From: a virus
Lineage: Duplodnaviria; Caudoviricetes
DNA: 64,000 nt
Direction: 5' to 3' (one strand)
Virus record (IMG/VR): IMGVR_UViG_2898597404_000001
Span: 1-64,000 of that record
The position numbers and the translations under genes are program-made. The notes beneath the pieces are model-generated. The model was given only the letters and a program-made list of their open reading frames with translations, was not told the origin of the DNA and ran no database searches. Of the stretch, positions 1 to 64,000 are shown in pieces; the first letter of the stretch is position 1, and every line of letters starts with the position of its first letter.

Positions 1-277
1 CCGATTTCTCCTAGAGAGTCGACGCTTGGTCGGGAGGTTCAAGCTGTGAAGTAACTATATTTTGTGAAGAGTCGCTAGCGTGCCTGAATCTGGAGATTGG
101 CGGCAGTGAGTCGTTCCAACGGCTGCCACTTCTTCGAAGTGCGGCGCCACCGAGGCCGGAGATCGCAGGGGTGGGACTCGTGATCCATCTGTGGCGGCAC
201 ATGGTACGCCCGTGTGTTGGTGAGGGACGGTCCGTGTGGGGCTGGGTTCGCGGACGGATGGCGGACAAAAGATCTTG

Positions 278-308
278 AGGCCGGTCTCCGTGAGGGAGAA
301 CCGGCCTC
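278..308 (-). terminator. Hairpin downstream of the tRNA fragment
   Basis: GAGGCCGGT..CTCC/GGAG..ACCGGCCTC inverted repeat. Confidence 0.5.
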
Positions 309-324
309 TGACCTGCACCTTTGT

Positions 325-367
325 GTCGGGGTGGCGGGATTTGAACCCACGACCTCTTCGTCCCGAA
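325..367 (-). other. att core/attR: 3' half of tRNA-Pro(CGG)
   Basis: Reverse complement TTCGGGACGAAGAGGTCGTGGGTTCAAATCCCGCCACCCCGAC = anticodon loop, T-arm and acceptor 3' strand; 5' half absent; TGACCTGC-like arm motifs near 309, 408 and 451. Confidence 0.88.
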
Positions 368-607
368 GTCTGTCCCTGTGCGTTGGAGTTCCGAACCGGA
401 GCCTATATGACCTGCGGGTACGCGTGACGACAGGTAGGTACACGTCACGACAGGTCATGACCAGCACACGTGGACACACGCTGATGCGTGGCGACACACA
501 CCAATACCTAGATCATCTCCCGCCCGTCTCCCACCGGTCGGGCGAATCGGTGCAGGTCGCCCGGCCCGTCCCGGCCGCCGGGAGTGGGCGGCGGCAACGT
601 TTGCCGT

Positions 608-645
608 TTGACAACTATCCCTAATTCATGCCAAAATAAGGGACA
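608..645 (+). promoter_or_regulatory. Phage promoter/operator copy 1
   Basis: TTGACA-N18-CAAAAT followed by AGGGACA. Confidence 0.7.
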
Positions 646-667
646 GTAGGCGAGTTGGGAGGGACGC

Positions 668-829
668 ATGAGCGAGCGCGAGACCGGCGGCTGGATCAGG
701 TTCCGCCTCAAGGGCGAGGACAGGATCCGGGAGGGCGTCATCCGGCGGAAGCTGAACGACGGCTCCTACGCCGTCGACACGGACGACGCACACCTGTGCG
801 TCTGGCCCGAGCAGGTCCTGGACGACTGA
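668..829 (+). CDS. 53-aa hypothetical protein (not in ORF track)
   Basis: MSERETGGWIRFRLKGEDRIREGVIRRKLNDGSYAVDTDDAHLCVWPEQVLDD; RBS GGGAGG; directly after promoter. Confidence 0.7.
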   Translation: MSERETGGWIRFRLKGEDRIREGVIRRKLNDGSYAVDTDDAHLCVWPEQVLDD

Positions 830-845
830 CCACCGAGGAGGAGAC

Positions 846-1049
846 ATGGCCCGCACCAACGCGAAGGTCCACGACATCGACTGCGACGACGACTGCTGCG
901 CGGGCAGCCACGCCGACGCCGTCCGGAGCAAGGTCGACGGCCTGTACGCCGAGGCCGACGACCCCCGCACCTCCCCCGCCCGTGCGCGGGAGCTGGCCGG
1001 GAAGGCGCACCGGCTCCTCGCGACGATCGAGCCCGCGCCCGGCCCCTGA
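846..1049 (+). CDS. Hypothetical protein
   Basis: RBS GAGGAG, phage-like codon usage. Confidence 0.7.
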   Translation: MARTNAKVHDIDCDDDCCAGSHADAVRSKVDGLYAEADDPRTSPARARELAGKAHRLLATIEPAPGP

Positions 1050-1062
1050 CCCTGAACGCGAA

Positions 1063-1093
1063 AGAGAGCGCTCCCGTACCGGGGGCGCTCTCT
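1063..1093. terminator. Terminator hairpin between convergent units
   Basis: AGAGAGCGCTCCC-loop-GGGGGCGCTCTCT. Confidence 0.6.
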
Positions 1094-1103
1094 GCGTCTG
1101 GTG

Positions 1104-1195
1104 GTGCGGGTACGTAGCCCCCGCTCGGGGCGTGACGGTCCGGGCGGCGAGGAAGGCCCAGTTACCAGTCGCAGGTACGAGGCCCCTGCTCGGGC
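1104..1195 (-). repeat. Two copies of the 28-nt structured repeat downstream of the integrase
   Basis: Reverse complement of 1168-1195 = GCCCGAGCAGGGGCCTCGTACCTGCGAC; degenerate copy at 1104-1131. Confidence 0.8.
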
Positions 1196-1208
1196 GTGGC
1201 CTGGAGGA

Positions 1209-2858
1209 TCAGGCGGTGGCGGTGCGCAGCCGCGGCTTGCGCTGGCCGGCCTGGAGCAGCTCGTCGAGGACGGCGACCGGCGAGTGCGGGTCTCGTCCTG
1301 CCGCTCGGTCGAGGTCGGCCCGCTGCGCGAGGGCGGTCTCCCAGCGCTTCTGTAGGGCGTCGCGGAGCTCGGACCGCATGAGCGGTGAGACGTGGCTGTA
1401 GACGGCCTTGATCCCTTGCATGACGTGTCCCATGCGCTCGTGGCGGAGGACGTCCGGGATGCGGTCCTCCTGCATCCAGACCTCGTGCGCGTGGCGGCAG
1501 CGGTGCGGGGTCAGTCCGGTCCTGAGCGGCAGCCACGACGCGAGGGCCGGCCCTTCCGCTCCCTCCGTGACCGATGCCCGGTCCACACGGGGCGTGTGCG
1601 GGACCGTGGCCGCGCCGCTCCGTGAGGTGCAGGGTGTTCCGGTTGGGGCGAGGCACGTCTTCTTTGGGCAGGACACCGCGAGCGCATCCGGGGCGTCGTG
1701 GCGGGTGAGGCCGCGGCCGCGCGGGGGGCTCCACTCCGGGCCCTGCGCGTACGGCCAGGCCGGGCGCAGTGGACGGCCCGTGTTCGCGTCGACGAGGACG
1801 GGCCTTGCGGGGCGCGGGTCCTTCCCTCCCTCCTCCGGGTACACGCCGTCGATGGCCGGGTGCCAGTACCAGGTCCCGAAGTTCGAGCGGCTGTGGTGCG
1901 CGGGGGGGGCGAACTGGTGCCCGTCGTTCGTCACCCTCCCGGCCGTGAGGAAGAGGTAGCGGCCGCTGCCGCCGCAGTCGTCCCGGCAGGAGCAGGTGCC
2001 GGTGGCGCGGTTCTGCATCTGGCGGGACAGCAGGTCGGTCAGGAAGGGCGGCTTGTCGATGCGGCGGGCCGAGTCGTCCTTGGGGGGCACCTTGAGGAAC
2101 TGCCCCCGGTACTCCCGGAGCTGCCAGTCGAGGTCGATGCGGTCCAGGTGGTGGACGTCCTCGTTCTCCAGGCCGAGGGCCTCGCCCCACCGCATCCCGG
2201 TCCAGGCGAGCGTCACGATGTGGATGAACTCGTCGTCCCGGCCGGACATGATCGCGCACCGCTCGGCGACGAGGAGGGCGCCGAGCGGATCGAACCACGA
2301 CTTCTGCGAGCTGCGCGCGCTGCGCTGGTTGCGGTGCCGCTTGCGGCCGCGGCCGCGGCGCTTCTCCGCGACGTTCACGCCCGCGTAGCCCGCAGCCATG
2401 GCATCGCCGAGGATCGTGGAGAGCAGGTCCCGCGCGTCCGATGCCGTCCGTTGGGAGTAGGTGCCGCGCCCCTGGAGCTTCGGCGTCCTGCGGATGCGCT
2501 TCTCCCAGGCCTCGATCTCCTCCCGCCTGTGCAGGCTGTTCAGGGGGCGCTCGCCGAAGGCGGGGATGATGTGCTGGTCGATCAGGTAGCGGTACCTGCC
2601 CTCTGTCGTGTCCTCCAGGTCCTGGGCGGGGAGCCACTGGCCGCACCAGTCGGCGACGGTGATCTCCCCTCGGGCCGGGTCGAACCATGCCGGCCCGGCC
2701 CGGCGGATCTCGGCCTCCTTGTCGTTCCCGTATTGGAGCGCGTCTTGCTTCCGTTCGAACGGTCTTCCCGAGTCGTCGGTCGTCGCTGAGGCCCAGGTGC
2801 CGTCGGGTCTCTTGTAGCGGCTGCGCCAGGTCGGTCCGCGCTTCTCGGCGTACGCCAT
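1209..2858 (-). CDS. int: Tyrosine recombinase (phage integrase)
   Basis: TGMRWGEALGL, TPHRCRH and RMGH...VYSH catalytic motifs; N-terminal arm-binding segment. Confidence 0.93.
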   Translation of the reverse strand: MAYAEKRGPTWRSRYKRPDGTWASATTDDSGRPFERKQDALQYGNDKEAEIRRAGPAWFDPARGEITVADWCGQWLPAQDLEDTTEGRYRYLIDQHIIPAFGERPLNSLHRREEIEAWEKRIRRTPKLQGRGTYSQRTASDARDLLSTILGDAMAAGYAGVNVAEKRRGRGRKRHRNQRSARSSQKSWFDPLGALLVAERCAIMSGRDDEFIHIVTLAWTGMRWGEALGLENEDVHHLDRIDLDWQLREYRGQFLKVPPKDDSARRIDKPPFLTDLLSRQMQNRATGTCSCRDDCGGSGRYLFLTAGRVTNDGHQFAPPAHHSRSNFGTWYWHPAIDGVYPEEGGKDPRPARPVLVDANTGRPLRPAWPYAQGPEWSPPRGRGLTRHDAPDALAVSCPKKTCLAPTGTPCTSRSGAATVPHTPRVDRASVTEGAEGPALASWLPLRTGLTPHRCRHAHEVWMQEDRIPDVLRHERMGHVMQGIKAVYSHVSPLMRSELRDALQKRWETALAQRADLDRAAGRDPHSPVAVLDELLQAGQRKPRLRTATA

Positions 2859-2959
2859 GGGGGGTGGCTCCTTGCGAGGTCAGGAGGTGGGAGGGCGCGT
2901 GCGCGCCCTGGTTTCTCCAGCATGTTGGCCGGTGGGCATGCCCTGGGGGTGGCGAATGC

Positions 2960-4012
2960 TCAAGGCTCGGGATGTCCGGGGGGACGCCGGGACGTCCTGG
3001 GCGGCTTCTCCGTGCTGCCGCTGTCCGGTTGGTCTGTGGCGTCGGCCCGCTGGACGGTTGCGGGTGCCGGCCCGGTGGTGGGGGCGGGGGTCGGTGTGGT
3101 GGGAGGCGTGGGCTGGGCGGGTGGCGTCGGGGTGGTGCTCGCCGGGTCCGGTTGGGCGGGGCTCGCCGTCGGTGGTGTGGTGCTGGCGGTGGGCGGCTTC
3201 GTGGTGGCGGGGGCTGTCCGGGCGGGGTGCGGCGTCCGGGTCCTGGTGGGGGACGGCTTGGGGGTGGAGCTGCGGGAGGTGGCCTTCGGGTCGGGTGCAT
3301 GGCTGGTGGGTGCGCTCATGGCGGTGGTGCTCGGCGGGTCCTGTGTCGGGTGGGCGGCCTGCGAGGGGTGCAGGGCGATGACGGTCGCGGCTGAGGCGGT
3401 GACGGCGGCTGTGCTGGTGACGGCGGCGGCGGGGACGAGGGCGCTCGGCAGGGCGATCTCGGCCTCGCGGATCGCGAGGAGCAGCATCCCGGCGAGCAGG
3501 CTCCAGATCGTGGTGCCGCGGTGGCGTGACCGGTAGGAGCGGCGGGCCAGGTCTCGCACGTGGCGGGCCCGCATGCCCTTGAGGTTCGAGGAGATCACGG
3601 CGTCCGTGCTGAACACGACGCCGAGGAGGCGGGGCGGGAGGTCCTCGCTGCGGAAGACGGTGGGGCGGCGGTCGTCGGAGGCCTGGGTGGTGCGGGCGGT
3701 GAGCCACTGGTAGATGGCGGTCTCCGCGGCCTGGTCGGGCTTGCCGCCCTGGAGGATGCACAGCGCGGGCGGTTGGTCCGAGGAGACGGTGAGCCATGCG
3801 GCGCGCTCGCGGACGGGGCTGGTCGTGGACATGGCGGACCGGAGGGCGGCGGTGAAGTCTTCGGGTGGGGGGATGTCCGCCTGCGGGCGTCCGGACAGGG
3901 TCCTCACGAGGAGACGGAGGCGGGAGATCTCCTGGTCGCGCTCGTCGAGCGTCTCCTTGAGGACCTCGATCCGGCGGTCTGCGATGGCCCTGTTCACGGC
4001 GCGGCCCCCCAT
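2960..4012 (-). CDS. Membrane protein with Pro/Thr-rich C-terminal tail
   Basis: Hydrophobic segments followed by a long P/T-rich region; start may extend to 4114. Confidence 0.65.
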   Translation of the reverse strand: MGGRAVNRAIADRRIEVLKETLDERDQEISRLRLLVRTLSGRPQADIPPPEDFTAALRSAMSTTSPVRERAAWLTVSSDQPPALCILQGGKPDQAAETAIYQWLTARTTQASDDRRPTVFRSEDLPPRLLGVVFSTDAVISSNLKGMRARHVRDLARRSYRSRHRGTTIWSLLAGMLLLAIREAEIALPSALVPAAAVTSTAAVTASAATVIALHPSQAAHPTQDPPSTTAMSAPTSHAPDPKATSRSSTPKPSPTRTRTPHPARTAPATTKPPTASTTPPTASPAQPDPASTTPTPPAQPTPPTTPTPAPTTGPAPATVQRADATDQPDSGSTEKPPRTSRRPPGHPEP

Positions 4013-4168
4013 GGTTGAGATCGTGATGCCGGCGCGGGTGTCTGCACCCGGTCGCCTTGCGGTCACTTTCGGTGATAGCTGTCGATAATGGCCCCTGAAC
4101 CACGGAATACGCAAGATGCGTATTCTGTGTGTCAGGAGTGCCGCTGAAACGAGAGGGGCCCGAGGCCC

Positions 4169-5029
4169 GTGACCGACTACAGTCCGACCGTCCGGCAGCG
4201 CAGGCTCGCGCGTGTGCTCCGGGATCTGAGGGACGAGCGGGAACGCACGGCTTCGGACGTGACGCGGGAGCTCGGCTGGTCGGTCACGAAGCTGACCCGG
4301 CTGGAGGCCGGCCAGATGTCGAAGCCGCAGCTCGGCGAGGTCGGCAAGCTACTGGACCTCTACGGCGTGGTCGGCGATGAGCGGGAGAAGATCCTCGATC
4401 TCGTCCGGCAGGCCCGGGTGAGGGGCTGGTGGCACGGCTACTCGGACAGCATGCCCACCGGGTACGCGACCTACGTCGGGCTGGAAGCGGAGGCCACCGG
4501 TGTCTGGAACTACGAGCCGTCGACGCTCCCCGGCCTGCTCCAGACACCGGACTATTCCCGTGCCCTGATGACCGCGCGAGGGGCGGGTCTGAGCGAGGAG
4601 CAGATCAGGGCGCGGGTGGAGCTGAGGCAGCAGCGGCAGCGGCGGCTGTCCGAAGGGCTGAGGCTGTGGGCGATCCTGCCGCAGGAGGCGTTGGCTCGCT
4701 GCGTCGGCGGGCCCGCCGTCATGCTCCGGCAGGTGGAGCACCTGCTGGAGGTGGGGCGGCTGGAGAACGTCACCCTGCAGGTCGTGCCGCTGGACATCGG
4801 GGCGGTCCCGGCGTCGGGGCCCTTCGCGGTGCTGCGGTTCGAGCACGATCTCGATCCAGAGGTCGTCTACTGCGAGACGCCGGGGGGCGGCCTCTGGGTC
4901 GAGACGGCCGATGAGGTGGCGTCCTTCATGCTCGACTTCCAGCGGTTGATCGCGGTCTCGGCGTCGAGTGCCGATACGTTGAACGTTCTCGCGAAGCGTG
5001 CGGACGAGCTGGGGGGCGGTGCGGGATGA
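4169..5029 (+). CDS. Xre HTH + DUF5753 regulator (WhiJ/Scr1-like)
   Basis: RQRRLARVLRDLR, RGWW..Y, YVGLEAEA and PGLLQTPDY motifs. Confidence 0.92.
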   Translation: MTDYSPTVRQRRLARVLRDLRDERERTASDVTRELGWSVTKLTRLEAGQMSKPQLGEVGKLLDLYGVVGDEREKILDLVRQARVRGWWHGYSDSMPTGYATYVGLEAEATGVWNYEPSTLPGLLQTPDYSRALMTARGAGLSEEQIRARVELRQQRQRRLSEGLRLWAILPQEALARCVGGPAVMLRQVEHLLEVGRLENVTLQVVPLDIGAVPASGPFAVLRFEHDLDPEVVYCETPGGGLWVETADEVASFMLDFQRLIAVSASSADTLNVLAKRADELGGGAG

Positions 5030-5223
5030 GCGCGGATCTCGTGTGGCGGAAGAGTGCGCGGTCGGATGTCAACGGGCAGTGCGTCGAGGTGGCGGCGTCC
5101 GGCGGGGGGATGCTGATCCGCGACTCGCGCGACCCGGGGGGCGGGCGGCTGGGCGTGGGGGCGGCCGGGTGGGCGGCGCTTCTGGCGGACGTGCGGGCCG
5201 GGAGGTACGACGCGCTCCGTTAG
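5026..5223 (+). CDS. DUF397 protein
   Basis: WRKS.RS...GQCVEVA...IRDSRDP. Confidence 0.93.
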   Translation: MSADLVWRKSARSDVNGQCVEVAASGGGMLIRDSRDPGGGRLGVGAAGWAALLADVRAGRYDALR

Positions 5224-5229
5224 GGTCCG

Positions 5230-5997
5230 CTAGGGCTTGCGCCCGACGCCGCCGATCAGGCGCTGGGTGCCGATCTCCGCCGGTTGGTCCGCCCGCCAGC
5301 GCTGCACGTCGGTCAGGCCGTCGACGAGTTCGAGGCCGTCGAACGCCTTGCGGATCACGGGGATCGGCCGCGGCCAGAAGTGACCTTTGAACGCCTGGCG
5401 GACGCGCTCGAGGAACTCGGGCGGCGAGTCCTCGTCGGTGACGTGGGCGACCGCGAGGTAGGAGCCCGGGGCCAGCCGCCGCATCAGGGGCTTGGTCAGC
5501 GTGGCCGGCTCCTGCTCCACGTAGTGCAGGACCGAGGCCAGGAGGACGCCGATGGGCCGCGCCATGTCGAGGTGCTCGGCAGCCTCGTCGAGGATGGGCT
5601 CGGGGTCGCGGACGTCCGCCTGGATGTAGTGGGTGTGGGAGCCGCCGCCGAGGATCGCGCGGCCGTGGGCCAGGACGATGGGGTCGTTGTCGACGTAGAC
5701 GACGCGGGCGTCCGGGATCGAGCGCTGGGCGACCTGGTGGACGTTCGGGGCGGTGGGCAGGCCCGAGCCGATGTCGAGGAACTGGTCGACGCCCTGGCTG
5801 GCGAGGTACTCCACGACCCGGACCATCCACGCTCTGTTCTGGCGGGCGTTCTCGACCAGGTCAGGCCATCGCGAGAGGTACTCCATCGCGTGCTGCCGGT
5901 CTACGGCGAAGTTGTCCTTGCCGCCGAGGAAGTAGTCGTAGACCCGGGCGGGGGAAGGTTCGTTGACGTTCACCTTGTCTGGAATGTGCCTCGCCAT
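5230..5997 (-). CDS. Actinobacterial SAM-dependent methyltransferase (Methyltransf_19-like)
   Basis: PSPARVYDYFLGGKDNF, QFLDIGSGLPT, VVYVDNDPIV. Confidence 0.92.
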   Translation of the reverse strand: MARHIPDKVNVNEPSPARVYDYFLGGKDNFAVDRQHAMEYLSRWPDLVENARQNRAWMVRVVEYLASQGVDQFLDIGSGLPTAPNVHQVAQRSIPDARVVYVDNDPIVLAHGRAILGGGSHTHYIQADVRDPEPILDEAAEHLDMARPIGVLLASVLHYVEQEPATLTKPLMRRLAPGSYLAVAHVTDEDSPPEFLERVRQAFKGHFWPRPIPVIRKAFDGLELVDGLTDVQRWRADQPAEIGTQRLIGGVGRKP

Positions 5998-6063
5998 GCG
6001 TGGATGCTCGCATGGCGGGTGGATCAAGGTATAGATCAGTGGCCGGGTGCGGACACAACGTGT

Positions 6064-6468
6064 TCAGGCGGACGCGGAGTGTTCCTGGCCAGGGGGTGTC
6101 TGCTCGGCGAGGGCGTCGCGGTAGGTGGTGAGGCTGCGGATGGCTATCTCGCGCTCCTCTTCGCTGAGGTCGGGGATGTCCCAGATCGCTCGGAGGCCGG
6201 GGTCGTCGCCGACGAAGTCGGGGTAGGCGGGGGGCGCGAGGATCGCGCTGAGGGTGCCGTCCTCCAGTTGTAGGACCTTCTCCAGTCGACGGATCGTCCG
6301 CGGCTGGATGGTGCCCCAGCGGCGGCCGTTCTCCAGCTCGCTCAGGACCTTCACGCTGGGGCCGCCTGCGGCCTTCAGGTCTGCCTGGCCCAGGTCCAGG
6401 TCGATGCGTCGATCCTTGATGATCTTTCCCGCCCGCAGGTGGGCCGCGGGGGGTGGTGCCGTCTCCAA
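6064..6468 (-). CDS. Xre-family HTH, candidate immunity repressor
   Basis: IIKDRRIDLDLGQADL..GGPSVKVLSELENGR; divergent from the early operon. Confidence 0.75.
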   Translation of the reverse strand: METAPPPAAHLRAGKIIKDRRIDLDLGQADLKAAGGPSVKVLSELENGRRWGTIQPRTIRRLEKVLQLEDGTLSAILAPPAYPDFVGDDPGLRAIWDIPDLSEEEREIAIRSLTTYRDALAEQTPPGQEHSASA

Positions 6469-6535
6469 GAGGGTGCCCTTCTAGTGGTGGCGCCCTCTGA
6501 TGATGCCCGACCGGGGGGATGGGGGTCTACGTACG

Positions 6536-6700
6536 GCGCGTATCCGCGCGTATCGGCGCGTATTGACATGTTGCCAACGGGGCCGAACGGGACCGAAGTG
6601 CGTCCGCGCGTGGCCTGGACTCTGGGGAGGTCATAGCGCGTACTCACTGGTATCTACTGGTCATTACTTGTACTTACTAGTCATGGCTAGTACTATTCCT
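6536..6700. promoter_or_regulatory. Lysis-lysogeny switch region with 10-bp-phased direct repeats
   Basis: GCGCGTAT x3 (6536, 6546, 6556); TTGACA at 6563; ACT(G/T/A)GT-type repeats x5 at 6645-6694. Confidence 0.65.
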
Positions 6701-6702
6701 AT

Positions 6703-6957
6703 ATGCATAGCAACGAGGAAGAACTTCCGGAAGGGGGTAGCCCGACCTCTGAGGAGGCCCTGATTCCGCCGGAGGACGTGGCGCGTCTCTTCAACAAATC
6801 GACTCGCTGGCTCAAGGACCAGGCGCGCCGGGGCAGGATCCCGCACCGCCGGGTCGGCCGGAGCTACGCGTTCGCCGCCGAGGACATCGCGGCGATGCGC
6901 GAGCAGTTCGGGCGGCCGGTGGGGAGCGGCGCCGGGTCGCGCAGAGGCCGGGCATGA
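6703..6957 (+). CDS. Excisionase/MerR-like HTH (Cro-position gene)
   Basis: LIPPEDVARLFNKSTRWLKDQARRGRIPHRRVGRSYAF. Confidence 0.8.
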   Translation: MHSNEEELPEGGSPTSEEALIPPEDVARLFNKSTRWLKDQARRGRIPHRRVGRSYAFAAEDIAAMREQFGRPVGSGAGSRRGRA

Positions 6958-7199
6958 CCTCCCCCGCGTGCGAGGACGACTGTCCGCACACGCACAGCCC
7001 CGCCGACGCGGCGCAGCGGCTCGGGGTCTCCGAGTCGACGCTGCGCCAGCAGGCCGCCCGCCGCACGGTCCCGTCGACTCTGATCGGCGGTCGGCTCTCG
7101 TTCTCCGACGCGGACCTCGCAGAGATCATCGCGGCCGGCCAGCGCACGGTCCTGCCCGCCCGCACCGCCCGCAGCAGTCCACGTCGGCGCACCCGCTGA
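6954..7199 (+). CDS. Excisionase-like HTH protein
   Basis: SPADAAQRLGVSESTLRQQAARRTVPSTLIGGRLSFS. Confidence 0.8.
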   Translation: MTSPACEDDCPHTHSPADAAQRLGVSESTLRQQAARRTVPSTLIGGRLSFSDADLAEIIAAGQRTVLPARTARSSPRRRTR

Positions 7200-7223
7200 C
7201 CACCCCCCGAAAGGAGGCTCTCC

Positions 7224-7490
7224 ATGGCCGCCGCACGCGCCTCACGCCCCGGCGAGGTCACAGCGAGCGAGCTGGGTCCGGGCTTCGTGATCCGGCGGCA
7301 TGGCAGCGAGCTGGAGATCAAGCTCGCCATCCCGTGGGCCGCCCGCAGCCGAGGCGGCCCCGGAGTGTTCGTCATCTGGCGCGTCCTGGGCTCGGAGCCC
7401 GACGTGCTCTACGGGGACGGCGTGTTCGCTCGCGACATGCCGTTCCGCCTCATCCGGCGGCCGATCGCCGGAGCCACTGAACAGGAGTAG
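7224..7490 (+). CDS. Hypothetical protein
   Basis: RBS AAGGAGG, operon context. Confidence 0.65.
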   Translation: MAAARASRPGEVTASELGPGFVIRRHGSELEIKLAIPWAARSRGGPGVFVIWRVLGSEPDVLYGDGVFARDMPFRLIRRPIAGATEQE

Positions 7491-7494
7491 ATCA

Positions 7495-7686
7495 ATGTCC
7501 CGACAGCCCATCAACGCGGACGAGCTGCTGACCCCGGCCGAGGTCGCGACGATGTTCCGCGTCGACCCGAAGACCGTGACCCGCTGGGCCAAGGCCGGCA
7601 AGCTCACCTCGATCCGGACGCTGGGCGGCCACCGCCGCTACCGCAAGGACGAGGTCGTCGCGCTGCTGCAGGGCCCGGCCCGGTGA
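7495..7686 (+). CDS. bldC: BldC-family developmental regulator
   Basis: LLTPAEVATMFRVDPKTVTRWAKAGKLTSIRTLGGHRRYR matches the BldC core; RBS AGGAG before ATG 7495. Confidence 0.9.
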   Translation: MSRQPINADELLTPAEVATMFRVDPKTVTRWAKAGKLTSIRTLGGHRRYRKDEVVALLQGPAR

Positions 7687-8216
7687 TCAGCCTCCTCGGC
7701 ACGGAGCTGCCCGGCCAGGTGATCGGCCAGGACGCCGAGTTCTACGCCGTGCGGTACCACCAGCCCGGGGTCGGCGTCAGCCTGGACGTCTGCGGCTCCG
7801 AGGACCAGCTCCCGAAGGCACTGCGGGAGTACCTGGCGGACGGTGCCGAGGCCGAGCCGGTCAGGGTCATCGTCCGCGTCGACGGCGACCTCAAGCACCG
7901 GGTCTTCGTGCGGCACGTCCGCGAGCGCATCGCCGAGATCGCCACCGAATGCTCGACCGGGAGGGTCAGCTACCGGCTGGCGCTGGCCCGGCTGGGCCGC
8001 GTCACGCGGCACCTCGGGGAACTCGACCGGTCGGACAAGTTCGTCGAGCTGCTCGACGAGATGGCCCGCCGAGACGAGCTGCTGCGCCCCGCCAAGGGGC
8101 GCTGGGCGGACAACCCCGGCGAGAGCCGCCGAAAGCTCCTGGAGGCCGCCGAGGCGCGCATCCAGGAGGCGATCGACGCCCTCGCCGGAGGACCGAGCAC
8201 GGTCATCGAGCCCTAG
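7683..8216 (+). CDS. Hypothetical protein
   Basis: GTGA overlap with upstream gene. Confidence 0.7.
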   Translation: MISLLGTELPGQVIGQDAEFYAVRYHQPGVGVSLDVCGSEDQLPKALREYLADGAEAEPVRVIVRVDGDLKHRVFVRHVRERIAEIATECSTGRVSYRLALARLGRVTRHLGELDRSDKFVELLDEMARRDELLRPAKGRWADNPGESRRKLLEAAEARIQEAIDALAGGPSTVIEP

Positions 8217-8319
8217 CAGGGCTCCGGCGCGAGGACGGCAGGGCCGCGGACTTGGCGGTTACGGCCCTGTCGTCCCTGCCTCCACACACACACGAACACC
8301 GTACCGAAGGAATCACTGA

Positions 8320-9669
8320 ATGGATTCCCCTAGGGAGTACAAGACCCATCGGCCGTCCGGCCAGAAGGCGCCTCCCCTGGTCCTCCTCGAAGGCGGGGAG
8401 AAGACGGGGAAGAGCTACAAGGCGGCCGAGTTCACCGGCTCGGACCGGCTGAGCCGGTCGTTCTGGATCGAGTTCGGCGAGGTCACCGCCGAGGAGTACG
8501 GCAAGGTGCCCGGCGCGAACTACGAGATCGTCGAGTGGGACGGCACCTACGCCGACCTGTACGGCGCGATCCAGTGGGTCCACGGCAGGGCGCAGGCCGC
8601 CCGCGCGGCGGGTGAGAAGCCGGTGAGCCTGACCATCGACACCATGTCCGCGGAGTGGGAGCTGCTGCGCGGCTGGGTGAACAACCGGGCCCGCGCGGCG
8701 AGGTTCAACAGGGAGAAGCTGGAGGCCGATCCGGACGCCGAGATCGTGATCTTCCCGAACCTGTGGAACGACGCGAACGACCGCGACTCGGCGATCATGC
8801 GGCTCCTCATGACCTTCCCCGGCATCGTGATCATGATCTGCCGGGGCAAGAAGGTCGCCGCGTTCGACGAGGCCACCGGGCGGCCCATCGAGGGCCGGAC
8901 GGACTACCGGGTCGAGGGCAACAAGCTGATCGCGTCCCGCGCCTCGTGCTGGGTGCGCCTGTCCCTGGACGAGCCGCCCAAGCTCATCGGCTGCCGGAAG
9001 GTCCCCGGCGGGATCGTGCCCGGCGTCAACAAGCCGAAGACGCTCAAGAAGACCTGGACGCTGGAACAGGTGATCTTCGAGGAGCTCGGCTACGACCCGG
9101 AGGCCTCGCAGGTCCCCAACCTGGTCTCCCCGAAGCCGGAGCGGCCGCCGGAGGACATCGCCGCCGACGCCCTGGCGCCCGGCGCCTCCCTGTCCAGGCT
9201 CTGCGAGCTGTGGGAGGAGGGCAGGCGCTCCCGCTACGGGTCGGTCACCGTCTCGAACGAGAACGGGCAGGAGGAACTGCTCCCGCACCTGCTCAAGCGG
9301 AAGATCGACGAGCACAAGGGCGTGCGCGTCAGCGCGGCCCAGATCCAGCGGATGGAAGCCCTCTGGCCGAAGGTCCCGCTGTCCGACGCCGGGGAGCGGG
9401 CCTCGTTCGTGCGGGAGGTCGTCGGCCGCCCGGTGAACGGGCCGAACGACCTGACCGGTGCCGAGATGGAGCAGCTCATCGCGCGGCTCGACGCGTGGGC
9501 GCAGCAGGAGACCCCGCCCCAGGCCGGCCACGAGCCGGACGGTTCGCCCGACGGCGAGAAGCCGCCCGCCGAGCCGGGCGGGGGCGACGTCGGCCCCGGC
9601 GAGGACGCCCTCGACGAGGACGACCTGGACGACGGCGACCGGTACACCGCGCCCTGGACGGCGGCCTGA
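8320..9669 (+). CDS. AAA-family P-loop ATPase (Sak4-like recombination protein)
   Basis: Walker A GGEKTGKS, Walker B LTIDT, acidic C-terminus. Confidence 0.7.
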   Translation: MDSPREYKTHRPSGQKAPPLVLLEGGEKTGKSYKAAEFTGSDRLSRSFWIEFGEVTAEEYGKVPGANYEIVEWDGTYADLYGAIQWVHGRAQAARAAGEKPVSLTIDTMSAEWELLRGWVNNRARAARFNREKLEADPDAEIVIFPNLWNDANDRDSAIMRLLMTFPGIVIMICRGKKVAAFDEATGRPIEGRTDYRVEGNKLIASRASCWVRLSLDEPPKLIGCRKVPGGIVPGVNKPKTLKKTWTLEQVIFEELGYDPEASQVPNLVSPKPERPPEDIAADALAPGASLSRLCELWEEGRRSRYGSVTVSNENGQEELLPHLLKRKIDEHKGVRVSAAQIQRMEALWPKVPLSDAGERASFVREVVGRPVNGPNDLTGAEMEQLIARLDAWAQQETPPQAGHEPDGSPDGEKPPAEPGGGDVGPGEDALDEDDLDDGDRYTAPWTAA

Positions 9670-9708
9670 CCGGCTGCCCCTGACCTACGAACGAGAAGGA
9701 GCACGAGC

Positions 9709-10335
9709 ATGAACATCAAGGAGATGGCGCTGCGGCTGGCCCTGCAGCAGGCCGTGTCGGAGGCGTCGACGGCCAGCTACAAGCGGGCCCGCACCGAGGC
9801 CGAGCCCGTGTTCGCGAAGGCGTACCGGGAGATGGGCACCGAGTCGCTCGGTGTGTGGCTGCCGGGCGGCCCGAAGATCGCGAAGATCAGCATCAAGGGC
9901 GGCAAGGTCACGTACCGGCTGCACGAGGCGGAGCTGCTCGCGTTCGTGGAGCGGCACCAGCCGAGCGAGGTCGAGGAGTTCATCGACCCGGTGGAGGCGA
10001 CCCGCCCGGAGGTCCTGGAGCTGATCCGGGAGCACCGGCCGGACATCCTGCGGCGGCGGGTGCGCCCGGTCTGGCACGAGGCGAAGGCGAAGGAGGCCGC
10101 GGAGAACGGCGGCTACCTGGTGGACCCGGAGTCCGGGGAGAAGGTCAAGGTCGCCGACGTGACGGTGCATCCGCCGTCCGGGGAGTTCGCGTTCACGCCG
10201 GACAAGGGGAAGCGCGGCGAGGTGCTGGCGGCCCTCCGGGACCCGGCGCTCGCGGAGCAGGCGGGGGTCGCGGATCTGCTGTCGCTGCTCGGCGTGGATG
10301 ACGGGGCCGCCGGGGAGTCCGGCGGCGAGCGGTAG
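9709..10335 (+). CDS. Hypothetical phage protein
   Basis: RBS AAGGAG, codon usage. Confidence 0.75.
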   Translation: MNIKEMALRLALQQAVSEASTASYKRARTEAEPVFAKAYREMGTESLGVWLPGGPKIAKISIKGGKVTYRLHEAELLAFVERHQPSEVEEFIDPVEATRPEVLELIREHRPDILRRRVRPVWHEAKAKEAAENGGYLVDPESGEKVKVADVTVHPPSGEFAFTPDKGKRGEVLAALRDPALAEQAGVADLLSLLGVDDGAAGESGGER

Positions 10336-10351
10336 GGGCTGTGGCCCTGAT

Positions 10352-10522
10352 GCCCGCGCGGGGGCTTCGTACCCGCGACTTCCCGAAAGTCGACTCGCGC
10401 CCGCGCGGGGGCTTCGTGCCCGCGACGATCAGTTGGCCAGTGCAGTGCCCGCGCGGGGGCTTCGTACCCGCGACACCAGATGAGCACCTATCGCGCCTGA
10501 GCTGGGGCTTCGTACCGGCGGC
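10352..10522 (+). repeat. Mini-array: four copies of the 28-nt structured repeat
   Basis: Copies at 10352, 10399, 10447 and 10495 (GCCCGCGCGGGGGCTTCGTACCCGCGAC type). Confidence 0.9.
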
Positions 10523-10538
10523 ACCTGAACGGCTTCCG

Positions 10539-10599
10539 TCCCTGAATTTGGCCTCTCGCATTGACATAGGCACTGATATAGGCCAAACTTAGGGACATA
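10539..10599 (+). promoter_or_regulatory. Phage promoter/operator copy 2 plus upstream partial site
   Basis: TCCCTGAATTTGGCCT, then TTGACA-N17-CAAACT-TAGGGACATA. Confidence 0.8.
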
Positions 10600-10624
10600 A
10601 GCCACTCAGTCAGCGGGAGCGCAC

Positions 10625-12106
10625 ATGTCAGCGGCGAAACCACCCACACCGGAACAGGCGGAGATCATCGACGCCTACCGGACCGGCGAGGACCTCGTGG
10701 TCGAGGCAGGGGCCGGCACCGGCAAGACCACCACGCTCAAGTACCTCGCGAACGAGAAGCCCAACCGCAGGGGCCTCTACATCGCCTACAACAAGGCGAT
10801 CGCCAGGGACGCGTCGGCTGACTTCCCCCGGAACTCCTCCTGCTCGACCGCGCACGCCCTCGCCTTCCGCGCGGTGGGCCACCGCTTCAAGCACAGGCTG
10901 GACGCCCCCCGGATGCCCGCCCGCGAGGTCGCGAAGGCCCTGGGCATCAACGAGCCCCTCAAGCTCGACGGGAAGGTCCTCGCTCCGGCGCACGTGGCGC
11001 GGCTGGTCATGGAGACCGTGGAGCGGTACTGCCGCAGCGCCCACCGCGAGCCGGAGCGCTGGCACGTCCCCAACAAGCCGGGCCTGGACACCCTGGAGGA
11101 CCGGGCCATCCTCCGGCAGGTCTTGGTGCCGCTGGCCCGCAAGGCGTGGGACGACATCAACAACATCGACGGTCGGCTCCGATTCGACCACTCCCACTAC
11201 CTCAAGATGTGGGCCCTGTCCGAGCCGAAGCTGCCCGCCGACTTCGTGATGCTCGACGAGGCCCAGGACGCCAACCCGATCATCGCCTCGATCGTGGACG
11301 GCCAGACCCACGCCCAGCGGATCATGGTCGGCGACCGCAACCAGGCGATCTACGGCTGGAACGGCGCGATCGACGCCATGTCCAAGTTCCAGGGCACGCG
11401 GCTCCAGCTCTCGCAGTCGTTCAGATTCGGGACGCAGATCGCCGCCGAGGCGAACAAGTGGCTGGAGGCGCTCGGCGCGGACCTGCGGCTCCGGGGGTTC
11501 GACCGGATCAGCTCGATGGTCGCCCCGCTCGACGTGCCCGACGCGCTGCTCACGAGGTCCAACTCCGGGGCCATGGAAGCGGCCATCGACTACATGGGCG
11601 AGGGGAAGAAGGTCGCCCTCGTCGGGGACGGGGCCGGGATCAAGAAGCTGGCCGAGGCCGCCATCACGCTCAAGGCGGGCGCCGGGACCGACCATCCCGA
11701 GCTGATCGCGTTCCGCACCTGGGGCGAGGTCCAGCAGTACGCCGAGGAGGACCCCGCCGGGTCGGACCTGCTCACGTTCGTGCGCCTCATCGACGACTGG
11801 GGCCCGGACATGGTCATCGACGCCGTCGACCGGCTCGTCCCCGACCCGGCGGTGCGCGGCAAGCGCAGGCGGGGCCCGGTGATCCAGCCGGACGTGATCA
11901 TCTCCACCGCCCACAAGGCCAAGGGCCGCGAGTGGGACTCGGTGAAGGTGTCCTCCGACTTCCGTGAGCCGAAGAGGGACCCGGAGGAGAACCGGGAGCC
12001 GGAGATCCCCAGGGAGGAGGCGATGCTCGCGTACGTCACCGTCACCAGGGCCAAGCTCACGCTCGACAGGGGCGGCCTGGCCTGGATCGACAACTGGAAG
12101 AAGTAG
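10625..12106 (+). CDS. UvrD-like superfamily 1 helicase
   Basis: AGAGTGKTT, DEAQD, VGDRNQAIYGW, LSQSFRFG, STAHKAKGREWD, YVTVTRA. Confidence 0.92.
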   Translation: MSAAKPPTPEQAEIIDAYRTGEDLVVEAGAGTGKTTTLKYLANEKPNRRGLYIAYNKAIARDASADFPRNSSCSTAHALAFRAVGHRFKHRLDAPRMPAREVAKALGINEPLKLDGKVLAPAHVARLVMETVERYCRSAHREPERWHVPNKPGLDTLEDRAILRQVLVPLARKAWDDINNIDGRLRFDHSHYLKMWALSEPKLPADFVMLDEAQDANPIIASIVDGQTHAQRIMVGDRNQAIYGWNGAIDAMSKFQGTRLQLSQSFRFGTQIAAEANKWLEALGADLRLRGFDRISSMVAPLDVPDALLTRSNSGAMEAAIDYMGEGKKVALVGDGAGIKKLAEAAITLKAGAGTDHPELIAFRTWGEVQQYAEEDPAGSDLLTFVRLIDDWGPDMVIDAVDRLVPDPAVRGKRRRGPVIQPDVIISTAHKAKGREWDSVKVSSDFREPKRDPEENREPEIPREEAMLAYVTVTRAKLTLDRGGLAWIDNWKK

Positions 12107-12172
12107 CCCCCCGGATGCGCCCGCCCCGCATCCGGGCGGGGCGGGCGCCGGGGTCCACGAGAGGACACCGCG

Positions 12173-13027
12173 ATGCGAACGCACACCACGCCCGACGAGG
12201 GCACCCAGGACACGCAGACGACCGCGCACGACGAGCGGCCCGAGGCCCCGGCGGACGAGGGGCCGCAGGGCCGGGCGCCCGAGGAGGCCGCGCAGGACGG
12301 CCCGCAGGACGGCGCGCAGGAGGACGGCGCGCAGCCGGAGGAGGAGGACGTCGAGCGTGAGCGGCCTCCCCGACAGGAGGACCGCACCCGCGCCTGGTAC
12401 GAGCACGAGATCCGGGCGGCGAAGGCCCAGGCCGACATCCTGGCCCTGGCCGTCCACGAGACCCAGAGGCAGTACCGGGCGGCCGTGGCCGACTTCGACG
12501 AGGCGCAGGCCCACCTGGAGGCGGTCCAGCGCGGCTACGCCTACCACCTGCGCAAGGGGCAGGTGCTCCGCCCCCGCGACATCGTGTCGAGCGACAGGGA
12601 GCTGGGGCTGGTGATCGGCGCGTCCGCCGTCGTCCCGGCCGGTACCTCCCCCGAGGACCTCGCCGAGTTCGAGGGCACGATGCGGGCCCTGCGCGAGCAC
12701 GCCGGGTGCCAGATGGGGACCGCGCAGAACCGCAGGCTGATGGGGCCGGTGCCGGTGAACCCGGTCGACTGGCCGGAGAGCGACCGGCCGCAGGGCGGGC
12801 CGGGGCAGCAGGCGGCCGCGTGGCCGCGCCCCCCGCAGGGCCCCCCGCAGCAGCCGTACCCGCTGGCCGGCAGCCAGGCCCTCCCGGCGCCGACCCCGCC
12901 GCGCGGCCCGTCCGCCCAGCCCGCCCAGCCCGCCCAGCCCGAGCCGGTGGAGCCGCTCACGGGGCCGGAGAGCGACACCGCGAACGGGCACGGTGAAGCC
13001 CTGGGAAAAGAGGGTGGCGCGCGGTGA
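12173..13027 (+). CDS. Hypothetical protein (acidic N-terminus, coiled coil, Pro-rich)
   Basis: RBS GAGAGG, codon usage. Confidence 0.65.
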   Translation: MRTHTTPDEGTQDTQTTAHDERPEAPADEGPQGRAPEEAAQDGPQDGAQEDGAQPEEEDVERERPPRQEDRTRAWYEHEIRAAKAQADILALAVHETQRQYRAAVADFDEAQAHLEAVQRGYAYHLRKGQVLRPRDIVSSDRELGLVIGASAVVPAGTSPEDLAEFEGTMRALREHAGCQMGTAQNRRLMGPVPVNPVDWPESDRPQGGPGQQAAAWPRPPQGPPQQPYPLAGSQALPAPTPPRGPSAQPAQPAQPEPVEPLTGPESDTANGHGEALGKEGGAR

Positions 13028-13500
13028 CGGGGCTCATGAGGGGCACGCAGGACCGCTCCAGGAGCTACGCCTCGCGCGCGCTGCGCCAGCACGGTCGGCA
13101 CCGGTCCGAGAGCCGCCCCCGGTGGGGCCTGTTCTCCCGGTTCTCGGCGGCCGCGTCGGTGATGCTGATCGCCCTCGGCGGCGTGACCGTGTGGCAGGGG
13201 GACCGCCCGGAGCGGGTCCGGCTGGACGTCGCGCCCGCCGCCGACGCCCCGGTGGTGCGGTACGTCGCCGAGGTCAGGTCCCAGGGCGGGGCCGCCGGGG
13301 AGCTGCCGAACGGGGAGCTGCTCGGTGCCGGTGAGGCGGTCTGCTCCGGCCTCGCCTCCGCGACCGGCTCCAGCGGCGTGGCCGCACGGCGCGGCCTGAC
13401 CGAGCACGACATGCGGGTGGTGGCCCGCGCGGCCGTGACCCACCTGTGCCCGGAGAAGCGGGGGCAGCTCCGGGGCGGCACGGCGGTGGCGCCCGGATAG
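13024..13500 (+). CDS. Membrane-anchored protein with DUF732-like C-terminus
   Basis: One TM segment, GEAVC...AAVTHLCP. Confidence 0.55.
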   Translation: MTGLMRGTQDRSRSYASRALRQHGRHRSESRPRWGLFSRFSAAASVMLIALGGVTVWQGDRPERVRLDVAPAADAPVVRYVAEVRSQGGAAGELPNGELLGAGEAVCSGLASATGSSGVAARRGLTEHDMRVVARAAVTHLCPEKRGQLRGGTAVAPG

Positions 13501-13685
13501 CCGGGACCACTCGCTGCACGACCCGTGTCCCGCCCGATCACCTCCCGGCGGGCGGGACACGCGGGGCGCTGGCCTGTACGGCACCGCTGGTGCCTGAGCC
13601 GAGCTCGGCCAGCGCCCGCCCGCCCGCCGGGTTCCTTCGGGGGCCCCGGCGGGCGGGCCGCGCTGTCGATCTCCGGGAGGTGCGC

Positions 13686-14018
13686 ATGACCCGAAGGAAA
13701 CCCGTCCAGGAGGTGCCGGAGTGCGAGCGGTGCGGCCAGCGGATCGTCTGGGCCCTGACCCGGCGGGGCCGCTGGCAGCCGCTCGACCCGGAGCCGGACC
13801 CGGGCGGGAGCGTCCTGGCGTACCGGGACGCGCTCGGCGTGCTGCGCGCCCGCTCCCTGGCCTCGGCCGGGGACGGGCCGCGGCATCCGCTGGAGCGCGT
13901 CCACATGCCGCACGCGGCCACCTGCGGGGGGCCGCGTCAGGAAGAGCCGCCCTGGGACCCGGCGAGCGAGCCGGTGGCGTCCACGGGGCGGCGGCGACTT
14001 GGCGAAGGAGAACGATGA
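13686..14018 (+). CDS. Zn-finger hypothetical phage protein
   Basis: CERCGQRIVWA...PLDPEPDPGG...HMPHAATC; RBS GGAGG. Confidence 0.7.
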   Translation: MTRRKPVQEVPECERCGQRIVWALTRRGRWQPLDPEPDPGGSVLAYRDALGVLRARSLASAGDGPRHPLERVHMPHAATCGGPRQEEPPWDPASEPVASTGRRRLGEGER

Positions 14019-14500
14019 GGACCGGAAGACATGCCCAGCCCAGGAGCCGCGTACGCGGCATCGCCGCCGGGACGGCGGCGGCCGTGGCGGCGCTCGCCGT
14101 GGTGTGGGCGGTGAGCCCGGCGGACGGGTCGGGGGAGAAGGGCGGGCTGAGCGGTGCGCGCACCCCGGCCGGCTGCTGTACCGGGGAGCCGGGGGCGACG
14201 TCCTCGGCGGGGTCGGCCGGGGGCGCGTCGGGTTCCCCGAGAGGGGGCGCCGCGCCCGACTCGGTGAAGGGCAGCGGCGCGGCCCCCGCGCTCCCCTCGC
14301 TCCCCGCGCCCCGCAAGCGGGCGAGGAGGCAGCGGCCCGGCTCTGAGCGCAGCCCTGAGCGCAGTGCGCGGCGCACCTCGAGGAGCACCCCGCAGAGCAG
14401 CCCCGGCAGCCCGTCGGACCGCCCCGGTGAGAGCCGGTCCCCGGCACCGTCCGGCGGGTCCGGGTTCCCCCTGTTCCCCGGCATGGGACCGGCGTCGTGA
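14015..14500 (+). CDS. Hypothetical membrane/secreted protein
   Basis: GRHA motif, hydrophobic stretch, low-complexity tail; ATGA overlap. Confidence 0.5.
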   Translation: MRTGRHAQPRSRVRGIAAGTAAAVAALAVVWAVSPADGSGEKGGLSGARTPAGCCTGEPGATSSAGSAGGASGSPRGGAAPDSVKGSGAAPALPSLPAPRKRARRQRPGSERSPERSARRTSRSTPQSSPGSPSDRPGESRSPAPSGGSGFPLFPGMGPAS

Positions 14501-14922
14501 ACGCCGCCGAGACCAGCGCCCCCGGCGGCGACGCGGACGAGGGCGCGGAGGAGGTGCCGGAGGAGGTGACGGCGGACATGGTGCTGGAGGTCACCGCGAT
14601 CACCCGGCCGCGCGCCGAGCGGATCGCGACCTACGCCAACCACCGGTTCTTCGGGCGGCTCAACCGGGTGGACGCGGCGAGGGAGACCGGGGTCCGGAGC
14701 GACCGGACGCGGCAGCGCTACGAGTGGGTGGTCCGGCTGCTGATCACGCGGTTCGGCTTGCCGGAGCCGCCCGGGCCGAGGTCCGGCGGCTACGTCCCCG
14801 ACTTCGACAGGGGCCGCGAGTCGGCGATGCACCTCGCCCACCACGGCGGCGGGCAGGAACGCGGCTGCCGCTACTGCGAGCCGGGCCGGGGAGCGGGACA
14901 AGGGACGAGGGGAGTTCGGTGA
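14497..14922 (+). CDS. Hypothetical protein
   Basis: GTGA overlap, C-terminal H..H..CRYC. Confidence 0.6.
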   Translation: MNAAETSAPGGDADEGAEEVPEEVTADMVLEVTAITRPRAERIATYANHRFFGRLNRVDAARETGVRSDRTRQRYEWVVRLLITRFGLPEPPGPRSGGYVPDFDRGRESAMHLAHHGGGQERGCRYCEPGRGAGQGTRGVR

Positions 14923-14960
14923 GTGGTGGTGCGCTACGACGGGAAAGGGGCCGTCCCGCA

Positions 14961-14985
14961 GGGGGGCAACCTGGGGTTGCCCCCC
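14961..14985. promoter_or_regulatory. Palindrome GGGGGCAACC-N3-GGTTGCCCCC, copy 1
   Basis: Same arms recur at 40546 and within 61726-61756. Confidence 0.7.
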
Positions 14986-15074
14986 AATTGGCGCTCTTCC
15001 GCTCGCCGGGGGATCACCCTTGCCGCGTGCCCTCGGGGCCTCTGCGTCGCCCTCGGGGCCGCAGGAAGGATGCC

Positions 15075-15488
15075 GTGAGCGGGCGCCTCGTCGGGGACGT
15101 GATCGAGTGGCTCCAGACCCCCGCCGCGGCCGGGGTCGGCGACAACGAGGCCCTGGTCCTGATCACGATCGCCGACCGGGTCCTGTCCGAGGAGACCCGC
15201 GAGATGCGCCGGTTCAAGGGCGACCAGTGCAGCCTGCACCAGCGGATCTGCCGGGTCCTCGGGGTCACCCCCAAGGGGCTCCGGCCGGTCCTGCAGAAGC
15301 TCGCGCGGCGGGGGCTGGAGGTGCGGGTCGAGATCGGCCGGGATCGCCTGGGCCGCCCGATCTACGCGCGCCGGGGGCACGCGATGGGGTTCCGGCTCCC
15401 GGAGCTCCCGGCGTCGGTGCGGCTCCCGGAACGCGAGGACGAGGCGGAGCAGGAGGACGGGCCGGGTGGGCTGGCCGCCTGTGGATGA
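15075..15488 (+). CDS. Putative replication initiator (HTH-like), possibly truncated
   Basis: RBS AGGAAGG; LVLITIAD..HTH-like segment; lies immediately before iterons. Confidence 0.55.
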   Translation: MSGRLVGDVIEWLQTPAAAGVGDNEALVLITIADRVLSEETREMRRFKGDQCSLHQRICRVLGVTPKGLRPVLQKLARRGLEVRVEIGRDRLGRPIYARRGHAMGFRLPELPASVRLPEREDEAEQEDGPGGLAACG

Positions 15489-15532
15489 ACGCTCCGGCCG
15501 CCCTGTGGACGGGCCGCCCCCCGCCCGGAGAA

Positions 15533-15840
15533 AGGGGCCCTCCACAGCGGCCCCTTTCTCCGTTAGGGGCCCTCCCCAGTGGCCCCTAACCGGATTTAGG
15601 GGCCCTCCACGGAAGCCCCTAACTCGGCGAAAGGGGCCCTCCACGGAAGCCCCTAAGTCGAGTTAGGGGCCCTCCACGCGGGCCCCCTAAGACGTATAGA
15701 AGCACCTACTCAAGCTTTGACCGTTAAGTACAACTGCACGTCTACAAGAAACTGCACCAAACACAAATTACTGTCATCACACCTAAAGGTGGAAGGTGCC
15801 GACTACGCGGAAAACTCGGACAAAAAGCGTGTGGACAATT
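15533..15840. repeat. Putative replication origin: five iterons, AT-rich tract, DnaA box
   Basis: AGGGGCCCTCC at 15533, 15565, 15598, 15632, 15665; AT-rich 15690-15830; TGTGGACAA at 15830. Confidence 0.75.
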
Positions 15841-15912
15841 CAGCTCGGCGGACACGCACACCCCGCGTCCGGTTGCCGCGCCCGGCGCCCTCCGCCTCCA
15901 GGAGGGGGAGCC

Positions 15913-16086
15913 ATGATCGTCGCCCTGGTCGAGGTCCGGAGCTTCGCGGCCGGGTTCTGGGTGGGCGCCGCCGTCGGGGCGAGCGCGGTGCTCACCGCGT
16001 GCGTCCCGCTGGCGCGCCGCCGCGCCGCCGCGCGCCTCGCGCAGGCGGGGCCCGTGCGGGACGCGGGCGGGACGGAGGGGGAGTGA
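15913..16086 (+). CDS. Small membrane protein
   Basis: RBS GGAG, single hydrophobic helix. Confidence 0.5.
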   Translation: MIVALVEVRSFAAGFWVGAAVGASAVLTACVPLARRRAAARLAQAGPVRDAGGTEGE

Positions 16087-16156
16087 GCGCGCGGGGCCGG
16101 TCACGACCGGCCCCGCAGGGCGGGGGCCGGTCGAGCGGCGGTCGGGGAGCGGTGCG

Positions 16157-16756
16157 TCAGTCGCGCGGGGAGGGGATGCCGGCCTTGCGCCACAACTGCC
16201 GGATCCGCTCGCGCTGGTACCCGCTGGCGTCGGAGACCAGGCCCTGCGGCACGTGGGTCCGGCCGCAGTCGAGCAGGGCCGCGCTGAACGCCTTCTCGTT
16301 CTCGGCGATCTGCGCGGCCAGGGTCTCGATGCGGCGGAGGATCTTCTGCTGCTCGTCGCTGAGCTGGAGGTGGCCGGTCCCGCCGGGGAGGGTGGGGACG
16401 TCCGCGGCCTTCCAGATCTTCCAGATCTTGTTCTTGCTGAGGCGGCTTGACTCGATCACGCGCTGGCGCGGTACGACGGCGACCCCGGCTTCGACGATCG
16501 CGACCTCGAAGGCCAGGGTGAGCCGCTCCTGCTCGGCGGCGGCCCGCACCAGTCGCTCGTGCGCCTCGTTCTGCTCGGGGGTGAGGGTGACGGGTCGGCG
16601 TCCTGGACGGGGACCGGGACGTGCCGCCATCCCGACCTCCCGGACAATTTGGACCTTCGCAGGTACGCCTCGCGCGACCGGCGGAGCCTTGCCCGCCCGG
16701 CCGCGTCCCTTCGCGCCGATGTTCGCACGGGCCCCTCTGTCTCGCAAGTAGGCCAT
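16157..16756 (-). CDS. DNA-binding protein with two tandem HTH-like units
   Basis: VPRQRVIESSRLSKNKIWKIWK / VPQGLVSDASGYQRERIRQLWR duplication. Confidence 0.6.
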   Translation of the reverse strand: MAYLRDRGARANIGAKGRGRAGKAPPVARGVPAKVQIVREVGMAARPGPRPGRRPVTLTPEQNEAHERLVRAAAEQERLTLAFEVAIVEAGVAVVPRQRVIESSRLSKNKIWKIWKAADVPTLPGGTGHLQLSDEQQKILRRIETLAAQIAENEKAFSAALLDCGRTHVPQGLVSDASGYQRERIRQLWRKAGIPSPRD

Positions 16757-16799
16757 AGCTGGTGTCCATCCCTTCTGTCCTCATTGTGGGCATGTCACG

Positions 16800-16838
16800 T
16801 TGACTATGACTCTAGATTATGCCAAACTTAGGGACATA
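16800..16838 (+). promoter_or_regulatory. Phage promoter/operator copy 3
   Basis: TTGACT-N17-CAAACT-TAGGGACATA. Confidence 0.8.
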
Positions 16839-16869
16839 AGCAAGGTACGAAACACGCACGGGAGAGGCC

Positions 16870-17256
16870 ATGCCACGCACCCCCCAGCACACCGCGCGAC
16901 CCCGCATGCGCGTGAACCGGTACCCCGGCACCTGCAAGGACTGCGGCACGCACGTCCCGCGCCTGGCCGGCATCGCGCTCAAGGCGCCCGGCGAGCCCTG
17001 GCGGGTCGCCTGCGCCGACCACGCTGGCGAGACCCACGGCCTCCTCAACCCCTGGCGTGACGACCATCACGGCAAGGAGACCGGCTACGTCGGCGGCGAG
17101 TACACCCACCGCCACGCCCGCGCCCTCGTCGACCGCGAGTACCGCGACACCGACATGTACTCCGCCCCCTGCTCCTGCGGCGGCCGCCGCTGGGTCCGCG
17201 CCACCGTCGGCACCGTCGTGTGCCCCGACTGCGGCGGCGTCGGCTACGAGCACTGA
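16870..17256 (+). CDS. Cys-rich hypothetical protein
   Basis: NRYPGTCKDCG, CSCG and CPDCGG motifs. Confidence 0.7.
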   Translation: MPRTPQHTARPRMRVNRYPGTCKDCGTHVPRLAGIALKAPGEPWRVACADHAGETHGLLNPWRDDHHGKETGYVGGEYTHRHARALVDREYRDTDMYSAPCSCGGRRWVRATVGTVVCPDCGGVGYEH

Positions 17257-17285
17257 CCCCGACCCGACCCCGAACAGGAAGAGCC

Positions 17286-17630
17286 ATGGAGACCGAGAAG
17301 TTCCCAGGGTTGACCGACTGGCCGGACGAGCTGGTCGCCGTCCGCCACCCGCTCGGCACCCGAGCCCTCGCGGCGGCCCGCCGCTACCAGTGGGCGGGAG
17401 AGCAGCGCCAGCGCGCCGTCGCAGAGCTGCTCCGCGCGATCGACATGAACAAGAACCCCATCGCGATCCGTCACGCCCGGCTCGTCGAGCGCAACTGGGA
17501 CGACCGCCTCCGGAGGATCGAGGACCAGGTCTGGCCGCTCATCGACCGGATGTGGGGGACCGACCGCGAGCTCTGCTACCGCGTCAGCTCCTACATCTTC
17601 GGCGGCGGAGACGCGGAGCCGGGCCGGTGA
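17286..17630 (+). CDS. Hypothetical protein
   Basis: RBS AGGAAG before ATG 17286. Confidence 0.65.
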   Translation: METEKFPGLTDWPDELVAVRHPLGTRALAAARRYQWAGEQRQRAVAELLRAIDMNKNPIAIRHARLVERNWDDRLRRIEDQVWPLIDRMWGTDRELCYRVSSYIFGGGDAEPGR

Positions 17631-17911
17631 GCGCCCCCGACCTGCCCCCCGGCCTGCCTGACGACCTGCCCGACGACACCGGGCACCACACCTGGCAGCG
17701 CATCCACGCCGCCCGCGAACGCGTCCGCGACAGCGCCACGGAGCGGGGCTCCCTCACCTGGCCCCTCGTCCTCCTCGAACGCGTCTACGCCGCGCTCGCG
17801 GCCCGCCCCGGCGACCTCGCCGAGATGCTCGACAAGGTCGCCGACACCGCCGCCGCCTGGGCGGACGCGGTCCGCCGCAGAGACGCGGCCGGTCCCGAGG
17901 GGCGGCCGTGA
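17627..17911 (+). CDS. Degenerate MazG-like helical protein
   Basis: LTWPLVLLERVYAALA...AEMLDKVADTAAAWADAV resembles phage MazG-like proteins but lacks the acidic residues. Confidence 0.45.
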   Translation: MSAPDLPPGLPDDLPDDTGHHTWQRIHAARERVRDSATERGSLTWPLVLLERVYAALAARPGDLAEMLDKVADTAAAWADAVRRRDAAGPEGRP

Positions 17912-18315
17912 CCGCCGACCCCGCCAGAGCCCCCGCCCGAGCCGCAGACCCGGACGACGCCCCGGACGGCGTCGAACCCGACGACGACCGCCGCGCCGCC
18001 GCCAGCATCCTCGACCGCGAGACCGGCAAGGTCCGCGTCCTCGACCAGCGATGCCCCGACTGCCTGTTCCGGCAGGCGGGCCGCAAGGCGTTCGGCGAGG
18101 ACCGCGTCGCCGAGGTCATCGCCGAGAACCTCGAGGCGGGCGCGCTCCTCACCTGCCACAAGACCCTCCCCTACGGCGACCACCCCGAGATCGGCCCGGC
18201 CGCCTGCGCGGGCTTCTGGGCCCGCCACCGGTCCGACGTGCTCGTCGGACGGCTCGCCCAGCTCTTCCTCGGCGTCGCCCGCGTCTCCCTACCGAGAAAG
18301 GACCCGGCACATTGA
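17908..18315 (+). CDS. Cys/His-containing hypothetical phage protein
   Basis: CPDCLF...TCHKT...CAGF. Confidence 0.7.
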   Translation: MTADPARAPARAADPDDAPDGVEPDDDRRAAASILDRETGKVRVLDQRCPDCLFRQAGRKAFGEDRVAEVIAENLEAGALLTCHKTLPYGDHPEIGPAACAGFWARHRSDVLVGRLAQLFLGVARVSLPRKDPAH

Positions 18316-18737
18316 CCGACGACCACGAGCCCCGCGTGCTCACCCACCGGCCCAGGTGCAAGATCTGCCTCAGACCCGTCACCGGCGACATCCACGTCGG
18401 CCGCTTCATCGACAACGGGCGCCTGGTCTGGGAGGGCAGCGGCCACCAGCGATGCGTCCGCGCCGTGCTCGACGCCGACGCCATGGAGCTGGCCCGCGTC
18501 TGGGGCGAAGCCTGCGCGGCCGGCTACCACGAGTTCCCCGGCCAGTGGACGCGGGACCCGTCCGACCCGTACGACGACGCCCGGTACTGGGTCTGCGCCC
18601 GCGGCTGCGGCCACGTCCAGCGCCACCCCGGCTACGGCCACGGACGCATCCTGGCGATCATCGAGCTGTTCACCAGCGACGAGTTCGACCGGTACCTGGA
18701 GCGCCACGGCGTCTCCCTCGCGGAGGCCGCCCGATGA
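18312..18737 (+). CDS. Hypothetical Zn-finger protein
   Basis: TTGA overlap; CKIC, HQRC, CARGCGH. Confidence 0.6.
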   Translation: MTDDHEPRVLTHRPRCKICLRPVTGDIHVGRFIDNGRLVWEGSGHQRCVRAVLDADAMELARVWGEACAAGYHEFPGQWTRDPSDPYDDARYWVCARGCGHVQRHPGYGHGRILAIIELFTSDEFDRYLERHGVSLAEAAR

Positions 18738-19006
18738 ACCCGCCCGAGCAGACCCCGGCGACCCCCGACCCGGAGGCCGCCGCGCGGCCCGGCGACGTCG
18801 TCTTCCTCTTCCGCCAGCCGGAGGGCTCCGAGGTCCCGCCCCTGCTCCTCCAGCACGCGGTCCTCGCCGCGCTCCGGCTCGCGGGACTCCTCCCCGCCGC
18901 CGCCGACCCCCGGCGGGACCACCGCGACATCGCCGAGTTCCTCGCGCGAGGCCGCATGGAGCGGCCCGTGGTCCGGCGGCGCGGAGCCACCGGCTGGAAC
19001 GAATGA
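18734..19006 (+). CDS. Hypothetical protein
   Basis: ATGA overlaps at both ends. Confidence 0.5.
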   Translation: MNPPEQTPATPDPEAAARPGDVVFLFRQPEGSEVPPLLLQHAVLAALRLAGLLPAAADPRRDHRDIAEFLARGRMERPVVRRRGATGWNE

Positions 19007-19443
19007 CCCCACGAGAAAGGGAACCGCACACCATGGCACCCGACCTGACCGCCATCGACGAACACCCCGCCAGCGACTCGGTGATCGAGGCGATCGCCCA
19101 AGACCTGGCCGACATGCGCACCCACCCCGACGACCGCCTGTTCTGCTTCCACCGCACCGTCGAGGTCGGCGAGCACATGGCATCCGTGCTGGCCCGCCTC
19201 CGGGACACCGAGGCGGAGCTGGCCCGCCTCCGGGACGTGGTCAAGGCCGTCTCCGACGACGCCCGCCAGCGCGGCGAGGACATGTTCACCGCCCGCGACA
19301 ACGTGCGCGCACGCGACTGGGGGAAGGCGCGCGGCCTGGAACGCGGCGCGAACGAGCTGACCGACCTCGCCAAGCGGCTCCGCGCGGCCCTCACCGAGTC
19401 CCTCCTCGCCACCCAGGACCGGGCACCGGAGGCGCGGCCGTGA
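19003..19443 (+). CDS. Hypothetical protein, paralog of next gene
   Basis: Shared RTHP..FC..GE.M..VLAR.R.. and LERGA motifs. Confidence 0.7.
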   Translation: MTPREREPHTMAPDLTAIDEHPASDSVIEAIAQDLADMRTHPDDRLFCFHRTVEVGEHMASVLARLRDTEAELARLRDVVKAVSDDARQRGEDMFTARDNVRARDWGKARGLERGANELTDLAKRLRAALTESLLATQDRAPEARP

Positions 19444-19967
19444 ACGACACCGACGCGACCGGGCCCGCCGAGCCCGCCGAGCCCGCAGCCGACGAGACCC
19501 ACTACTCCGATCGAGTCCTGCGCGACGTGCAGCCCATCAGCGACGAGCTGTTCCAGGCGTTCGTCGGGCACGTGCAAGAGCTGCGCACGCACCCCCACCC
19601 CGAAGGCTCCACGGACTGGTTCTGCATGAACCTCGCCGCCTTCCTGGGCGAGCGGATGGGCCCTGTGCTGGCCCGCGTCCGGGAAGCCGAGACCGCCCGC
19701 GACGACGCCCTCCGCCAGTTCGACCGGCTCTGCCACGACGTCCGCGAGATCGCCTCCGACGCCCGGCGCAGGCACCGGCTCCTGCTGAGGTTCCGCGGCA
19801 GGCAGCCGGACGACGAGCTGGGCTCCGCGAGGGGCCGCGCCCTGGAGCGCGGCGCCTTCTACCTCAGCAGGACGGTCGACCAGCTCGAAGGCGCGCTCCC
19901 CGCACCCGCGAACGAGCCGCAGACCCCGGCCCCCGAGCCGGAGCCGGGCACCGGCCGGGACGCCTAA
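19440..19967 (+). CDS. Hypothetical protein, paralog of previous gene
   Basis: Same shared motifs. Confidence 0.7.
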   Translation: MNDTDATGPAEPAEPAADETHYSDRVLRDVQPISDELFQAFVGHVQELRTHPHPEGSTDWFCMNLAAFLGERMGPVLARVREAETARDDALRQFDRLCHDVREIASDARRRHRLLLRFRGRQPDDELGSARGRALERGAFYLSRTVDQLEGALPAPANEPQTPAPEPEPGTGRDA

Positions 19968-20092
19968 CTCCCCGGCGGCCCTGGGAGGCGGACGCCCCCG
20001 CCCTCCCAGGGCCTGACCCGGCCACCACGCGCGCGCACGCCCTTTCGCGGACGTGCGCAGCGCACCCCTACCGATCCGAAGGAGCGCGACCG

Positions 20093-21280
20093 ATGCCACG
20101 ACACTACAAGCGCGACCGCGACCGCAAGCGCGGCCGCGAGCGCGGCGCGCAGCTCGACCTGTTCGCCGCACTCTCCGGGGACCAGCCCCCCACCCCGGCG
20201 GACCTCCCGCCCGACCCCGACCCCGATCAGAAGGAGATCACCCTCACCCCGGACAGCGTCCGCCCGCAGGACCCGCCACCCGCCACCGGCGGCGACGCGG
20301 ACGGCGGCCAGGCCCCGCCCCCGCCGTCGCCGAGGCCGGCCCCGCGAAAGGCGCCCGACTCCGGCCGCCTGCACCAGCTCGCCGAGCGCGTCAACGCGGC
20401 GTGGCACGACGCCCAGCGCGGCAACCGCCACCACCAGACCGCGTCCCATATCGAGATCCCCCTCGGCGTCGTCGCCGCGCTCACCCAGATCCGGCAGGCC
20501 GACCCGAAGGGCCCCGACCTGGCCGCACAGATCATCGACCTGGACGGGCCGGGGCTGCTGTCCATGTACCGGCAGATCTGGGCCATCCAGTGGATCACGA
20601 ACCCCTACCTGATCAACGCCGCCCGTCCGCTCGCGGAGTGGCTCGACGAGCCCGACGACCCCGACCCCGCCACCGTCGAGGCCGTCCGCCACGTCACCGC
20701 CACGGCGCTCCACGCGGGCCTGCTGGACTTCACCGGGAACCCGGACCCGCACTGGCGCTGCGAGACCGACGTGCTCGGCCGCGTCCTGGTCGAGCTGCGC
20801 TCCTCGGGCGCCAGCGCGAGCCTCGCCGAGATCCACACCCCGCAAGAGCTCGCCAACGCCATGGCCGCCCTGACGATGCCGGTCGACGAGCTGCTCGCGG
20901 CCGAGCTGGAGCGCGGGACCGGTCCCGGCGGCATCCACGACCCGGCGGCCGGGACCGGCGGGCTCCTCCGCGCCGCCGCGTGGGCGCTCCGCAACCAGGG
21001 CATCGAGCCCTCCCGCTTCGCGTGGGCCGCGACCGACATCGACCCGATCGCCGCCGCCTGCTGCGCGGTCAACGCCCTCGTGTGGGACCTCGGCCCGGAC
21101 GTCCTGGTCCACTGCGGCAACACCCTCACCGAGCCGGACGGCATCAAGCGGGAGCGGCTCCGCCGCAAGGAGATCTTCGCACTGCGGAGCGAGCTGATGG
21201 ACGGCGCGCGGATGCTCGCCGCCTACCGGCGGGCCATGTCCCTCCTGGAGGGCACTGTCAGCGGCCGAGACTGTCCCTGA
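20093..21280 (+). CDS. N6-adenine DNA methylase (HsdM)-like protein
   Basis: IHTP, IHDPAAGTGGLL, TDIDP, CGNTL; no NPPF/Y motif after motif I. Confidence 0.75.
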   Translation: MPRHYKRDRDRKRGRERGAQLDLFAALSGDQPPTPADLPPDPDPDQKEITLTPDSVRPQDPPPATGGDADGGQAPPPPSPRPAPRKAPDSGRLHQLAERVNAAWHDAQRGNRHHQTASHIEIPLGVVAALTQIRQADPKGPDLAAQIIDLDGPGLLSMYRQIWAIQWITNPYLINAARPLAEWLDEPDDPDPATVEAVRHVTATALHAGLLDFTGNPDPHWRCETDVLGRVLVELRSSGASASLAEIHTPQELANAMAALTMPVDELLAAELERGTGPGGIHDPAAGTGGLLRAAAWALRNQGIEPSRFAWAATDIDPIAAACCAVNALVWDLGPDVLVHCGNTLTEPDGIKRERLRRKEIFALRSELMDGARMLAAYRRAMSLLEGTVSGRDCP

Positions 21281-21334
21281 ATTTGGCCTCTCGCCTTGTC
21301 ATAGGCTCTAATTCATGCCATACTTAGGGACATA
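21271..21334 (+). promoter_or_regulatory. Phage promoter/operator copy 4 plus upstream partial site
   Basis: CTGTCCCTGAATTTGGCCT, then TTGTCA-N17-CATACT-TAGGGACATA. Confidence 0.8.
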
Positions 21335-21367
21335 AGGCAAAGCAAACACCCAGGGAGGAACCCACCC

Positions 21368-21757
21368 ATGAGCGGCCAGAGCTTCTCCGACGAGGAAATC
21401 AAGCGCGCCATCGACACGTACGGCGCTTCGGCCGACCTCTCCGAGGACGACGCCCGCGCCCGGCTCATCCGCGACCTCCAGGACCTCGACAAGATCCGGC
21501 ACGCCCCCGCGATGGCGGAATTCGTCAAGCAGCAGGGCATCGCCCGCCCCTGGCACAGCGTCCGCGAGCGGATCAGCAAGGACGGCCTGAGCGCCCGCGA
21601 CGCCCTCCGCGCCGAGCGCGAGCAGGCGCTGAAAGCGCTGATCGACCAGAGCCCCGCCGTCAGCACGAACGGCGTCCTGAACGAGTCCGAGGTCGCCGCC
21701 CGCGAGGGCGCCCGCCTGTTCCTCCGCCGCACGGACGGACTGCTCGACGCCTCCTGA
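21368..21757 (+). CDS. Hypothetical protein, paralog of 24298-24681
   Basis: ALRAERE...REGAR.FL.RT. Confidence 0.75.
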   Translation: MSGQSFSDEEIKRAIDTYGASADLSEDDARARLIRDLQDLDKIRHAPAMAEFVKQQGIARPWHSVRERISKDGLSARDALRAEREQALKALIDQSPAVSTNGVLNESEVAAREGARLFLRRTDGLLDAS

Positions 21758-21857
21758 CCACCCCTGGAAAACGGGGGCGGCGGGCCCTTCCCCGCCCGGC
21801 CCGCCGCCCCCGGCCCCGCACGACCACCCGCACCACGACCGGAAGGAACCGCACGCC

Positions 21858-22409
21858 ATGAACATCCTCGACATCTACGACCAGATCACCTCCGCCACCA
21901 TCGGCGACATCGAGGTGTCCCGCGCCGCCCCGACCCCCGGCTGGGTCGTCGCCCGCCAGCACCAGAGCCGCCACTGGGCCCGCGAGTTCCTCGCCAACGA
22001 CGGCGAGCACTGGATGGACGTCATCGAGCCCGACAGCCCCGAGGCCGCCCGCGTCCTCTGGGACGCCGTCGAGCTCGCCCTCGCCGCCGCCTTCGACCAC
22101 GCCGCCGCCCCGACCGACCGCGACGGGATCGACGGCCCCACCGACATCACCGACATCACCGACCGCCTCACCTCGGTCCGGTTCGGCTCCATCCGCGTCT
22201 TCCGCGCCGTCGCGGAGGAGGGCTGGATCATCGCCCGCACCCCCGACGACCGCCCCTACGCCCGCGAACTCCTCTCCGCGGTGGACGCCGAGACCTGGAT
22301 CAGCATCAGCGACCTCGCCGACCCCGCCAACCCCGCCGCCTCCATGGTCCTGTGGCCCAACCCCGAGGCCGCCCTCTTCACCGCCTGCGACCACGCCGGA
22401 CGGCGCTGA
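21858..22409 (+). CDS. Hypothetical protein with internal duplication
   Basis: ITSATIGDIEVSRA..GWVVAR..WAREFL / LTSVRFGSIRVFRA..GWIIAR..YARELL. Confidence 0.75.
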   Translation: MNILDIYDQITSATIGDIEVSRAAPTPGWVVARQHQSRHWAREFLANDGEHWMDVIEPDSPEAARVLWDAVELALAAAFDHAAAPTDRDGIDGPTDITDITDRLTSVRFGSIRVFRAVAEEGWIIARTPDDRPYARELLSAVDAETWISISDLADPANPAASMVLWPNPEAALFTACDHAGRR

Positions 22410-22470
22410 CCCCCGAGCCCACGGGGGGCGGCACCCGCCGCCCCCCGGCCGACCGGAAGGAACCGGCGCC

Positions 22471-22863
22471 ATGGCCATCGGCTGGGCCCTCGACCGGGCC
22501 CCCACCGTCCCGCCCCACCCCACCGTCCTCCTGCCCCAGCAGGCCGCGGTCGCCCGCGCCTACCGGGCCGCCGCCGTCGCGCGCGCCGTCGTCATGGCGA
22601 GGGCCGCCGCGCAGCTCATCGGGCACGCGCCCTGGTCCTGCATGGCCCCCGGCCCCGGCGGGCTGCGCGTCGTCCTCGGCCCCGGCACCACCCTCGATCA
22701 GCTCGGGCGCGCCATCGACGCGCTGGAAGCCGACGGGTGGACGATCACCCGTATCACCACCTGCCCACGCCTGCTCGGGCAGGCGTGCGTCCACATCACC
22801 CTCCCCCCGGACCTCGCCGCCCAAGCCGCGGCCACCGATCAGGAAGGACCCCGCGAACCATGA
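22471..22863 (+). CDS. Hypothetical protein
   Basis: RBS GGAAGGA. Confidence 0.6.
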   Translation: MAIGWALDRAPTVPPHPTVLLPQQAAVARAYRAAAVARAVVMARAAAQLIGHAPWSCMAPGPGGLRVVLGPGTTLDQLGRAIDALEADGWTITRITTCPRLLGQACVHITLPPDLAAQAAATDQEGPREP

Positions 22864-23330
22864 CCAGCACCACCCCCGGCACCGGCCCCGGAGGGGCGGC
22901 CGCGCGGCACCGGCTCTACGCCGTGCGCCACGACGAGTCGATCACGGACATCGTCCTCCACCAGAGCCCCGCCCTCCCCGACGTGACCCTGCTCAGCCTC
23001 GCCGACGAGGCCGACGCCCCCGCCGTCATCGCCATGCTGGAGGACGCCTACCAGCGGGGCGCCGCGCACGCCCCCTGCGACCGCGCCGCCGAGGTCCGCG
23101 CGATCGGCGACGACGCCCCGGACGGCCACGCCTACTACGTCGTCCTCGGCACCATCCGCCGCCGCATCGCCCGGCTCGACCAGGACGGCGACACCACCGT
23201 GCTCAACGCCGACGAGGCCCCGCTCGGCCTCACCCTCGACGCCCTCCAGCCCGCCCTGATCATCTGCTACCAACTCGCCCTCCGGCACGCCGAGACCTCC
23301 GTCACCGCGACCGCCGAGGAGGCGCGGTGA
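22860..23330 (+). CDS. Hypothetical protein, paralog family A (1 of 3)
   Basis: APAVIAMLEDAYQRG...CD. Confidence 0.7.
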   Translation: MTSTTPGTGPGGAAARHRLYAVRHDESITDIVLHQSPALPDVTLLSLADEADAPAVIAMLEDAYQRGAAHAPCDRAAEVRAIGDDAPDGHAYYVVLGTIRRRIARLDQDGDTTVLNADEAPLGLTLDALQPALIICYQLALRHAETSVTATAEEAR

Positions 23331-23770
23331 CGACCCGCACGGCCCCCCGTCCCGCGCCCTGGGCGCGCGGCACCGAGGCCCCGCCCCCCTGGGAGTTCCG
23401 CCCGGACCGCAGCGGCCGGCCCCCCGGCATCGACCTCTGCCACGACGGCCGCGTCATCCGCCGCCGCATCGTCAGCCTCGCCGACCCCGCCGGAATCCCC
23501 GCCGTGGTGCGCCTCCTGGAGGACGCCCGCGAGCGCGGCCGCGCGCACGGCTGGTGCGACCAGCGCGCCGAACTCGCGGCCCGCCGCGCCAACCGCCCGG
23601 ACGGCCACACCCACTACCGCGCTCACGGCGGGCACCTCGTCCGTGACCAGGACGGCGAAGCCGTCAGCCTGCTCGCCAGCGACAACCCGCACGGCATCTG
23701 GCTGACCCAGATGGCCACCGCGCTCCAGGCCGCCTTCATGCTCGGACAGTCGGAGGCCATCACCCGATGA
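23327..23770 (+). CDS. Hypothetical protein, paralog family A (2 of 3)
   Basis: IPAVVRLLEDARERG...CD. Confidence 0.7.
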   Translation: MTTRTAPRPAPWARGTEAPPPWEFRPDRSGRPPGIDLCHDGRVIRRRIVSLADPAGIPAVVRLLEDARERGRAHGWCDQRAELAARRANRPDGHTHYRAHGGHLVRDQDGEAVSLLASDNPHGIWLTQMATALQAAFMLGQSEAITR

Positions 23771-24264
23771 CCGCCTACCCCGAGAACGCCCGCTACGAGT
23801 TCCACCCGAGCCCGCGCGGCAGGCGTCCCCTGGGCGTCGACCTGCACCTGGACGGCAGGCCGATCCGGCGCCTCGTGCGGCTGCGCCGCCGCGACGACGC
23901 CCCCCGCGTGATCGCCCTGCTGGAGGACGCCCGCCGCCTCGGCGCGTCCCACCATCCCTGCGACCTGCGCGCCGAGGTCGTCGTCCCGATGCTCGCCCGG
24001 CGGCCCGTCCTGCACCCCTGCTACTCGGTCAGCGTCACCGGCCCGCCGAGCGTCCTCCTGCTGGAGGGCGGCCACCTGCGGACCCTCCTCGCCGCCACCG
24101 ACATCCCGCCGGGCACGACACCCGCGCGGCTCGTCGCGGCCCTGGAGACCGCGTTCACGATCGGCCACCGCTGCGGCCCCCCAGAGCCCCCCACGGGAGG
24201 ACGGCAGGGGGCCCCGGCGTTGCCTTCCACGCTTGATTATGCCCTCAATTCATGCCATAATTAG
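23767..24264 (+). CDS. Hypothetical protein, paralog family A (3 of 3)
   Basis: APRVIALLEDARRLG...CD. Confidence 0.7.
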   Translation: MTAYPENARYEFHPSPRGRRPLGVDLHLDGRPIRRLVRLRRRDDAPRVIALLEDARRLGASHHPCDLRAEVVVPMLARRPVLHPCYSVSVTGPPSVLLLEGGHLRTLLAATDIPPGTTPARLVAALETAFTIGHRCGPPEPPTGGRQGAPALPSTLDYALNSCHN

Positions 24265-24269
24265 GGACA
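24233..24269 (+). promoter_or_regulatory. Phage promoter/operator copy 5
   Basis: TTGATT-N17-CATAAT-TAGGGACA. Confidence 0.8.
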
Positions 24270-24297
24270 GAAGGCAAGCGAAGCGAGGGAGCCCGAC

Positions 24298-24681
24298 ATG
24301 GACCGCACACACATCCTCGGCGCGTTCGAGAACCAGATGCTCAGCATCTTCGAGGACGAGGCGCAGGCGCGCGAGAAGCTCGCCCGCGAAGTCCTCAACC
24401 AGGCCGGACCATACGCGGACGCGATGCGCGCCCTGATCAACGCCCAGGGCGAGGCCAAGCCCTACCGCGCCGTCATCGCCGCGCACTGCGAGAGGGGCGT
24501 CCCGCTCGCGCTCGCGCTCCGCGCCGAGCGCGAGCGCTGCACCCAGGCGCTCGTCGAGCGCCCCGAGACCCTCCACACGGACGGCATCAGCACCGACATC
24601 GCCCGCGCCGAGCGCGAAGGCGCCCGCCGGTTCCTGCAGCGCACCGCCGCTTACATCGCGCGCCTCGACGAGGCCGCCTGA
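24298..24681 (+). CDS. Hypothetical protein, paralog of 21368-21757
   Basis: ALRAERE...REGARRFLQRT. Confidence 0.75.
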   Translation: MDRTHILGAFENQMLSIFEDEAQAREKLAREVLNQAGPYADAMRALINAQGEAKPYRAVIAAHCERGVPLALALRAERERCTQALVERPETLHTDGISTDIARAEREGARRFLQRTAAYIARLDEAA

Positions 24682-24741
24682 CCGAACCCGCCACGGGGCG
24701 GCGGGACCCGCCCGCCGCCCCCGGACAGGAGAGGAACCACC

Positions 24742-25479
24742 ATGACCGACACCAACCCGGAGGCCGGCATCGACCCGGCCGCCATCGTCTTCCCGGACCT
24801 GATCACGGCCTGCTGCGACCTGCCGCACCCCGCCGCCCAGGACGGCTCCAACTTCGTCTGCCGGAACTGCGACACCCCCACCGGCCGCAGGCGCTACAAG
24901 GCGCTCCTGGAGTGCGAGTGCGAGTCCGTCGTCGAGATCCCCGACGACGGACGCTCCGCCTGCCCCGACTGCGGCCTGCTCTACTGCATCGCCGCCGACT
25001 TCCCCGACGGCCTGATCATGGCGGAGCCCTGCGACAAGCCCGCCGTCACCGAGGACGGCCGCCACTGCCTCGCCCACGCCCCCGCCCGCGACCTCCACGC
25101 GGCCCTGGACAACATCACCGACTCCCTCGAAGACGCCGACCACCTGACCGCCTACCAGCGCTACCTGACCAGGGCCTCCCAGTACCCGCCCCTCCACACC
25201 TCGTCGGACTCCCGCTACACCGCCTACGCCGGACACGTCACCCTCCAGCGCCACAGCGACACCGCGATCCGGTACTGGCGCTGCGACCACCGCCACCCCG
25301 ACCCGCAGGCCGCCGCCGAGTGCGCCCGGCAGGAGCTGCTCTACCAGCTCGGCACCGCCGACGAGGCGTACGGGCACGCCGCGTGCAGCATCCTCGGCCT
25401 CCACGAGTGGACCGTCCCCCGCGCCGATGGCGGGTCCCTGCCGCAGTGGTCCTGGGAGAACGTGATGATGCGCGCCTGA
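24742..25479 (+). CDS. Cys-rich hypothetical protein
   Basis: Several CxxC motifs, WRCDHRH. Confidence 0.7.
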   Translation: MTDTNPEAGIDPAAIVFPDLITACCDLPHPAAQDGSNFVCRNCDTPTGRRRYKALLECECESVVEIPDDGRSACPDCGLLYCIAADFPDGLIMAEPCDKPAVTEDGRHCLAHAPARDLHAALDNITDSLEDADHLTAYQRYLTRASQYPPLHTSSDSRYTAYAGHVTLQRHSDTAIRYWRCDHRHPDPQAAAECARQELLYQLGTADEAYGHAACSILGLHEWTVPRADGGSLPQWSWENVMMRA

Positions 25480-25587
25480 CCAGCCGCCCCGCCGGGGGAC
25501 CTCCCCGCAGCCCCCGGCGGGGCGGCCCCCTCCGCGCCCCCCAGATCCCCTCACAGCCCCGACCACGACCCACAGGAGGTAGCCCCT

Positions 25588-26187
25588 ATGCCCGGCATCC
25601 GATCCGCCGACTACGACGAGACCGTGGCCAAGCTCATCCTCGACCAGATCATCCAGGACATGGCCAAGGGCCTCGCCAAGGAACCGCTCTCCGAACTGGA
25701 GCACGAAGGGGGCGGCGCCCGCCACGAATTCATGATGGCCGCGCTCGACGAGTACAAGAAGCGCGGCGGCCAGATCCAGACCCACATCGGCGGCCCCGCC
25801 GAAGCCCTCCTCAAGATCCTCCACCAGGAGCGCCGCCTGACCATCAGCCTCCCCGGCGCCTTCCACACCTACCTGGCCGGCACCGCCCTCTGCACGACCC
25901 CGCCCGAACGCCTCAGCCCCGAAGAGGCCACCTGCCGCCGGTACCTCGACGACGCCCAGGAGATCGAGCGGGGCCGCGGACGCGAGTACCGCCTCACCAT
26001 CCCGACCGACGACAAGGTCGTCGTGGAACGCGTCCTGTCCGTCCTCGACACCTACGCCCAGGCTCTCTACGGCCCCGCCCCCGCCCAGGGCGACCAGTCC
26101 GCCCGCCGCGAGGCCCAGAAGACCGGCCGCCTCGTCCTGGGCCGCATCGCCCAGGCCCGCCACAACACCCTCGGCACCAGCCGATGA
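25588..26187 (+). CDS. Hypothetical protein
   Basis: RBS AGGAGG. Confidence 0.75.
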   Translation: MPGIRSADYDETVAKLILDQIIQDMAKGLAKEPLSELEHEGGGARHEFMMAALDEYKKRGGQIQTHIGGPAEALLKILHQERRLTISLPGAFHTYLAGTALCTTPPERLSPEEATCRRYLDDAQEIERGRGREYRLTIPTDDKVVVERVLSVLDTYAQALYGPAPAQGDQSARREAQKTGRLVLGRIAQARHNTLGTSR

Positions 26188-26201
26188 CCGGAAGGAGAAC
26201 C

Positions 26202-26690
26202 ATGGAGATCCCGCAGCGGCTCGCCCACCTGCCGGTCTGCCCCCGCAGGAACGTCCCCGTCCCCTACGCCAACATCACCACCGAGGACGGGCAGCACGAC
26301 TTCACCGCCCTCGACTCCGCCAAGGTCGTCCGCCTCGCCGCCGAACGCCGCTGCGGCATCTGCGAGGACACCCTGGACTACTGGATCGTGTTCCTCGGCG
26401 GCGAGCGCAGCGCCCAGAGCCGCGCCTACACGGACCCGCCGATGCACGAGGAGTGCGCACGGTTCGCGGCCCGAACCTGCCCCTACGTCACCCGCGCCCA
26501 CATGAGCCGCCGCAAGACGCCCCTCACCCCCGACACCACCGTCCCGAAGGGCTTCTCCGAGGACAAGCCCGCCGAGTTCCTCCTCTACTTCACCCGCAGC
26601 TACAAGCACCAGGTCACCCGCGACGGCGTCCTGTTCCGCCCCGCCCCCGCCGTCCGCCTCGAACGCTGCGGCTACAGCGCAGCCTCCTGA
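26202..26690 (+). CDS. Conserved actinophage Zn-binding hypothetical protein
   Basis: VPVPY...RRCGICEDTL...DPPMHEECARFAARTCPY. Confidence 0.75.
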   Translation: MEIPQRLAHLPVCPRRNVPVPYANITTEDGQHDFTALDSAKVVRLAAERRCGICEDTLDYWIVFLGGERSAQSRAYTDPPMHEECARFAARTCPYVTRAHMSRRKTPLTPDTTVPKGFSEDKPAEFLLYFTRSYKHQVTRDGVLFRPAPAVRLERCGYSAAS

Positions 26691-26710
26691 CCGAGAAAGG
26701 AACGGACCGA

Positions 26711-27280
26711 ATGACCGAGACCACCGAGACGACCGAGAAGCGGCGCGAATCCAGGCTGTCCCCCGCCGGGCTCGCCGCGCTGCTGGAGCTGGCCGCCGCC
26801 GAGATGGACCCCGACGCGATCACCGCGTTCGCCGAGACCGCCGCCCGCCTGGACGACCGCCACAGCATCAAGAACAAGTACGCCATCTGGGTCCAGTGCC
26901 CCGACGCCGTCCAGGTCTACGGCTACATGGAATGGCAGCAGCACGGCCGCCAGGTCCGCTACGGCCAGTCCGCCATCGGGATCTTCGCCCCCCTCACCCG
27001 CCGGACCGGCACCGAGGAGAAGGGAGGCGAGGACGCCAAGCGCACCCCCGAGGAGAAGGCAGGCAAGGACGAGAAGAGCCGCGAACGGGTCCTCCACGGC
27101 TTCAAGGTCGCCTGGGTCTACGACCTCTCCCAGACCAAGCCCCTCGACTGCCCATGCCCCCGGAAGGGCCCCTGCACCTGCCCGCCCCCCGAACCGCCCG
27201 CCCCGGCCGGCACCGCCCCGCCGACCGGAGACATACAGGACCTGCTCGACGCCCTGACCGAGGACCCGGACGACCAGTAG
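26711..27280 (+). CDS. ArdC-like N-terminal ssDNA-binding domain protein
   Basis: HSIKN.YAIWVQCPDA.QV.GY.EWQQHGRQVRYGQSAIGIFAP...VYDLSQT. Confidence 0.8.
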   Translation: MTETTETTEKRRESRLSPAGLAALLELAAAEMDPDAITAFAETAARLDDRHSIKNKYAIWVQCPDAVQVYGYMEWQQHGRQVRYGQSAIGIFAPLTRRTGTEEKGGEDAKRTPEEKAGKDEKSRERVLHGFKVAWVYDLSQTKPLDCPCPRKGPCTCPPPEPPAPAGTAPPTGDIQDLLDALTEDPDDQ

Positions 27281-27295
27281 CCTGCCGGTCCCGAC

Positions 27296-29077
27296 GCCCG
27301 AACGGGGGCCTCATGCCCGTGACGACAAGCCAGTCGATGCCACGCCCGCGCGGGGGCTTCGTGCCCGCGACGATCAGCAGCTCGGAGCAGCGCCCGTGCC
27401 GGGGCTTCGTACCGGCGACGCTCCATGCCTCCACGCCCGCGCCGGGGCTTCGTACCCGCGACCAGGCAGGTCTGTACCTCGTGCCCAAGCCGGGGCTTCG
27501 TACCCGCGACCACCGGCTCGCCGCCGCGACGCCCGCGCGGGGGCTTCGTACCCGCGACGCAGGAGGTCTGACCTCCACGCCCGAGCCGGGGCTTCGTACC
27601 GGTGACAACAGGTCGCCGACAGCCGAACGGGGGGCAGGGCCCGCAGCACACTGAGGCCCGCTATGCCCTGGAAGGGCCTCACGCAGCCGTGAGCGGCCCC
27701 CCGACGCACCCTCTGGGAGCAATAATGGGTCCACTCGGCGGGCTCCTCCGATGCCCGCGCCGGGGCCTCGTACCGGCGACGGCGCGCGAATGTGACCACG
27801 CCCGAGCGGAGGGCTTCGTACCCGCGATGGAGGGTCACCCCCGCCACGCCCGAGCCGGGGCCTCGTACCCGCGACAGACGCACCCCCGCCCGGCCACGCC
27901 CAAGCCGGGGCTTCGTACCGGCGGCCCGGAACTGGGAGCGACGCCCAAGCCGGGGCCTCATACCGGCGGCCCTGTAAGGGGAGCAGACGCCCAAGCCGGG
28001 GCCTCATACCGGCGGCCGATGAGCAGGGGTCCAAACGCCCAAGCCGGGGCTTCGTACCGGCGGCCCCAGAGAGAAGGCCGACGCCCGAGCCGGGGCCTCG
28101 TACCGGCGACTACGCGACGGAGTCACATGCCCGCGCCGGGGCCTCGTACCGGCGACCCGGTACCGGGGGAGCAGCGCCCGAGCCGGGGCTTCGTACCGGC
28201 GACCAAGTTCGAGACGACCGATGCCCGAGCCGGGGCCTCGTACCGGTGACTACGAGATCGAACCCCATGCCCGAGCCGGGGCTGCGTACCGGCGACTGTA
28301 GATGCCTCAGGACCATGCCCGCGCCGGGGCCTCGTACCGGCGACTACGGAGAGGGCGCCCCACGCCCGAGCCGGGGGCTTCGTGCCCGGCGGCAAGCCAT
28401 CGGACTCCTCCAGGCCCGAGCCGGGGCTTCGTACCGGTGATCAGCGGAAGCTGCTCGGCGCCCGCGCGGGGGCTTCATGCCCGCGACGTAGCAGGAACAG
28501 CCCACCCCAGCCCGGCGAGGGGAGCCCGAGTGGCCCTGGAAGGGCCTCACGCAGCCGTGAGCGGCCCCCCGGCGCACCCCGCAGGGGCTATAAGGGAACG
28601 CGGCGGTGTCACCAGGCCCGAGCCGGGGCTTCGTACCGGCGAACGAGCAACCGACTTTCCCCAACGCCCACGCAGGGGCCTCGTACCTGCGACGCGCAGA
28701 TGTAGCTGTCCACGCCCGAGCCGGGGCTTCGTACCGGCGACATCCACAACCTCCTGCGCTGCGCCCGAGCCGGGGCTTCGTACCGGCGACATGGCATGCA
28801 GACTCGTCACGCCCGAGCCGGGGCCTTGTACCGGCGACACACGACGACCACCCATGCCCGTGCCGGGGCCTCGTACCGGTGACACGGCGACGAGTCGTCC
28901 TCACGCCCGTGCCGGGGCCTTGTACCGGCGACATTGCCTGGATGATCGCTATGCCCGAGCCGGGGCCTCGTACCGGCGACTCAGCGCAAGGACCCGCGCC
29001 CGAGCCGGGGGCTTCGTACCCGGCGGCGGCCAACCGGCACTTCGGTCACGCCCGCGCAGCGGCTTCGTAGCTGCGAC
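27296..29077 (+). repeat. Non-coding array of 33 structured 28-nt repeats with 15-22-nt unique spacers
   Basis: Consensus GCCCGAGCCGGGGCYTCGTACCGGCGAC, period ~47 nt, blocks of 7, 16 and 10 separated by two related inserts. Confidence 0.95.
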
Positions 29078-29234
29078 CTCCGCAGCCCCGCCCCGAGCCC
29101 CGCCCGCTGGCCGGCAGCGGCGGGCCGGGGCGGGTCGTGCCGACGCGCGCCATACCGGCGAAGCGCGGTTCCGGGTGATTACGATCAGTGATATTGCCCC
29201 CGGGACCAGCACGAACTGCGAGGTGTGCCCCCCT

Positions 29235-30098
29235 ATGCCCGAGCCTGCGAGGTGGCTGCGGACGGCCGAAATCCCTCTCGCCGACCTCACCCCGTTCCCT
29301 GGGAACGCCCGCCGCGGCGACGTCCGCATGATCCTGGCCAGCCTCCAGCAGAACGCCCAGTACCGGTCCCTCGTGGTCCGCGACACCGGAGACGGCACCC
29401 TCACCGTCCTCACCGGCAACCAGACGTACGAGGCCCTGCAGCGGCACGGCCCCGACACCTGCGTCCGCGGCACCGCCGATGCCCCCGGCTGCGCGCTCTG
29501 CTCCGAAGGGAACTGGCTGGAGACGGCCCGCTGCGAGGTCATCACCTGCGACGACGAGACCGCCAAGCGCATCAACGTCGGCGACAACCGCATCCACGAC
29601 CTCGGCGGCTACGACGACAAGGCCCTGGCCAGCCTCCTGGAGGACCTTCCCGACCTCGGCGGCACCGGCTACAGCAGCGAGGACCTGGACGGCCTCCTGC
29701 GCGTGACCGGCACGCTCGGCCAGCAGGCCGCGGACTTCCTCACCCCGTTCAGGGACCAGACGATCCCGGCCCCCGGCCAGCCCGCCCCGGCCGGCACCGC
29801 CCCGCCGTCCGGACTGGCCCCGCTGCAACCCCGGGCCGGGGTCTCCCAGACCATGCAGCCGCCCCCGCAGGCCCCGTACGCGCCGCCCGAGCAGATCACC
29901 GCGCCGCACTCGTCCGCGACCGCCGACTCCCTCGTCCCGGTCCAGTGGACCGTCACCGTCGAGGAGCGGGACCGGATCCGCTCGACCCTCCGCGCGGCCG
30001 CCGAGCGGTTCGGCGCACCGGACGCCTCCACCGCCCTCGTCATGATCATCGACAGCTACGCGGCCACGCTCGCGACCGCCCCCGAGGAGACCCCCTGA
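29235..30098 (+). CDS. ParB/Srx N-terminal domain protein
   Basis: IPLADLTPFPGNARRGD...QYRSLVV...LTGNQTYEA...GDNR..DLGGYD. Confidence 0.8.
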   Translation: MPEPARWLRTAEIPLADLTPFPGNARRGDVRMILASLQQNAQYRSLVVRDTGDGTLTVLTGNQTYEALQRHGPDTCVRGTADAPGCALCSEGNWLETARCEVITCDDETAKRINVGDNRIHDLGGYDDKALASLLEDLPDLGGTGYSSEDLDGLLRVTGTLGQQAADFLTPFRDQTIPAPGQPAPAGTAPPSGLAPLQPRAGVSQTMQPPPQAPYAPPEQITAPHSSATADSLVPVQWTVTVEERDRIRSTLRAAAERFGAPDASTALVMIIDSYAATLATAPEETP

Positions 30099-30616
30099 TG
30101 TCCGCACTGCGCATCGTGTCCCTGCCCGCCGCCACCGCCGCCGTCCTCGATGGCGGGGTCGCGGTCCACGGAGCCCCCGCCAAGGGCCTCGGGCTCCACC
30201 TGTCCGGTGACGGGCACCTCGGCGCGGACATCATCCACGTCCCCGCAGGCGGCCAGTTCCCGGTCCACACCCACCCCGGCCACCACCTGCTGCTCTGCCT
30301 GGAGGGCCTCGGCACGATCACCGTCGACGAGGTCGTCCACCAGGTCCGCCCCGGCGACCTCTACATGGTGGACGGGCAGGTCCCGCACGCGGTCGGCGCG
30401 GGCGACCGGGACCACGTCCTCGTCGCGATCGGCGCACCGCACCGCCCGGTCGACTCACCCGACCGGATGACGTTCACGGACTGGGAGGGCACCCGTCTGG
30501 ACGAGCCGCTGTTCCCGCCCCCGGCCCCGGCGCGCAGCACCGGCCGCGGCTCCGGCAAGGGCCGCCACCGCGCCACCGGCCCCGCGACCGGCCCCGCGAC
30601 CGGCGCGGCGTCGTGA
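30098..30616 (+). CDS. Cupin-domain protein
   Basis: FPVHTHPGHH...GDLYMVDGQVPHAV. Confidence 0.85.
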   Translation: MSALRIVSLPAATAAVLDGGVAVHGAPAKGLGLHLSGDGHLGADIIHVPAGGQFPVHTHPGHHLLLCLEGLGTITVDEVVHQVRPGDLYMVDGQVPHAVGAGDRDHVLVAIGAPHRPVDSPDRMTFTDWEGTRLDEPLFPPPAPARSTGRGSGKGRHRATGPATGPATGAAS

Positions 30617-31728
30617 CCGTGCTGAACCTGGCGGAGCGCCGCTGGCCCCCGGTCCCGGACCTCGAGGAAACCCGCCTCATCACGCAGGCCGCCCTGTCCC
30701 GCACCTGGACAGACGGCCCGTGGACCGAAGAGGTCGAGCACCGCATGACCGAGCTGACCGGGGCCCCGCACGCGGTCGCGTTCAACTCCTGCACCTCCGC
30801 CCTCCACGCCGCCCTCCACGCCATGGGCTGCGCGGCCGGCACCCCCCTGCTCGCCCCCTCGCTCACGTTCACGGGCAGCCTCACCGGCGCCCGCCACATC
30901 GGCGCGGACGTCCACTGGCGCGACGTCGACCCCGACACCCTCACGATCACCCTCGGCCCGATCGAGGAGGTCGGGACCCTGGTCCTGGCCGTCGACCTCC
31001 ACGGCGTCCCCCACACCATCACCGGCGGGGGAGGCCTGCGGGTCCTCACTGACTCGTGCCAGGCGCTCGGCACCCTGCGGGACGGCCGCCACATCGGCGG
31101 CACGGGCACACACTGCTGGTCGTTCTCCTCGGCGAAACTCGTCGCCGCCCCGGACGGCGGCGCGGTCACCACCGACGACCCCGACCTCGCCCGCATCCTC
31201 CGCCAGCTCCGCGACTACGGCGTCTACGCCACCGGCCGGGAACGCTCCAACGGCGTCGTCACCCACCCCGGCGGCCACAACTGGCGGCCCTCCGAGCTGT
31301 CCATGGCCATGGTCGCGCACCGCCTCCAGCGGCTCCCGTACTGGGCCGACCGGGCCCGCCACGCAGCCCGCCGCCTCCACCCGGCCCTGGACCGCCTCGG
31401 CTACTGGCGGCAGCACGCCGCGCCCGGCACCGACCCCGCCTGGCACAAGATCCGCATCGGCCCCCCGGACCAGGACCCCGACGCCGCCCGCCAGCTCGCC
31501 CGCCGCCTCGCCGACGCCGGAGTCCCCACCCACCGCTGGGGCGCCCACCCCCTCCACCTCCACCCCGTCCACCACACCCGCGACCGGCCCCGGCCGGACC
31601 TGCCCGCCACCGCCCGCGCCGCCGCCGGGACCATCTGCCTCGGCACCGAACGGTGCCCCCCGATGACCTGGACCTGCGACGAGATCGACGAGGTCATCGA
31701 CACCCTCGACATCCTCACGGAAGGCTGA
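30613..31728 (+). CDS. DegT/DnrJ/EryC1/StrS PLP aminotransferase
   Basis: AFNSCTSALH, DSCQALG, SFSSAKL (PLP Lys), DGGAVTT, G.NWR. Confidence 0.88.
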   Translation: MTVLNLAERRWPPVPDLEETRLITQAALSRTWTDGPWTEEVEHRMTELTGAPHAVAFNSCTSALHAALHAMGCAAGTPLLAPSLTFTGSLTGARHIGADVHWRDVDPDTLTITLGPIEEVGTLVLAVDLHGVPHTITGGGGLRVLTDSCQALGTLRDGRHIGGTGTHCWSFSSAKLVAAPDGGAVTTDDPDLARILRQLRDYGVYATGRERSNGVVTHPGGHNWRPSELSMAMVAHRLQRLPYWADRARHAARRLHPALDRLGYWRQHAAPGTDPAWHKIRIGPPDQDPDAARQLARRLADAGVPTHRWGAHPLHLHPVHHTRDRPRPDLPATARAAAGTICLGTERCPPMTWTCDEIDEVIDTLDILTEG

Positions 31729-31738
31729 CCCCACCCCC

Positions 31739-32866
31739 ATGAACCCGCAGACCCCCCAGGACCGGAAGGTCCGCGTCGGCATCATCGGCGTCGGCAACTG
31801 CGCCCGCGCCCTCCTCGAAGGCATCGCCTTCTACCGCCACGACCCGGCCGCCACCGAGGGCCTCATGCACCCCCGCGTCGGCCCCTACACGGCCGGATCG
31901 GTCGAACCCGTCGCCGCCTGGGACGTCGACGCCGAGAAGGTCGGCAAGCCCCTCTGGGACGCCCGCGCCGCCGGTCAGAACCTGTCCGTCGGCATCCCGT
32001 GGAGCGACCTGCCCCCGGTCGGCGAGGACGTCACCGTGATGCGCGGCCCCACCCTCGACGGAGCCGGGACCCGCTACCGCGAGCGAATGGAGCTCGCCCC
32101 CGACTGGCCGAACTACGACGGCGCGGAGATCATCGAGCAGATCCGCGAATCCCGCGTCGACGTCCTCCTGAACTACCTCCCGGTCGGCTCCCAGCACGCC
32201 ACCGAGTGGTGGGCCCAGATCGCCCTCGACGCCGGATGCGCCTTCGTCAACAACATCCCCGTCTTCATCGCCCGCAAGGACTACTGGCGGGACCGGTTCC
32301 GGCAGGCCCGCCTTCCGCTCATCGGCGACGACATCAAGAGCCAGCTCGGCGCCACCTACCTGCACCGCATCATCGTGCAGGCCTTCGCGGACCGGGGCAT
32401 CACCCTCGACCGCACCTACCAGCTCAACGTCGGCGGCAACATGGACTTCTACAACATGCTGGAGGACGCCCGGCTGGCCTCCAAGCGCGAGTCCAAGTCG
32501 TCGGCCGTCACCGACGCCTACCCCCGCGAACTCGACCCCGCCAACGTCCACATCGGCCCCAGCGACCATGTCGCCTGGCTCGGCGACACCAAGAAGGCGT
32601 TCATCCGCTGCGAGGGCCGCGGCTTCGGCGGCGCACCGATCGAGCTGGACGTCACCCTCACCGTCCCCGACTCCCCGAACAGCGCAGGGGTCGTGATCGA
32701 CGCCGCCCGCATCGCCAAGCTCGCCCTCGACCGGCAGGACGCCGCAGCGGCGGACCATGTGTCCGCGTGGCTGTTCAAAGCGCCGCCGCGCGCCGTGGCG
32801 TCCATCCCGGACCAGACCGCGAAGGACCGCATCGGCGCCTGGCTCACCGGCGGCGAGGAGCGCTGA
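31739..32866 (+). CDS. ino1: myo-inositol-1-phosphate synthase
   Basis: GVGNCA, YLPVGS, GDDIKSQLGAT, TYQLNVGGNMDF, HIGPSD, DSPNSAG. Confidence 0.93.
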   Translation: MNPQTPQDRKVRVGIIGVGNCARALLEGIAFYRHDPAATEGLMHPRVGPYTAGSVEPVAAWDVDAEKVGKPLWDARAAGQNLSVGIPWSDLPPVGEDVTVMRGPTLDGAGTRYRERMELAPDWPNYDGAEIIEQIRESRVDVLLNYLPVGSQHATEWWAQIALDAGCAFVNNIPVFIARKDYWRDRFRQARLPLIGDDIKSQLGATYLHRIIVQAFADRGITLDRTYQLNVGGNMDFYNMLEDARLASKRESKSSAVTDAYPRELDPANVHIGPSDHVAWLGDTKKAFIRCEGRGFGGAPIELDVTLTVPDSPNSAGVVIDAARIAKLALDRQDAAAADHVSAWLFKAPPRAVASIPDQTAKDRIGAWLTGGEER

Positions 32867-32869
32867 CCG

Positions 32870-33613
32870 GTGCGCCCGCCCGCCACCCTCGCCGACCTGC
32901 CGGTGTACGCGATGAACCTGCCCCGGCGGACGGACCGGTGGGAGGCCCTCACCCGCCACATGGCGCTCCGGGGCCTCCCCGCACCGGTCCAGGTCCCCGC
33001 AGTGGACGGCCCCGCCGTCTTCACGCCCGCGGACCTCACCGGCTACCGCCGCGAGGTCGAGGCGGGCTTCGACGGCGACGCCGCCTGCTACGGCCAGGCC
33101 ACCACGGCGCTCAACCTGCTCACGTCCCTCGCCGAGGACCCCCCGGACTGGACCCTGATCCTGGAGGACGACGCGGTCTTCCACGAAGACGTCCACGCCC
33201 GCTACGCCGAGTTCGCCGCCCTCGTCCCCGACGACGCCCTGGTGGTGCTGCTCGGCTGCGTCCACAAGAGCATCAACCGCCGCTACCGCCCCGCACCGGG
33301 CAAGCCGCACCGGTCCTCGGCCCCGGTCGAGGGGACCGGGGAGCGGTGCTGGCGGGCCGGGACCGTGTGGTGCTGCCACGCCTTCATGGCGTCCCGCGAG
33401 GCCGTGCCGCTCCTCCTGGAGGCCGCGAAGCCCCGCGCCATGTCGTTCGATCTGGCGTGGAACGCCGTCCACCACCTCGGCCGCACCTACCTGCCGAACC
33501 CGCACCTGGCCATCCAGCGGCCCGGCGACTGGTCCGACATCCAGAACACCCGGCGCGGAGACCGCCCCGAGCAGTTCGCCCCCCGCGCCCAGCCCCGCCG
33601 GAGGCGCCCATGA
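32870..33613 (+). CDS. Glycosyltransferase family 25-like
   Basis: YAMNLPRRTDRW, PAVDG, LILEDDA. Confidence 0.8.
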   Translation: MRPPATLADLPVYAMNLPRRTDRWEALTRHMALRGLPAPVQVPAVDGPAVFTPADLTGYRREVEAGFDGDAACYGQATTALNLLTSLAEDPPDWTLILEDDAVFHEDVHARYAEFAALVPDDALVVLLGCVHKSINRRYRPAPGKPHRSSAPVEGTGERCWRAGTVWCCHAFMASREAVPLLLEAAKPRAMSFDLAWNAVHHLGRTYLPNPHLAIQRPGDWSDIQNTRRGDRPEQFAPRAQPRRRRP

Positions 33614-34284
33614 ACGTCCCGCCCTCCCTGACCGGGATCCCGTGCTGGGCGATCAACCTCGACCGCAGGCCGGACCGCTGGCAGCGCCTCACCGCCCACC
33701 TGCAGGACCGGGGCCTCCCCGCCCCGGCCCGCTGGCGCGCCATCGACGGCAGCACCACCGTCACCGCCGAGGAGGCCGGCGCATTCCGCGCCACGGCCGC
33801 ACCCTGCCGCGCCCACCCCGCACCCCGCCTCGCCACCGCCCGCACCTTCCTCGCCCTCACCGCCCACCTCCTCGACGACCCGCCCCCCTGGACCCTGGTC
33901 CTGGAGGACGACGCGGTCCTCCACGAACACGTCCACGCCCGCTACACGGAGTTCGCCGACGCCGCCCCCGACGACGCCCTCATGGTCCTCCTCGGCTGCA
34001 CCCACCGCCGCAAGCCCCGCCCCGTCCAAGGCACCTGCTGGCGCGTCACCCGCGCCGTCGACGCCCACGCCTTCCTCGCGTCCGCCGACGCCCTCCCCCT
34101 GCTGCACGCCGCGGCCGCACCGCTCACCACCGACTACGACCAGGCGTGGAACGACGTCCACCGCCTCGGACACACCTACGCGCCCATGCCGCACCTGGCC
34201 ATCCAGCGGCCCGACGACCACTCCGACCTGCTCGGCAGGCCCCGCCCGCTCCGCCGCAAGCACCTCGGCCTGGAGGCCACATGA
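33610..34284 (+). CDS. Glycosyltransferase family 25-like (paralog)
   Basis: WAINLDRRPDRW, RAIDG, LVLEDDA. Confidence 0.8.
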   Translation: MNVPPSLTGIPCWAINLDRRPDRWQRLTAHLQDRGLPAPARWRAIDGSTTVTAEEAGAFRATAAPCRAHPAPRLATARTFLALTAHLLDDPPPWTLVLEDDAVLHEHVHARYTEFADAAPDDALMVLLGCTHRRKPRPVQGTCWRVTRAVDAHAFLASADALPLLHAAAAPLTTDYDQAWNDVHRLGHTYAPMPHLAIQRPDDHSDLLGRPRPLRRKHLGLEAT

Positions 34285-35087
34285 ACCTCGTCCTCAAGTC
34301 CAAGGCGCACTACACCGACGACGCCGCCGCGAAGGTCTGGGCGAACATCACCGACCACGTCACCAAGGACGAGGCCGAGGAAGCCGTCGAACGCGCCGCC
34401 GCCGAGGTCCTCGACGTGTGCGGCCGCTACCTGGACCGCGTCGTCTACGGCTGGTCCGGAGGCAAGGACAGCCGCGCGCTCCAGGTGGTCATGGAGCGGG
34501 CCGGAGTGCGCCGCTCGCTGCTCGGCACGATCCCCCGCATGGAGTTCAGGGGCTATCTCGACTGGGTCGCACAGGAAGCCCCTGAAGGGCTCACCGTTAT
34601 CCCGAACGAGGACCTCGCCCTCGCCGATCTCGCGCACCCGGACCGCGACCGCTACCTGTTCCCCCGGACCTCCAGGGACGGCTACTGGTGGACCCTCAAC
34701 GGCACCCGCCGCGCGCAGCTCGCCTACCAGCAGGAGCACCACCCGGCCCTCCAGATCTACGGGCGCCGCCGCCAGGACGGCAACCCCACCGGCAAGGACG
34801 GCCTCCAGCACTCCCGCAACGGCATCACCTCCTACAGCCCGATCCGGAACTGGCCGCACGAACTCGTCCTCGCGGTCGTCCACTACGCGGGCCTCACCCT
34901 GCCCCCCACCTACGGGTGGCCCCACGGCTGGACCGCCGGGACCGGCCCCTGGCCCGGCCGCCGCGTCGGCACCCGCGACGAGTCGTGGGCCGAGACGTGG
35001 GCGATCGAGCCCGACCGGGTCCTGGAGGCCGCCGAGCACATCCCGTCCGCCCGCGAATGGCTCGACCGCCAGGAGGCCGCACGATGA
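34281..35087 (+). CDS. PAPS-reductase-family (PP-loop) protein
   Basis: WSGGKDS, GRRRQDGN, SPIRNW. Confidence 0.82.
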   Translation: MNLVLKSKAHYTDDAAAKVWANITDHVTKDEAEEAVERAAAEVLDVCGRYLDRVVYGWSGGKDSRALQVVMERAGVRRSLLGTIPRMEFRGYLDWVAQEAPEGLTVIPNEDLALADLAHPDRDRYLFPRTSRDGYWWTLNGTRRAQLAYQQEHHPALQIYGRRRQDGNPTGKDGLQHSRNGITSYSPIRNWPHELVLAVVHYAGLTLPPTYGWPHGWTAGTGPWPGRRVGTRDESWAETWAIEPDRVLEAAEHIPSAREWLDRQEAAR

Positions 35088-36394
35088 GCAAGATGGGGCA
35101 GCGGCAGTCCCTCGACCGCGTCACCGTCGACACCGACGTCTACACGCTCGCCTGCGAACGCACCGCCTACGTCCTCGACACCTTCGAGAAGGCGTTCGTC
35201 TGGTTCTCCGGCGGCAAGGACTCCACCGGGGTCCTGAACATCGCCCTGGAGGTGATCCACTCCGATCCCCGGTTCGAGCGGCACCTGCCGCTGCGCACGG
35301 TCTTCTACGACGAGGAGGCCATCCCCTACGAGACCGAGGAGTACGTGCGCCGCACCGCCCAGCGGCCCGACGTCGACCTGGAGTGGTACTGCCTCCCCGT
35401 CAAGCACCGCAACGCCTGCTCCCGCACCAGCCCCTACTGGTGGCCATGGGCGCCCGAAGCCGAGGAGAAGTGGTGCCGGCCGCTGCCCCCGGAGGCGATC
35501 ACCACCCTCCCAGGCTTCCCGATCAACCCTCCGGAGGCCCGCCTCACCGCCCCCGACGCGAACGGCCTCTTCTGCCCCGGCCGCGGCAACACGGCCATGC
35601 TCATGGGAATCCGCGCCCAGGAGTCACCGGTCCGCCGCAAAGCCGTCACCCGCCGCAAGGTCGACAACTACATCATCGGCTACAACGGCCCCACCAGCCG
35701 CGGCAACGCCTGGAAGGTGTACCCCCTCTACGACTGGCGCACCGAGGACGTCTGGACGGCGGCCGCGCTCAACGGCTGGGACTACAACCGGGCCTACGAC
35801 CGCATGGAGATGCTCGGCATCCCGCACTTCCAGCAGCGGTGCAGCCCCGCGTTCGGTGAGGAGCCCCTGACCAAGATCGGCATGTTCGCGGCGTGCTTCC
35901 CCGAGGTCTGGGAGAAGATGGCCGAACGCGTCCCCGGCATCGGCGCCGCCCACCGCTACGCCCTGACCGAGCTGTACGGCTACGGCTCCCGCCCCGCCAA
36001 GCCGGACGGCATCCCCTGGCCCGGCTTCATCGTCCACTACCTGCAGATGTTCCGGCCCGCCGAACAGGTCCACGTGAGCGGCCGCATCAACGAGACCATC
36101 CGCCGCCACTACAAGGTCACCACGCACCCGATCCTGCCCAAGTCCCGCCACCCGCAGACCGGCGTCTCCTGGGACTTCCTCCTCACGCTGGCGATGAGGG
36201 GCGACTTCAAAAAGCGCCGGCAGGAGATGAGCGCACTCGACCCCGACCAGAAGGCCCGCCAGTGGCGCGCCTACGCCTCCGAACTCGCCCGCGTCCTCGC
36301 CGCCGGGATCCCCCCCGAGGAACTCGGCCACCCCCGCGCCCTCCCCACCGACCCGCAGTCCGTGATCCCCGACGAGCACCGGGAGCCCCGATGA
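35084..36394 (+). CDS. IbrA-like PAPS-reductase/DUF3440 protein
   Basis: FSGGKDS, FYDEEA, WYCLP, GIRAQES..R, YPLYDW.TEDVW, YN..YD. Confidence 0.85.
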   Translation: MSKMGQRQSLDRVTVDTDVYTLACERTAYVLDTFEKAFVWFSGGKDSTGVLNIALEVIHSDPRFERHLPLRTVFYDEEAIPYETEEYVRRTAQRPDVDLEWYCLPVKHRNACSRTSPYWWPWAPEAEEKWCRPLPPEAITTLPGFPINPPEARLTAPDANGLFCPGRGNTAMLMGIRAQESPVRRKAVTRRKVDNYIIGYNGPTSRGNAWKVYPLYDWRTEDVWTAAALNGWDYNRAYDRMEMLGIPHFQQRCSPAFGEEPLTKIGMFAACFPEVWEKMAERVPGIGAAHRYALTELYGYGSRPAKPDGIPWPGFIVHYLQMFRPAEQVHVSGRINETIRRHYKVTTHPILPKSRHPQTGVSWDFLLTLAMRGDFKKRRQEMSALDPDQKARQWRAYASELARVLAAGIPPEELGHPRALPTDPQSVIPDEHREPR

Positions 36395-36900
36395 CCGACG
36401 TCAGCAGCCAGCCCGTCTCCAACGTCGAATGGGTCGAGCGCGAGAAGCTGACCGCGAACTCCTGGAACCCCAACCGGCAGGCCCCGCCGGAGAGCCGCCT
36501 GCTCCGCGTCTCGATCCTGGAGAACGGCTGGACCCAGCCCATCGTGACCCGCCAGGAGCCCGGCGGCCTGGAGATCGTCGACGGCTACCACCGCTGGGTC
36601 TCCTCCGAGCACCGCGACCTCCAGGCGTTCACCGACGGCCTGGTCCCCGTCGTTGTCCTCCCGCCCACCGACCCCGCACTGGCCCGCCTCGCCACCATCC
36701 GCCACAACCGGGCCAGGGGCACGCACCACGTCCTCGGCATGGCCGACATCGTCGCCGAGCTCCTCCAGCTCGGCCTCACCCCCAAGGACCTCGGCACCCG
36801 GCTGGAGATGGACTCCGAGGAGGTCGAGCGCTTGGCCGACCGGGGCGACATGCTCAAGCGTGCCGGCCGCGACGGCTACAACAACGGCTGGACCGTCTGA
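36391..36900 (+). CDS. IbrB-like ParB-family protein
   Basis: QPVSNVEWV..ANSWNPN..GWTQPIV..IVDGYHR..ATIRHNRARG. Confidence 0.88.
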   Translation: MTDVSSQPVSNVEWVEREKLTANSWNPNRQAPPESRLLRVSILENGWTQPIVTRQEPGGLEIVDGYHRWVSSEHRDLQAFTDGLVPVVVLPPTDPALARLATIRHNRARGTHHVLGMADIVAELLQLGLTPKDLGTRLEMDSEEVERLADRGDMLKRAGRDGYNNGWTV

Positions 36901-36971
36901 TGGGCACGCGGAAGCGCGACGGCGCCGCGTCTCCGGGGAGACAGGCGGCGCCGTCGCGCAGGGGCGGGCGG

Positions 36972-37160
36972 TCAGTAGCCGACGGCGGCGGCCTCCACCG
37001 TGTTGCCGATCGCGCGCTGCTCGGTGATGCACCAGCCGCAGATGGCGACGATCTCGCCGTCCACCATCGCCGAGGTGACGGCCTCGTTCGGGGGAGAGGC
37101 CGGGTAGTCCAGGTCGCGGTCCATCTCGGCGTTGCGCTCGCAGACCTCGCAGTTCGCCAT
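36972..37160 (-). CDS. Small Zn-finger protein
   Basis: CEVC...CGWC; RBS GGAGG; directly after promoter copy 6. Confidence 0.7.
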   Translation of the reverse strand: MANCEVCERNAEMDRDLDYPASPPNEAVTSAMVDGEIVAICGWCITEQRAIGNTVEAAAVGY

Positions 37161-37190
37161 CTCGGCCTCCAGGTTGGTGTTAGCTGCTCA

Positions 37191-37227
37191 CGTCTCTAAT
37201 TATGGCCTAATCGAGGGACAGATGCAA
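37191..37227 (-). promoter_or_regulatory. Phage promoter/operator copy 6
   Basis: Reverse complement TTGCAT-N17-CATAAT-TAGAGAC. Confidence 0.7.
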
Positions 37228-37277
37228 ATCCGTGGCCACACCCGGCCACCCCAGGACACCGCCGGAAGGGACGCACC

Positions 37278-38066
37278 ATGACCATCCCGCCCCTCCCCCC
37301 GGCGCGCCCGCCGAGCGCCCTCCACCTCCGCGTCCCCACCCGCATCCTCGACCGCCTCGAAACCGCCACCGAGCAGCACCTCACCGACACCATCACCACG
37401 GCCCGCACCCCCGCCGACCTCCGCAACACCACCGGCACCGTCACCGCCACGATCACCCGCGCAGCCCAGGCCGCCCACCGCATCGGCGCCCTCATCGCCC
37501 GCACCATCACCCCGCCGCCCCGCGACCCCGAGCTGCCCAACCTCATCCCCGACAGCCCCAGCCCCGCCGACACCCTCCGCCTCCTCCAGGACCTCGCCAT
37601 CCCCGACGCCGTCACCCGCCTCCTCGACGACGCCGCCACCCGACTCGAACAGACCACCGCACCCGCCCGCGAACACCTCGAACGCACCGCCCGCCGCGTC
37701 TGGGGCTACGCCCTCACCACCATCCACACCGCCTCCAACCGGGGCGCCACCTGGTACGCCCGAGCCGCGGGCTACGACCTGCGCTGGCACACCCGCGAGG
37801 ACGAGCGCGTCTGCCCCGTCTGCTCGCCCCTCAATGGCCGCACCGCCACCCCCGCCACCGCCTTCACCCTCCCGGCCGGCACCCGCACCTGGCCTGGCTT
37901 CACCGGCCTCCCGCCCGCGCACCCCCGCTGCCGCTGCTCCGTCACACCCGTCCGCCCCGCACCCCGCCCGAGAACCCCCAGCACCACCCACGGCACCACC
38001 CGGCCACCCGGCCGCCGCGCCCTCCTAGACCTGCTCAGACGCCGCAGGCGCCCGGCCACCGCATGA
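37278..38066 (+). CDS. MuF/SPP1 gp7-like minor head protein
   Basis: WHTREDERVCPVC..LNG...PPAHPRCRC. Confidence 0.75.
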   Translation: MTIPPLPPARPPSALHLRVPTRILDRLETATEQHLTDTITTARTPADLRNTTGTVTATITRAAQAAHRIGALIARTITPPPRDPELPNLIPDSPSPADTLRLLQDLAIPDAVTRLLDDAATRLEQTTAPAREHLERTARRVWGYALTTIHTASNRGATWYARAAGYDLRWHTREDERVCPVCSPLNGRTATPATAFTLPAGTRTWPGFTGLPPAHPRCRCSVTPVRPAPRPRTPSTTHGTTRPPGRRALLDLLRRRRRPATA

Positions 38067-38087
38067 CTCCGACGACGACCCCACCAG

Positions 38088-38125
38088 TTGCTATGTCCCG
38101 AAAGTTGGCCTATAATGGAGACATA
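38088..38125 (+). promoter_or_regulatory. Phage promoter/operator copy 7
   Basis: TTGCTA-N17-TATAAT-GGAGACATA. Confidence 0.8.
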
Positions 38126-38157
38126 ACGAAACATCCACACACACCAGGGAGAACCCC

Positions 38158-38379
38158 ATGGACGCCCACACCCTCTCCAACGCCATCTCCGCCATCGGCG
38201 CCGGAGGCTTCGCCGAGCTCACCCTCAAGAACGGCACCACCACCACCGGCCGGATCGTCTTCATCAACGCCATCTTCGACCGCTACGTGATCTTCCGCGC
38301 GAACGGCGCCGAAACCAAGATCCCCTACGAGGACATCGACACCGCCACCAAGATCGCCCCCATCACCGAGACCGCCTGA
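38158..38379 (+). CDS. Small beta-rich hypothetical protein
   Basis: RBS GGGAG, directly after promoter. Confidence 0.7.
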   Translation: MDAHTLSNAISAIGAGGFAELTLKNGTTTTGRIVFINAIFDRYVIFRANGAETKIPYEDIDTATKIAPITETA

Positions 38380-38443
38380 CCCGGACCGGCCCACGCGCCA
38401 ACCCACCACATGCCAACCCACCGCCCGCGAAGGAGGGGACCGG

Positions 38444-38887
38444 ATGGGGACGTCCCAAGCGAAACGCGCCGAAGTCGCGGCCCGCCGCAACAAGGCGATC
38501 CAGCTCCGCCTGGCCGGAGTCGACTGGGACACCATCGCCGAGCAGCTCGGCTACCGGGGCGGACGCGGAGCCGCCTGCAAGGACGTCGCACGGGCCCTGC
38601 AGGAGCGCCGCGCCGACCTCGACAAGACCGCCGAGGAACTCCGCGCCGTCGAGGTCGCCCGCCTCGACCGCCTCCAGGCCGCCGCGTGGGGCCTCGCCGT
38701 CCAAGGCGAACCCGCCTCCCTGAACGCCGTGCTCCGCATCATCGACCGCCGCATCCGGCTCCTCGGCCTGGACGCCCCGCGCCGCACCGAGGTCACCGTC
38801 CAGCAGATCGACTCCAGGGACGCGGAACTGATCGAGATGATCAACGAGGCCCGCGCCGGAGGCGAACCCGGCCCCGGCGGCGGCTGA
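38444..38887 (+). CDS. terS: Terminase small subunit
   Basis: RRNKAIQLRLAG.DWDTIAEQLGY HTH; RLLGLDAP; upstream of TerL. Confidence 0.8.
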   Translation: MGTSQAKRAEVAARRNKAIQLRLAGVDWDTIAEQLGYRGGRGAACKDVARALQERRADLDKTAEELRAVEVARLDRLQAAAWGLAVQGEPASLNAVLRIIDRRIRLLGLDAPRRTEVTVQQIDSRDAELIEMINEARAGGEPGPGGG

Positions 38888-40500
38888 TGGCGGCGGCCGC
38901 GCCCCCCGCCTTCACCGCGGCCGCCGACGCCGACACCTACCTGCGCGGCCCGGACGGCGAACCCCTCGTCGGCGAGACCTTCAGTCTGCGCGACCACCTG
39001 GCCCAGGTGCTCGCGGCCCTGCCCGCGTCCTGGCCAGCCGCCGACCGGGAGCTGGCCACCCCCGACGCCCGCCGCGTCGTCACCAGGTACGACCCGCTCC
39101 TGTTCGCCTACATCTACTGCCGCCACCTGCTCAAGGACGCCGAGGGCAACGTCACCTGGGCGGACACGCACCTGGAGTTCTGCCGCTACGCCCTCTCCTG
39201 GACCCGCCCCGCCGGCCTCCGCGAGCAGCGCCACGCCTTCGTCGCCCCCCGCGAGTCCGCCAAGTCCACGTGGCTGTTCAAGCTCCTGCCGCTCTGGGCC
39301 TCCGCCCACGGCCACATCGAGTTCATCGCCGCCTTCTCGTCCTCCGGCACACAGGCCCACACCCACCTCGCCGGATACCGGAACGAGATCGACAACAACC
39401 AGCTCCTCCGCACCGACTACCCGCTGCTCTGCTCACCCGGCCGCCGCCCGCGCGGAGCCGTCATCTCCGACTCCAGCGCGATGATGTACACCGCGTCCGG
39501 CTTCTCCTTCACCGCCCGCGGCCTGGACTCCTCGATCCTCGGCCTCGTCGACGTGCAGAACCGCCGCCCGCAGCTCCTCCTCCTCGACGACGTCGAGCCG
39601 GACGAGAGCAACTACTCGCTGTACCAGATGGGCAAACGCCGCACGACGATCATGGACACGATTTTGCCGATGAACGAGCGCGCCCACGTCGTCCTCGTCG
39701 GCACCGTCACCATGCCCGGCTCCGTCGTCCACCAGCTCGTCAAGACCGTCCTCGAACCCGACGCGGAAGAGCAGGCCGACTGGATCGCCGAGCAGAACTT
39801 CCAGTGCCACTACTTCCCGCCCCTCGCCCACCGCCCCGACGGCACCCGCCGCTCCATCTGGCCCGACAAATGGCCCGTCTCCTACCTGGAGGGCATCGAG
39901 CACACGCGGAGCTACCGAAAGAACTTCGCCAACGACCCCATGGCCCAGGACGGCGCCTACTGGAACGAGGACGACTTCACCTACAGCGATCCTCTCGCCA
40001 CCACTCGTAAGATCTTGAGCGTGGACGGTGCCGTCACCGACGACAGGTCCAGTGACTACACCGGTCTCGCAGTCGTCTCCTACAGCCCCACCGCCAAGCG
40101 GTGCTGGGTGGAACGTGCCAGCATGGTCAAACTCCTCGCCGAGGACCTGCGCCGCTACGTCCTCACCTGGCTCGAAGACGACCCCGAGATCCGCGGCGTC
40201 CTGGTCGAGACCAACCAGGGCGGCAAGATGTGGCTCGCGACCTTCCACCACTGCCCCGTCCCGGTGAAGACCGTCCACCAGAAGGCCCCCAAGCACGTCC
40301 GCGCCGCCTGGTCCCTGTCCCACTACCAGCGCGGCAAGGTCCACCACGCCGCACGCCTCCGCGACGCCGAGCACCAGATGATCGCCTACCCGCGCGGCGA
40401 ACACGACGACCTGGTCGACGCCATCGGAACCGGGGTCCTCCACTTCCTCGGCCGCCCAGCCCGCCGCAAGGCCGGAGTGCGCCTTGAGAGCCCCACCTGA
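38887..40500 (+). CDS. terL: Terminase large subunit
   Basis: APRESAKST, LLLLDDVE, SVDGA..SDYTG, ETNQGG, HDDLVDA. Confidence 0.92.
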   Translation: MAAAAPPAFTAAADADTYLRGPDGEPLVGETFSLRDHLAQVLAALPASWPAADRELATPDARRVVTRYDPLLFAYIYCRHLLKDAEGNVTWADTHLEFCRYALSWTRPAGLREQRHAFVAPRESAKSTWLFKLLPLWASAHGHIEFIAAFSSSGTQAHTHLAGYRNEIDNNQLLRTDYPLLCSPGRRPRGAVISDSSAMMYTASGFSFTARGLDSSILGLVDVQNRRPQLLLLDDVEPDESNYSLYQMGKRRTTIMDTILPMNERAHVVLVGTVTMPGSVVHQLVKTVLEPDAEEQADWIAEQNFQCHYFPPLAHRPDGTRRSIWPDKWPVSYLEGIEHTRSYRKNFANDPMAQDGAYWNEDDFTYSDPLATTRKILSVDGAVTDDRSSDYTGLAVVSYSPTAKRCWVERASMVKLLAEDLRRYVLTWLEDDPEIRGVLVETNQGGKMWLATFHHCPVPVKTVHQKAPKHVRAAWSLSHYQRGKVHHAARLRDAEHQMIAYPRGEHDDLVDAIGTGVLHFLGRPARRKAGVRLESPT

Positions 40501-40545
40501 CCACCGCCCGGGTCCACACCCGGGCCACCACCCCGCACGCGAAAA

Positions 40546-40568
40546 GGGGGCAACCCCAGGTTGCCCCC
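40546..40568. promoter_or_regulatory. Palindrome GGGGGCAACC-N3-GGTTGCCCCC, copy 2
   Basis: Intergenic between terL and portal. Confidence 0.7.
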
Positions 40569-40593
40569 CACCGGCCGCACAGGAGAGGCAGGC

Positions 40594-42030
40594 ATGGCAG
40601 GCACCACCGACCTCACGACAGGGCTGGAGCAGCTCGACAAGGCCCGCGCCGACTACGACGAAGCCGAGGACTTCTACGAGGGCAACGTCGACGAGATCTT
40701 CACGACCGCCAAGGTCCGCCGCCTCCTCGCCAAGGCCCGCCTCGACAAGCTCCGCGACCTGAACTTCGCCAAGACCCCCGTCGACAAGGTCGTCTCCCGC
40801 CTCAAGATCACCGGCCTCACCGCCCTCACCCCCGCAGGCGACCCCGACGAGGAAGCCCAAGCCGACCTCGAGGCCACCTGGAGGCGCAACAACCTCGGCG
40901 TCACCCTCCACGACCTCATCCAGCACGTCTCCACCTACCGGGACGGCTACCTCTTCGTCTGGCCCTCCGACCCCGCCGACGACGAAGAGGCCGGCACCCC
41001 CGACACCACGGCCGGCACCGAAGACGCCTCCGCCGTCGACGTCCTCATCAACGACCCCCGCACCGTCACCGTCGTCTACTCGGAGGAGAACCCCGGCCAC
41101 GCCCTCTACGCCGTCAAGAAGTGGTGCTCCGACCCCACCAAGGGCAGAGAGGTCCACCAGGCCCGCGTCTACTACCGCGACCGCATCGAGCGCTACCAGT
41201 CCGCCCCCGGCAGCAAGGGCGCCGACGCCGAGGACTGGACGAAGCAGGGCGACGACCTCGACAACCCCTACGGCAGACTCCCCGTCTTCCACCTCAACAT
41301 CCCCCGCCCCGAGCACTACTGGGCGTACACGCCCCAACTGATCATCAACAAGATCGTGCTGATGCACCTGGCCACCGTCGACCACCTCTCCTTCAAACAG
41401 AGGTACGGCCTCCAGGACCCCCGCCTCGACGACATCTCCGGCGGCGCCGACTTCGACGAGGACCACCCCGACGACGACGACCCCGAGAACGAGGACAACG
41501 AGGTCCGCCTCCGCTCCGACCCCGGCGACTTCTGGCACCTCAAGGGCTACTCCGGCGTCGGCGAGTTCTCCGCCTCCGAACCCGGCAACTTCCTCGACCC
41601 CCTGAACTTCTACATCCGCTGCATGGCCCAGCTCACCGACACCCCCCTGCACTACTTCGACCCCACCGGGAACCTGCCGTCCGGCGAGTCCCTCAAGGTC
41701 GCCGACGCCCCCCTCACCGACAAGATCGACAACCGCAAGGAGCGCTACACCGCCCGGATCGAGGCCGCCGCCGAGTTCATCCTCCGCGTCCTCGGCCACG
41801 ACGACGTCCGCGTGGTCGTCGACTGGGGCCCCTCCGGAACCGAGACCGAGACCCGCTCCTCCGTCGACCTCGAACTCGACCGCGCCAGCAAGGTCATCGC
41901 GATGCTCAACGAGCTCGCGGCCGCCGTGGTCGCCGAGATCATGACCCCGCAGGACGCCAAGGACATGATCAGCCGCCTCATGGACCTGGTCAGCGGAGAC
42001 CAGGACGAGAAGAAAGGAATCGCCGCATGA
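40594..42030 (+). CDS. Portal protein (SPP1 gp6-like)
   Basis: FYEG, NFAKTPVD, NPYGRLPVFH, PSGESL; position after terL. Confidence 0.88.
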   Translation: MAGTTDLTTGLEQLDKARADYDEAEDFYEGNVDEIFTTAKVRRLLAKARLDKLRDLNFAKTPVDKVVSRLKITGLTALTPAGDPDEEAQADLEATWRRNNLGVTLHDLIQHVSTYRDGYLFVWPSDPADDEEAGTPDTTAGTEDASAVDVLINDPRTVTVVYSEENPGHALYAVKKWCSDPTKGREVHQARVYYRDRIERYQSAPGSKGADAEDWTKQGDDLDNPYGRLPVFHLNIPRPEHYWAYTPQLIINKIVLMHLATVDHLSFKQRYGLQDPRLDDISGGADFDEDHPDDDDPENEDNEVRLRSDPGDFWHLKGYSGVGEFSASEPGNFLDPLNFYIRCMAQLTDTPLHYFDPTGNLPSGESLKVADAPLTDKIDNRKERYTARIEAAAEFILRVLGHDDVRVVVDWGPSGTETETRSSVDLELDRASKVIAMLNELAAAVVAEIMTPQDAKDMISRLMDLVSGDQDEKKGIAA

Positions 42031-42926
42031 CCCCCCTACTGGACGACACCGGCCGGCCCGCGCTCGCCTCGGTCCGCTGGACGGCCACCCGCCAGGACGA
42101 GGACGGCCGCTGGTGGCACGCCTACACCGACGGAACCCGCCTCCCCGCCGTCCACGGCGCCGAGGGCGACGACGACGATGACGACGGCGGCAGCGGCGGC
42201 GGCAGCGGCGGCGGCAGCGGCGGCGGCGAGGACGACGAGGACGACGACGATGACGGCGGCGAGGACGACGACTACACCCCGCCGTCCCGAGAGGAATGGG
42301 AACGCGCCCAGCAGAAACTCAAGCGCGCCAACCGCGAGGCCGCCCGCCGCCGGAAGTGGCTCGACGACCACGGCATCGACCCCCACACCGGGCAGGCCCG
42401 GAAGGAGGACACCGGCGCCGACGACGACCAGGACGCCCCGAAGCCCAACGCGAAGAAGGCGGACACCGGCAAGGACGCCGACCCCGACGACGACACCGGC
42501 GGCTTCACCGAGGAGCAGGTGACCGCCCGCGTCCGCCGCGCCGTCGACCGCGCCACCGCCCGCACCGAACTGCGCTACAAGCTCCCCCTCGCCCGCTCCG
42601 CCGCCGAAGCCGCCCTCGCCCGCGCCAACTTCAACGGCAAGTCCCTGGACCGGGTCATGAAGCTCATCGACCTCGACGAGATCGACCTCGACGACGACGG
42701 CGAGATGATCGGCCTGGACGACCAGATCGAGCAGATCCGCGAGGACTTCCCCGAATGGTTCTCCCCGCGCCGCCGCCGCCGCGCCACCGACAACACCACC
42801 AGCGGCGGCGGGAACGGTGCCCGCGCCGGGACCAAGGACGTCGGCGGCGCGAACAAGAAGCCCGACAAGGACGACAAGGCGAAGACCTGGAAGGAGACCC
42901 TCGCCGAGCGCATGGGCAGTAGCTGA
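42027..42926 (+). CDS. Capsid scaffolding protein
   Basis: Acidic/Gly-rich region, ANREAARRR, GLDDQIEQIREDFPEWF. Confidence 0.8.
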   Translation: MTPLLDDTGRPALASVRWTATRQDEDGRWWHAYTDGTRLPAVHGAEGDDDDDDGGSGGGSGGGSGGGEDDEDDDDDGGEDDDYTPPSREEWERAQQKLKRANREAARRRKWLDDHGIDPHTGQARKEDTGADDDQDAPKPNAKKADTGKDADPDDDTGGFTEEQVTARVRRAVDRATARTELRYKLPLARSAAEAALARANFNGKSLDRVMKLIDLDEIDLDDDGEMIGLDDQIEQIREDFPEWFSPRRRRRATDNTTSGGGNGARAGTKDVGGANKKPDKDDKAKTWKETLAERMGSS

Positions 42927-43153
42927 CCGCCGGGCGGGCTCCGGGACACGACCCCGGAGCCCGCCCAGGTCATCGACCACCCGAGGGGCCGCGAGGTATC
43001 GTGACCGCGACGCGGACCCCTTGATCACGAAGGGGGGCCGCTGGCACGTCCGCGAGGATGACGGAGCGCCCGAGAGGGCAGGCGGGCCGAGAGGCCACCA
43101 GGAAGCCCGTGAGGGCACGCAAACCGTCCAGCGGGCAAGCCAGGAGGTCTCTC

Positions 43154-44248
43154 GTGTCCCGCATCCACGCATCCACGCGCCCGACGTGGGCCATCGACGA
43201 CGACACCCCCGCCACCCGCACACTCCTCCTCGGCCTCCGCTCCGACGGAACCCCCGTCTACGCCTGGGCCGGCTCGGCACCCGCCGACATCGACGACTGG
43301 ATCCCGATCGAGTACTCGTCGGATGTCTGGCAGCGGGTCATGCTGGAGTCCGCGATCCAGCGGTACGGTTCCCCGGTCCCGATGCGCTCCAAGACCAAGA
43401 GCGTCCCCCGGTCGGAGGGCCTCAAGGTCACCCCCGGCACCACCTACACCGACGACGACTCCGAGAACTCGAACTACATCCTCACCGCGCGCCGGTTCAT
43501 CGCCCGCTTCACGGTCGACGAGGACGACCTCTCCGACGCCGAGAGCATCATCGACGTCATCACGTCCAAGGAGATGGACTGGGCGATCTCCTACTCGGAC
43601 GTCTTCGACCACGCCTGCCTCGGCGTCACCGGGGCCGAGTCGAACACGCCCTCCGACCTGCGCCCCTTCACCAGCGTCTACAAGAGCCTCCGCACCGAGC
43701 AGTCGGCGAATCCGAACCTCGGCTACCCGGTCGACGACCACTACGTGGCCTGGAACGGCACGATCGGCATCGCCGCCGTCCCGGACGGCACCAGCCTGTA
43801 CGAGAAGCTGTCGCAGACGTTCAAGAAGGTGGAGACCTCCAAGTACTGGAGTGAGGCCGACACCCGCGTCATCGCGCACCCCGGCTACCGGGACGCCCTC
43901 CGTCTCGCCACGGACGGCAACGGCTCCCCGATCTTCCGCGAGTCCGCGGGGGTCGACTCCTCCGGCCGCCCGTTCGACACCCTGTTCAACACGCAGATCG
44001 CCTGGTCCCGTGGAGCCCGCACCCACGCGACGAACACCGACACCCCGACCGGCAACGACCTGCTGTTCGTCGGGAACCGGCGCGCGCTCAAGGTCGGCAT
44101 CCGCAACACCGCGCAGACGCTCTTCCAGCCCGCCCGCGCGCAGGACGACACCGACGACGCCGCCGTGAAGTTCCGGGTGCGCCGCGGCTTCCAGCTCGCG
44201 CACCCCCGTGCCTTCGCGGTCATGGAACGCGTCCCCGCCGCGCCCTGA
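43154..44248 (+). CDS. Major capsid protein (HK97 fold)
   Basis: RBS AGGAGG; WIPIEY, DGNGSPIF, RVRRGFQLAHPRAFAVME. Confidence 0.88.
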   Translation: MSRIHASTRPTWAIDDDTPATRTLLLGLRSDGTPVYAWAGSAPADIDDWIPIEYSSDVWQRVMLESAIQRYGSPVPMRSKTKSVPRSEGLKVTPGTTYTDDDSENSNYILTARRFIARFTVDEDDLSDAESIIDVITSKEMDWAISYSDVFDHACLGVTGAESNTPSDLRPFTSVYKSLRTEQSANPNLGYPVDDHYVAWNGTIGIAAVPDGTSLYEKLSQTFKKVETSKYWSEADTRVIAHPGYRDALRLATDGNGSPIFRESAGVDSSGRPFDTLFNTQIAWSRGARTHATNTDTPTGNDLLFVGNRRALKVGIRNTAQTLFQPARAQDDTDDAAVKFRVRRGFQLAHPRAFAVMERVPAAP

Positions 44249-44369
44249 CGGACGCTGACGGCCGCTGACGGCCGCACTGGACGTCTGGCCAGGGGGGCGC
44301 CGACCGGGGGGCGGGGACCCCTGGCCAGACATGACCACACCAGCAGGCACCGACAGCGGGGGAGGGGGA

Positions 44370-44795
44370 ATGGCGAACTGGGCCACCGTCGACGACGTCG
44401 ACACCTACACCGGCGTGACGGTCGAGGAACCCGACCTCGTCCGCGCCGAACTCCTCGTCGGCCTCTTCGCCGACGCCGACCCGGAAGACACCGACGCCGC
44501 GATCTCGAAGAAGAACCTGCGGCTCCTCCGCGCCGCCGTCGCCTACCAGGCCGCCTGGATGCAGCACCACCCCGACGTCTTCCTCAACCTCGACGCCACC
44601 TCGATCAGCCAGGACGGCGTTTCGGTCGGCCACTCCCACGACAACGCAGGCATCCTCGCCCCGCTCGCGAAACGGTCCATCGACCGCCTCTCCTGGCGCC
44701 GCTCCCGCAGCCTCCGCACCCAGGACCAGCCACGCCGGTTCCCGAAGGATTCGGTGTTCTACGACGTCTTCGACCGGGGCTGGAGGGACCTGTGA
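44370..44795 (+). CDS. Head-to-tail adaptor
   Basis: WATVDDV..TG, AVAYQAAWM, LAPLAKR; start may be 44331. Confidence 0.75.
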   Translation: MANWATVDDVDTYTGVTVEEPDLVRAELLVGLFADADPEDTDAAISKKNLRLLRAAVAYQAAWMQHHPDVFLNLDATSISQDGVSVGHSHDNAGILAPLAKRSIDRLSWRRSRSLRTQDQPRRFPKDSVFYDVFDRGWRDL

Positions 44796-45127
44796 GGTCC
44801 CGCGCCACGACCACGGTCAGCATCCTCCGCACCCCGCCCGGCACCGTCGACGCCTACGGCGACCCCGTCGACACCGACACCCCGATCGCGACCCGCATCC
44901 CCGCCTCGATCATCCTCCGCACCGTCCGCCAGTACCTCCCCGACGAGCACCGCACCACCACCGTCGAGACCCACACCGGCCGCCTCCGCGCCGACATCGA
45001 CGTCCAGCCCGACGACCGCCTGAAAGACGAACGCACCGGAACGATCTACAGCATCGAGAACATCGCCCGCCCCCAGTCCTACGCGGGCCTCCCAGACCTC
45101 CACCTCGACCTCAAGCGAACCACCTGA
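44792..45127 (+). CDS. Head closure/stopper protein
   Basis: DAYGDPVD, DRLKDERTG.IY.I. Confidence 0.72.
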   Translation: MRSRATTTVSILRTPPGTVDAYGDPVDTDTPIATRIPASIILRTVRQYLPDEHRTTTVETHTGRLRADIDVQPDDRLKDERTGTIYSIENIARPQSYAGLPDLHLDLKRTT

Positions 45128-45182
45128 ACCCCCGGTCAACGGGGGGACCGACCCGACAGGTCCGCCGTCAAGGAGACCTCCA

Positions 45183-45548
45183 GTGCCCTACGTCCGCGTC
45201 ACCATGACACCGGGCTGGCAGCGCCTCATCCGCCCCGCGCTCCGCCGCACCGAGAACGAGCTCGCCGAAGCCGTCGCACGCGACGCCCGCGGCCTCGTCG
45301 GCGTCGACTCCGGGGACCTCAAGCGCACCATCAAGGCACGCGGCAACCGCGTCTACGTCGGCACCTCCTACTGGCACCACCACGAGTACGGCACCCGCCC
45401 GCACCTGATCCTGCCCCGCCACAAGCAGGCGCTCTACTGGCCCGGAGCCCGGCACCCCGTCGCCCGCGTCCACCACCCCGGCACCGCCCCGAACCCCTTC
45501 CTGCGGACCGCGCTCCGCCGCCGCCGCAACCCCAGGGACCGGCGCTGA
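45183..45548 (+). CDS. HK97 gp10-like neck protein
   Basis: VDSGDLKRTI, EYGTRPH, HPGT.PNPFLR.AL. Confidence 0.8.
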   Translation: MPYVRVTMTPGWQRLIRPALRRTENELAEAVARDARGLVGVDSGDLKRTIKARGNRVYVGTSYWHHHEYGTRPHLILPRHKQALYWPGARHPVARVHHPGTAPNPFLRTALRRRRNPRDRR

Positions 45549-46003
45549 TGGCCGAGCCCCCGAGCAGCGAGATCGTCGCCGTCGCCTGGCTCCGCACCCT
45601 GCCCGGCATCCCCCCGAACGGCGTCGCCACCACCCTCCCCGGCGACACCTCCACCTGGCACGACACCGGGTTCGTCACCGTCCACCTCACCGGAGGCGAC
45701 CCCGGCCTCCACGTCCCGCAGCGCGCCCCGGTCCTGCAGCTCGACTGCTGGGCCGCCAACCCCAACAGCCAGAAGCCCCCCTGGGGCCGCGCCAACGCCC
45801 TCGCCGAACGCATCGTCGACGCCTGCCGCCCCGCACAGCAGCGCCGGCTCATGGGCCGGATCGCCCTCCCGGCCCCGTACCAGGACGCCCGCGTGCAGAC
45901 CGCGAACGTCGAGACCGAGCCCCGCCGCGTCTACCCCGACGAGGCCCGCTTCGCCGACTACATGCTCGAACTCGCCCTCTACTGGGTCCCGGTGGCCGCA
46001 TGA
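45548..46003 (+). CDS. Tail terminator
   Basis: VAWLR, QLDCWA; position. Confidence 0.72.
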   Translation: MAEPPSSEIVAVAWLRTLPGIPPNGVATTLPGDTSTWHDTGFVTVHLTGGDPGLHVPQRAPVLQLDCWAANPNSQKPPWGRANALAERIVDACRPAQQRRLMGRIALPAPYQDARVQTANVETEPRRVYPDEARFADYMLELALYWVPVAA

Positions 46004-46206
46004 CCGGCCAGCTGTACGGGCTGTGGGGCGAGCGCTCCGGCTGCCTCCTCACCTGGCGGGGCCGCGTCATCACCCACACGTCCCGCGCCGAGCTGGAGTA
46101 CCTCTACCCGGACACCCGGATCGTCCCCGTCCCGCGCGGCATCCGCCCCGACGAGCACGTCCCCCTCCAGTACGTCCCCACCCGCCCATCAGGGAGGCCC
46201 GCATGA
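46000..46206 (+). CDS. Hypothetical protein
   Basis: ATGA overlaps; LLTWRGRVITH.SRAELEYL. Confidence 0.65.
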   Translation: MTGQLYGLWGERSGCLLTWRGRVITHTSRAELEYLYPDTRIVPVPRGIRPDEHVPLQYVPTRPSGRPA

Positions 46207-46403
46207 CCCGCCACAAGGTCCGCACCACCATGAACCCGGCCGAGGAGATCGAGGTGTCGCAGCACGAGTACGACGACCTCTACCGCCAGGGCCTCATCGC
46301 CCCCGACAAGCCCGCCGACAAGCCCGCCGACAAGCCCGCGGACCCGTCGTCCGGGACGGGCGGCAGGAGCAAGCCCAAGACCGCCGAGCAGAGCAAGGAG
46401 TAG
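46203..46403 (+). CDS. Small hypothetical virion-region protein
   Basis: VRTTMNP.EEIEV...DLYRQGL. Confidence 0.7.
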   Translation: MTRHKVRTTMNPAEEIEVSQHEYDDLYRQGLIAPDKPADKPADKPADPSSGTGGRSKPKTAEQSKE

Positions 46404-46409
46404 CCGACC

Positions 46410-46994
46410 ATGCCGGTCACCGTCACCAACCTCATCCAGGGCCCCGCCGACCTGTACCGGGGCGACTTCGGCGCAGCCGAACCCACCGAAGCCGACATCA
46501 GCATGGACGTCGAGGACACCACCGTCGCCGCGAGCTGGACCGACCTCGGCGGCACCCAGGACGGCGTCACCCTCACCCTCGAACAGGAATACGCCGAGCT
46601 GGAAGTGGACCAGATCGTCGACGTCCCCGAGTCCCGCCTCACCAAGCGCGTCTTCACGATCAAGACGAACTTCGCCGAACCCACCCTGGAGAACTTCAAG
46701 GTCGCCGCCAACGGCGGCACCATCACCGCCGGGGCCACCAGCAAGAAGTACACCCCCGCCATGGACAACAGCGCCGTCTCACCCGACTACAGCGCGCTCC
46801 TGTTCGACGGCATCGCCCCCGCGAGCCTGCGCCGCCGCGTCATCGCCCGCAAGGTCCTCAACACCGCGGCGGTGGAGCAGCCCGCCCAGAAGGACGGTCA
46901 GACCCTGTTCCCCGTCGAACTCAAGGGCCACTACGTCTCCAAGAGCATCCCGCCGTTCGACTACACCGACGAGCTGCCCCCCGTCGCACCCTGA
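46410..46994 (+). CDS. Major tail (tube) protein
   Basis: NLIQGPADLY, WTDLGGTQDGV, EVDQ, AEPTLEN. Confidence 0.88.
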   Translation: MPVTVTNLIQGPADLYRGDFGAAEPTEADISMDVEDTTVAASWTDLGGTQDGVTLTLEQEYAELEVDQIVDVPESRLTKRVFTIKTNFAEPTLENFKVAANGGTITAGATSKKYTPAMDNSAVSPDYSALLFDGIAPASLRRRVIARKVLNTAAVEQPAQKDGQTLFPVELKGHYVSKSIPPFDYTDELPPVAP

Positions 46995-47050
46995 CCCCCG
47001 CTCGCCTGTAGCGGCCCGTCAACGGCCGCCCCCACCCGCCAGGAGACCCC

Positions 47051-47437
47051 GTGTCGGTAGACGACATCGACCTCGCAGACATCCCCCGCATCCCCGAACC
47101 CACCGAACCGGCCAAGATCGAGATGGTCCCGCTCTTCGTGATGGGCGACGACGTCTACGAGATGCCGAAGAAGCCCCCCGCCGGCCTCGCCCTGGAGTAC
47201 CTGGAGAAGCAGGTCGAGGACGGCCCCGACGCCGCCGCCATGTGGGTCATGGTCGAGGTCCTCGGCGAAGAGGTCTACACGATGCTCAAGGACCACCCGT
47301 CCCTCGACTTCGACCAGTTCAACGACATCTTCGAGCGCCTGGAGAAGAACCTCCTGGGGGGAAAGGGCCAGAAGGCGAACCGGGCCCAGCGTGGCGTACG
47401 CCGTCGGCCCGCCTCCAAGAAACCGCGTGGGTCCTGA
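47051..47437 (+). CDS. Tail assembly chaperone (G)
   Basis: Between tail tube and tape measure; ends ...LLGGKG. Confidence 0.85.
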   Translation: MSVDDIDLADIPRIPEPTEPAKIEMVPLFVMGDDVYEMPKKPPAGLALEYLEKQVEDGPDAAAMWVMVEVLGEEVYTMLKDHPSLDFDQFNDIFERLEKNLLGGKGQKANRAQRGVRRRPASKKPRGS

Positions 47438-47754
47438 ACTACCTGGACGACCTGGAATCGGACTTCTCGGCGGTCCACCGGTGCGACGACATGTACGCGC
47501 TCCCCGCCGACCGGTTCTTCGCCTTCGCTGACCGACTGATCGCCTACAGAGGAGTGATCCGGATGCGCGCGGAAGAGGAGTCGCAGCGGCGGCAGCCCTC
47601 CGCGTCCACCGCCCGCAGCTCCGCCGCGCGCAGCTCCACCGCGCGCTCCGGCGGCGTCACCTACTACAGCGACATCGCGCAGAACCCCGACCTCGCCCAG
47701 TACTTCGGCCCCCGGCGCGACCAGCCCGCGCAGCCCCCCAAGGAAGGGGGCTGA
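47051..47754 (+). CDS. Tail assembly chaperone GT via -1 frameshift at 47359-47365
   Basis: G GGA AAG slippery site; -1 frame WVLNYLDDLESDFSAVHR...RLIAYRGV. Confidence 0.85.
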
Positions 47755-47755
47755 C

Positions 47756-50700
47756 ATGGCCTTCCGCATCGCTGAGGGCTTCGTAGAGGTCACCTCACGG
47801 TTCCGCGAGGGTGCAATCCGCAGAGGGGCCCAGCAGACCGGCAGAAGGGCAGGACAAGCCTTCTCCCGTACGTTCGGCCGCGAAGCCGACAACGGGTTCG
47901 GCCGCACCCGCCGCGCCATGGAAGGCGCCTTCCGGTCCGCCGACCGGGTCGGCCGCCGCGCAGGGTCCTCCTTCGGCTCCGGCTTCACCCGGGACGCCCA
48001 GACCTGGTTCCGCGCCACCGGCCGCCTCCTCCGCTCCCACGCGCAGCGCAGCGGCGGCGACTCCGGCCGCGCGTTCGGCCGCGCCTTCTCCCGGTCCGCC
48101 GAAGCGGGCCTCGCCCGCACCCGCCGCGTCCTGTCCCGCATCTTCCGCCGAGCCGGGCGCGAATCCGGGGAAGGGGCCGGACGGGAGTTCGGCGAGGGCT
48201 TCTTCCGCGACTCCCAGGGCCGCCTACGCGACTCCCGCGGCCGCTTCACCCGCATGTTCCACGGCTCCGGCCGCGAGTCCGGCGGCGGCTTCGTGTCCGG
48301 GTTCCTCGGCATGTTCCGGTCCCAGTCGACCGGGATCCTGTCGACCTTCGGCGGCCTGTTCACCAAGGTCGGGGCCAAGGGCTGGCTCATCGTCGCCGGG
48401 GTCATCGCCGCGCTCGCCGCCCTCCCCGCGATCGGCGCGGCGGCCGGGACCACCCTCGCCTTCGCGTTCGGCGCGGGCATCGCCGGGATCGGCATCGCCG
48501 CCGCCGCCCAGTCCGAACGGGTGCAGTCGGCGTTCACGCGCCTCAAGGACCGCGTCGGCTCCAAGCTCAAGGAGATCGCGAAGCCGTTCGAGGGCACCCT
48601 CGTCGCGATCGCCGGTCAGCTCTCCGGCCTCTTCGACTCCCTGGCCCCCCACCTCGGCAAGGCGTTCAAGCTCCTGGCCCCCGTGGTCGAGCTGTTCGCC
48701 GGGCGGTTCCTCTCCTCGCTGAAGGTCTTCGGGCCGGTCGTCGACACCGCCTCGCAGGCCTTCGCCGCCCTCCTCGACCCGCTCGGCCGCGACATCGGCC
48801 CCGCCATGGACGGGCTCGCCGACGCCTTCAACGGCCTGTTCACCACCGTCCGGGACACCCCCGAACTCCAGGGGTTCTTCTCCGGGATGATCACGGGCCT
48901 CATCGGCACCGTCGCGAACCTGGTCCGGTTCGTGACGTGGCTGGCCAAGGCGTACGTGTGGTTCGGCGACCTCAAGGACGCGGCCCTCTCCAGCCCGATC
49001 GCCGAGCGACTCCGCGGCATCGGGTCCGCGATCGGCGGCGTCGCCGACACCGCGCGCCGGAGCGGCCCCCGGCTCCGGTCCATGTTCGCCGGGGTCACAC
49101 CCGGATTCGACGGCATCGGCGCCAAGCTCCGCAGCCTCGGCGCGGCCATCACCGACCGGGTCTCCGACATCACCGGCAAGGTCCGCCGCCTCGTCGGCGC
49201 GATCGGCTCCACCTTCCGCGACTTCCGCGACAAGCACGCGAAGGAGTTCGAGCAGGCCGGCCAGAAGCTCCAGGAGGTCGGCCGCAAGATCGGTGAGGCC
49301 CTCGGGTCCGCCGTCGACCTGGTGACCGCCCTGGTCAACCGGATCGGCTCCGTCCTCGGCTTCGCCCTCGACCTGATCACCGGCGTCTGGGGCCGGTTCG
49401 GCGACGACATCATCAACACCGTCCAGACCGCGTTCAACACGGTCCTCGGGGTCCTCTCCGGCGCCCTCACCACGATCAAGGGCGTCATCGACGTCTTCGT
49501 CGGGATCCTCACCGGCGACTGGGGTCGCGCGTGGGACGGCGTCAAGGGGATCTTCTCCGGACTGTGGCAGGCGGTCCTCGCGATCCTCAAGGGTTCGCTC
49601 GGCCTCGCCGTCCAGGCCGTGAAGTCCGCGGTGTCGCTGATCATCTGGCCGTTCCAGTGGCTCTACGACAAGATCGTCGGGCACTCGATCATCCCGGACC
49701 TGGTGCTCGGCGTCCTCTCCTGGTTCCAGAAGCTCGCCGCCTGGGTGCTCGCCCCCGTCGCCGCGCTCCGCGACCGCACGGTCAACGCCTTCCAGCAGGC
49801 GAAGGCGTGGGTCCTCAACCACGTCAAGGCGCTCCGGGACGGCGCGGTCTCCCGGTTCACCAGCCTCCGCGACCGCGCCACCGCCCTCGCCACGAACGCA
49901 CGCGACTGGGTGACCTCGCGGATCAGCAGCCTCCGCGACCTTGTGACGTCCCGGATCACCTCCCTCCGGGACCGGGCGGTGTCCCGGTTCACCTCCCTCC
50001 GGGACACCGCCACCTCCCGCATCTCGAACCTCCGGGACTGGGTGGTGTCCCGCGCGAGCTCGCTCCGCGACAAGGTCGTCTCGGCCTTCAACTCGCTGAA
50101 GGACCGGACGATCTCGGCGTTCGACCGCGCCGCCTCCGGTGTCCGGACCGTGTTCTCGAAGCTCCGCTCGGCAGCGTCCAGCCCGGTCCGGTTCGTGATC
50201 GACGTGGTGTACAACCAGGGCATCCGGGGCGTCTGGAACAAGATCGCGGACAAGGTGCCGGGCATCGGCTCCATCGGCCCCATGCGCGTCCCCAAGGGCT
50301 TCGCCAAGGGCGGCATCACCGACGTCCGGGACGGCGCCGCCCTCCCCGGCTACTCCCCGCGCGACGACCAGCTCGTCTACGCCCGCTCCGGGGAAGGCGT
50401 CATCGTCCCCGAAGCCGTCCGCGCTCTCGGCGCCGGGTTCATCCACACCGCGAACCGCCTCGGCAGCCGCGCCAGCGAACTCCTCGGCCTCCCCGCCTTC
50501 CGCAAGGGCGGCACGGTCCCCGGCTACCGCGACGGCGGTGTGATCGGCGCGGTCAGCGGCTTCCTCGGCAAGGCCAAGGGCGCCTTCGCCGGAGGGTTCG
50601 TCAAGGCCCTCACCGCCGCCCTGAACCCCATGGTGCGCTCCATCACCAGCCGCTTCGGGAACCGCAACGACTTCCCCGGCATCCCCGGCAAGATGATGGC

Positions 50701-51514
50701 CCACCTCACCGGCAAGATCATCGGGTTCATGCGGCGGTTCGCCTCCCAGCTCGAAGGCGGCGACGGCAAGAAGGTCGTCGACATCGCGGAGAAGTACGTC
50801 GGCCTGTCCGGGAACCCCAACAAGTTCACCCGCCGCATGGGCATGAACGGCCTCCCCTGGTGCGGGATGTTCGTGGACGGAGTGTTCGACGAGGCCGGCG
50901 CATCCAAGGCCCTCCGGGGCGTGGGCGGCCCCGCCGCCGTCTGGTCCTACCGCGCCCTGCCCTCGGTCTCCCAGAGCCAGAAGAAGGCCGGAGACCTCGG
51001 CCTCTACCGAGGCGACGCCGGGCACATCAACATCTACACCGGCAAGGGCTCCATCACCATCGGCGGCAACGAGTCCAACAGCGTCCGCAAGCAGTCCGGC
51101 TACATCGGCACCGCCTCCTCCATCCGGCGCCCGCACTTCGCCGAAGGCGGCATCGTCGACTTCCTCTGGCAGGACGACCGCGAAAGCGATCTCTTCCACA
51201 CCCCGGACCGCACCCGCCACCTCCGCGCCATGGCCACCACCCCGCCATGGACCGGCACCCACGACATCGGCGGCCTCCTCCCGGACGGCGGCATCGCCGT
51301 CAACCAGTCCGGCACCGCCGAGGTCGTCCACACCCTCGACCAGCTCCGGGCCATCGTCGAGGCCGCCAAGGGCCAGCACATCACCTACGTGTTCGAGGCC
51401 GGGTCGATCGTCCTCGACGCCTCGACCATCAAGGACATCCGGGACCTCATCCGCATGATCGAGAACCTGCGGGCCACCGCCCGCCAGCACGGCGCGAAGG
51501 TGATCACACGATGA
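47756..51514 (+). CDS. Tape measure protein with C-terminal CHAP-like peptidase
   Basis: FRIAEGFVEV start, 11-aa periodic repeats, PWCGMFV...GHINI...IGGN. Confidence 0.92.
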   Translation: MAFRIAEGFVEVTSRFREGAIRRGAQQTGRRAGQAFSRTFGREADNGFGRTRRAMEGAFRSADRVGRRAGSSFGSGFTRDAQTWFRATGRLLRSHAQRSGGDSGRAFGRAFSRSAEAGLARTRRVLSRIFRRAGRESGEGAGREFGEGFFRDSQGRLRDSRGRFTRMFHGSGRESGGGFVSGFLGMFRSQSTGILSTFGGLFTKVGAKGWLIVAGVIAALAALPAIGAAAGTTLAFAFGAGIAGIGIAAAAQSERVQSAFTRLKDRVGSKLKEIAKPFEGTLVAIAGQLSGLFDSLAPHLGKAFKLLAPVVELFAGRFLSSLKVFGPVVDTASQAFAALLDPLGRDIGPAMDGLADAFNGLFTTVRDTPELQGFFSGMITGLIGTVANLVRFVTWLAKAYVWFGDLKDAALSSPIAERLRGIGSAIGGVADTARRSGPRLRSMFAGVTPGFDGIGAKLRSLGAAITDRVSDITGKVRRLVGAIGSTFRDFRDKHAKEFEQAGQKLQEVGRKIGEALGSAVDLVTALVNRIGSVLGFALDLITGVWGRFGDDIINTVQTAFNTVLGVLSGALTTIKGVIDVFVGILTGDWGRAWDGVKGIFSGLWQAVLAILKGSLGLAVQAVKSAVSLIIWPFQWLYDKIVGHSIIPDLVLGVLSWFQKLAAWVLAPVAALRDRTVNAFQQAKAWVLNHVKALRDGAVSRFTSLRDRATALATNARDWVTSRISSLRDLVTSRITSLRDRAVSRFTSLRDTATSRISNLRDWVVSRASSLRDKVVSAFNSLKDRTISAFDRAASGVRTVFSKLRSAASSPVRFVIDVVYNQGIRGVWNKIADKVPGIGSIGPMRVPKGFAKGGITDVRDGAALPGYSPRDDQLVYARSGEGVIVPEAVRALGAGFIHTANRLGSRASELLGLPAFRKGGTVPGYRDGGVIGAVSGFLGKAKGAFAGGFVKALTAALNPMVRSITSRFGNRNDFPGIPGKMMAHLTGKIIGFMRRFASQLEGGDGKKVVDIAEKYVGLSGNPNKFTRRMGMNGLPWCGMFVDGVFDEAGASKALRGVGGPAAVWSYRALPSVSQSQKKAGDLGLYRGDAGHINIYTGKGSITIGGNESNSVRKQSGYIGTASSIRRPHFAEGGIVDFLWQDDRESDLFHTPDRTRHLRAMATTPPWTGTHDIGGLLPDGGIAVNQSGTAEVVHTLDQLRAIVEAAKGQHITYVFEAGSIVLDASTIKDIRDLIRMIENLRATARQHGAKVITR

Positions 51515-51963
51515 CCACCCCCGACACCCCGCCCGCCACCGAGGACGCCGCCCAGGACGCCACCGAGCGGCTCCAGGCGGCCGCGGACGCACTCCCCGAC
51601 ACCGCCACCGACGAGGACCTCCGCCAGACGCTCGCCGCCGAGAAGGCCCGCATCGCCGCCGACGCCTGGAGCACCCACCCCGGCCGCAACGAGTACGGTC
51701 ACCTCTCCATCACCCTCCCCGGCGGACGCGACATCACCATCGGCCACGTCGAAGCCGTCCAGCCCAGCGACGGCATCGCCTACATCGACGTCTGGACCGG
51801 CCCCCCGGCGGGCCCCCCGCAGTACCGCATCGTGAACCCGCCCCTGCTCGTCCCCGACCCCCACGGCGACATCACGATCACCGAAGCCAGAGGCCGGACC
51901 CGCCGCTACCGGTCGGACCCCATGGCCGCCATCGCCGACGCCATCACCGGGGGCGCCCGATGA
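51511..51963 (+). CDS. Hypothetical tail-region protein
   Basis: ATGA overlaps; IVNPPLLVPDP.GDI. Confidence 0.7.
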   Translation: MTTPDTPPATEDAAQDATERLQAAADALPDTATDEDLRQTLAAEKARIAADAWSTHPGRNEYGHLSITLPGGRDITIGHVEAVQPSDGIAYIDVWTGPPAGPPQYRIVNPPLLVPDPHGDITITEARGRTRRYRSDPMAAIADAITGGAR

Positions 51964-54659
51964 CCACCGTCATCCTCATCGCGGACGCCACGGACGGCAC
52001 GATCAGCTCCCGCGACAACCACTACGTGGACCTCGTCGCCGGGTCCGGCCTCCAAGCCGTCACCGACCAGCCCACCGGCCAGATCGGCCAGGACCTGATC
52101 CAGCCGTACTTCTACGCCTACCAGACCGGCCTCGCCTTCACCCCCGCCGCCAGCACCGACACCACCGTCACCGCCGCTTACCTCCGCCTCTACCAGGCGG
52201 CGGTCGGCGGGACCGGCGTCGCCCGCAGCATCGAGATCGCCGAATACGACTGGGGCGGCGTCCTCGACACCGGCAACTGGAGGACCCCCGCACAACTGAA
52301 AAGCCTCGTCAACGGCGACGCCCTCGCCGCCGTCATCGACTCCGCCCACCTCGCCGGCATCGGGCAGCTCCGCGCCGGCCTCGAACCCGGCCACCTCCCC
52401 GACGCCACCTCGGCCACCACGCGCCGCTACATCCTCTACACCAGCCGGTTCCGCACCCAGCAGGTCCCGTCAGGCCCCGAGCTGCACACCGTCCGCCTGA
52501 CCGAGTTCTCCGGCACCAGCCAGGACCCCGCCCTCCTCCTGGCCCACACCACCAAGCACATCACCGACACCAACCACGGCGGCCACGTCCAGCTCTCCGA
52601 CGGAACCCACGCCTACCTCCGCCAAGGCGCCACCGCCCCCGCCACCGCCAGCATCGCCGTCGTCCACCACAACGGCACCACCGCCACCACCGTGTTCAGC
52701 GACCCGCTCTCAGCGGGCCGCCAAGGCGCCCAGATCTACACCCTCTGCGCTGACGGCTCGGACAACCTCTACATCCTCAACGGCAACAACGACCTCCCCA
52801 ACATCCTCCGCGTCCGGGGCTTCACGAAGGGGGCAGGTCACAACTGGACCGCAGGCCCCGTCCGAGACATCCCCCTGGCCACCTACGAGGGCGAGGTCAA
52901 CAACGTCGCCGCCGCCTGGCACACCTCCGGCTCCGGCGGCACGATCCTCGCCGTCGTCGCCCACAACGCGGGCCGCAACACCGGCACCCAGACCGGCTAC
53001 GCCCTCATCAACCCGGTCTGGGTCCGCACCGGCTCCGGGACCGCACTCCGCGGCTCCGGCAACGCCGAAGGCGTCCTCATCGACAACCCCGCCCCGGACG
53101 GCGGCATCCACAACTACGTCAACGAGACCGGCACGCTCCTCGATGTCGCCGCCGCCCCCTCCTCCAGCCGCGGCTACATCACCTGCACCACGAAACAGCA
53201 GGTCCTCGGCGACCCCGGAGCCCAGTCGTTCGCCCGCTACGAACTCAACGCCTCCGGGACCGGGTTCGCCTCGGTCGCCCGCCTCCGCGACACCTCCGGC
53301 GCCTTCTCCACCAAGGACGCCGACGCCAAGTCCCGCGTCATCGGCATCGACGACTCCCGCTTCGTCACCGTCAACGCCGACGCCACGAGCGGCCGCGGCA
53401 TCACCGTCGTCCACCGGCAGAGCCTCGGCTCCGGCTCCATCACCGAACTGGCCCGGGTCACCCTCGGCACCGAGAGCCTCACCGCCATGCCCGACCCCTC
53501 CGTGCTCGCCACCAGCCCCGCCTGGGACGCCGTCTACAACCCCGTCGACAACCGGGTCTGGATCTACTACATCGACGCCGCGAACCCGAACCGCCTCATG
53601 CGGACCCCGGTCTCCCTCACCACCGGGCAGGCCGGCCGCAGCGAGGTCCAGGTGAACGCCGCCGTCGGCGCGGCAGGGTCCACCAACCGCGCCGTCCGCG
53701 TCCACCGGGGCAGGACCGCCGGAAGCCAGGTCGTCATCGGCGTCTCCAACCGGACGTCCGGCGGCGCCCACTCCCTCATCGCCGTCACGGACCGCCTGAA
53801 CGCCCTGCCCACCCAGCCCATCCCGACCCCGAGGGCGAACTTCGATGCCACCGCCCCCACCCCGTTCGAATGGATGTTCACCGACCCGGACCCCGCCGAC
53901 GCGCAGTCCGCCTTCCAGGTCGAGATCTACGACACCGCCACCGGGGCCCTCGCCCACGACTCCACGAAGACCACCAGCGCCACGCAGTCCTACACGCTGC
54001 CCGCCTCCACCCTCGCGAACGGCGGCACGTACCGGTGGCGGGTCCGCACCTGGGACGGCCAGGACGAGGAATCGCCCTGGACCGGCTACGGCACGTTCGC
54101 CACGTCCGCCTCCGGGTCGGTCACCATCACCGCGCCGGCCACCGACAACGACCCGGCCGTCATCACCTCCGACGTCCTCGTCACCTGGACGGTCACCGGC
54201 ACCACCCAGGCCGCCTACCAGGTCGTCGTGCGCCGCACCGACACCCTCGCGGTCCTCCTCGACACCGGCTGGGTCGACTCCACCGCCACCAGCCACCTCG
54301 TGACCGGCATGGCCGCCGGGACCGAGTACCTGGTGCGGGTCACCGTCCGGAACGCTGCCCAGGTCGCCTCCAACACCGCCGAGCGCCTGATCACCCCGAA
54401 CTACGCCTCCCCCGAGGTCCCCACGGTCGCCGTCGAGGCCTTCGACGACGGCGGCTACATCCTCGTCACCGTCACGAACCCCGCCCCGCAGGGCGACCGC
54501 CCCAACCCCTCCAGCAACCAGATCTTCCGCCGCCGCGCAGGCTCCGGCACCGAGTGGCTGCTGATCGCCGAGGTCGAGCCCGGCGCCACCTTCCGCGACT
54601 ACACCGCCCCCTCCGGGACCGAGGTCGAGTACATGGCACGCGCCGGAGTCCTCGCATGA
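51960..54659 (+). CDS. Minor tail protein with FN3/Ig-like domains
   Basis: DPDPADAQSAFQVEI, YRWRVRTWD. Confidence 0.8.
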   Translation: MTTVILIADATDGTISSRDNHYVDLVAGSGLQAVTDQPTGQIGQDLIQPYFYAYQTGLAFTPAASTDTTVTAAYLRLYQAAVGGTGVARSIEIAEYDWGGVLDTGNWRTPAQLKSLVNGDALAAVIDSAHLAGIGQLRAGLEPGHLPDATSATTRRYILYTSRFRTQQVPSGPELHTVRLTEFSGTSQDPALLLAHTTKHITDTNHGGHVQLSDGTHAYLRQGATAPATASIAVVHHNGTTATTVFSDPLSAGRQGAQIYTLCADGSDNLYILNGNNDLPNILRVRGFTKGAGHNWTAGPVRDIPLATYEGEVNNVAAAWHTSGSGGTILAVVAHNAGRNTGTQTGYALINPVWVRTGSGTALRGSGNAEGVLIDNPAPDGGIHNYVNETGTLLDVAAAPSSSRGYITCTTKQQVLGDPGAQSFARYELNASGTGFASVARLRDTSGAFSTKDADAKSRVIGIDDSRFVTVNADATSGRGITVVHRQSLGSGSITELARVTLGTESLTAMPDPSVLATSPAWDAVYNPVDNRVWIYYIDAANPNRLMRTPVSLTTGQAGRSEVQVNAAVGAAGSTNRAVRVHRGRTAGSQVVIGVSNRTSGGAHSLIAVTDRLNALPTQPIPTPRANFDATAPTPFEWMFTDPDPADAQSAFQVEIYDTATGALAHDSTKTTSATQSYTLPASTLANGGTYRWRVRTWDGQDEESPWTGYGTFATSASGSVTITAPATDNDPAVITSDVLVTWTVTGTTQAAYQVVVRRTDTLAVLLDTGWVDSTATSHLVTGMAAGTEYLVRVTVRNAAQVASNTAERLITPNYASPEVPTVAVEAFDDGGYILVTVTNPAPQGDRPNPSSNQIFRRRAGSGTEWLLIAEVEPGATFRDYTAPSGTEVEYMARAGVLA

Positions 54660-55108
54660 CCACCACCTACAGCACGTACGCGTTCTTCAGCGACTCCAGC
54701 CCCGCCGCGGCGACCCTCGCCCTGGAAGGCGTCTGGATCCACGACCCCACCGACGCCGCCGGCAGCGTCGCCCAGTTCCGCTTCGGCAAGGACGCCCGCA
54801 GCACGAAGATCGACACAGGGGGGACGGCCATGGTGTTCGCGGGCCGCCGCTACCCGGTCATCGACTACGGCGAGCACCAGGACGACCAGTACGCGGTCAG
54901 CGTCCAGGTCCCGCACGGCCCCGACTACCGGACCGGCCTGGAGACCCTCCGCGCCTTCGCCGAGTCCCGGACCACCCTCGTCTACCGCGACAACCGGGGC
55001 CGAGACGCCTACGGTGTGATCACCGAGTACGCCGAAGGGGACCAGTCCTGGGGGAGCGAGGTCACCTTCTCGTTCACCCGCGTCGACGTCGAGCAGGTGA
55101 CCGCCTGA
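54656..55108 (+). CDS. Distal-tail-like protein
   Basis: FAGRRYPV, LVYRDNRGR. Confidence 0.65.
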   Translation: MTTTYSTYAFFSDSSPAAATLALEGVWIHDPTDAAGSVAQFRFGKDARSTKIDTGGTAMVFAGRRYPVIDYGEHQDDQYAVSVQVPHGPDYRTGLETLRAFAESRTTLVYRDNRGRDAYGVITEYAEGDQSWGSEVTFSFTRVDVEQVTA

Positions 55109-57579
55109 TGCAGTCCCTCGACATCCCCAAGGGCCCCGCGAACACCGGCGGCTACACCGCCGAGCAGGTGCTCCGCGCCCTCCGGGGCGTCGACGGCTCC
55201 CGCCTCCTCACCTTCCGCTACGAACTCCTCGACTCCACCAACACCAAGATCGGCGACCTGGACAACGTCCTGGACTGCACGATCTCCCAGAACTGGCTCG
55301 CCGACATCAAGCGGACCGCGAAGTTCACCCTCCGCGCGGACGGCCAGATCGACTTCCTCTCCCAGCGGATCAAACCCTGGGTCCGGCTCGCCATGCCCCC
55401 GACCGAGGTACCCCTGCCGTTCACGATCCGGCCCGCCTGGACGAACCGGTTCAACGGCACCCCCGGCGCCGAGATCACCACCGCGAACTCCGGCGGCAGC
55501 GGCGACAACCTCGCCAGCGTCACCGGCACCGTCACCTACGACAGCGCCTGGTCCACGGACGGCCAGCAGTCCGCGCTCCTCGGCGGCACCGACACGAACG
55601 GCGACCCGGTCGAGGGCGCCTTCACCCTCACCGTCGCACCCGCCCGGTCCGAGTGGGCGCTCCGCACCTACCTGAACGTCCCGTCCGGGGCGCGGCTGAC
55701 GATCGCCCCGGACGGCCTCACCCCCGACCCCGCGACCCACATCGTGATCGACGACGTGGGCGGCGAGTACCGGCTCGGCGCAGTGGACATCGCCGCCCAC
55801 CAGACCCACGTGATCGGCCAGCCGGTCCGCCTGGAGATCGAGAACGACGGCACCACCGCCGCCTACCGGCTGTACTGGGCCAACCCCTACGGCGACACCC
55901 CGGACTTCACCGGGTCGGAGCCCAGCACGGGGCGGGAACCGGTGGAGACCGTCACGGTCACCGGCACCGGCACCGGCTCCACCCCGCCCGAGACCGGCCA
56001 CGTGGCCAGGCTAGGCGCCAGCACCGTGGAAACCTCCTCCACCACGGGGAGCATCACGGTCGGCTCCGCCGTCCCGGCCGGGGAGACCGTGATCGGCGCG
56101 GTCGCCTGGACCAACGACGTCACCAGCCCGCCCACCGTCACCGCCGCCACCGACAGCCGCGGCAACTCCTACACGGTCGACGTGGCGGCCGGCACCGGGA
56201 ACACCACCGTCTCCGAGGCCATCCTCCGGGGCACCATCGTCACCCCGTTGCAGGCGGGCGACACCATCACCGTCACGATCTCGGCGGCCCGGATCCGCTG
56301 GTGCCTCACCTTCGACCACTTCAGCCACCAGCTCGACGCCGCCGACCCCCTCGACCAGACCGCCGCCAACCACAACCCCGGCTCGGCCACCGCCCTGACC
56401 ACCGGCACCACCCCCGCCACGAGCCAGCCCGACGAGCTGCTCTACGCCGCCTTCGGCTTCGGCGTCGGCAGGACCATCGGCATCCCCGCAGGGTGGACCG
56501 GCGGGCCCGTCGTCGAGACCGCGCAGGCCTCCGCGAACCGCGCCCTCCAGGCCATCCACCGCACCGTCTCGGCGACCGGCGCGCAGCAGGGCACCCTGAC
56601 CATCGACCCCGCCGGGGTCTACTCGGCCTGCATCGCCACCTACGCCATCGCCGCCCCGCCCGCCGTCCCCGTCCAGCCGCCCGCCGTCGACAGCCTGACC
56701 ATCGGCGACCGGGGCCCCAAGACCGAGGTGATCACCGGGGGTTACGTGGAGTGGCCGCAGGGCGTGTTCCTGCTCTCCACCCCCAGCCGCTCGGTAGACG
56801 CCTCCGACGTCGTCACTCGCGCCGTCGACGGCTACGACCAGTTGCAGATCTTCATCGACGACGTCGTCCCGGACCGCTACACCGCCGCCGCCGGGGCCGC
56901 CTACACCACGGTGGTGTCGAGCCTGCTCGGCTCGGTCGCCAAACAGGTCACGCCGTCGTCGGCGGTGCTCCCGGTCGCCAAGGAATGGGAGCCCGGCACC
57001 ACCAAGCTCGCGATCATCAACGAGCTGCTGTCCGCGATCAACTACGACTCCCTGTCGTTCGACGAGGACGGGGTCGCCCTCGTGCGGCCGTACGTGTCCC
57101 CCCAGGACCGGCCCGCCGAGTACACCTACGCCGACGACGCGGTCTCGGTCATGAACCCGGAGGTGGAGCAGGAGCTCGACCTGTTCTCGGTGCCGAACCG
57201 GTGGGTCCTCGTGGTCTCCGACCCGGACAGGGCCGCCCTGTCCGCCGTCTACACGAACTCGGACCCGGCGTCGCCGACGTCCACGGTCCGGCGGCAGCGG
57301 GTCATCACCGACTTCCGCCAGGAGGAGGACGCCGCCGACCAGGCGACCCTGGCCGCCCGCGCGGCGCGGCTCGCGTTCGAGGCGTCCCAGGTGTTCGAGA
57401 CGATCAGCTTCACCACGGCGCTCATGCCGGTCCACTCCGGCAACGACGTCTACAAGATCCTGTACGGGCCGCTGGCCGTGAACGCCAAGTACGCCGAGCA
57501 CACGTGGGAGATGGAACTCAAGGCCGGCACCCAGATGCGGCACCAGGCCCGCCGCGTCGTGAGCATCTCCAACCCGTAG
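55108..57579 (+). CDS. Minor tail/hub protein with large inserted beta-rich domain
   Basis: IKRTAKF..IKPWV, insert, then WPQGVFLLSTP..VPNRWV. Confidence 0.75.
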   Translation: MQSLDIPKGPANTGGYTAEQVLRALRGVDGSRLLTFRYELLDSTNTKIGDLDNVLDCTISQNWLADIKRTAKFTLRADGQIDFLSQRIKPWVRLAMPPTEVPLPFTIRPAWTNRFNGTPGAEITTANSGGSGDNLASVTGTVTYDSAWSTDGQQSALLGGTDTNGDPVEGAFTLTVAPARSEWALRTYLNVPSGARLTIAPDGLTPDPATHIVIDDVGGEYRLGAVDIAAHQTHVIGQPVRLEIENDGTTAAYRLYWANPYGDTPDFTGSEPSTGREPVETVTVTGTGTGSTPPETGHVARLGASTVETSSTTGSITVGSAVPAGETVIGAVAWTNDVTSPPTVTAATDSRGNSYTVDVAAGTGNTTVSEAILRGTIVTPLQAGDTITVTISAARIRWCLTFDHFSHQLDAADPLDQTAANHNPGSATALTTGTTPATSQPDELLYAAFGFGVGRTIGIPAGWTGGPVVETAQASANRALQAIHRTVSATGAQQGTLTIDPAGVYSACIATYAIAAPPAVPVQPPAVDSLTIGDRGPKTEVITGGYVEWPQGVFLLSTPSRSVDASDVVTRAVDGYDQLQIFIDDVVPDRYTAAAGAAYTTVVSSLLGSVAKQVTPSSAVLPVAKEWEPGTTKLAIINELLSAINYDSLSFDEDGVALVRPYVSPQDRPAEYTYADDAVSVMNPEVEQELDLFSVPNRWVLVVSDPDRAALSAVYTNSDPASPTSTVRRQRVITDFRQEEDAADQATLAARAARLAFEASQVFETISFTTALMPVHSGNDVYKILYGPLAVNAKYAEHTWEMELKAGTQMRHQARRVVSISNP

Positions 57580-57592
57580 AAGGGGCCCCCGG

Positions 57593-58228
57593 ATGGACGC
57601 GCTCTCGTTCCTCGCGGACGTCACCGGCTACGCGCAGGCGCAGGCGGAACCGTCCTCGGCGAACCGGCCGGTCAAGCTCGCCACCGTCGACCCCGCCTAC
57701 GACCCGGCCAGCTACGCCACCGGCACCCTCCCCCGCGTGACGTTCGACGGCGAGGCCACCATGTCCGGGAAGCTGTACCCGGTCATGGCGCCCTACCAGC
57801 CGCGCCCGGCGGACCGGGTCGTCCTGGTCCCGGTCGGCAACACCTACCTGATCATCGGCGCGATCAGGACGGGCTCCAGCATGGGTCTGGTCCAGGACTG
57901 GACCGCCCCCACCCTCGCAGCCGGATACACCCACAACGCCAACGAGAACGGCACCCTGCAATTCCGGGTGCTCGACTCCTACGGGACCAGGATGGTCGAG
58001 TGGCGCGGCGCGGTGAACCGGGGCTCCGGGAGCGTGATCACCACCGTCCCCGCCATAGCGCGCCCCAGTGTCCGCCGCACGGTCCTCGCCCCGAGGAACG
58101 CGGCCATCACCAACGACGTGAAGATCGACTTCAACACGGACGGCACCGCGGCCGTGTTCGGCGAGACCACCGACAGCGCGCCTCTCCCCACCTGGATCGC
58201 GCTCAACGGGGTCAGCTACTTCCTGTAG
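57593..58228 (+). CDS. Minor tail protein
   Basis: PRVTFDGE..Y.P..ADRVVL.PVG.TY.I.G plus fibre-like C-terminus. Confidence 0.75.
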   Translation: MDALSFLADVTGYAQAQAEPSSANRPVKLATVDPAYDPASYATGTLPRVTFDGEATMSGKLYPVMAPYQPRPADRVVLVPVGNTYLIIGAIRTGSSMGLVQDWTAPTLAAGYTHNANENGTLQFRVLDSYGTRMVEWRGAVNRGSGSVITTVPAIARPSVRRTVLAPRNAAITNDVKIDFNTDGTAAVFGETTDSAPLPTWIALNGVSYFL

Positions 58229-58320
58229 CGGCGGCTTCGGGCAACACGCCGCAGCCTCACCGGCACCCGCCCGGGAGATCAGGCACACTGGCCACGGGTT
58301 TCCCGACGTCAGGGGGCGCA

Positions 58321-58554
58321 ATGGGCAAGACCAAGGCGGAACTCGAAGCCGAGGTAGAGGACCTGACCGGACAGCTCGGCCGGGCACGCGACGAGGCCGA
58401 CAAGGCGCGCAAGGCCGCCGAGGAGGCGGACACGGACGCCGCCTACCGCCGGGGCAGGGCGGACGCCGCGAACGAGGCGGCCGAAGAGGTCGCCCGGCTG
58501 ACCGGCCGCACCGGGGGCGTCCTGACCCGCGCGATCAAGGCCAAAGGCGAGTAA
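58321..58554 (+). CDS. Small coiled-coil protein
   Basis: MGKTKAELEAEVEDL. Confidence 0.6.
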   Translation: MGKTKAELEAEVEDLTGQLGRARDEADKARKAAEEADTDAAYRRGRADAANEAAEEVARLTGRTGGVLTRAIKAKGE

Positions 58555-58598
58555 AGCCCGCCCCGGCGCACACCCCCCGACCGGAGGACCGGCAGCGA

Positions 58599-59267
58599 AT
58601 GCGCGTGATCGTCACCTGCGCTGGACACCAGCGGAAATGGGGCGGCTACCTCGGCGTCCCCTCCCACCTCGCACCGCTGGCGGACGGCACCCCCCTGCTC
58701 CACCGCACCCTCGCCCAGGCCGCCAGGATCAGCGAGGACGTCCACTACACGACACCGAGCCGCCCCGGCTACGAGCCCCCGGCCGGCCTCCAGGACCGGG
58801 TGACCCGCCACGTCCGCGACGAGGACCACCCCTCCGAGTACGCCTCCACCCGCGACCTGTGGTCCACCACGGGCCGCACGGTCCTCATGCTCGGCGACTG
58901 CTACTTCACCGACGCCGCGGCCGCCGTGATCGGCGCGACGGACCGCCGGGACTACATCGTGTTCGGCCGCAAGGGACCCTCCAAGGTCACGAATACCCCG
59001 TGGGGAGAGATCTTCGCCGTGTCGTGGTGGCCCGAGCATCACGAGCTCCTGGACCGCCACCTCGCCGCCATCGCCGAGGTCCCCCGGACCGGGGCGACCA
59101 AGCGGCCGGACGGGTGGCTGCTGCTCCGCTCCATCCAGGGCACGCCCCTCGGCCTGCACCGGGTGGTGCCGCGCCACTTCCACGAGATCGACGACGCCAC
59201 CGACGACTTCGACTTCCCCGAGGACTACGACCGCCACCCGGCCACCCCGACCCCGGCCGCGCGATGA
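58599..59267 (+). CDS. Nucleotidyltransferase/GT-A-fold-like protein
   Basis: VIVTCAG..RKWGG..GVP.HL, LGDCYF, DDFDFPEDY. Confidence 0.65.
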   Translation: MRVIVTCAGHQRKWGGYLGVPSHLAPLADGTPLLHRTLAQAARISEDVHYTTPSRPGYEPPAGLQDRVTRHVRDEDHPSEYASTRDLWSTTGRTVLMLGDCYFTDAAAAVIGATDRRDYIVFGRKGPSKVTNTPWGEIFAVSWWPEHHELLDRHLAAIAEVPRTGATKRPDGWLLLRSIQGTPLGLHRVVPRHFHEIDDATDDFDFPEDYDRHPATPTPAAR

Positions 59268-59581
59268 CCGGCCGGGCGAGGGCAGGGGGGAGCATCTGCC
59301 CCGCGTGCCGCGTGTGCGCGGACCACGGGCTCCCGCACGTGTGCATCACCAGCGGGGACGACCTGTCGCCGGTGTTCGTCGAGCTGCCCGCCGACGCGCT
59401 CCAGCGGCTCCGTGAGGACCTGGAGGCGCATCCGGCCGCCCGGCCTGTTCTGCCGGGCGGCACGGTGCTGGAGGCGGCGGACTCGTCATGGTGCTTCTGC
59501 GGCGGGTGCCGGCGCGGGGGCCGGGTGGTAACCGCGCCAGCCACGCGCTCAGCGTCGCCAATCCGGACACGGCTCGTCTGA
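59264..59581 (+). CDS. Cys-rich hypothetical protein
   Basis: ATGA overlap; CPAC, CFCGGC. Confidence 0.4.
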   Translation: MTGRARAGGSICPACRVCADHGLPHVCITSGDDLSPVFVELPADALQRLREDLEAHPAARPVLPGGTVLEAADSSWCFCGGCRRGGRVVTAPATRSASPIRTRLV

Positions 59582-59661
59582 AGGCGTCCATGCCCTCCGA
59601 CCGTAGGCGGCGGCTCACCGGGGGTTCCCCGGACCGGGGAACTGTGGATAACCCGGCCCGG

Positions 59662-60093
59662 TCATGCCGCGTCCGGTGCCGGGTGGCCGATGCGCATCGT
59701 CTCGCGGCGCGCCCACCGGTAGGGCGTGATGGGGTGCCTGGTGCGGGACCAGGTTTCGATCACGACCGCTTCCGGGGTCGCCTCGACCACTGTGCCCATG
59801 ATCAGGGGCCCGCCGTTGGTGCCGGGCATGGACAGGATCTCGTCCCCGACCTCGGCCTGATGGAACTCCAGGACCTCCTTCCAGCGGTAGGTGCGGCCGT
59901 CCACCTCGGCCCAGTACCAGGTCGGGTAGGCGTCGTCCGGGCCGAGGAGGTGGCGCCTCCGCGCGGCCTCGTGCTGGCCCCAGGCGTCGCGCGGTACGCC
60001 GTGGCGGTCGAGGTGCTCCTGCAGCTCCCTGCGGGTTTCGCAGGCGGCGGCTCTGGAGGACGCGATCTCCGGGCCCGTTTCGAGAATCCACAT
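59662..60093 (-). CDS. Hypothetical protein
   Basis: RBS AAAGGAG. Confidence 0.65.
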   Translation of the reverse strand: MWILETGPEIASSRAAACETRRELQEHLDRHGVPRDAWGQHEAARRRHLLGPDDAYPTWYWAEVDGRTYRWKEVLEFHQAEVGDEILSMPGTNGGPLIMGTVVEATPEAVVIETWSRTRHPITPYRWARRETMRIGHPAPDAA

Positions 60094-60175
60094 CCGCGGA
60101 CTCCTTTCAGATCGGATAGGTAGGAGATGGGGCGGCCGGGGGCCGCTCCATCTCGCAGGGGATGTTCGCTGGTGA

Positions 60176-60547
60176 TCAGTTCCGCAGCTCGCCGGGGAAG
60201 ATCCGGTAGGTCCGGCCCCGGTACTGGACGATCAGGAAGAGCTTGTACTCGCCGGAGTGGTCCTCGACGTCGAAGTCGATGATCTCGACCTTGCGCAGGC
60301 CCGGCCTGATCATCGCGTTCCACGTGCGGCCGATCAGCATCTCGGCCTGGTCGAGGATCACGGCCTCGCTGCGGCTCCAGGTCACGACCCCGTCGGCCGT
60401 GCGCCGGGTACCCGGCTCGTTCCGGGCATCCTCGACCGCTCGGCGCTCCTTCTCGGCCATCTCACGAGCGATCTTGTCCTGCACGCTGCCGTAGTCGTTG
60501 ATCGCGTACCAGTCGGCTTCGAGCTGGATGTCGTGGATGGTGGCCAT
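60176..60547 (-). CDS. Hypothetical protein
   Basis: RBS AAGGAG, directly after promoter copy 8. Confidence 0.75.
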   Translation of the reverse strand: MATIHDIQLEADWYAINDYGSVQDKIAREMAEKERRAVEDARNEPGTRRTADGVVTWSRSEAVILDQAEMLIGRTWNAMIRPGLRKVEIIDFDVEDHSGEYKLFLIVQYRGRTYRIFPGELRN

Positions 60548-60579
60548 GTCTCTGTCTCCTTAGCGCTTTGCTGTTTGCT

Positions 60580-60617
60580 TATGTCTCTATTATAGGCCAA
60601 CTTTAGGGACATAGCAA
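60580..60617 (-). promoter_or_regulatory. Phage promoter/operator copy 8
   Basis: TATGTCTCT-ATTATA-GGCC-AACTTT-AGGGACATA; reverse complement TTGCTA-N17-TATAAT. Confidence 0.85.
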
Positions 60618-60682
60618 GCCGTGTGCGACCCGAGATGACAGAGCGCGGTGATGTCTGGCGCGGAGCCGCGCCCGCCGGTCGG

Positions 60683-60841
60683 TCAGGCCAGCTCCAGGCC
60701 CGCGTCCAGGCCGCACTGCGCGTGCGCGATCACCGAGTCGTCGCCCTTGGTGAACTCGCCCGCCTCCTCGATGGGGAACCCGTGGGCGTCGGTCTTGATC
60801 CGCTCGCCGCACAGCTCGCACGTTCTGTAGTCCTCGTCCAT
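60683..60841 (-). CDS. 52-aa CxxC...HxxC micro-protein (not in ORF track)
   Basis: MDEDYRTCELCGERIKTDAHGFPIEEAGEFTKGDDSVIAHAQCGLDAGLELA. Confidence 0.75.
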   Translation of the reverse strand: MDEDYRTCELCGERIKTDAHGFPIEEAGEFTKGDDSVIAHAQCGLDAGLELA

Positions 60842-60908
60842 GTCGCCTTCCTCTGCTCGGTGGTCGGGACCCTGGGCCGGGGGCGTCGCGCCCCCGGCCC
60901 CTCGCTCG

Positions 60909-61058
60909 TCAGGCCAGGCGCAGCCCGGCGTCCAGTCCGCACTGGCCGTGCGCGACGATCGTCTTGCCGCCTCGGATGAAGTGGCCGATGTCGCCGCCGT
61001 CCGGCATCTCGTCCTCGTCCTGCTCGAACGGCTCCTCGCACAGTTCGCATTCGTCCAT
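60909..61058 (-). CDS. 49-aa CxxC...HxxC micro-protein, paralog (not in ORF track)
   Basis: MDECELCEEPFEQDEDEMPDGGDIGHFIRGGKTIVAHGQCGLDAGLRLA. Confidence 0.75.
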   Translation of the reverse strand: MDECELCEEPFEQDEDEMPDGGDIGHFIRGGKTIVAHGQCGLDAGLRLA

Positions 61059-61084
61059 CTGGCTTCCGTTCCTCTCTGCGCTAT

Positions 61085-61122
61085 TCTGACTCTATTCTAG
61101 GCCAAATATAGGGACATAACAA
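61085..61122 (-). promoter_or_regulatory. Phage promoter/operator copy 9
   Basis: Reverse complement TTGTTA-N17-TAGAAT. Confidence 0.8.
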
Positions 61123-61164
61123 GCTGCGGGGCGTCCCGAGAGGACACCTGAACTGGCCGGACGC

Positions 61165-61431
61165 CTACCTCACGGCCGTGCGGTACAGACGCCACAGGAG
61201 CCGGAGCTGCTCCCGGCGCGGCCGCCCCGCCAGCGCGTACACCCTGAACGCGAACGCCGCGATCTCGGCCTCGCTCATGCCGTGCTCGTGCTGCGCGCAC
61301 CCGTCGACGAAGCCGCGGACCTCAAGGCCGGCCCTGCTCCGCCCCACGGTGCGGATCTCGGCCTCGGCCTTCGCGCCCGCAGCCCACCAGCGGTACTCGG
61401 GCGTGCCGGACGGCGGGGGGTCGGTCGTCAC
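61165..61431 (-). CDS. Hypothetical protein
   Basis: GTG start, phage-like codon usage. Confidence 0.5.
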   Translation of the reverse strand: MTTDPPPSGTPEYRWWAAGAKAEAEIRTVGRSRAGLEVRGFVDGCAQHEHGMSEAEIAAFAFRVYALAGRPRREQLRLLWRLYRTAVR

Positions 61432-61496
61432 GCGGCCATTGTGCAACGCGGCCCCCAGAGCGGCCGGGACGGCGCGCGGAGCCGTACAGTGCCCGG

Positions 61497-61661
61497 ATGG
61501 ACCCGACGCCCACCGCACCCGACCACCGCCAGGTCTACATCGAGTGCCCGCCGGAGTGGGGCCCGGGTCAGGCGCTGATCACCCGGCTGGAGCGGCTCGG
61601 CTACGACGTCGAGGACCACCGCGCGCTCGGCAGGGGCGAGCGATGGCTCACGCTCCGCTGA
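61497..61661 (+). CDS. 54-aa hypothetical protein
   Basis: MDPTPTAPDHRQVYIECPPEWGPGQALITRLERLGYDVEDHRALGRGERWLTLR. Confidence 0.45.
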   Translation: MDPTPTAPDHRQVYIECPPEWGPGQALITRLERLGYDVEDHRALGRGERWLTLR

Positions 61662-61725
61662 GAGGCCCGCTGCGGCCCTGGCGGTCGCTGGCCAGGGGAT
61701 TCACTGCCCCGACCTGCCACGTGAA

Positions 61726-61756
61726 GAAGGGGGGCAACCTGAGGTTGCCCCCCTTC
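61726..61756. promoter_or_regulatory. Palindrome GGGGGCAACC-N3-GGTTGCCCCC, copy 3
   Basis: GAAGGGGGGCAACC-TGA-GGTTGCCCCCCTTC. Confidence 0.7.
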
Positions 61757-61844
61757 CGCGTGCGGCGCGGTGCCTGGGGCTCACTGGCCGGGAAGCCTGC
61801 GCGGCCGCTCACAGGCGCGCTGAGCGCCTCGTGAGCGGCCGCGG

Positions 61845-62237
61845 CTAGAACTCGGTGTAGAGGCGGGCGATCGCGGCGGCCAGGAGGCGCGCGAGGTCGG
61901 CGGTCTCGGGGTCCTCCTCGGCCATCTCCGCGAGGGGGTCGGGGCTGCCGGGGTAGGGCCGCACCTGGGGGGCGTCGGTGGTGATGTGGGTGACCTGGAG
62001 GCTGCCCCGGAGACCCCAGTTCCCGATCTCGGCGGGCTCGCCCCCGCCCCCGAAGGTGACCTTGACCCCGTGCTCGGGGTTCTCGGGCGGCGTCGGCGGC
62101 TCGGCGACGAGCGGGCCGTGAATGGCCCTGTCGAACGACTCCACCAGGTAGGTGCGCGGCTCGCCGGGGGCGGTGTGGAAGTAGGAGACCATGAGGTCGA
62201 GGAACAGCACCTCGATCATCTCGGAGAACGGTTCCAT
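61845..62237 (-). CDS. Hypothetical protein
   Basis: RBS GAGGAGG, directly after promoter copy 10. Confidence 0.7.
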   Translation of the reverse strand: MEPFSEMIEVLFLDLMVSYFHTAPGEPRTYLVESFDRAIHGPLVAEPPTPPENPEHGVKVTFGGGGEPAEIGNWGLRGSLQVTHITTDAPQVRPYPGSPDPLAEMAEEDPETADLARLLAAAIARLYTEF

Positions 62238-62266
62238 GCGTTTCCTCCTCGGGGGCTACTGTCGCT

Positions 62267-62304
62267 TATGCCTCTATTATAGGCCAATTTCAGGGACATA
62301 ACAA
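62267..62304 (-). promoter_or_regulatory. Phage promoter/operator copy 10
   Basis: Reverse complement TTGTTA-N17-TATAAT-AGAGGCATA. Confidence 0.85.
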
Positions 62305-62345
62305 TCGAGTGGCGACCCCGCACGAACCACGAGAGCCCCTGCCGG

Positions 62346-62747
62346 TCAGCCCCGCAGCGTGACCGGCTCCTCGTCCGCGCACCCGCCCCCGACCCGGAAC
62401 GAGCGCACCTCCGGCGACCCGCCCCGCAGCGACACGATCAGGTAGTGGACCCCCGGATCCCACGCCGCCCGCACGTCCTCCCGCGACGGGTACGCGCCGC
62501 CGCGCGGATGCGAGTGGTACACCACCACCGGATCCTCCCCGCGCGCGTCCATCTCCCGCCACACCGCGAGCTGCTCCTCCGGATCGAACCGGAACCGCCG
62601 CCGCCGGTCGCCGGACGCGTTGGCCATCGGCACATGCCGGACCGGCCTGCCGCTGCCGGCCGGGCCCGCGACGATCCCGCACGCCTCGAACGGGTGCTCG
62701 GAGCGGGCGTGCTCCACGATCGCGTCGAGCAGCCCGCCGGAGATCAC
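62346..62747 (-). CDS. JAB/MPN+ (M67, Mec-like) metallopeptidase
   Basis: HARSEHPFEACG...YHSHP...YPSREDV JAMM motif. Confidence 0.88.
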   Translation of the reverse strand: MISGGLLDAIVEHARSEHPFEACGIVAGPAGSGRPVRHVPMANASGDRRRRFRFDPEEQLAVWREMDARGEDPVVVYHSHPRGGAYPSREDVRAAWDPGVHYLIVSLRGGSPEVRSFRVGGGCADEEPVTLRG

Positions 62748-63016
62748 GAGCCCCACGGGCGCCACCCGGACACGTAGCCGGGCCGGTCGTCGTAGGCCGA
62801 CGCCAGCAGCCGCAGCTCCTCGCACGGCGAGACGGCCTGGCACGACCGGCACCGCCGCGAGCCGTCCGCGCGCTCCGGGCCCGGCGCGTGCCGCGCCGCG
62901 ATCGCGCGCAGCGCGCGGATGATGCGCAGGGTCCGGTGCGGGTGCGCGAGCACCTGGCGCGCCTTCTGCGCGTCCGTGTCGAGCTGGTCCAGGTACCACG
63001 GGTAGAGCCCCTCCAC
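62744..63016 (-). CDS. DUF6221-like hypothetical protein
   Basis: PCEELRLLASAYDDRPGY..WRP. Confidence 0.7.
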   Translation of the reverse strand: MEGLYPWYLDQLDTDAQKARQVLAHPHRTLRIIRALRAIAARHAPGPERADGSRRCRSCQAVSPCEELRLLASAYDDRPGYVSGWRPWGS

Positions 63017-63198
63017 CCCCGCACCTCCCGAGACGGCGAACGATGATCCATAATCGCCCGCCTGGGCGTCCGGGGCCGCGCACCTCGCCGGGCTCCGCAC
63101 GGGTTCCCGCGACCCGCCCCGGCCGGAGCGGTCCGGCCGCTACGGTGCCGCCCGGGGGCGACCACCGGGGACCGCCGCCCGCACCGGAGGAGGAACCG

Positions 63199-63780
63199 TT
63201 GGTCATCGCCGTCTACCCCTCGGGGTCGATCAAGAAGGGCGTCGCGGACGAGAAGAAGGCGTGCTGGTCCGACACCGAGCGGGCCCAGGTCGCCGAGGGC
63301 GCCGCCCCGTCCGAGGTCGTCTTCTTCGAGAACGACGGCCCGCTGCCGGCCGGGATCAGCACGCGCGCGCAGTTCGGCCGGGACGTCTACCAGGTGGCCG
63401 CCTCGGACGTTGTGGTCGTCGACGCCAGGGAGCGGCGCGGCCTCGGCGTCGGGGTCGAGATGGCGGCCGCGGCCGCGTTCCGGGTCCCGATCCTCGTCGT
63501 CGCGCCCCGCAACACCAAGTACCGGGCCGACAGGCTGGCCTACCGGGGCACGGTCGTCGAGGACTACGTCCACCCGCACATCGCCGCGCTGGCCACGCTG
63601 ATCGTGGACGACTTCCGAGAGGCGGGGCGTCGGCTCCTCCGGACAGCCCGGTCCAAGCCCCTCAACCCCGTGATGGGCATGCCGTCCTGGCTGGAGGGCG
63701 CCTACGGCGAGTACCGGGACCGGGTGCTCCCCGGCGACCCGCCCATGCTGGCGCTCCTGGACCGGCTCGGACGCCGCTGA
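63199..63780 (+). CDS. Nucleoside 2'-deoxyribosyltransferase/N-glycosidase-like protein
   Basis: VYPSG, D...VAASDVVVVD, G.GVEMAAA...PILV. Confidence 0.7.
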   Translation: MVIAVYPSGSIKKGVADEKKACWSDTERAQVAEGAAPSEVVFFENDGPLPAGISTRAQFGRDVYQVAASDVVVVDARERRGLGVGVEMAAAAAFRVPILVVAPRNTKYRADRLAYRGTVVEDYVHPHIAALATLIVDDFREAGRRLLRTARSKPLNPVMGMPSWLEGAYGEYRDRVLPGDPPMLALLDRLGRR

Positions 63781-63796
63781 CACGACACCGCGCAGA

Positions 63797-63826
63797 AGGC
63801 GGCCCCCGGACGATCGGGGGCCGCCT
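63797..63826. terminator. Terminator hairpin between convergent genes
   Basis: AGGCGGCCCCCG-loop-CGGGGGCCGCCT. Confidence 0.65.
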
Positions 63827-63835
63827 CTCACTGTC

Positions 63836-64000
63836 TCAGAGCCCGCGCCGGAGCCGGACGCCGGTGAGGTAATCGTCCATGACCTTGTTGTGGCGCGCGT
63901 CGGCGAGGGCGTTGTGCTGGCCCTCTTCCTGCCTCGGGAGCTCGTCGACGCCGAGGCAGTGCATCTCCTGGCGGATGTCCCAGGTCCACATGGGCACGCC
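63836..64000 (-). CDS. C-terminus of DEDDh 3'-5' exoribonuclease (Rv2179c/RNase AS-like)
   Basis: GVPMWTWDIRQE...HNALADARHN. Confidence 0.75.
   Translation of the reverse strand, partial: GVPMWTWDIRQEMHCLGVDELPRQEEGQHNALADARHNKVMDDYLTGVRLRRGL

What the first reader, a model, noticed from the sequence alone, without database searches (positions are those of the whole stretch)
1104..10522. Satellite copies of the repeat always follow the direction of transcription
Seen: the same unit occurs as four copies at 10352-10522 on the + strand, 17 nt after a + stop codon, and as two copies at 1104-1195 on the - strand, 14 nt after the integrase stop. The main array starts 16 nt after the ArdC-like stop. 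One spacer is related between arrays (GATCAG...GCAG after 10426 and after 27371). Inference: strand polarity and 3'-UTR placement favour an RNA-level role such as an exonuclease block, processing site, antitermination/termination signal or protein-binding site. The neighbours are all DNA-transaction genes: integrase, recombination operon/helicase, ArdC-like.
Basis: partly seen in the sequence, partly recalled or inferred. Interest (0 to 1): 0.75.

Follow-up and report, generated by a model that had tools for sequence, protein, structure and literature searches.

The report
Prophage Cas12m CRISPR guide arrays
The repeated unit is the guide-RNA scaffold of a nuclease-dead CRISPR protein (Cas12m) carried by an integrated phage, which explains why every copy points along transcription; the arrays are unusually compact and a few guides may aim at the host's own genes.

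Summary
The 28-nt unit occurs 39 times in the window: 2 on the minus strand after the integrase, 4 after ORF 9709-10335, and 33 in the main array. Another 33 copies lie just outside the window. All 72 sit inside one 83.4-kb prophage bounded by a 43-bp att repeat at tRNA-Pro. There are none elsewhere in the 9.6-Mb genome, so it is not a host-wide REP element.

The interpretation needs replacing. The fourth array starts 16 nt after an 849-aa gene that is a Cas12m (type V-M CRISPR) homologue with the H-D-D nuclease-dead triad. The unit folds into the hairpin plus pseudoknot published for Cas12m crRNA, with compensatory changes. Spacers are almost all unique. The units are therefore crRNA genes, and they must be read repeat-then-spacer. 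All four arrays begin 13-16 nt after a stop codon, which fits read-through transcription and explains the polarity.

Unusual features:
- The array period is about 47 nt (repeat 28-32 nt, spacer about 16-20 nt), the size of a mature crRNA. Three canonical arrays have periods of 66-78 nt.
- The guides are spread over four transcription units.
- The Cas12m carries two insertions.
- No Cas1 was found in the genome.

Four guides have PAM-proximal matches of 14-15 nt flanked by TTN in the host chromosome (0 of 1000 shuffles reach this). This is suggestive, not proven.

The parts
325..367 (.). attL: 43-bp perfect direct repeat of the 3' part of tRNA-Pro(cgg); left border of the 83.4-kb prophage. Three parts of the system lie OUTSIDE the window, to its right, and cannot be listed here: the cas12m homologue (G000:C28:92272-94821 = L001:6273-8822, + strand, 849 aa); array A4 (L001:8839-10512, + strand, 33 units, starting 16 nt after the cas12m stop); and attR within tRNA-Pro (C28:96619-96661).
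   Evidence: C28:13223-13265 is 43/43 identical to C28:96619-96661. tRNA identified. cas12m. A4.
1209..2858 (-). Integrase-like ORF (549 aa)
   Evidence: Phage_int_SAM_3 4.2e-5; Phage_integrase 0.0076 (below cut-off).
1103..1195 (-). Array A1: 2 units with 65-nt start-to-start spacing. It begins 13 nt after the integrase stop. The second unit is degenerate at its 3' end.
1045..1102 (-). Strong hairpin directly after A1; a possible terminator of the int-A1 transcript (inferred)
   Evidence: -31.3 kcal/mol, z -4.36, 0 of 200 shuffles as good. The consensus terminator scan found nothing here.
9709..10335 (+). ORF (208 aa, phrog_11955, function unknown) whose stop lies 16 nt before array A2
10352..10522 (+). 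Array A2: 4 units with spacers of 19, 20 and 20 nt
10523..10624 (+). Long hairpin between A2 and the UvrD-like helicase ORF (10625-12106)
   Evidence: -42.1 kcal/mol, z -5.03. Helicase identified.
26453..27280 (+). ORF (275 aa) with a weak ArdC-N match; its stop lies 15 nt before A3
   Evidence: PF08401 E=0.0017, 19 bits against a cut-off of 22.6
27296..27606 (+). Array A3, block 1: 7 units
27607..27752 (+). Leader-like spacer 1 inside A3. It shares a conserved block of about 75 nt, including a hairpin, with spacer 2. A possible internal promoter or leader (inferred).
   Evidence: No sigma-70 consensus promoter was found.
27753..28487 (+). Array A3, block 2: 16 units
28488..28615 (+). Leader-like spacer 2 inside A3
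28616..29077 (+). Array A3, block 3: 10 units. The last unit has compensatory changes in the stem (GCAGC/GCTGC).
40561..59267 (+). Virion gene block of the same prophage (portal, major head protein, tape-measure protein, tail proteins). It shows that the element carrying the arrays is a phage.

Best explanation
The units are CRISPR repeats, that is, crRNA scaffolds, of a type V-M system carried by an 83.4-kb temperate phage integrated at tRNA-Pro. The phage encodes a nuclease-dead, H-D-D type Cas12m near its right end. Its 72 guides sit in four arrays, and each array starts 13-16 nt after the stop codon of an upstream ORF.

Inferred mechanism:
1. Each array is transcribed by read-through from the upstream operon. 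The larger arrays may also be transcribed from the leader-like segments inside them.
2. Each unit folds into the hairpin plus pseudoknot that Cas12m binds.
3. Each unit plus spacer is already about the length of a mature crRNA, so one cut per unit would release a guide of about 16-20 nt.
4. Cas12m-crRNA then binds PAM-flanked DNA without cutting it and blocks transcription or replication. The targets would be competing mobile elements and possibly some host loci.

A Cas12 crRNA must be read repeat first and spacer second, so an array that relies on a neighbour's promoter has to point the same way as that neighbour.

What is shown and what is inferred:
- Shown: repeat identity, location, structure and covariation, the cas12m homology, and the prophage borders.
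- Taken from the literature on relatives: DNA binding without cleavage.
- Inferred: transcription, processing and the targets.
For: 1. All copies lie in one element. 72 of 72 profile hits are on contig C28, between the att repeats. The 4 hits elsewhere have E 0.41-8.9.
2. The element is a phage. It has portal, major head, tape-measure and tail proteins, and a beta-helix protein and a lysin-like hydrolase.
3. The 849-aa ORF directly upstream of A4 is a Cas12m.
   - Sequence search of the PDB: 8pm4 3.6e-49, Cas12m2 8hhl 7.3e-46.
   - PADLOC Cas12u1: 7.2e-105.
   - The AlphaFold model's best Foldseek hits are Cas12m2 at 1.3e-28 and GoCas12m at 5.3e-27. The next family scores 1.6e-6.
4. H, D and D occupy the three RuvC positions, as in Cas12m2 (triad described in PMC10442227, passages seen).
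5. The unit matches the crRNA pairing published for PmCas12m: -28..-26 with -17..-15, and -23..-20 with -6..-3 (preprint passages).
   - On 86 units (65 distinct), 91.8% of cells pair.
   - 6 of 10 pairs show changes on both sides.
   - 0 of 500 shuffles reach any of the five measures.
   - Slid controls pair at only 21-51%.
6. Experimentally studied or annotated Cas12m loci have repeats of the same architecture, in the same orientation downstream of the gene. These are A. silvanus pMESIL02 and a Mycobacterium plasmid.
7. An IMG/VR phage contig has a canonical array whose 36-nt repeat ends in the same 28 nt, and it carries a distant Cas12-like ORF.
8. Spacers are almost all unique. Only 2 related pairs exist among 72.
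9. Spacer length fits a guide. The mode is 20 nt, or about 16 variable nt once the weakly conserved positions -32..-29 are counted. That matches the published 17-bp heteroduplex and the crRNA of about 33+17 nt.
10. A 53%-identical cas12m in another genome of the genus is also followed by co-oriented units and a tRNA fragment. All 10 detected units are on the gene's strand.
Against: - There is no expression or processing data. No sequencing run could be listed.
- No promoter or terminator was found by the consensus scans.
- The array period of about 47 nt departs from the three canonical arrays examined, which have periods of 66-78 nt.
- No Rfam CRISPR-DR family matches the arrays.
- No Cas1 was found in the 97.7%-complete genome, so the origin of 72 spacers is unexplained.
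- No targets were found for the 39 spacers in the window.
- The PAM of this particular protein is unknown.
- The Cas12m here has two insertions of unknown effect.
Confidence: 0.87

Rival explanations
1. The arrays are RNA anti-CRISPR decoys: repeat mimics that soak up a Cas12m belonging to the host or to a competing element, rather than serving as guides.
For: Phages are known to carry solitary repeat units and mini-arrays that mimic CRISPR repeats (review PMC11656645, passages seen). Solitary units of this repeat exist in two other Actinomadura genomes. In one of them no Cas12m homologue was found with this query.
Against: The cognate cas12m is inside the same prophage and directly abuts one array. 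No other Cas12m copy was found in the genome (1 match). Spacers are unique and of guide length, which a decoy does not need.
Confidence: 0.04
2. One reading: the hairpin units act as 3'-UTR elements (RNase blocks, terminators or antiterminators) that stabilise or end the upstream transcripts, independent of any Cas protein.
For: All four arrays start 13-16 nt after a stop codon and are co-oriented with the upstream ORF. The units contain a 5-7 bp G+C-rich hairpin.
Against: - A 33-unit array with unique 16-20 nt spacers is not needed for that role.
- The conserved 5' GCC pairs with the loop GGC to form a pseudoknot, exactly as in Cas12m crRNA, including compensatory changes.
- A single unit does not fold better than shuffles (z -0.4 and -0.5).
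- No T-tract terminators were found.
- The units occur only in the element that encodes Cas12m.
Confidence: 0.03
3. The arrays are decaying relics of a CRISPR locus: CRISPR-derived, but no longer functional.
For: No Cas1 was found. Spacers are short. The relative's array in G332 is irregular and more degenerate. Some units are degenerate, namely the second unit of A1 and the first unit of A4.
Against: The cas12m ORF is intact at 849 aa with no stops. Unit structure is maintained at 91.8% pairing with compensatory changes across 65 distinct variants. No guide has a TTN-flanked seed of 10 nt or more inside the prophage itself, although only 0.36 were expected, so this is weak.
Confidence: 0.05
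4. The units work at the DNA level, as iterons, a partition centromere or recombination sites bound by a phage protein.
For: The repeats are tandem and regularly spaced, on a mobile element, next to replication and recombination genes.
Against: Compensatory changes keep base pairing but change the sequence at 6 of 10 pairs, including a pseudoknot. That points to a folded single strand and not to a duplex binding site. The strict strand polarity relative to transcription is not required for duplex sites.
Confidence: 0.01

Closest known systems
Type V-M (formerly V-U1) CRISPR-Cas12m systems: MmCas12m/Cas12m2, GoCas12m, MsCas12m, PmCas12m
   Same: - Effector homology and fold.
- H-D-D RuvC triad.
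- Array directly downstream of the gene and co-oriented with it.
- Repeat with the same 5'-GCC ... stem-GGGGCTT loop-stem-AC 3' hairpin and pseudoknot.
- No Cas1.
- Carried by a mobile element. V-M is described as enriched on plasmids and present in some prophages (PMC11656645).
   Different: - The array period is about 47 nt (repeat 28-32 nt, spacer about 16-20 nt). It is 66-78 nt in A. silvanus pMESIL02, a Mycobacterium plasmid and an IMG/VR phage array.
- 72 guides are split over four transcription units up to 82 kb apart.
- The effector is 849 aa, against about 600, because of two insertions shared only with two other Actinomadura proteins.
Virus-borne CRISPR mini-arrays and solitary repeat units (RNA anti-CRISPRs)
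   Same: Short repeat-spacer sets of 2 and 4 units scattered in a phage genome, using repeats of a resident CRISPR system (review passages).
   Different: Here the matching cas gene is on the phage itself. The phage also holds two 33-unit arrays.
Phage-encoded complete CRISPR-Cas systems (ICP1 type I-F; huge-phage Cas12j/CasPhi). Recalled from memory, apart from the review passages seen.
   Same: A phage brings its own effector and arrays and lacks adaptation genes. The proposed uses are counter-defence and competition between elements.
   Different: This is a temperate siphovirus-like prophage of 83 kb, the effector is a non-cutting DNA binder, and the arrays are compact.
Mycobacteriophage cluster A 'stoperators' (recalled from memory, not tested)
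   Same: Asymmetric sites scattered through a phage genome, always oriented with transcription.
   Different: Stoperators are 13-14 bp duplex repressor sites. They are not structured RNA units in arrays with unique spacers.

Membership tests
Type V-M CRISPR-Cas (Cas12m) | Cas12m-family effector encoded next to the array | tested here: met
   PDB sequence search gives 8pm4 3.6e-49 and 8hhl 7.3e-46. PADLOC Cas12u1 scores 7.2e-105. Foldseek gives 8hhl 1.3e-28. The array starts 16 nt after the stop codon.
Type V-M CRISPR-Cas (Cas12m) | Non-canonical RuvC triad (H-D-D in the Cas12m2 clade) | tested here: met
   In the alignments, H is at 'ALHIGW', D at 'VAVDAWD' and D in 'DQD'. The clade definitions come from passages of PMC10442227.
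Type V-M CRISPR-Cas (Cas12m) | Repeat-derived crRNA scaffold with a hairpin plus pseudoknot immediately 5' of the guide | tested here: met
   The structure taken from PmCas12m passages was counted on 86 units: 91.8% paired, covariation reached by 0 of 500 shuffles, pseudoknot helix 99% paired with 2 of 3 pairs changed on both sides.
Type V-M CRISPR-Cas (Cas12m) | No adaptation module; no tracrRNA | tested here: inconclusive
   Cas1 (PF01867) was not found in the 97.68%-complete genome, while the control rang in 7 of 14 reference genomes. Cas2, Cas4 and tracrRNA were not searched.
Type V-M CRISPR-Cas (Cas12m) | Canonical array geometry: repeats of about 36-37 nt and spacers of 30 nt or more | tested here: not met
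   Here the unit is 28 nt strongly conserved, with weak conservation to -32. Gaps have a mode of 20 nt and a range of 15-23 nt for 61 of the 63 gaps under 60 nt. Comparison arrays have spacing of 66-78 nt. Only A1, at 65 nt, is canonical.
Type V-M CRISPR-Cas (Cas12m) | Self-processing of pre-crRNA and PAM-dependent DNA binding without cleavage | not testable with these tools
   Known for relatives. No RNA data are available for this organism.
CRISPR array (generic) | Direct repeats separated by unique spacers of similar length | tested here: met
   There are 72 units. Only 2 spacer pairs are related above shuffles. Spacer lengths are tightly distributed.
REP/BIME-like host-wide repeat | Many copies dispersed over the host chromosome | tested here: not met
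   The core motif gives 65 hits on C28, all within the prophage. The 39 hits on 18 other contigs are isolated, and 38 of them carry a mismatch. The profile gives 72 hits on C28 and nothing significant elsewhere.
RNA anti-CRISPR / solitary repeat unit | Repeat mimic on an element that lacks the cognate effector | tested here: not met
   The cognate cas12m lies inside the same att-bounded element.

The most novel reading that the evidence does not exclude
The prophage uses its non-cutting Cas12m as a natural CRISPRi device against its own host. Guides in the cas12m-proximal array sit on TTN-flanked sites in the host chromosome and would silence host genes in the lysogen. Four such sites were found:
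- An intergenic site 256 nt upstream of an ORF string that runs into a Wadjet type II operon (jetA2, jetC2).
- The gap between a vWA-MoxR-associated/EAD2 gene and an AAA plus NB-ARC-TPR (STAND) pair.
- The ribosome-binding region of a DUF397 (BldB-like) gene next to an XRE-DUF5753 regulator.
- A site 12 nt upstream of a CMD-family gene.

The arrays, compacted to mature crRNA size and spread over four operons, would be a way to pack and time many such guides without any adaptation machinery.
Probability: 0.35. Interest if true: 0.85.

Novelty: new variant of a known kind. Interest (0 to 1): 0.6.

Why it matters
It turns an unexplained 'satellite repeat' into a complete phage-borne RNA-guided system that can be tested directly. 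Three features go beyond what I found described for type V-M:

- **Compact arrays.** The repeat-plus-spacer period equals the mature crRNA length. This raises the question of how such arrays are built and processed without Cas1.
- **Dispersed guides.** The guides are spread over four operons of a temperate phage, which would allow stage-specific guide sets.
- **A larger effector.** This Cas12m clade carries two added domains.

If the host matches are real, this would be a natural case of a phage reprogramming host transcription, possibly including defence loci, by CRISPR interference. Compact arrays could also be useful as a design for multiplexed Cas12m guides.

Tried and rejected
**Searches that found nothing useful**
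- blastn of the main array against the phage and plasmid collections gave no match.
- Rfam at gathering thresholds, on the window and L001, found only the tRNA.
- Consensus promoter and terminator scans found nothing useful at the arrays or at three of the four host sites (the fourth was not scanned).
- Sequencing runs: none was listed, and no RNA holder was listed.
- No close sequenced phage relative exists. The portal is at most 34.5% identical to Streptomyces phages. Only one phage record holds a distant Cas12m-like ORF.

**Spacer targets in the host genome, ignoring the PAM**
- 12-nt seeds: 300, against 177-287 in 5 controls.
- At most 1 mismatch in 16 nt: 23, against 12-20.
- Clusters of hits: 30, against 16-23.
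- I judged this no clear excess.

**Other spacer tests**
- No guide has a TTN-flanked seed of 10 nt or more inside the prophage (0 found, 0.36 expected), so there is no sign of autoregulation.
- Two main-array spacers hit the small contig C36 with 2 mismatches but without TTN. I treated this as chance.
- Searching public collections for targets of the 39 window spacers was not attempted. Guides of 16-19 nt match large databases by chance at about the rate of a true hit.

**Related spacers**

**Papers**
- Supplementary tables listing native repeats and spacers of other V-M loci could not be seen. They may show whether compact arrays occur elsewhere.


Full report
**1. The observation**

The unit is real and far above chance. 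Its 13-nt core (one mismatch allowed) occurs 36 times in the window against 0.50 expected, and 0 of 100 shuffles reach that number. A profile built from the units finds 39 copies in the window:
- A1: 2 copies at 1103-1195 on the minus strand.
- A2: 4 copies at 10352-10522 on the plus strand.
- A3: 33 copies at 27296-29077 on the plus strand.

A3 is three blocks of 7, 16 and 10 units. The blocks are separated by two related segments of 146 and 128 nt.

The arrays begin 13, 16 and 15 nt after the stop codons of ORFs 1209-2858(-), 9709-10335(+) and 26453-27280(+).

The neighbouring genes are as follows:
- An integrase-like ORF (Phage_int_SAM_3, 4.2e-5).
- A UvrD-type helicase downstream of A2.
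- An ORF with only a sub-threshold ArdC-N match (E=0.0017).

In an all-against-all comparison of the 72 spacers, only two pairs exceed shuffled controls, and this pair is not one of them.

**2. Not a host-wide repeat; everything lies in one prophage**

The window is G000:C28:12899-76898.
- Across the 9.65-Mb assembly, the core motif gives 65 hits on C28. It gives 39 isolated hits on 18 other contigs, of which 38 carry a mismatch.
- The unit profile gives 72 hits on C28. Elsewhere it gives 4 hits with E between 0.41 and 8.9.
- The extra 33 units form a fourth array, A4 (C28:94838-96511), about 18 kb beyond the right end of the window.

A perfect 43-bp direct repeat joins C28:13223-13265 (window 325-367) to C28:96619-96661. 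The latter is the 3' part of a tRNA-Pro(cgg) gene. The integrase, all four arrays and everything between them therefore belong to one integrated element of 83.4 kb.

The element is a phage. It encodes a portal, a major head protein, a 1252-aa tape-measure protein and tail proteins. It also has a beta-helix protein, an Rv2525c-like hydrolase and an XRE-DUF5753 regulator. Its portal is at most 34.5% identical to those of sequenced Streptomyces phages, so it has no close sequenced relative.

**3. What the unit is**

A4 starts 16 nt after the stop of an 849-aa ORF (P0001). Pfam and NCBIfam are silent on this protein. Other searches identify it clearly:
- It matches solved Cas12m structures by sequence: 8pm4 at 3.6e-49 and Cas12m2 8hhl at 7.3e-46.
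- It matches the PADLOC Cas12u1 model at 7.2e-105.
- An AlphaFold model (mean pLDDT 71.9) finds Cas12m2 and GoCas12m as its best structural matches, at 1.3e-28 and 5.3e-27. The next family scores 1.6e-6.

The three RuvC positions hold H, D and D. This is the triad of the Cas12m2 clade, which binds DNA but does not cut it (PMC10442227, passages seen; PMC11013384, passages seen).

**4. The unit has the published Cas12m crRNA fold**

A preprint on PmCas12m states that nucleotides -28..-26 pair with -17..-15 and -23..-20 pair with -6..-3. It also reports a mature crRNA of about 33 nt of repeat plus about 17 nt of guide, and a 17-bp heteroduplex (10.64898/2026.03.26.714355, passages seen).

Numbering the 28-nt consensus (GCCCGAGCCGGGGCTTCGTACCGGCGAC) from -28 to -1 places its 5' GCC opposite the loop GGC, and its stem halves opposite each other.

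I counted this hairpin-plus-pseudoknot on 86 units (65 distinct). The set was 72 from this prophage, 10 from a related locus, 2 from an IMG/VR array and 2 solitary units. Results:
- 91.8% of cells pair.
- 6 of 10 pairs show changes on both sides.
- None of 500 shuffles reaches any of the five measures.
- Sliding the partner by 1-3 columns drops pairing to 21-51%.
- The pseudoknot helix is 99% paired, with double changes at two of its three pairs.

One caveat applies: many of these units are kin within a single genome.

Repeats next to other Cas12m genes have the same architecture and orientation. In A. silvanus pMESIL02, whose Cas12m was studied in PMC11013384, there are 8 repeats of about 37 nt. 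A Mycobacterium plasmid has 2 repeats. A complete 210-kb IMG/VR phage contig has a canonical array whose 36-nt repeat ends in the same 28 nt. That contig also carries a distant Cas12-like ORF.

**5. Why the copies follow transcription**

A Cas12 crRNA is repeat first and guide second, so an array works only when transcribed in that sense. All four arrays sit 13-16 nt behind a stop codon and point the same way as the upstream ORF.
- A1 is followed by a strong hairpin (-31.3 kcal/mol, z -4.4).
- A4 is followed by a strong hairpin (-32.1 kcal/mol, z -8.0).
- A2 is followed by a long hairpin (-42.1 kcal/mol, z -5.0), just before the next ORF.

I infer that the arrays are read through from the upstream operons. 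The leader-like segments inside A3 and A4 share a conserved block and may add internal starts. No consensus promoter or terminator was found, so this remains inference.

Only A1 is a real test of the orientation rule, because nearly all phage genes lie on the plus strand. In the related locus, all 10 detected units are on the strand of the cas12m gene. In the IMG/VR array, all 5 units share one strand.

**6. What is unusual**

(a) Geometry. Counting a 28-nt unit, 63 inter-unit gaps are shorter than 60 nt. Their lengths are:

| Gap (nt) | 15 | 16 | 17 | 18 | 19 | 20 | 21 | 22 | 23 | 26 | 33 |
|---|---|---|---|---|---|---|---|---|---|---|---|
| Count | 2 | 2 | 3 | 10 | 12 | 22 | 4 | 5 | 1 | 1 | 1 |

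Positions -32, -30 and -29 are still weakly conserved. The freely variable part is therefore about 16 nt and the period about 47 nt. The three canonical arrays I examined have spacings of 66-78 nt. A1, at 65 nt, is the only canonical-looking array here. The arrays thus look like mature crRNAs laid end to end.

(b) Dispersal. The guides are spread over four transcription units.

(c) The effector. It has two insertions relative to a 613-aa relative that is 50% identical: roughly residues 208-335 (beta-rich in the model) and 391-493 (helical, ending in a beta hairpin). Proteins of this long form were found in only two other places, both Actinomadura: P0002 at 63% and P0003 at 52% identity. Matches at E<=1e-8 occur in 3 of 104 genomes of the genus, one of them weak (8.7e-16). 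None occur in 300 sampled genomes of the family at E<=1e-10.

(d) Adaptation. No Cas1 was found in the genome.

In the papers and passages I saw, and in searches, I found no description of natural V-M arrays with this geometry. I could not open the supplementary tables.

**7. Targets**

Ignoring the PAM, the 72 guides match the host genome no better than controls.

I then required the 5'-TTN PAM reported for GoCas12m and used for PmCas12m, placed immediately upstream of the guide. The number of guides with an exact PAM-proximal match was:

| Match length | Guides with a match | Mean of 1000 shuffles | Shuffles reaching the observed number |
|---|---|---|---|
| 12 nt | 7 | 2.9 | 26 |
| 13 nt | 5 | 0.85 | 1 |
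| 14 nt | 4 | 0.23 | 0 |

Further checks:
- Of the 27 matches of 14 nt with any flank, 4 have TTN against 0.43 expected.
- Reverse-complement, reversed and complement controls give 0 TTN hits among 71, 32 and 12 matches.
- Looser criteria still show an excess, driven by the same four guides: 5 against 1.0 (7 of 1000), and 12 against 6.3 (23 of 1000).

All four guides are in A4, outside the window. In two of them the match spans exactly the variable part: 15 of 15 nt and 14 of 14 nt.

The four sites are:
- C19:172658. Intergenic, 256 nt upstream of an ORF string that runs into jetA2 (1.6e-195) and jetC2 (E=0).
- C10:150718. Between a VMAP/EAD2 gene and an AAA plus NB-ARC-TPR pair.
- C12:62561. 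Ends at the ribosome-binding site of a DUF397 gene next to an XRE-DUF5753 regulator.
- C14:254574. 12 nt upstream of a CMD-family ORF.

Several thresholds were tried and the PAM of this protein is unknown. I therefore rate this as suggestive, at about one in three. No guide has a TTN-flanked seed of 10 nt or more inside the prophage itself. No targets were found for the 39 guides in the window.

**8. Verdict**

The repeat is a type V-M CRISPR repeat, and the 'satellites' are small arrays of the same phage-borne system. The RNA-level intuition was right in kind, but the specific mechanisms proposed are replaced. The system is a new variant of a known kind. Its most interesting open points are the compact array architecture, how it arose without Cas1, and the possible silencing of host loci.

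Noticed in passing
window 15533-15686: A tandem repeat of 33 nt (4.7 copies; also scored with period 67). The unit contains a GGGGCC...GGCCCC hairpin. It is unrelated to the CRISPR unit.
   Followed up: no
window 29225-31728 and 34688-36394: The prophage carries a cupin-domain ORF, a DegT/DnrJ/EryC1-type aminotransferase and a 568-aa PAPS-reductase-like ORF (phrog_2302, 3.9e-76). This may be a sugar or DNA modification module directly downstream of the main array.
   Followed up: partly
L001:6273-8822 (P0001), residues about 208-335 and 391-493: There are two insertions relative to Cas12m proteins of ordinary length. In the AlphaFold model the first is beta-rich. The second is a helical bundle ending in a beta hairpin and looks like a winged helix. 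Both are shared only with two other Actinomadura proteins.
   Followed up: partly
L003:3040-3067(-) and L004:7728-7755(-): Solitary copies of the unit occur in two other Actinomadura genomes. In the genome holding L004, no Cas12m homologue was found with this query, so that copy is an orphan repeat unit.
   Followed up: partly
L010:10300-12200 (G332:C67): The related cas12m (53% identity) is followed by an irregular, more diverged array with varied loops and covarying stems. A tRNA 3' fragment comes next. This is the same cas12m-array-att layout at the end of another integrated element.
   Followed up: partly
G000:C19:164240-171000 (L012): The host has a Wadjet type II system (JetA2 1.6e-195, JetC2 E=0). 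It sits next to a SARP/NB-ARC/TPR regulator and a NAGPA-family ORF.
   Followed up: partly
G000:C36:16670-16711: A 42-nt match (92.9%) to the tRNA-Pro att core lies on a 21-kb, lower-G+C contig. It may be another element that uses a similar attachment site.
   Followed up: no
window 27660-27735 and 28530-28600: The two leader-like segments inside the main array share a conserved block with a CTCACG-CAGC-CGTGAG hairpin followed by an A+T-richer patch (ATAAT / TATAAG). The A4 gap shares only the last part.
   Followed up: partly
window 49832-50071: The tape-measure gene contains in-frame repeats with periods of 33 and 132 nt.
   Followed up: no

Follow-up and report, generated by a model that had tools for sequence, protein, structure and literature searches.

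The array of 33 structured repeats at 27296-29077 is very probably one of four CRISPR arrays belonging to a prophage-borne type V-M (Cas12m) system. The assignment is based on the homology of both effector and crRNA scaffold, on synteny, on covariation within the repeats and on the confinement of the units to the prophage. Type V-M itself is already known; the compact, dispersed form of the arrays is a new variant. The initial annotation of the window (the whole 64,000-nucleotide stretch that was analysed) had described the array as Cas-less and its spacers as too short for CRISPR. Its observation that the window holds no cas gene is correct, but the label Cas-less is not, since a cas12m gene lies elsewhere in the prophage, directly 5' of a sister array. 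The objection to the spacer length falls away with a Cas12m heteroduplex of ~17 bp, as given in the available text of PMC10442227 and bioRxiv 10.64898/2026.03.26.714355. The annotation had itself stated that matching a known CRISPR family would refute its proposal, and with this match the claim of a categorically new system falls.

Organisation and covariation of the array

A fuzzy scan of both strands of the window with a 28-nt consensus, allowing up to 7 errors, produced 40 matches on the + strand: 33 that tile 27296-29077, four at 10352-10522 and three weak ones (5-7 errors) at 2346, 34952 and 37758. The - strand gave five matches, of which two are credible (1168-1195 and 1104-1131) and three weak. 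The scan confirms the 33 structured ~28-nt units first reported for this region, and all of the stem variants and mismatched copies listed for them were recovered in place. The period, originally put at ~47, was measured as a start-to-start distance of 43-52 nt with a mode of 48 nt (11 of 32 intervals); two longer intervals, of 174 and 156 nt, both contain conserved inserts. In 30 of the 32 intervals the variable stretch between units spans 15-23 nt. As the unit reaches ~4 nt further 5' into a semi-conserved Y-S-R-Y, the truly variable part comes to ~15-16 nt. A repeat protein can be excluded at the array because the period is irregular and not a multiple of 3. In the whole genome GGGGCYTCRTRCC occurs 57 times compared to 6 for the reversed control, far above chance, and the three stray matches to this motif outside contig C28 are not units. 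The array and its immediate surroundings are laid out as follows.

26453..27280, + strand: upstream ORF with weak ArdC-N / anti-restriction similarity
27292..27606, + strand: sub-array A2a, 7 predicted crRNA units (~32-nt scaffold + ~16-nt guide)
27607..27748, + strand: insert 1, leader-like block, ~75 nt of which form a conserved core
27749..28487, + strand: sub-array A2b, 16 predicted crRNA units
28488..28611, + strand: insert 2, second leader-like block, with TATAAG ~21 nt ahead of the next unit
28612..29077, + strand: sub-array A2c, 10 predicted crRNA units, the final guide coming after 29077
29078..29143, + strand: long G+C-rich hairpin after the last array unit

Sub-array A2a begins 11 nt past the stop codon of the upstream ORF, with which it is probably co-transcribed. 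The ArdC-like character ascribed to this ORF holds up as a weak similarity (Pfam ArdcN at E 0.0017, below the cut-off; PHROG 'anti-restriction protein' at 8.2e-5). Downstream, the proposed ParB-led modification operon does contain modification-type genes according to Pfam (DegT aminotransferase, Inos-1-P synthase-like and PAPS reductase), but its ParB does not stand: Pfam gives only Cupin_2 and AraC_binding for 29225-30616, and the first 332 aa of that product have no Pfam match at E <= 1. Insert 1 can be aligned to insert 2 and to the block ahead of the main part of array A3, the sister array at cas12m. It features the A/T-rich hexamer AATAAT ~26 nt ahead of the next unit and is a possible internal promoter; a promoter scan of the leader-like inserts found no consensus sigma-70 site, and the fold z-score of insert 1 (-0.53) is not significant. 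The hairpin at the end of the array folds with -52.7 kcal/mol (z-score -1.57, 18 of 200 shuffles folding equally well) and might, at best tentatively, be regarded as a terminator without a U-tract.

Covariation was analysed over an alignment of 72 units (70 distinct), whose stems vary and whose columns average 73% identity. Standard pairs occupy 98.2% of the 560 pair cells compared to 91.5 +/- 0.7% in shuffles, with both-side changes in four of the eight pairs (30 cells), and none of 500 shuffles attained any of the observed covariation measures. Pairing falls to 31-51% when the 3' partner is slid by 1-3 columns. In the suggested pseudoknot helix between the 5' GCC and the loop GGC, a fold already published for Cas12m crRNA, 100% of cells pair, among them one compensatory U-A; the stem is paired in 97.1% of cells and the consensus 3' end is GAC. 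Mismatches affect 10 of the 560 pair cells overall and, by the initial list, the stems of three of the 33 array units. The retention of 98.2% of pair cells via compensatory changes points to purifying selection on the fold, in agreement with the selection on structure that had been proposed for the array. As the folding energies of single units and inserts do not differ from those of shuffles, the structural case rests on covariation. Rfam returned no match at the gathering score over the whole window and none at E <= 1 in 27000-29400.

In published Cas12m structures, G(-28)-C(-26) pairs with G(-15)-C(-17) and the stem closes at -3/-4; the published scaffold carries A(-2) and C(-1) at its 3' end, the 5' 7 nt of the repeat are disordered, the optimal heteroduplex is 17 bp long and the mature crRNA comprises ~33 + 17 nt (available portions of PMC10442227 and bioRxiv 10.64898/2026.03.26.714355). 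All of these features fit the unit, which likewise combines a stem with a pseudoknot and ends in A(-2)C(-1). The unit (28-32 nt) is the counterpart of the pseudoknot scaffold published for Cas12m crRNA, and spacers of 15-20 nt fit the 17-bp heteroduplex. A 'processed guide' was among the options that the initial annotation had considered.

A Cas12m gene and sister arrays in the same prophage

The window belongs to a prophage of 83.4 kb (G000:C28:13223-96661) that is inserted in tRNA-Pro, consistent with the phage origin first assigned to the element. In a covariance-model search of the 9.6-Mb genome, for which 150 first-look candidates were scored, all 71 matches (E <= 0.01) lie within the prophage, at four sites. 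Together with the array at 27296-29077, the following features are relevant.

325..367, strand not applicable: attL, 43-bp direct repeat shared identically with attR, where it forms the end of tRNA-Pro(CGG)
1080..1199, - strand: two units directly 3' of the integrase stop codon (1209)
10348..10542, + strand: mini-array A1, 4 units and the last guide
C28, 12 nt past the cas12m stop codon, + strand: array A3, 33 units

The left prophage boundary is attL, and attR lies at C28:96619-96661. The two integrase-linked units correspond to the covariance-model matches C28:14066-14097 and 14001-14033 on the - strand, and the integrase itself matches phrog_1 (7.4e-30). Mini-array A1 begins 12 nt past the stop codon of ORF 9709-10335 (phrog_11955, function not known), so that three arrays begin 11-12 nt past a stop codon. 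The units number ~72 in total and lie up to ~80 kb from the cas12m gene. Spacing is held tightly at 43-52 nt across 66 units. With heterogeneous repeats, 15-23-nt spacers and no Cas1, the arrays depart from canonical adaptive arrays, which have near-identical repeats, spacers of a fixed length of ~26 nt or longer and a cas1-cas2 module; a search of the genome (97.7% complete) for Cas1 (PF01867) came back empty, and the control matched in 7 of 14 genomes. Type V-M systems normally lack adaptation genes (available text of PMC11013384). The repeats are far more heterogeneous than those of arrays renewed by adaptation and some stems carry mismatches, so some units may be dead.

The cas12m gene was found by tblastn of the host's own genome with a Cas12m-like protein of a jumbo phage (match at C28:93778-94797), the only other match being a weak TnpB-like one on C25 (E 2.8e-4). 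It occupies G000:C28:92308-94821 on the + strand (window-equivalent 79410-81923), ~15 kb beyond the end of the window and ~50 kb downstream of the array, and its intact ORF encodes 837 aa. The protein is homologous to characterised Cas12m effectors, whose domain order is WED-REC-RuvC-TNB. In phmmer searches of the PDB it matched GoCas12m (8pm4, 1.6e-48), Cas12m2 (8hio/8hhl, 1.7-1.8e-45) and 23vw (3.5e-32). An AlphaFold model (pLDDT 77.8) used in Foldseek likewise gave 8hhl at 1.7e-31 (TM target 0.60) and 8pm4 at 2.1e-30, with the next family, Cas12f/TnpB, at ~1e-6. The motifs ALHIGWR, VAVDAWD and DQD align to H317, D485 and D579 of Cas12m2 as an H-D-D triad. Both the HR pair, which in Cas12m2 reads C(-1) according to the account of residue roles in the accessible part of PMC10442227, and the cysteines of the TNB zinc ribbon (C795, C812, C815) show no variation among the 8 aligned sequences. 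An effector with an H-D-D triad does not cut DNA, as reported in the same portion of PMC10442227, and we infer that this Cas12m homologue binds DNA without cleaving it. Its ~285 extra residues (196-481), which form two insertions with no match in Pfam or the Atlas, mean that its activity could differ from that of the Cas12m proteins studied so far.

Array A3 adjoins the effector gene on the matching strand, as in type V-M loci. The array at 27296-29077 lies ~50 kb from the gene and is not adjacent to it; its coupling to the effector is therefore deduced from the common scaffold.

Relatives, guides and alternative readings

Similar units accompany cas12m genes in other elements. The jumbo phage G001 (IMG/VR) contains a canonical array with 36-nt repeats and ~36-nt spacers directly 3' of a Cas12m-like ORF (Pfam Cas12f1-like_TNB, 2e-8), and the 3' 28 nt of its repeat are nearly identical to the prophage unit. 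G037 encodes an HDD cas12m with 53% identity and has 12 irregularly spaced, degenerate units downstream of the gene; in the IMG/VR contig G002, 8 units, some at 48-59-nt periods, flank an HDD cas12m of 35-38% identity on both sides. Megablast of 26400-30700 found nothing in the phage and plasmid collections. The exact repeat pattern retrieved 34 loci with a single match each from the genome contig collection, among which only three (L036, L013 and L011) reached E <= 0.01 with the covariance model, as solitary units. In metagenome contigs it retrieved 29 loci; four of the 27 outside G002 had one covariance-model match each and none had an array. A search of viral contigs with the effector yielded 7 pattern matches, 0 of them confirmed.

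A rival account accepts the Cas12m system and takes the ~72 guides to be a fixed regulon that represses host or prophage promoters, as a set of programmable transcription factors comparable to TldR or other dead-nuclease regulators, instead of serving defence. We regard this as unlikely, for all that it would suit an H-D-D effector unable to cut DNA (accessible text of PMC10442227), a genome without Cas1, repeats that evolve slowly with compensatory changes, as expected of old fixed guides, and arrays placed behind genes of different operons. It would also accommodate three near-matches (15-16 nt) to intergenic host DNA whose 5' flanks are T-rich (C10:150717, C19:172658 and C11:652498); four host near-matches with T-rich flanks were selected post hoc and are not significant. 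The target searches speak against it. Exact guide matches in the own genome (blastn-short) numbered 74, 24 and 5 at >=15, >=16 and >=17 nt, compared to 39, 6 and 2 for reversed and 21-26, 6-9 and 0-2 for shuffled guides, and 19 of the 24 matches of at least 16 nt stem from two G+C-rich guides. No protospacers were found in the own genome, the prophage or the elements of relatives. Anchored PAM-proximal seeds in the prophage occur at chance level (k=12, 1 real compared to 1.7 shuffled), as do those in G037, G002 and G001, and the slight excess in the host at k=15 (9 real compared to 1-6) is largely due to two G+C-rich guides. A match of a G037 guide in the prophage was judged to be chance, as it extends no further than 13 nt and its flank reads GCG. 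A fixed regulon further predicts conserved guides, and the prophage has none in common with G037, G002 or G001.

It is considerably less likely again that the arrays are decaying, non-functional relics of a once canonical CRISPR locus. Heterogeneous repeats, a few mismatched or truncated units, the irregular and degenerate units of G037 and the missing adaptation module would agree with decay, but the compensatory preservation of 98.2% of pair cells, the 43-52-nt spacing over 66 units, the intact cas12m ORF and the conserved H-D-D triad, HR pair and zinc-ribbon cysteines do not.

Least probable of all is a Cas-independent RNA or ssDNA element (a sponge, decoy, type III antitoxin-like RNA or RNA anti-CRISPR titrating a foreign Cas12m), because the cas-free window, the conserved structure and the absence of an Rfam match are set against a cognate effector in the same prophage, a sister array just past the stop codon of that effector, a matching scaffold in the canonical Cas12m array of G001, the want of a ToxN-like gene 3' of the array and variable spacers of exactly functional guide length. 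None of the readings entertained initially as a type III antitoxin, a sponge, a decoy or an ssDNA signal found support. A ToxI-like antitoxin was rejected on account of the unique spacers between the units and the downstream genes (cupin, aminotransferase etc.), and a solitary-repeat RNA anti-CRISPR (Racr), a repeat mimic directed at a host Cas protein from an element without the effector, on account of the cognate effector encoded by the prophage.

Proposed mechanism and comparison with known systems

For the favoured reading as arrays of a Cas12m system, we propose that transcription of the integrase gene, an early gene, the ArdC-like gene and cas12m runs on into the arrays as 3' extensions, with the leader-like inserts providing further transcription starts. 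Cas12m or a host RNase would cleave the transcripts to ~72 crRNAs, each ~47-48-nt unit being essentially one mature crRNA, in which a scaffold of ~28-32 nt (5' GCC/loop GGC pseudoknot, 5-6-bp stem, 3' AC) would be followed by a guide of ~15-20 nt. The Cas12m-crRNA complex may then bind PAM-flanked dsDNA without cutting it and block transcription or replication, the most likely targets being competing phages or plasmids and, less likely, host or prophage genes. A more far-reaching version, which is possible yet doubtful, would have a temperate actinophage carry a Cas1-independent, nuclease-dead Cas12m with ~72 'pre-trimmed' crRNAs in the 3' ends of operons, that of the integrase included, and deploy different guide sets in lysogeny and lytic growth; duplication and divergence, not adaptation, would enlarge the arrays, which would silence multiple targets among rivals or host genes.

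An apparent orphan RNA array is hereby turned into an interpretable system, and its compact form is one that escapes the usual detection settings. CRISPR finders that demand spacers of 25 nt or more, such as MinCED with the minimum spacer length of 25 given in the available text of a landfill-virome study (10.1101/2024.05.30.596742), leave such arrays invisible. If the units are functional, a scaffold of ~30 nt with a guide of ~16 nt would mark how small a Cas12m crRNA gene can be in nature, and ~70 guides would serve a binding-only effector in a prophage without adaptation machinery, which raises the question of how such arrays acquire guides. Designers of compact CRISPRi tools may take an interest in the long Cas12m variant, which has two additional domains, and in the multiplex array that naturally accompanies it.

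Among known systems, ToxI consists of contiguous near-identical repeats without variable spacers ahead of a ToxN endoribonuclease gene. Tandem pseudoknot-forming units processed into monomers would be the point of analogy; spacer-free repeats and a ToxN gene are both absent here. TldR and other nuclease-dead TnpB-derived repressors have a dead RuvC and short guides, are linked to prophages and act by binding, features that the present system appears to share, but they use a single long guide RNA and not a multi-unit repeat-spacer array as found here.

V-M arrays with short spacers or scaffold-only repeats are not described in the available parts of the Cas12m literature; they may be catalogued by Wu et al. 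2022 (Mol Cell), the paper that established V-M. V-M systems are 'also encoded by some prophages' (review PMC11656645, in the accessible text). Virus- and plasmid-borne V-M systems (PMC11656645; myxophage MV-1, bioRxiv 10.64898/2026.09.14.751636; G001), as far as these sources describe them, resemble ours in a Cas12m encoded on a mobile element without cas1/cas2 and in a presumed role in competition between elements. The triad is D-E-D in both MV-1 and G001, each of which has just one canonical array (with 8 spacers in the former and a 36/36 layout in the latter), in contrast to the H-D-D triad and four compact arrays of the prophage. GoCas12m (PDB 8PM4; PMC11013384) is the best sequence match of the effector (E 1.6e-48). 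GoCas12m and PmCas12m use no tracrRNA and have a crRNA of 50-60 nt made up of a ~30-33-nt scaffold and a ~17-nt guide (available text of PMC11013384 and bioRxiv 10.64898/2026.03.26.714355), the size of one genomic unit here; whereas they trim a longer repeat-spacer to this mature size, the genomic unit of the prophage already has it.

Cas12m2 of Mycolicibacterium mucogenicum (8HHL/8HHM/8HIO; PMC10442227, in the portion accessible) is similar in effector sequence and fold, in the H-D-D triad and the HR pair, in a pseudoknotted scaffold ending in AC, in a heteroduplex of ~17 bp and in the absence of adaptation genes. It differs in the length of the effector, 596 aa compared to 837 aa with two insertions within 196-481 in the prophage, and in that of the genomic repeat, which measures 36 nt in Cas12m2 and is reduced to the ordered scaffold of 28-32 nt here, where heterogeneous repeats and 15-23-nt spacers make up ~72 units at four prophage sites.

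Structure of the repeat unit and its likeness to a crRNA

In the array at 27296-29077 (+), a 28-nt unit (consensus GCCCGAGCCGGGGCTTCGTACCGGCGAC) is repeated 33 times, with variable stretches of 15-23 nt in between. Unit starts recur every 43-52 nt, most commonly 48 nt, apart from two longer intervals (174 and 156 nt) that each contain a related insert. Because the four bases 5' of GCC are semi-conserved (Y-S-R-Y), a unit length closer to 32 nt is more accurate, which leaves some 15-16 nt genuinely free to vary. A reading of the array as a protein-coding repeat is ruled out by the irregular period. The stem variants and mismatched copies listed in the initial annotation were all recovered.

Covariation was analysed in 72 aligned units (70 distinct rows) over the 5-bp stem and the GCC/GGC pseudoknot helix. 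Paired combinations fill 98.2% of 560 cells compared with 91.5 +/- 0.7% in shuffled alignments, both sides change in four of the eight pairs (30 cells), and none of 500 shuffles equalled the observed value of any measure. Sliding the 3' partner out of register by 1-3 columns lowers pairing to 31-51% of cells. The most variable stem pair is C-G in 40, G-C in 20, A-U in four and U-G in two of the distinct rows; the pseudoknot helix has no unpaired row and shows a single compensatory U-A. By folding energy alone, the units did no better than shuffles.

In the 36-nt repeat of Cas12m2, the 5'-most 7 nt are described as disordered and the remainder as a stem and pseudoknot with a non-canonical pair involving A(-2) at the end, followed by C(-1) (PMC10442227). 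The mature crRNA of PmCas12m is reported to consist of a ~33-nt repeat and a ~17-nt guide, with G(-28)-C(-26) pairing with G(-15)-C(-17) (bioRxiv 10.64898/2026.03.26.714355). Numbered from its 3' end, our unit places GCC at -28 to -26 and GGC at -17 to -15 as in PmCas12m, pairs stem positions -22 to -18 with -8 to -4, and terminates in (G)AC. The agreement of these positions indicates that the genomic unit of ~47-48 nt would in essence be a single mature crRNA that needs no trimming. The spacers had seemed too short for CRISPR because the genomic unit is already of mature crRNA size; this objection falls away, as the Cas12m2 guide is reported to pair with its target over only 17 bp (PMC10442227).

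A Cas12m effector encoded by the same prophage

A scan of IMG/VR with the unit core led to a complete 210-kb jumbo phage with terminal repeats (G001), which carries an array of 36-nt repeats and ~36-nt spacers; the 3' 28 nt of its repeat are almost identical to the window unit. Directly 5' of this array lies an ORF of 677 aa in which Pfam detects a Cas12f1-like TNB domain (2e-8) and which also matches the TnpB family; the 3' end of the ORF as called overlaps the array. At this locus (L038:8917-11275), the Cas12m-like ORF has a D-E-D triad and is followed by 5-6 canonical 36-nt repeats with the same scaffold; one more unit, degenerate in sequence, falls within the end of the called ORF (L038:9382-9413). 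Searched against the window's own genome, the 677-aa protein matched contig C28 at 93778-94797 (E 1.7e-7), within an 837-aa ORF at C28:92308-94821 (+). The Cas-less reading proposed from the window thus does not hold: this ORF, a Cas12m, belongs to the same prophage, ~15 kb past the window end.

The 837-aa ORF matches solved Cas12m proteins (8pm4, 1.6e-48; 8hio/8hhl, ~1.8e-45; 23vw, 3.5e-32). Its AlphaFold model (mean pLDDT 77.8) likewise matches 8hhl (1.7e-31) and 8pm4 (2.1e-30), with Cas12f and TnpB trailing by ~25 orders of magnitude. Cas12m2 H317, D485 and D579 align with H (ALHIGWR), D (VAVDAWD) and D (DQD) of this ORF, a triad described as binding one Mg2+ and as incapable of target DNA cleavage (PMC10442227), and the His-Arg pair that reads crRNA C(-1) is invariant in an eight-sequence alignment. 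The protein exceeds the Cas12m proteins studied so far by ~240 aa. Two insertions inside residues 196-481, predicted to be beta-rich and helical, are absent from solved Cas12m proteins and common to two homologues of 829-836 aa, source-named Actinomadura (63% and 52-53% identity); neither matched Pfam, PHROG or Atlas. The helical insertion has a winged-helix-like look in the model.

The window corresponds to C28:12899-76898 of a 9.6-Mb genome with 72% G+C. An 83.4-kb prophage encloses the array, its ends marked by a 43-bp direct repeat (C28:13223-13265 and 96619-96661) whose right copy forms the end of a tRNA-Pro(CGG) gene. Portal, capsid and a tape-measure-like protein of 1252 aa are also encoded.

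Units and genes of the prophage (window coordinates unless stated)
1104-1195 (-): 2 units, directly 3' of the integrase stop codon
1209-2858 (-): integrase (phrog_1, 7.4e-30)
10352-10522 (+): 4 units, 12 nt 3' of the stop of ORF 9709-10335
20093-21280, 10625-12106 (+): N6-DNA-methylase-like protein and UvrD-type helicase (Pfam 9.8e-6, methylase; 1.6e-15, helicase)
27296-29077 (+): 33 units, 11 nt 3' of the stop of ORF 26453-27280
within 29225-36394 (+): cupin-domain protein (Pfam)
within 29225-36394 (+): DegT/DnrJ/EryC1 aminotransferase (2.5e-54)
within 29225-36394 (+): Inos-1-P-synthase-like protein (1.6e-31)
within 29225-36394 (+): two proteins without family
within 29225-36394 (+): PAPS-reductase/DUF3440 protein (PHROG 3.9e-76)
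38410-40500: large terminase (phrog_38, 1.6e-60)
beyond the window (+): 33 units (array A3), from 12 nt 3' of the cas12m stop to the attR-side prophage end

The operon-like run at 29225-36394 (+), directly 3' of the array, resembles a phage module for DNA or sugar modification; it had been described as ParB-led, and Pfam finds no ParB domain in the genes 3' of the array. The upstream ORF 26453-27280, annotated as ArdC-like, does show ArdC-N/anti-restriction similarity, although it is weak.

Both large arrays have related leader-like inserts (27607-27748, 28488-28611 and C28:94920-95010) ahead of their main blocks. The two window copies have a common core, GCCCTGGAAGGGCCTCACGCAGCCGTGAGCGGCCCCCC, and an A/T-rich hexamer lies 18-26 nt 5' of the next unit in the blocks of both arrays. 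The inserts may act as promoters or processing signals, or may be left over from array duplication; a promoter consensus scan of these blocks found no site.

Distribution of units and effectors

A covariance model of the unit, with 150 first-look candidates scored, gave 71 matches at E <= 0.01 across the 9.6-Mb genome, all at C28:14001-96511, inside the prophage. Three stray core-motif matches elsewhere in the genome are not units. A search of the genome for a Cas1 gene found none, a situation reported as usual for type V-M (PMC11013384).

Cas12m matches occur in two of 103 other genomes of a genus sample (G037, 1.3e-262; G074, 9.2e-16) and, at E <= 1e-10, in one of 400 other genomes of an order-wide sample. 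Within 1.6 kb 3' of its gene, G037 has 12 model matches, irregularly spaced and with very diverse stems that are still paired. The 39-kb IMG/VR contig G002 encodes an H-D-D Cas12m of ~600 aa (35-38% identity), with a total of eight model matches distributed over both sides of the gene, some with periods of 48-59 nt, which add further compensatory stems. In actinobacterial phage-like elements, H-D-D effectors are thus repeatedly accompanied by compact or dispersed units; the jumbo phage, with its D-E-D triad, retains a canonical array. Solitary high-scoring units, away from any array within 8 kb around, were seen in two genomes titled Actinomadura (L036:7728-7759 (-), 49.9 bits; L013:3040-3071 (-), 45.2 bits).

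Guide targets and relation to known type V-M systems

Cas12m is reported to silence plasmids and phages by binding (PMC11013384, PMC10442227), and we infer that the prophage Cas12m would silence competing elements. Guides showed no match enrichment against the prophage itself or its relatives (G037, G002, G001), and none is shared between relatives and prophage. Matches to the host chromosome are not convincingly enriched either. A regulon, with host promoters repressed through the guides, is a less likely alternative. Over their PAM-proximal 15-16 nt, three guides match intergenic sites of the host (C10:150717, C19:172658 and C11:652498), each with T-rich sequence on its 5' side (TTT, TTT and GTT); these matches are not significant against shuffles. 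Two A3 guides (C28:95883-95902 and 96178-96196) are near-duplicates (19/20 nt), and several other guide pairs have common 9-10-nt cores, a pattern that could stem from variants of a single target or from array growth by duplication.

The kind of system is already known, namely type V-M. A September 2026 preprint describes the Cas12m of a myxophage as the first from any phage (10.64898/2026.09.14.751636), and a review already mentions prophages for V-M (PMC11656645). Within the Cas12m/V-M literature passages searched, four features appear new: the scaffold-only repeat with a guide-length spacer; the dispersal of ~72 units in four arrays over a prophage, directly 3' of stop codons (at a distance of 11-12 nt in the three + strand arrays); the strongly diverged yet compensated repeats; and the long form of the Cas12m effector.
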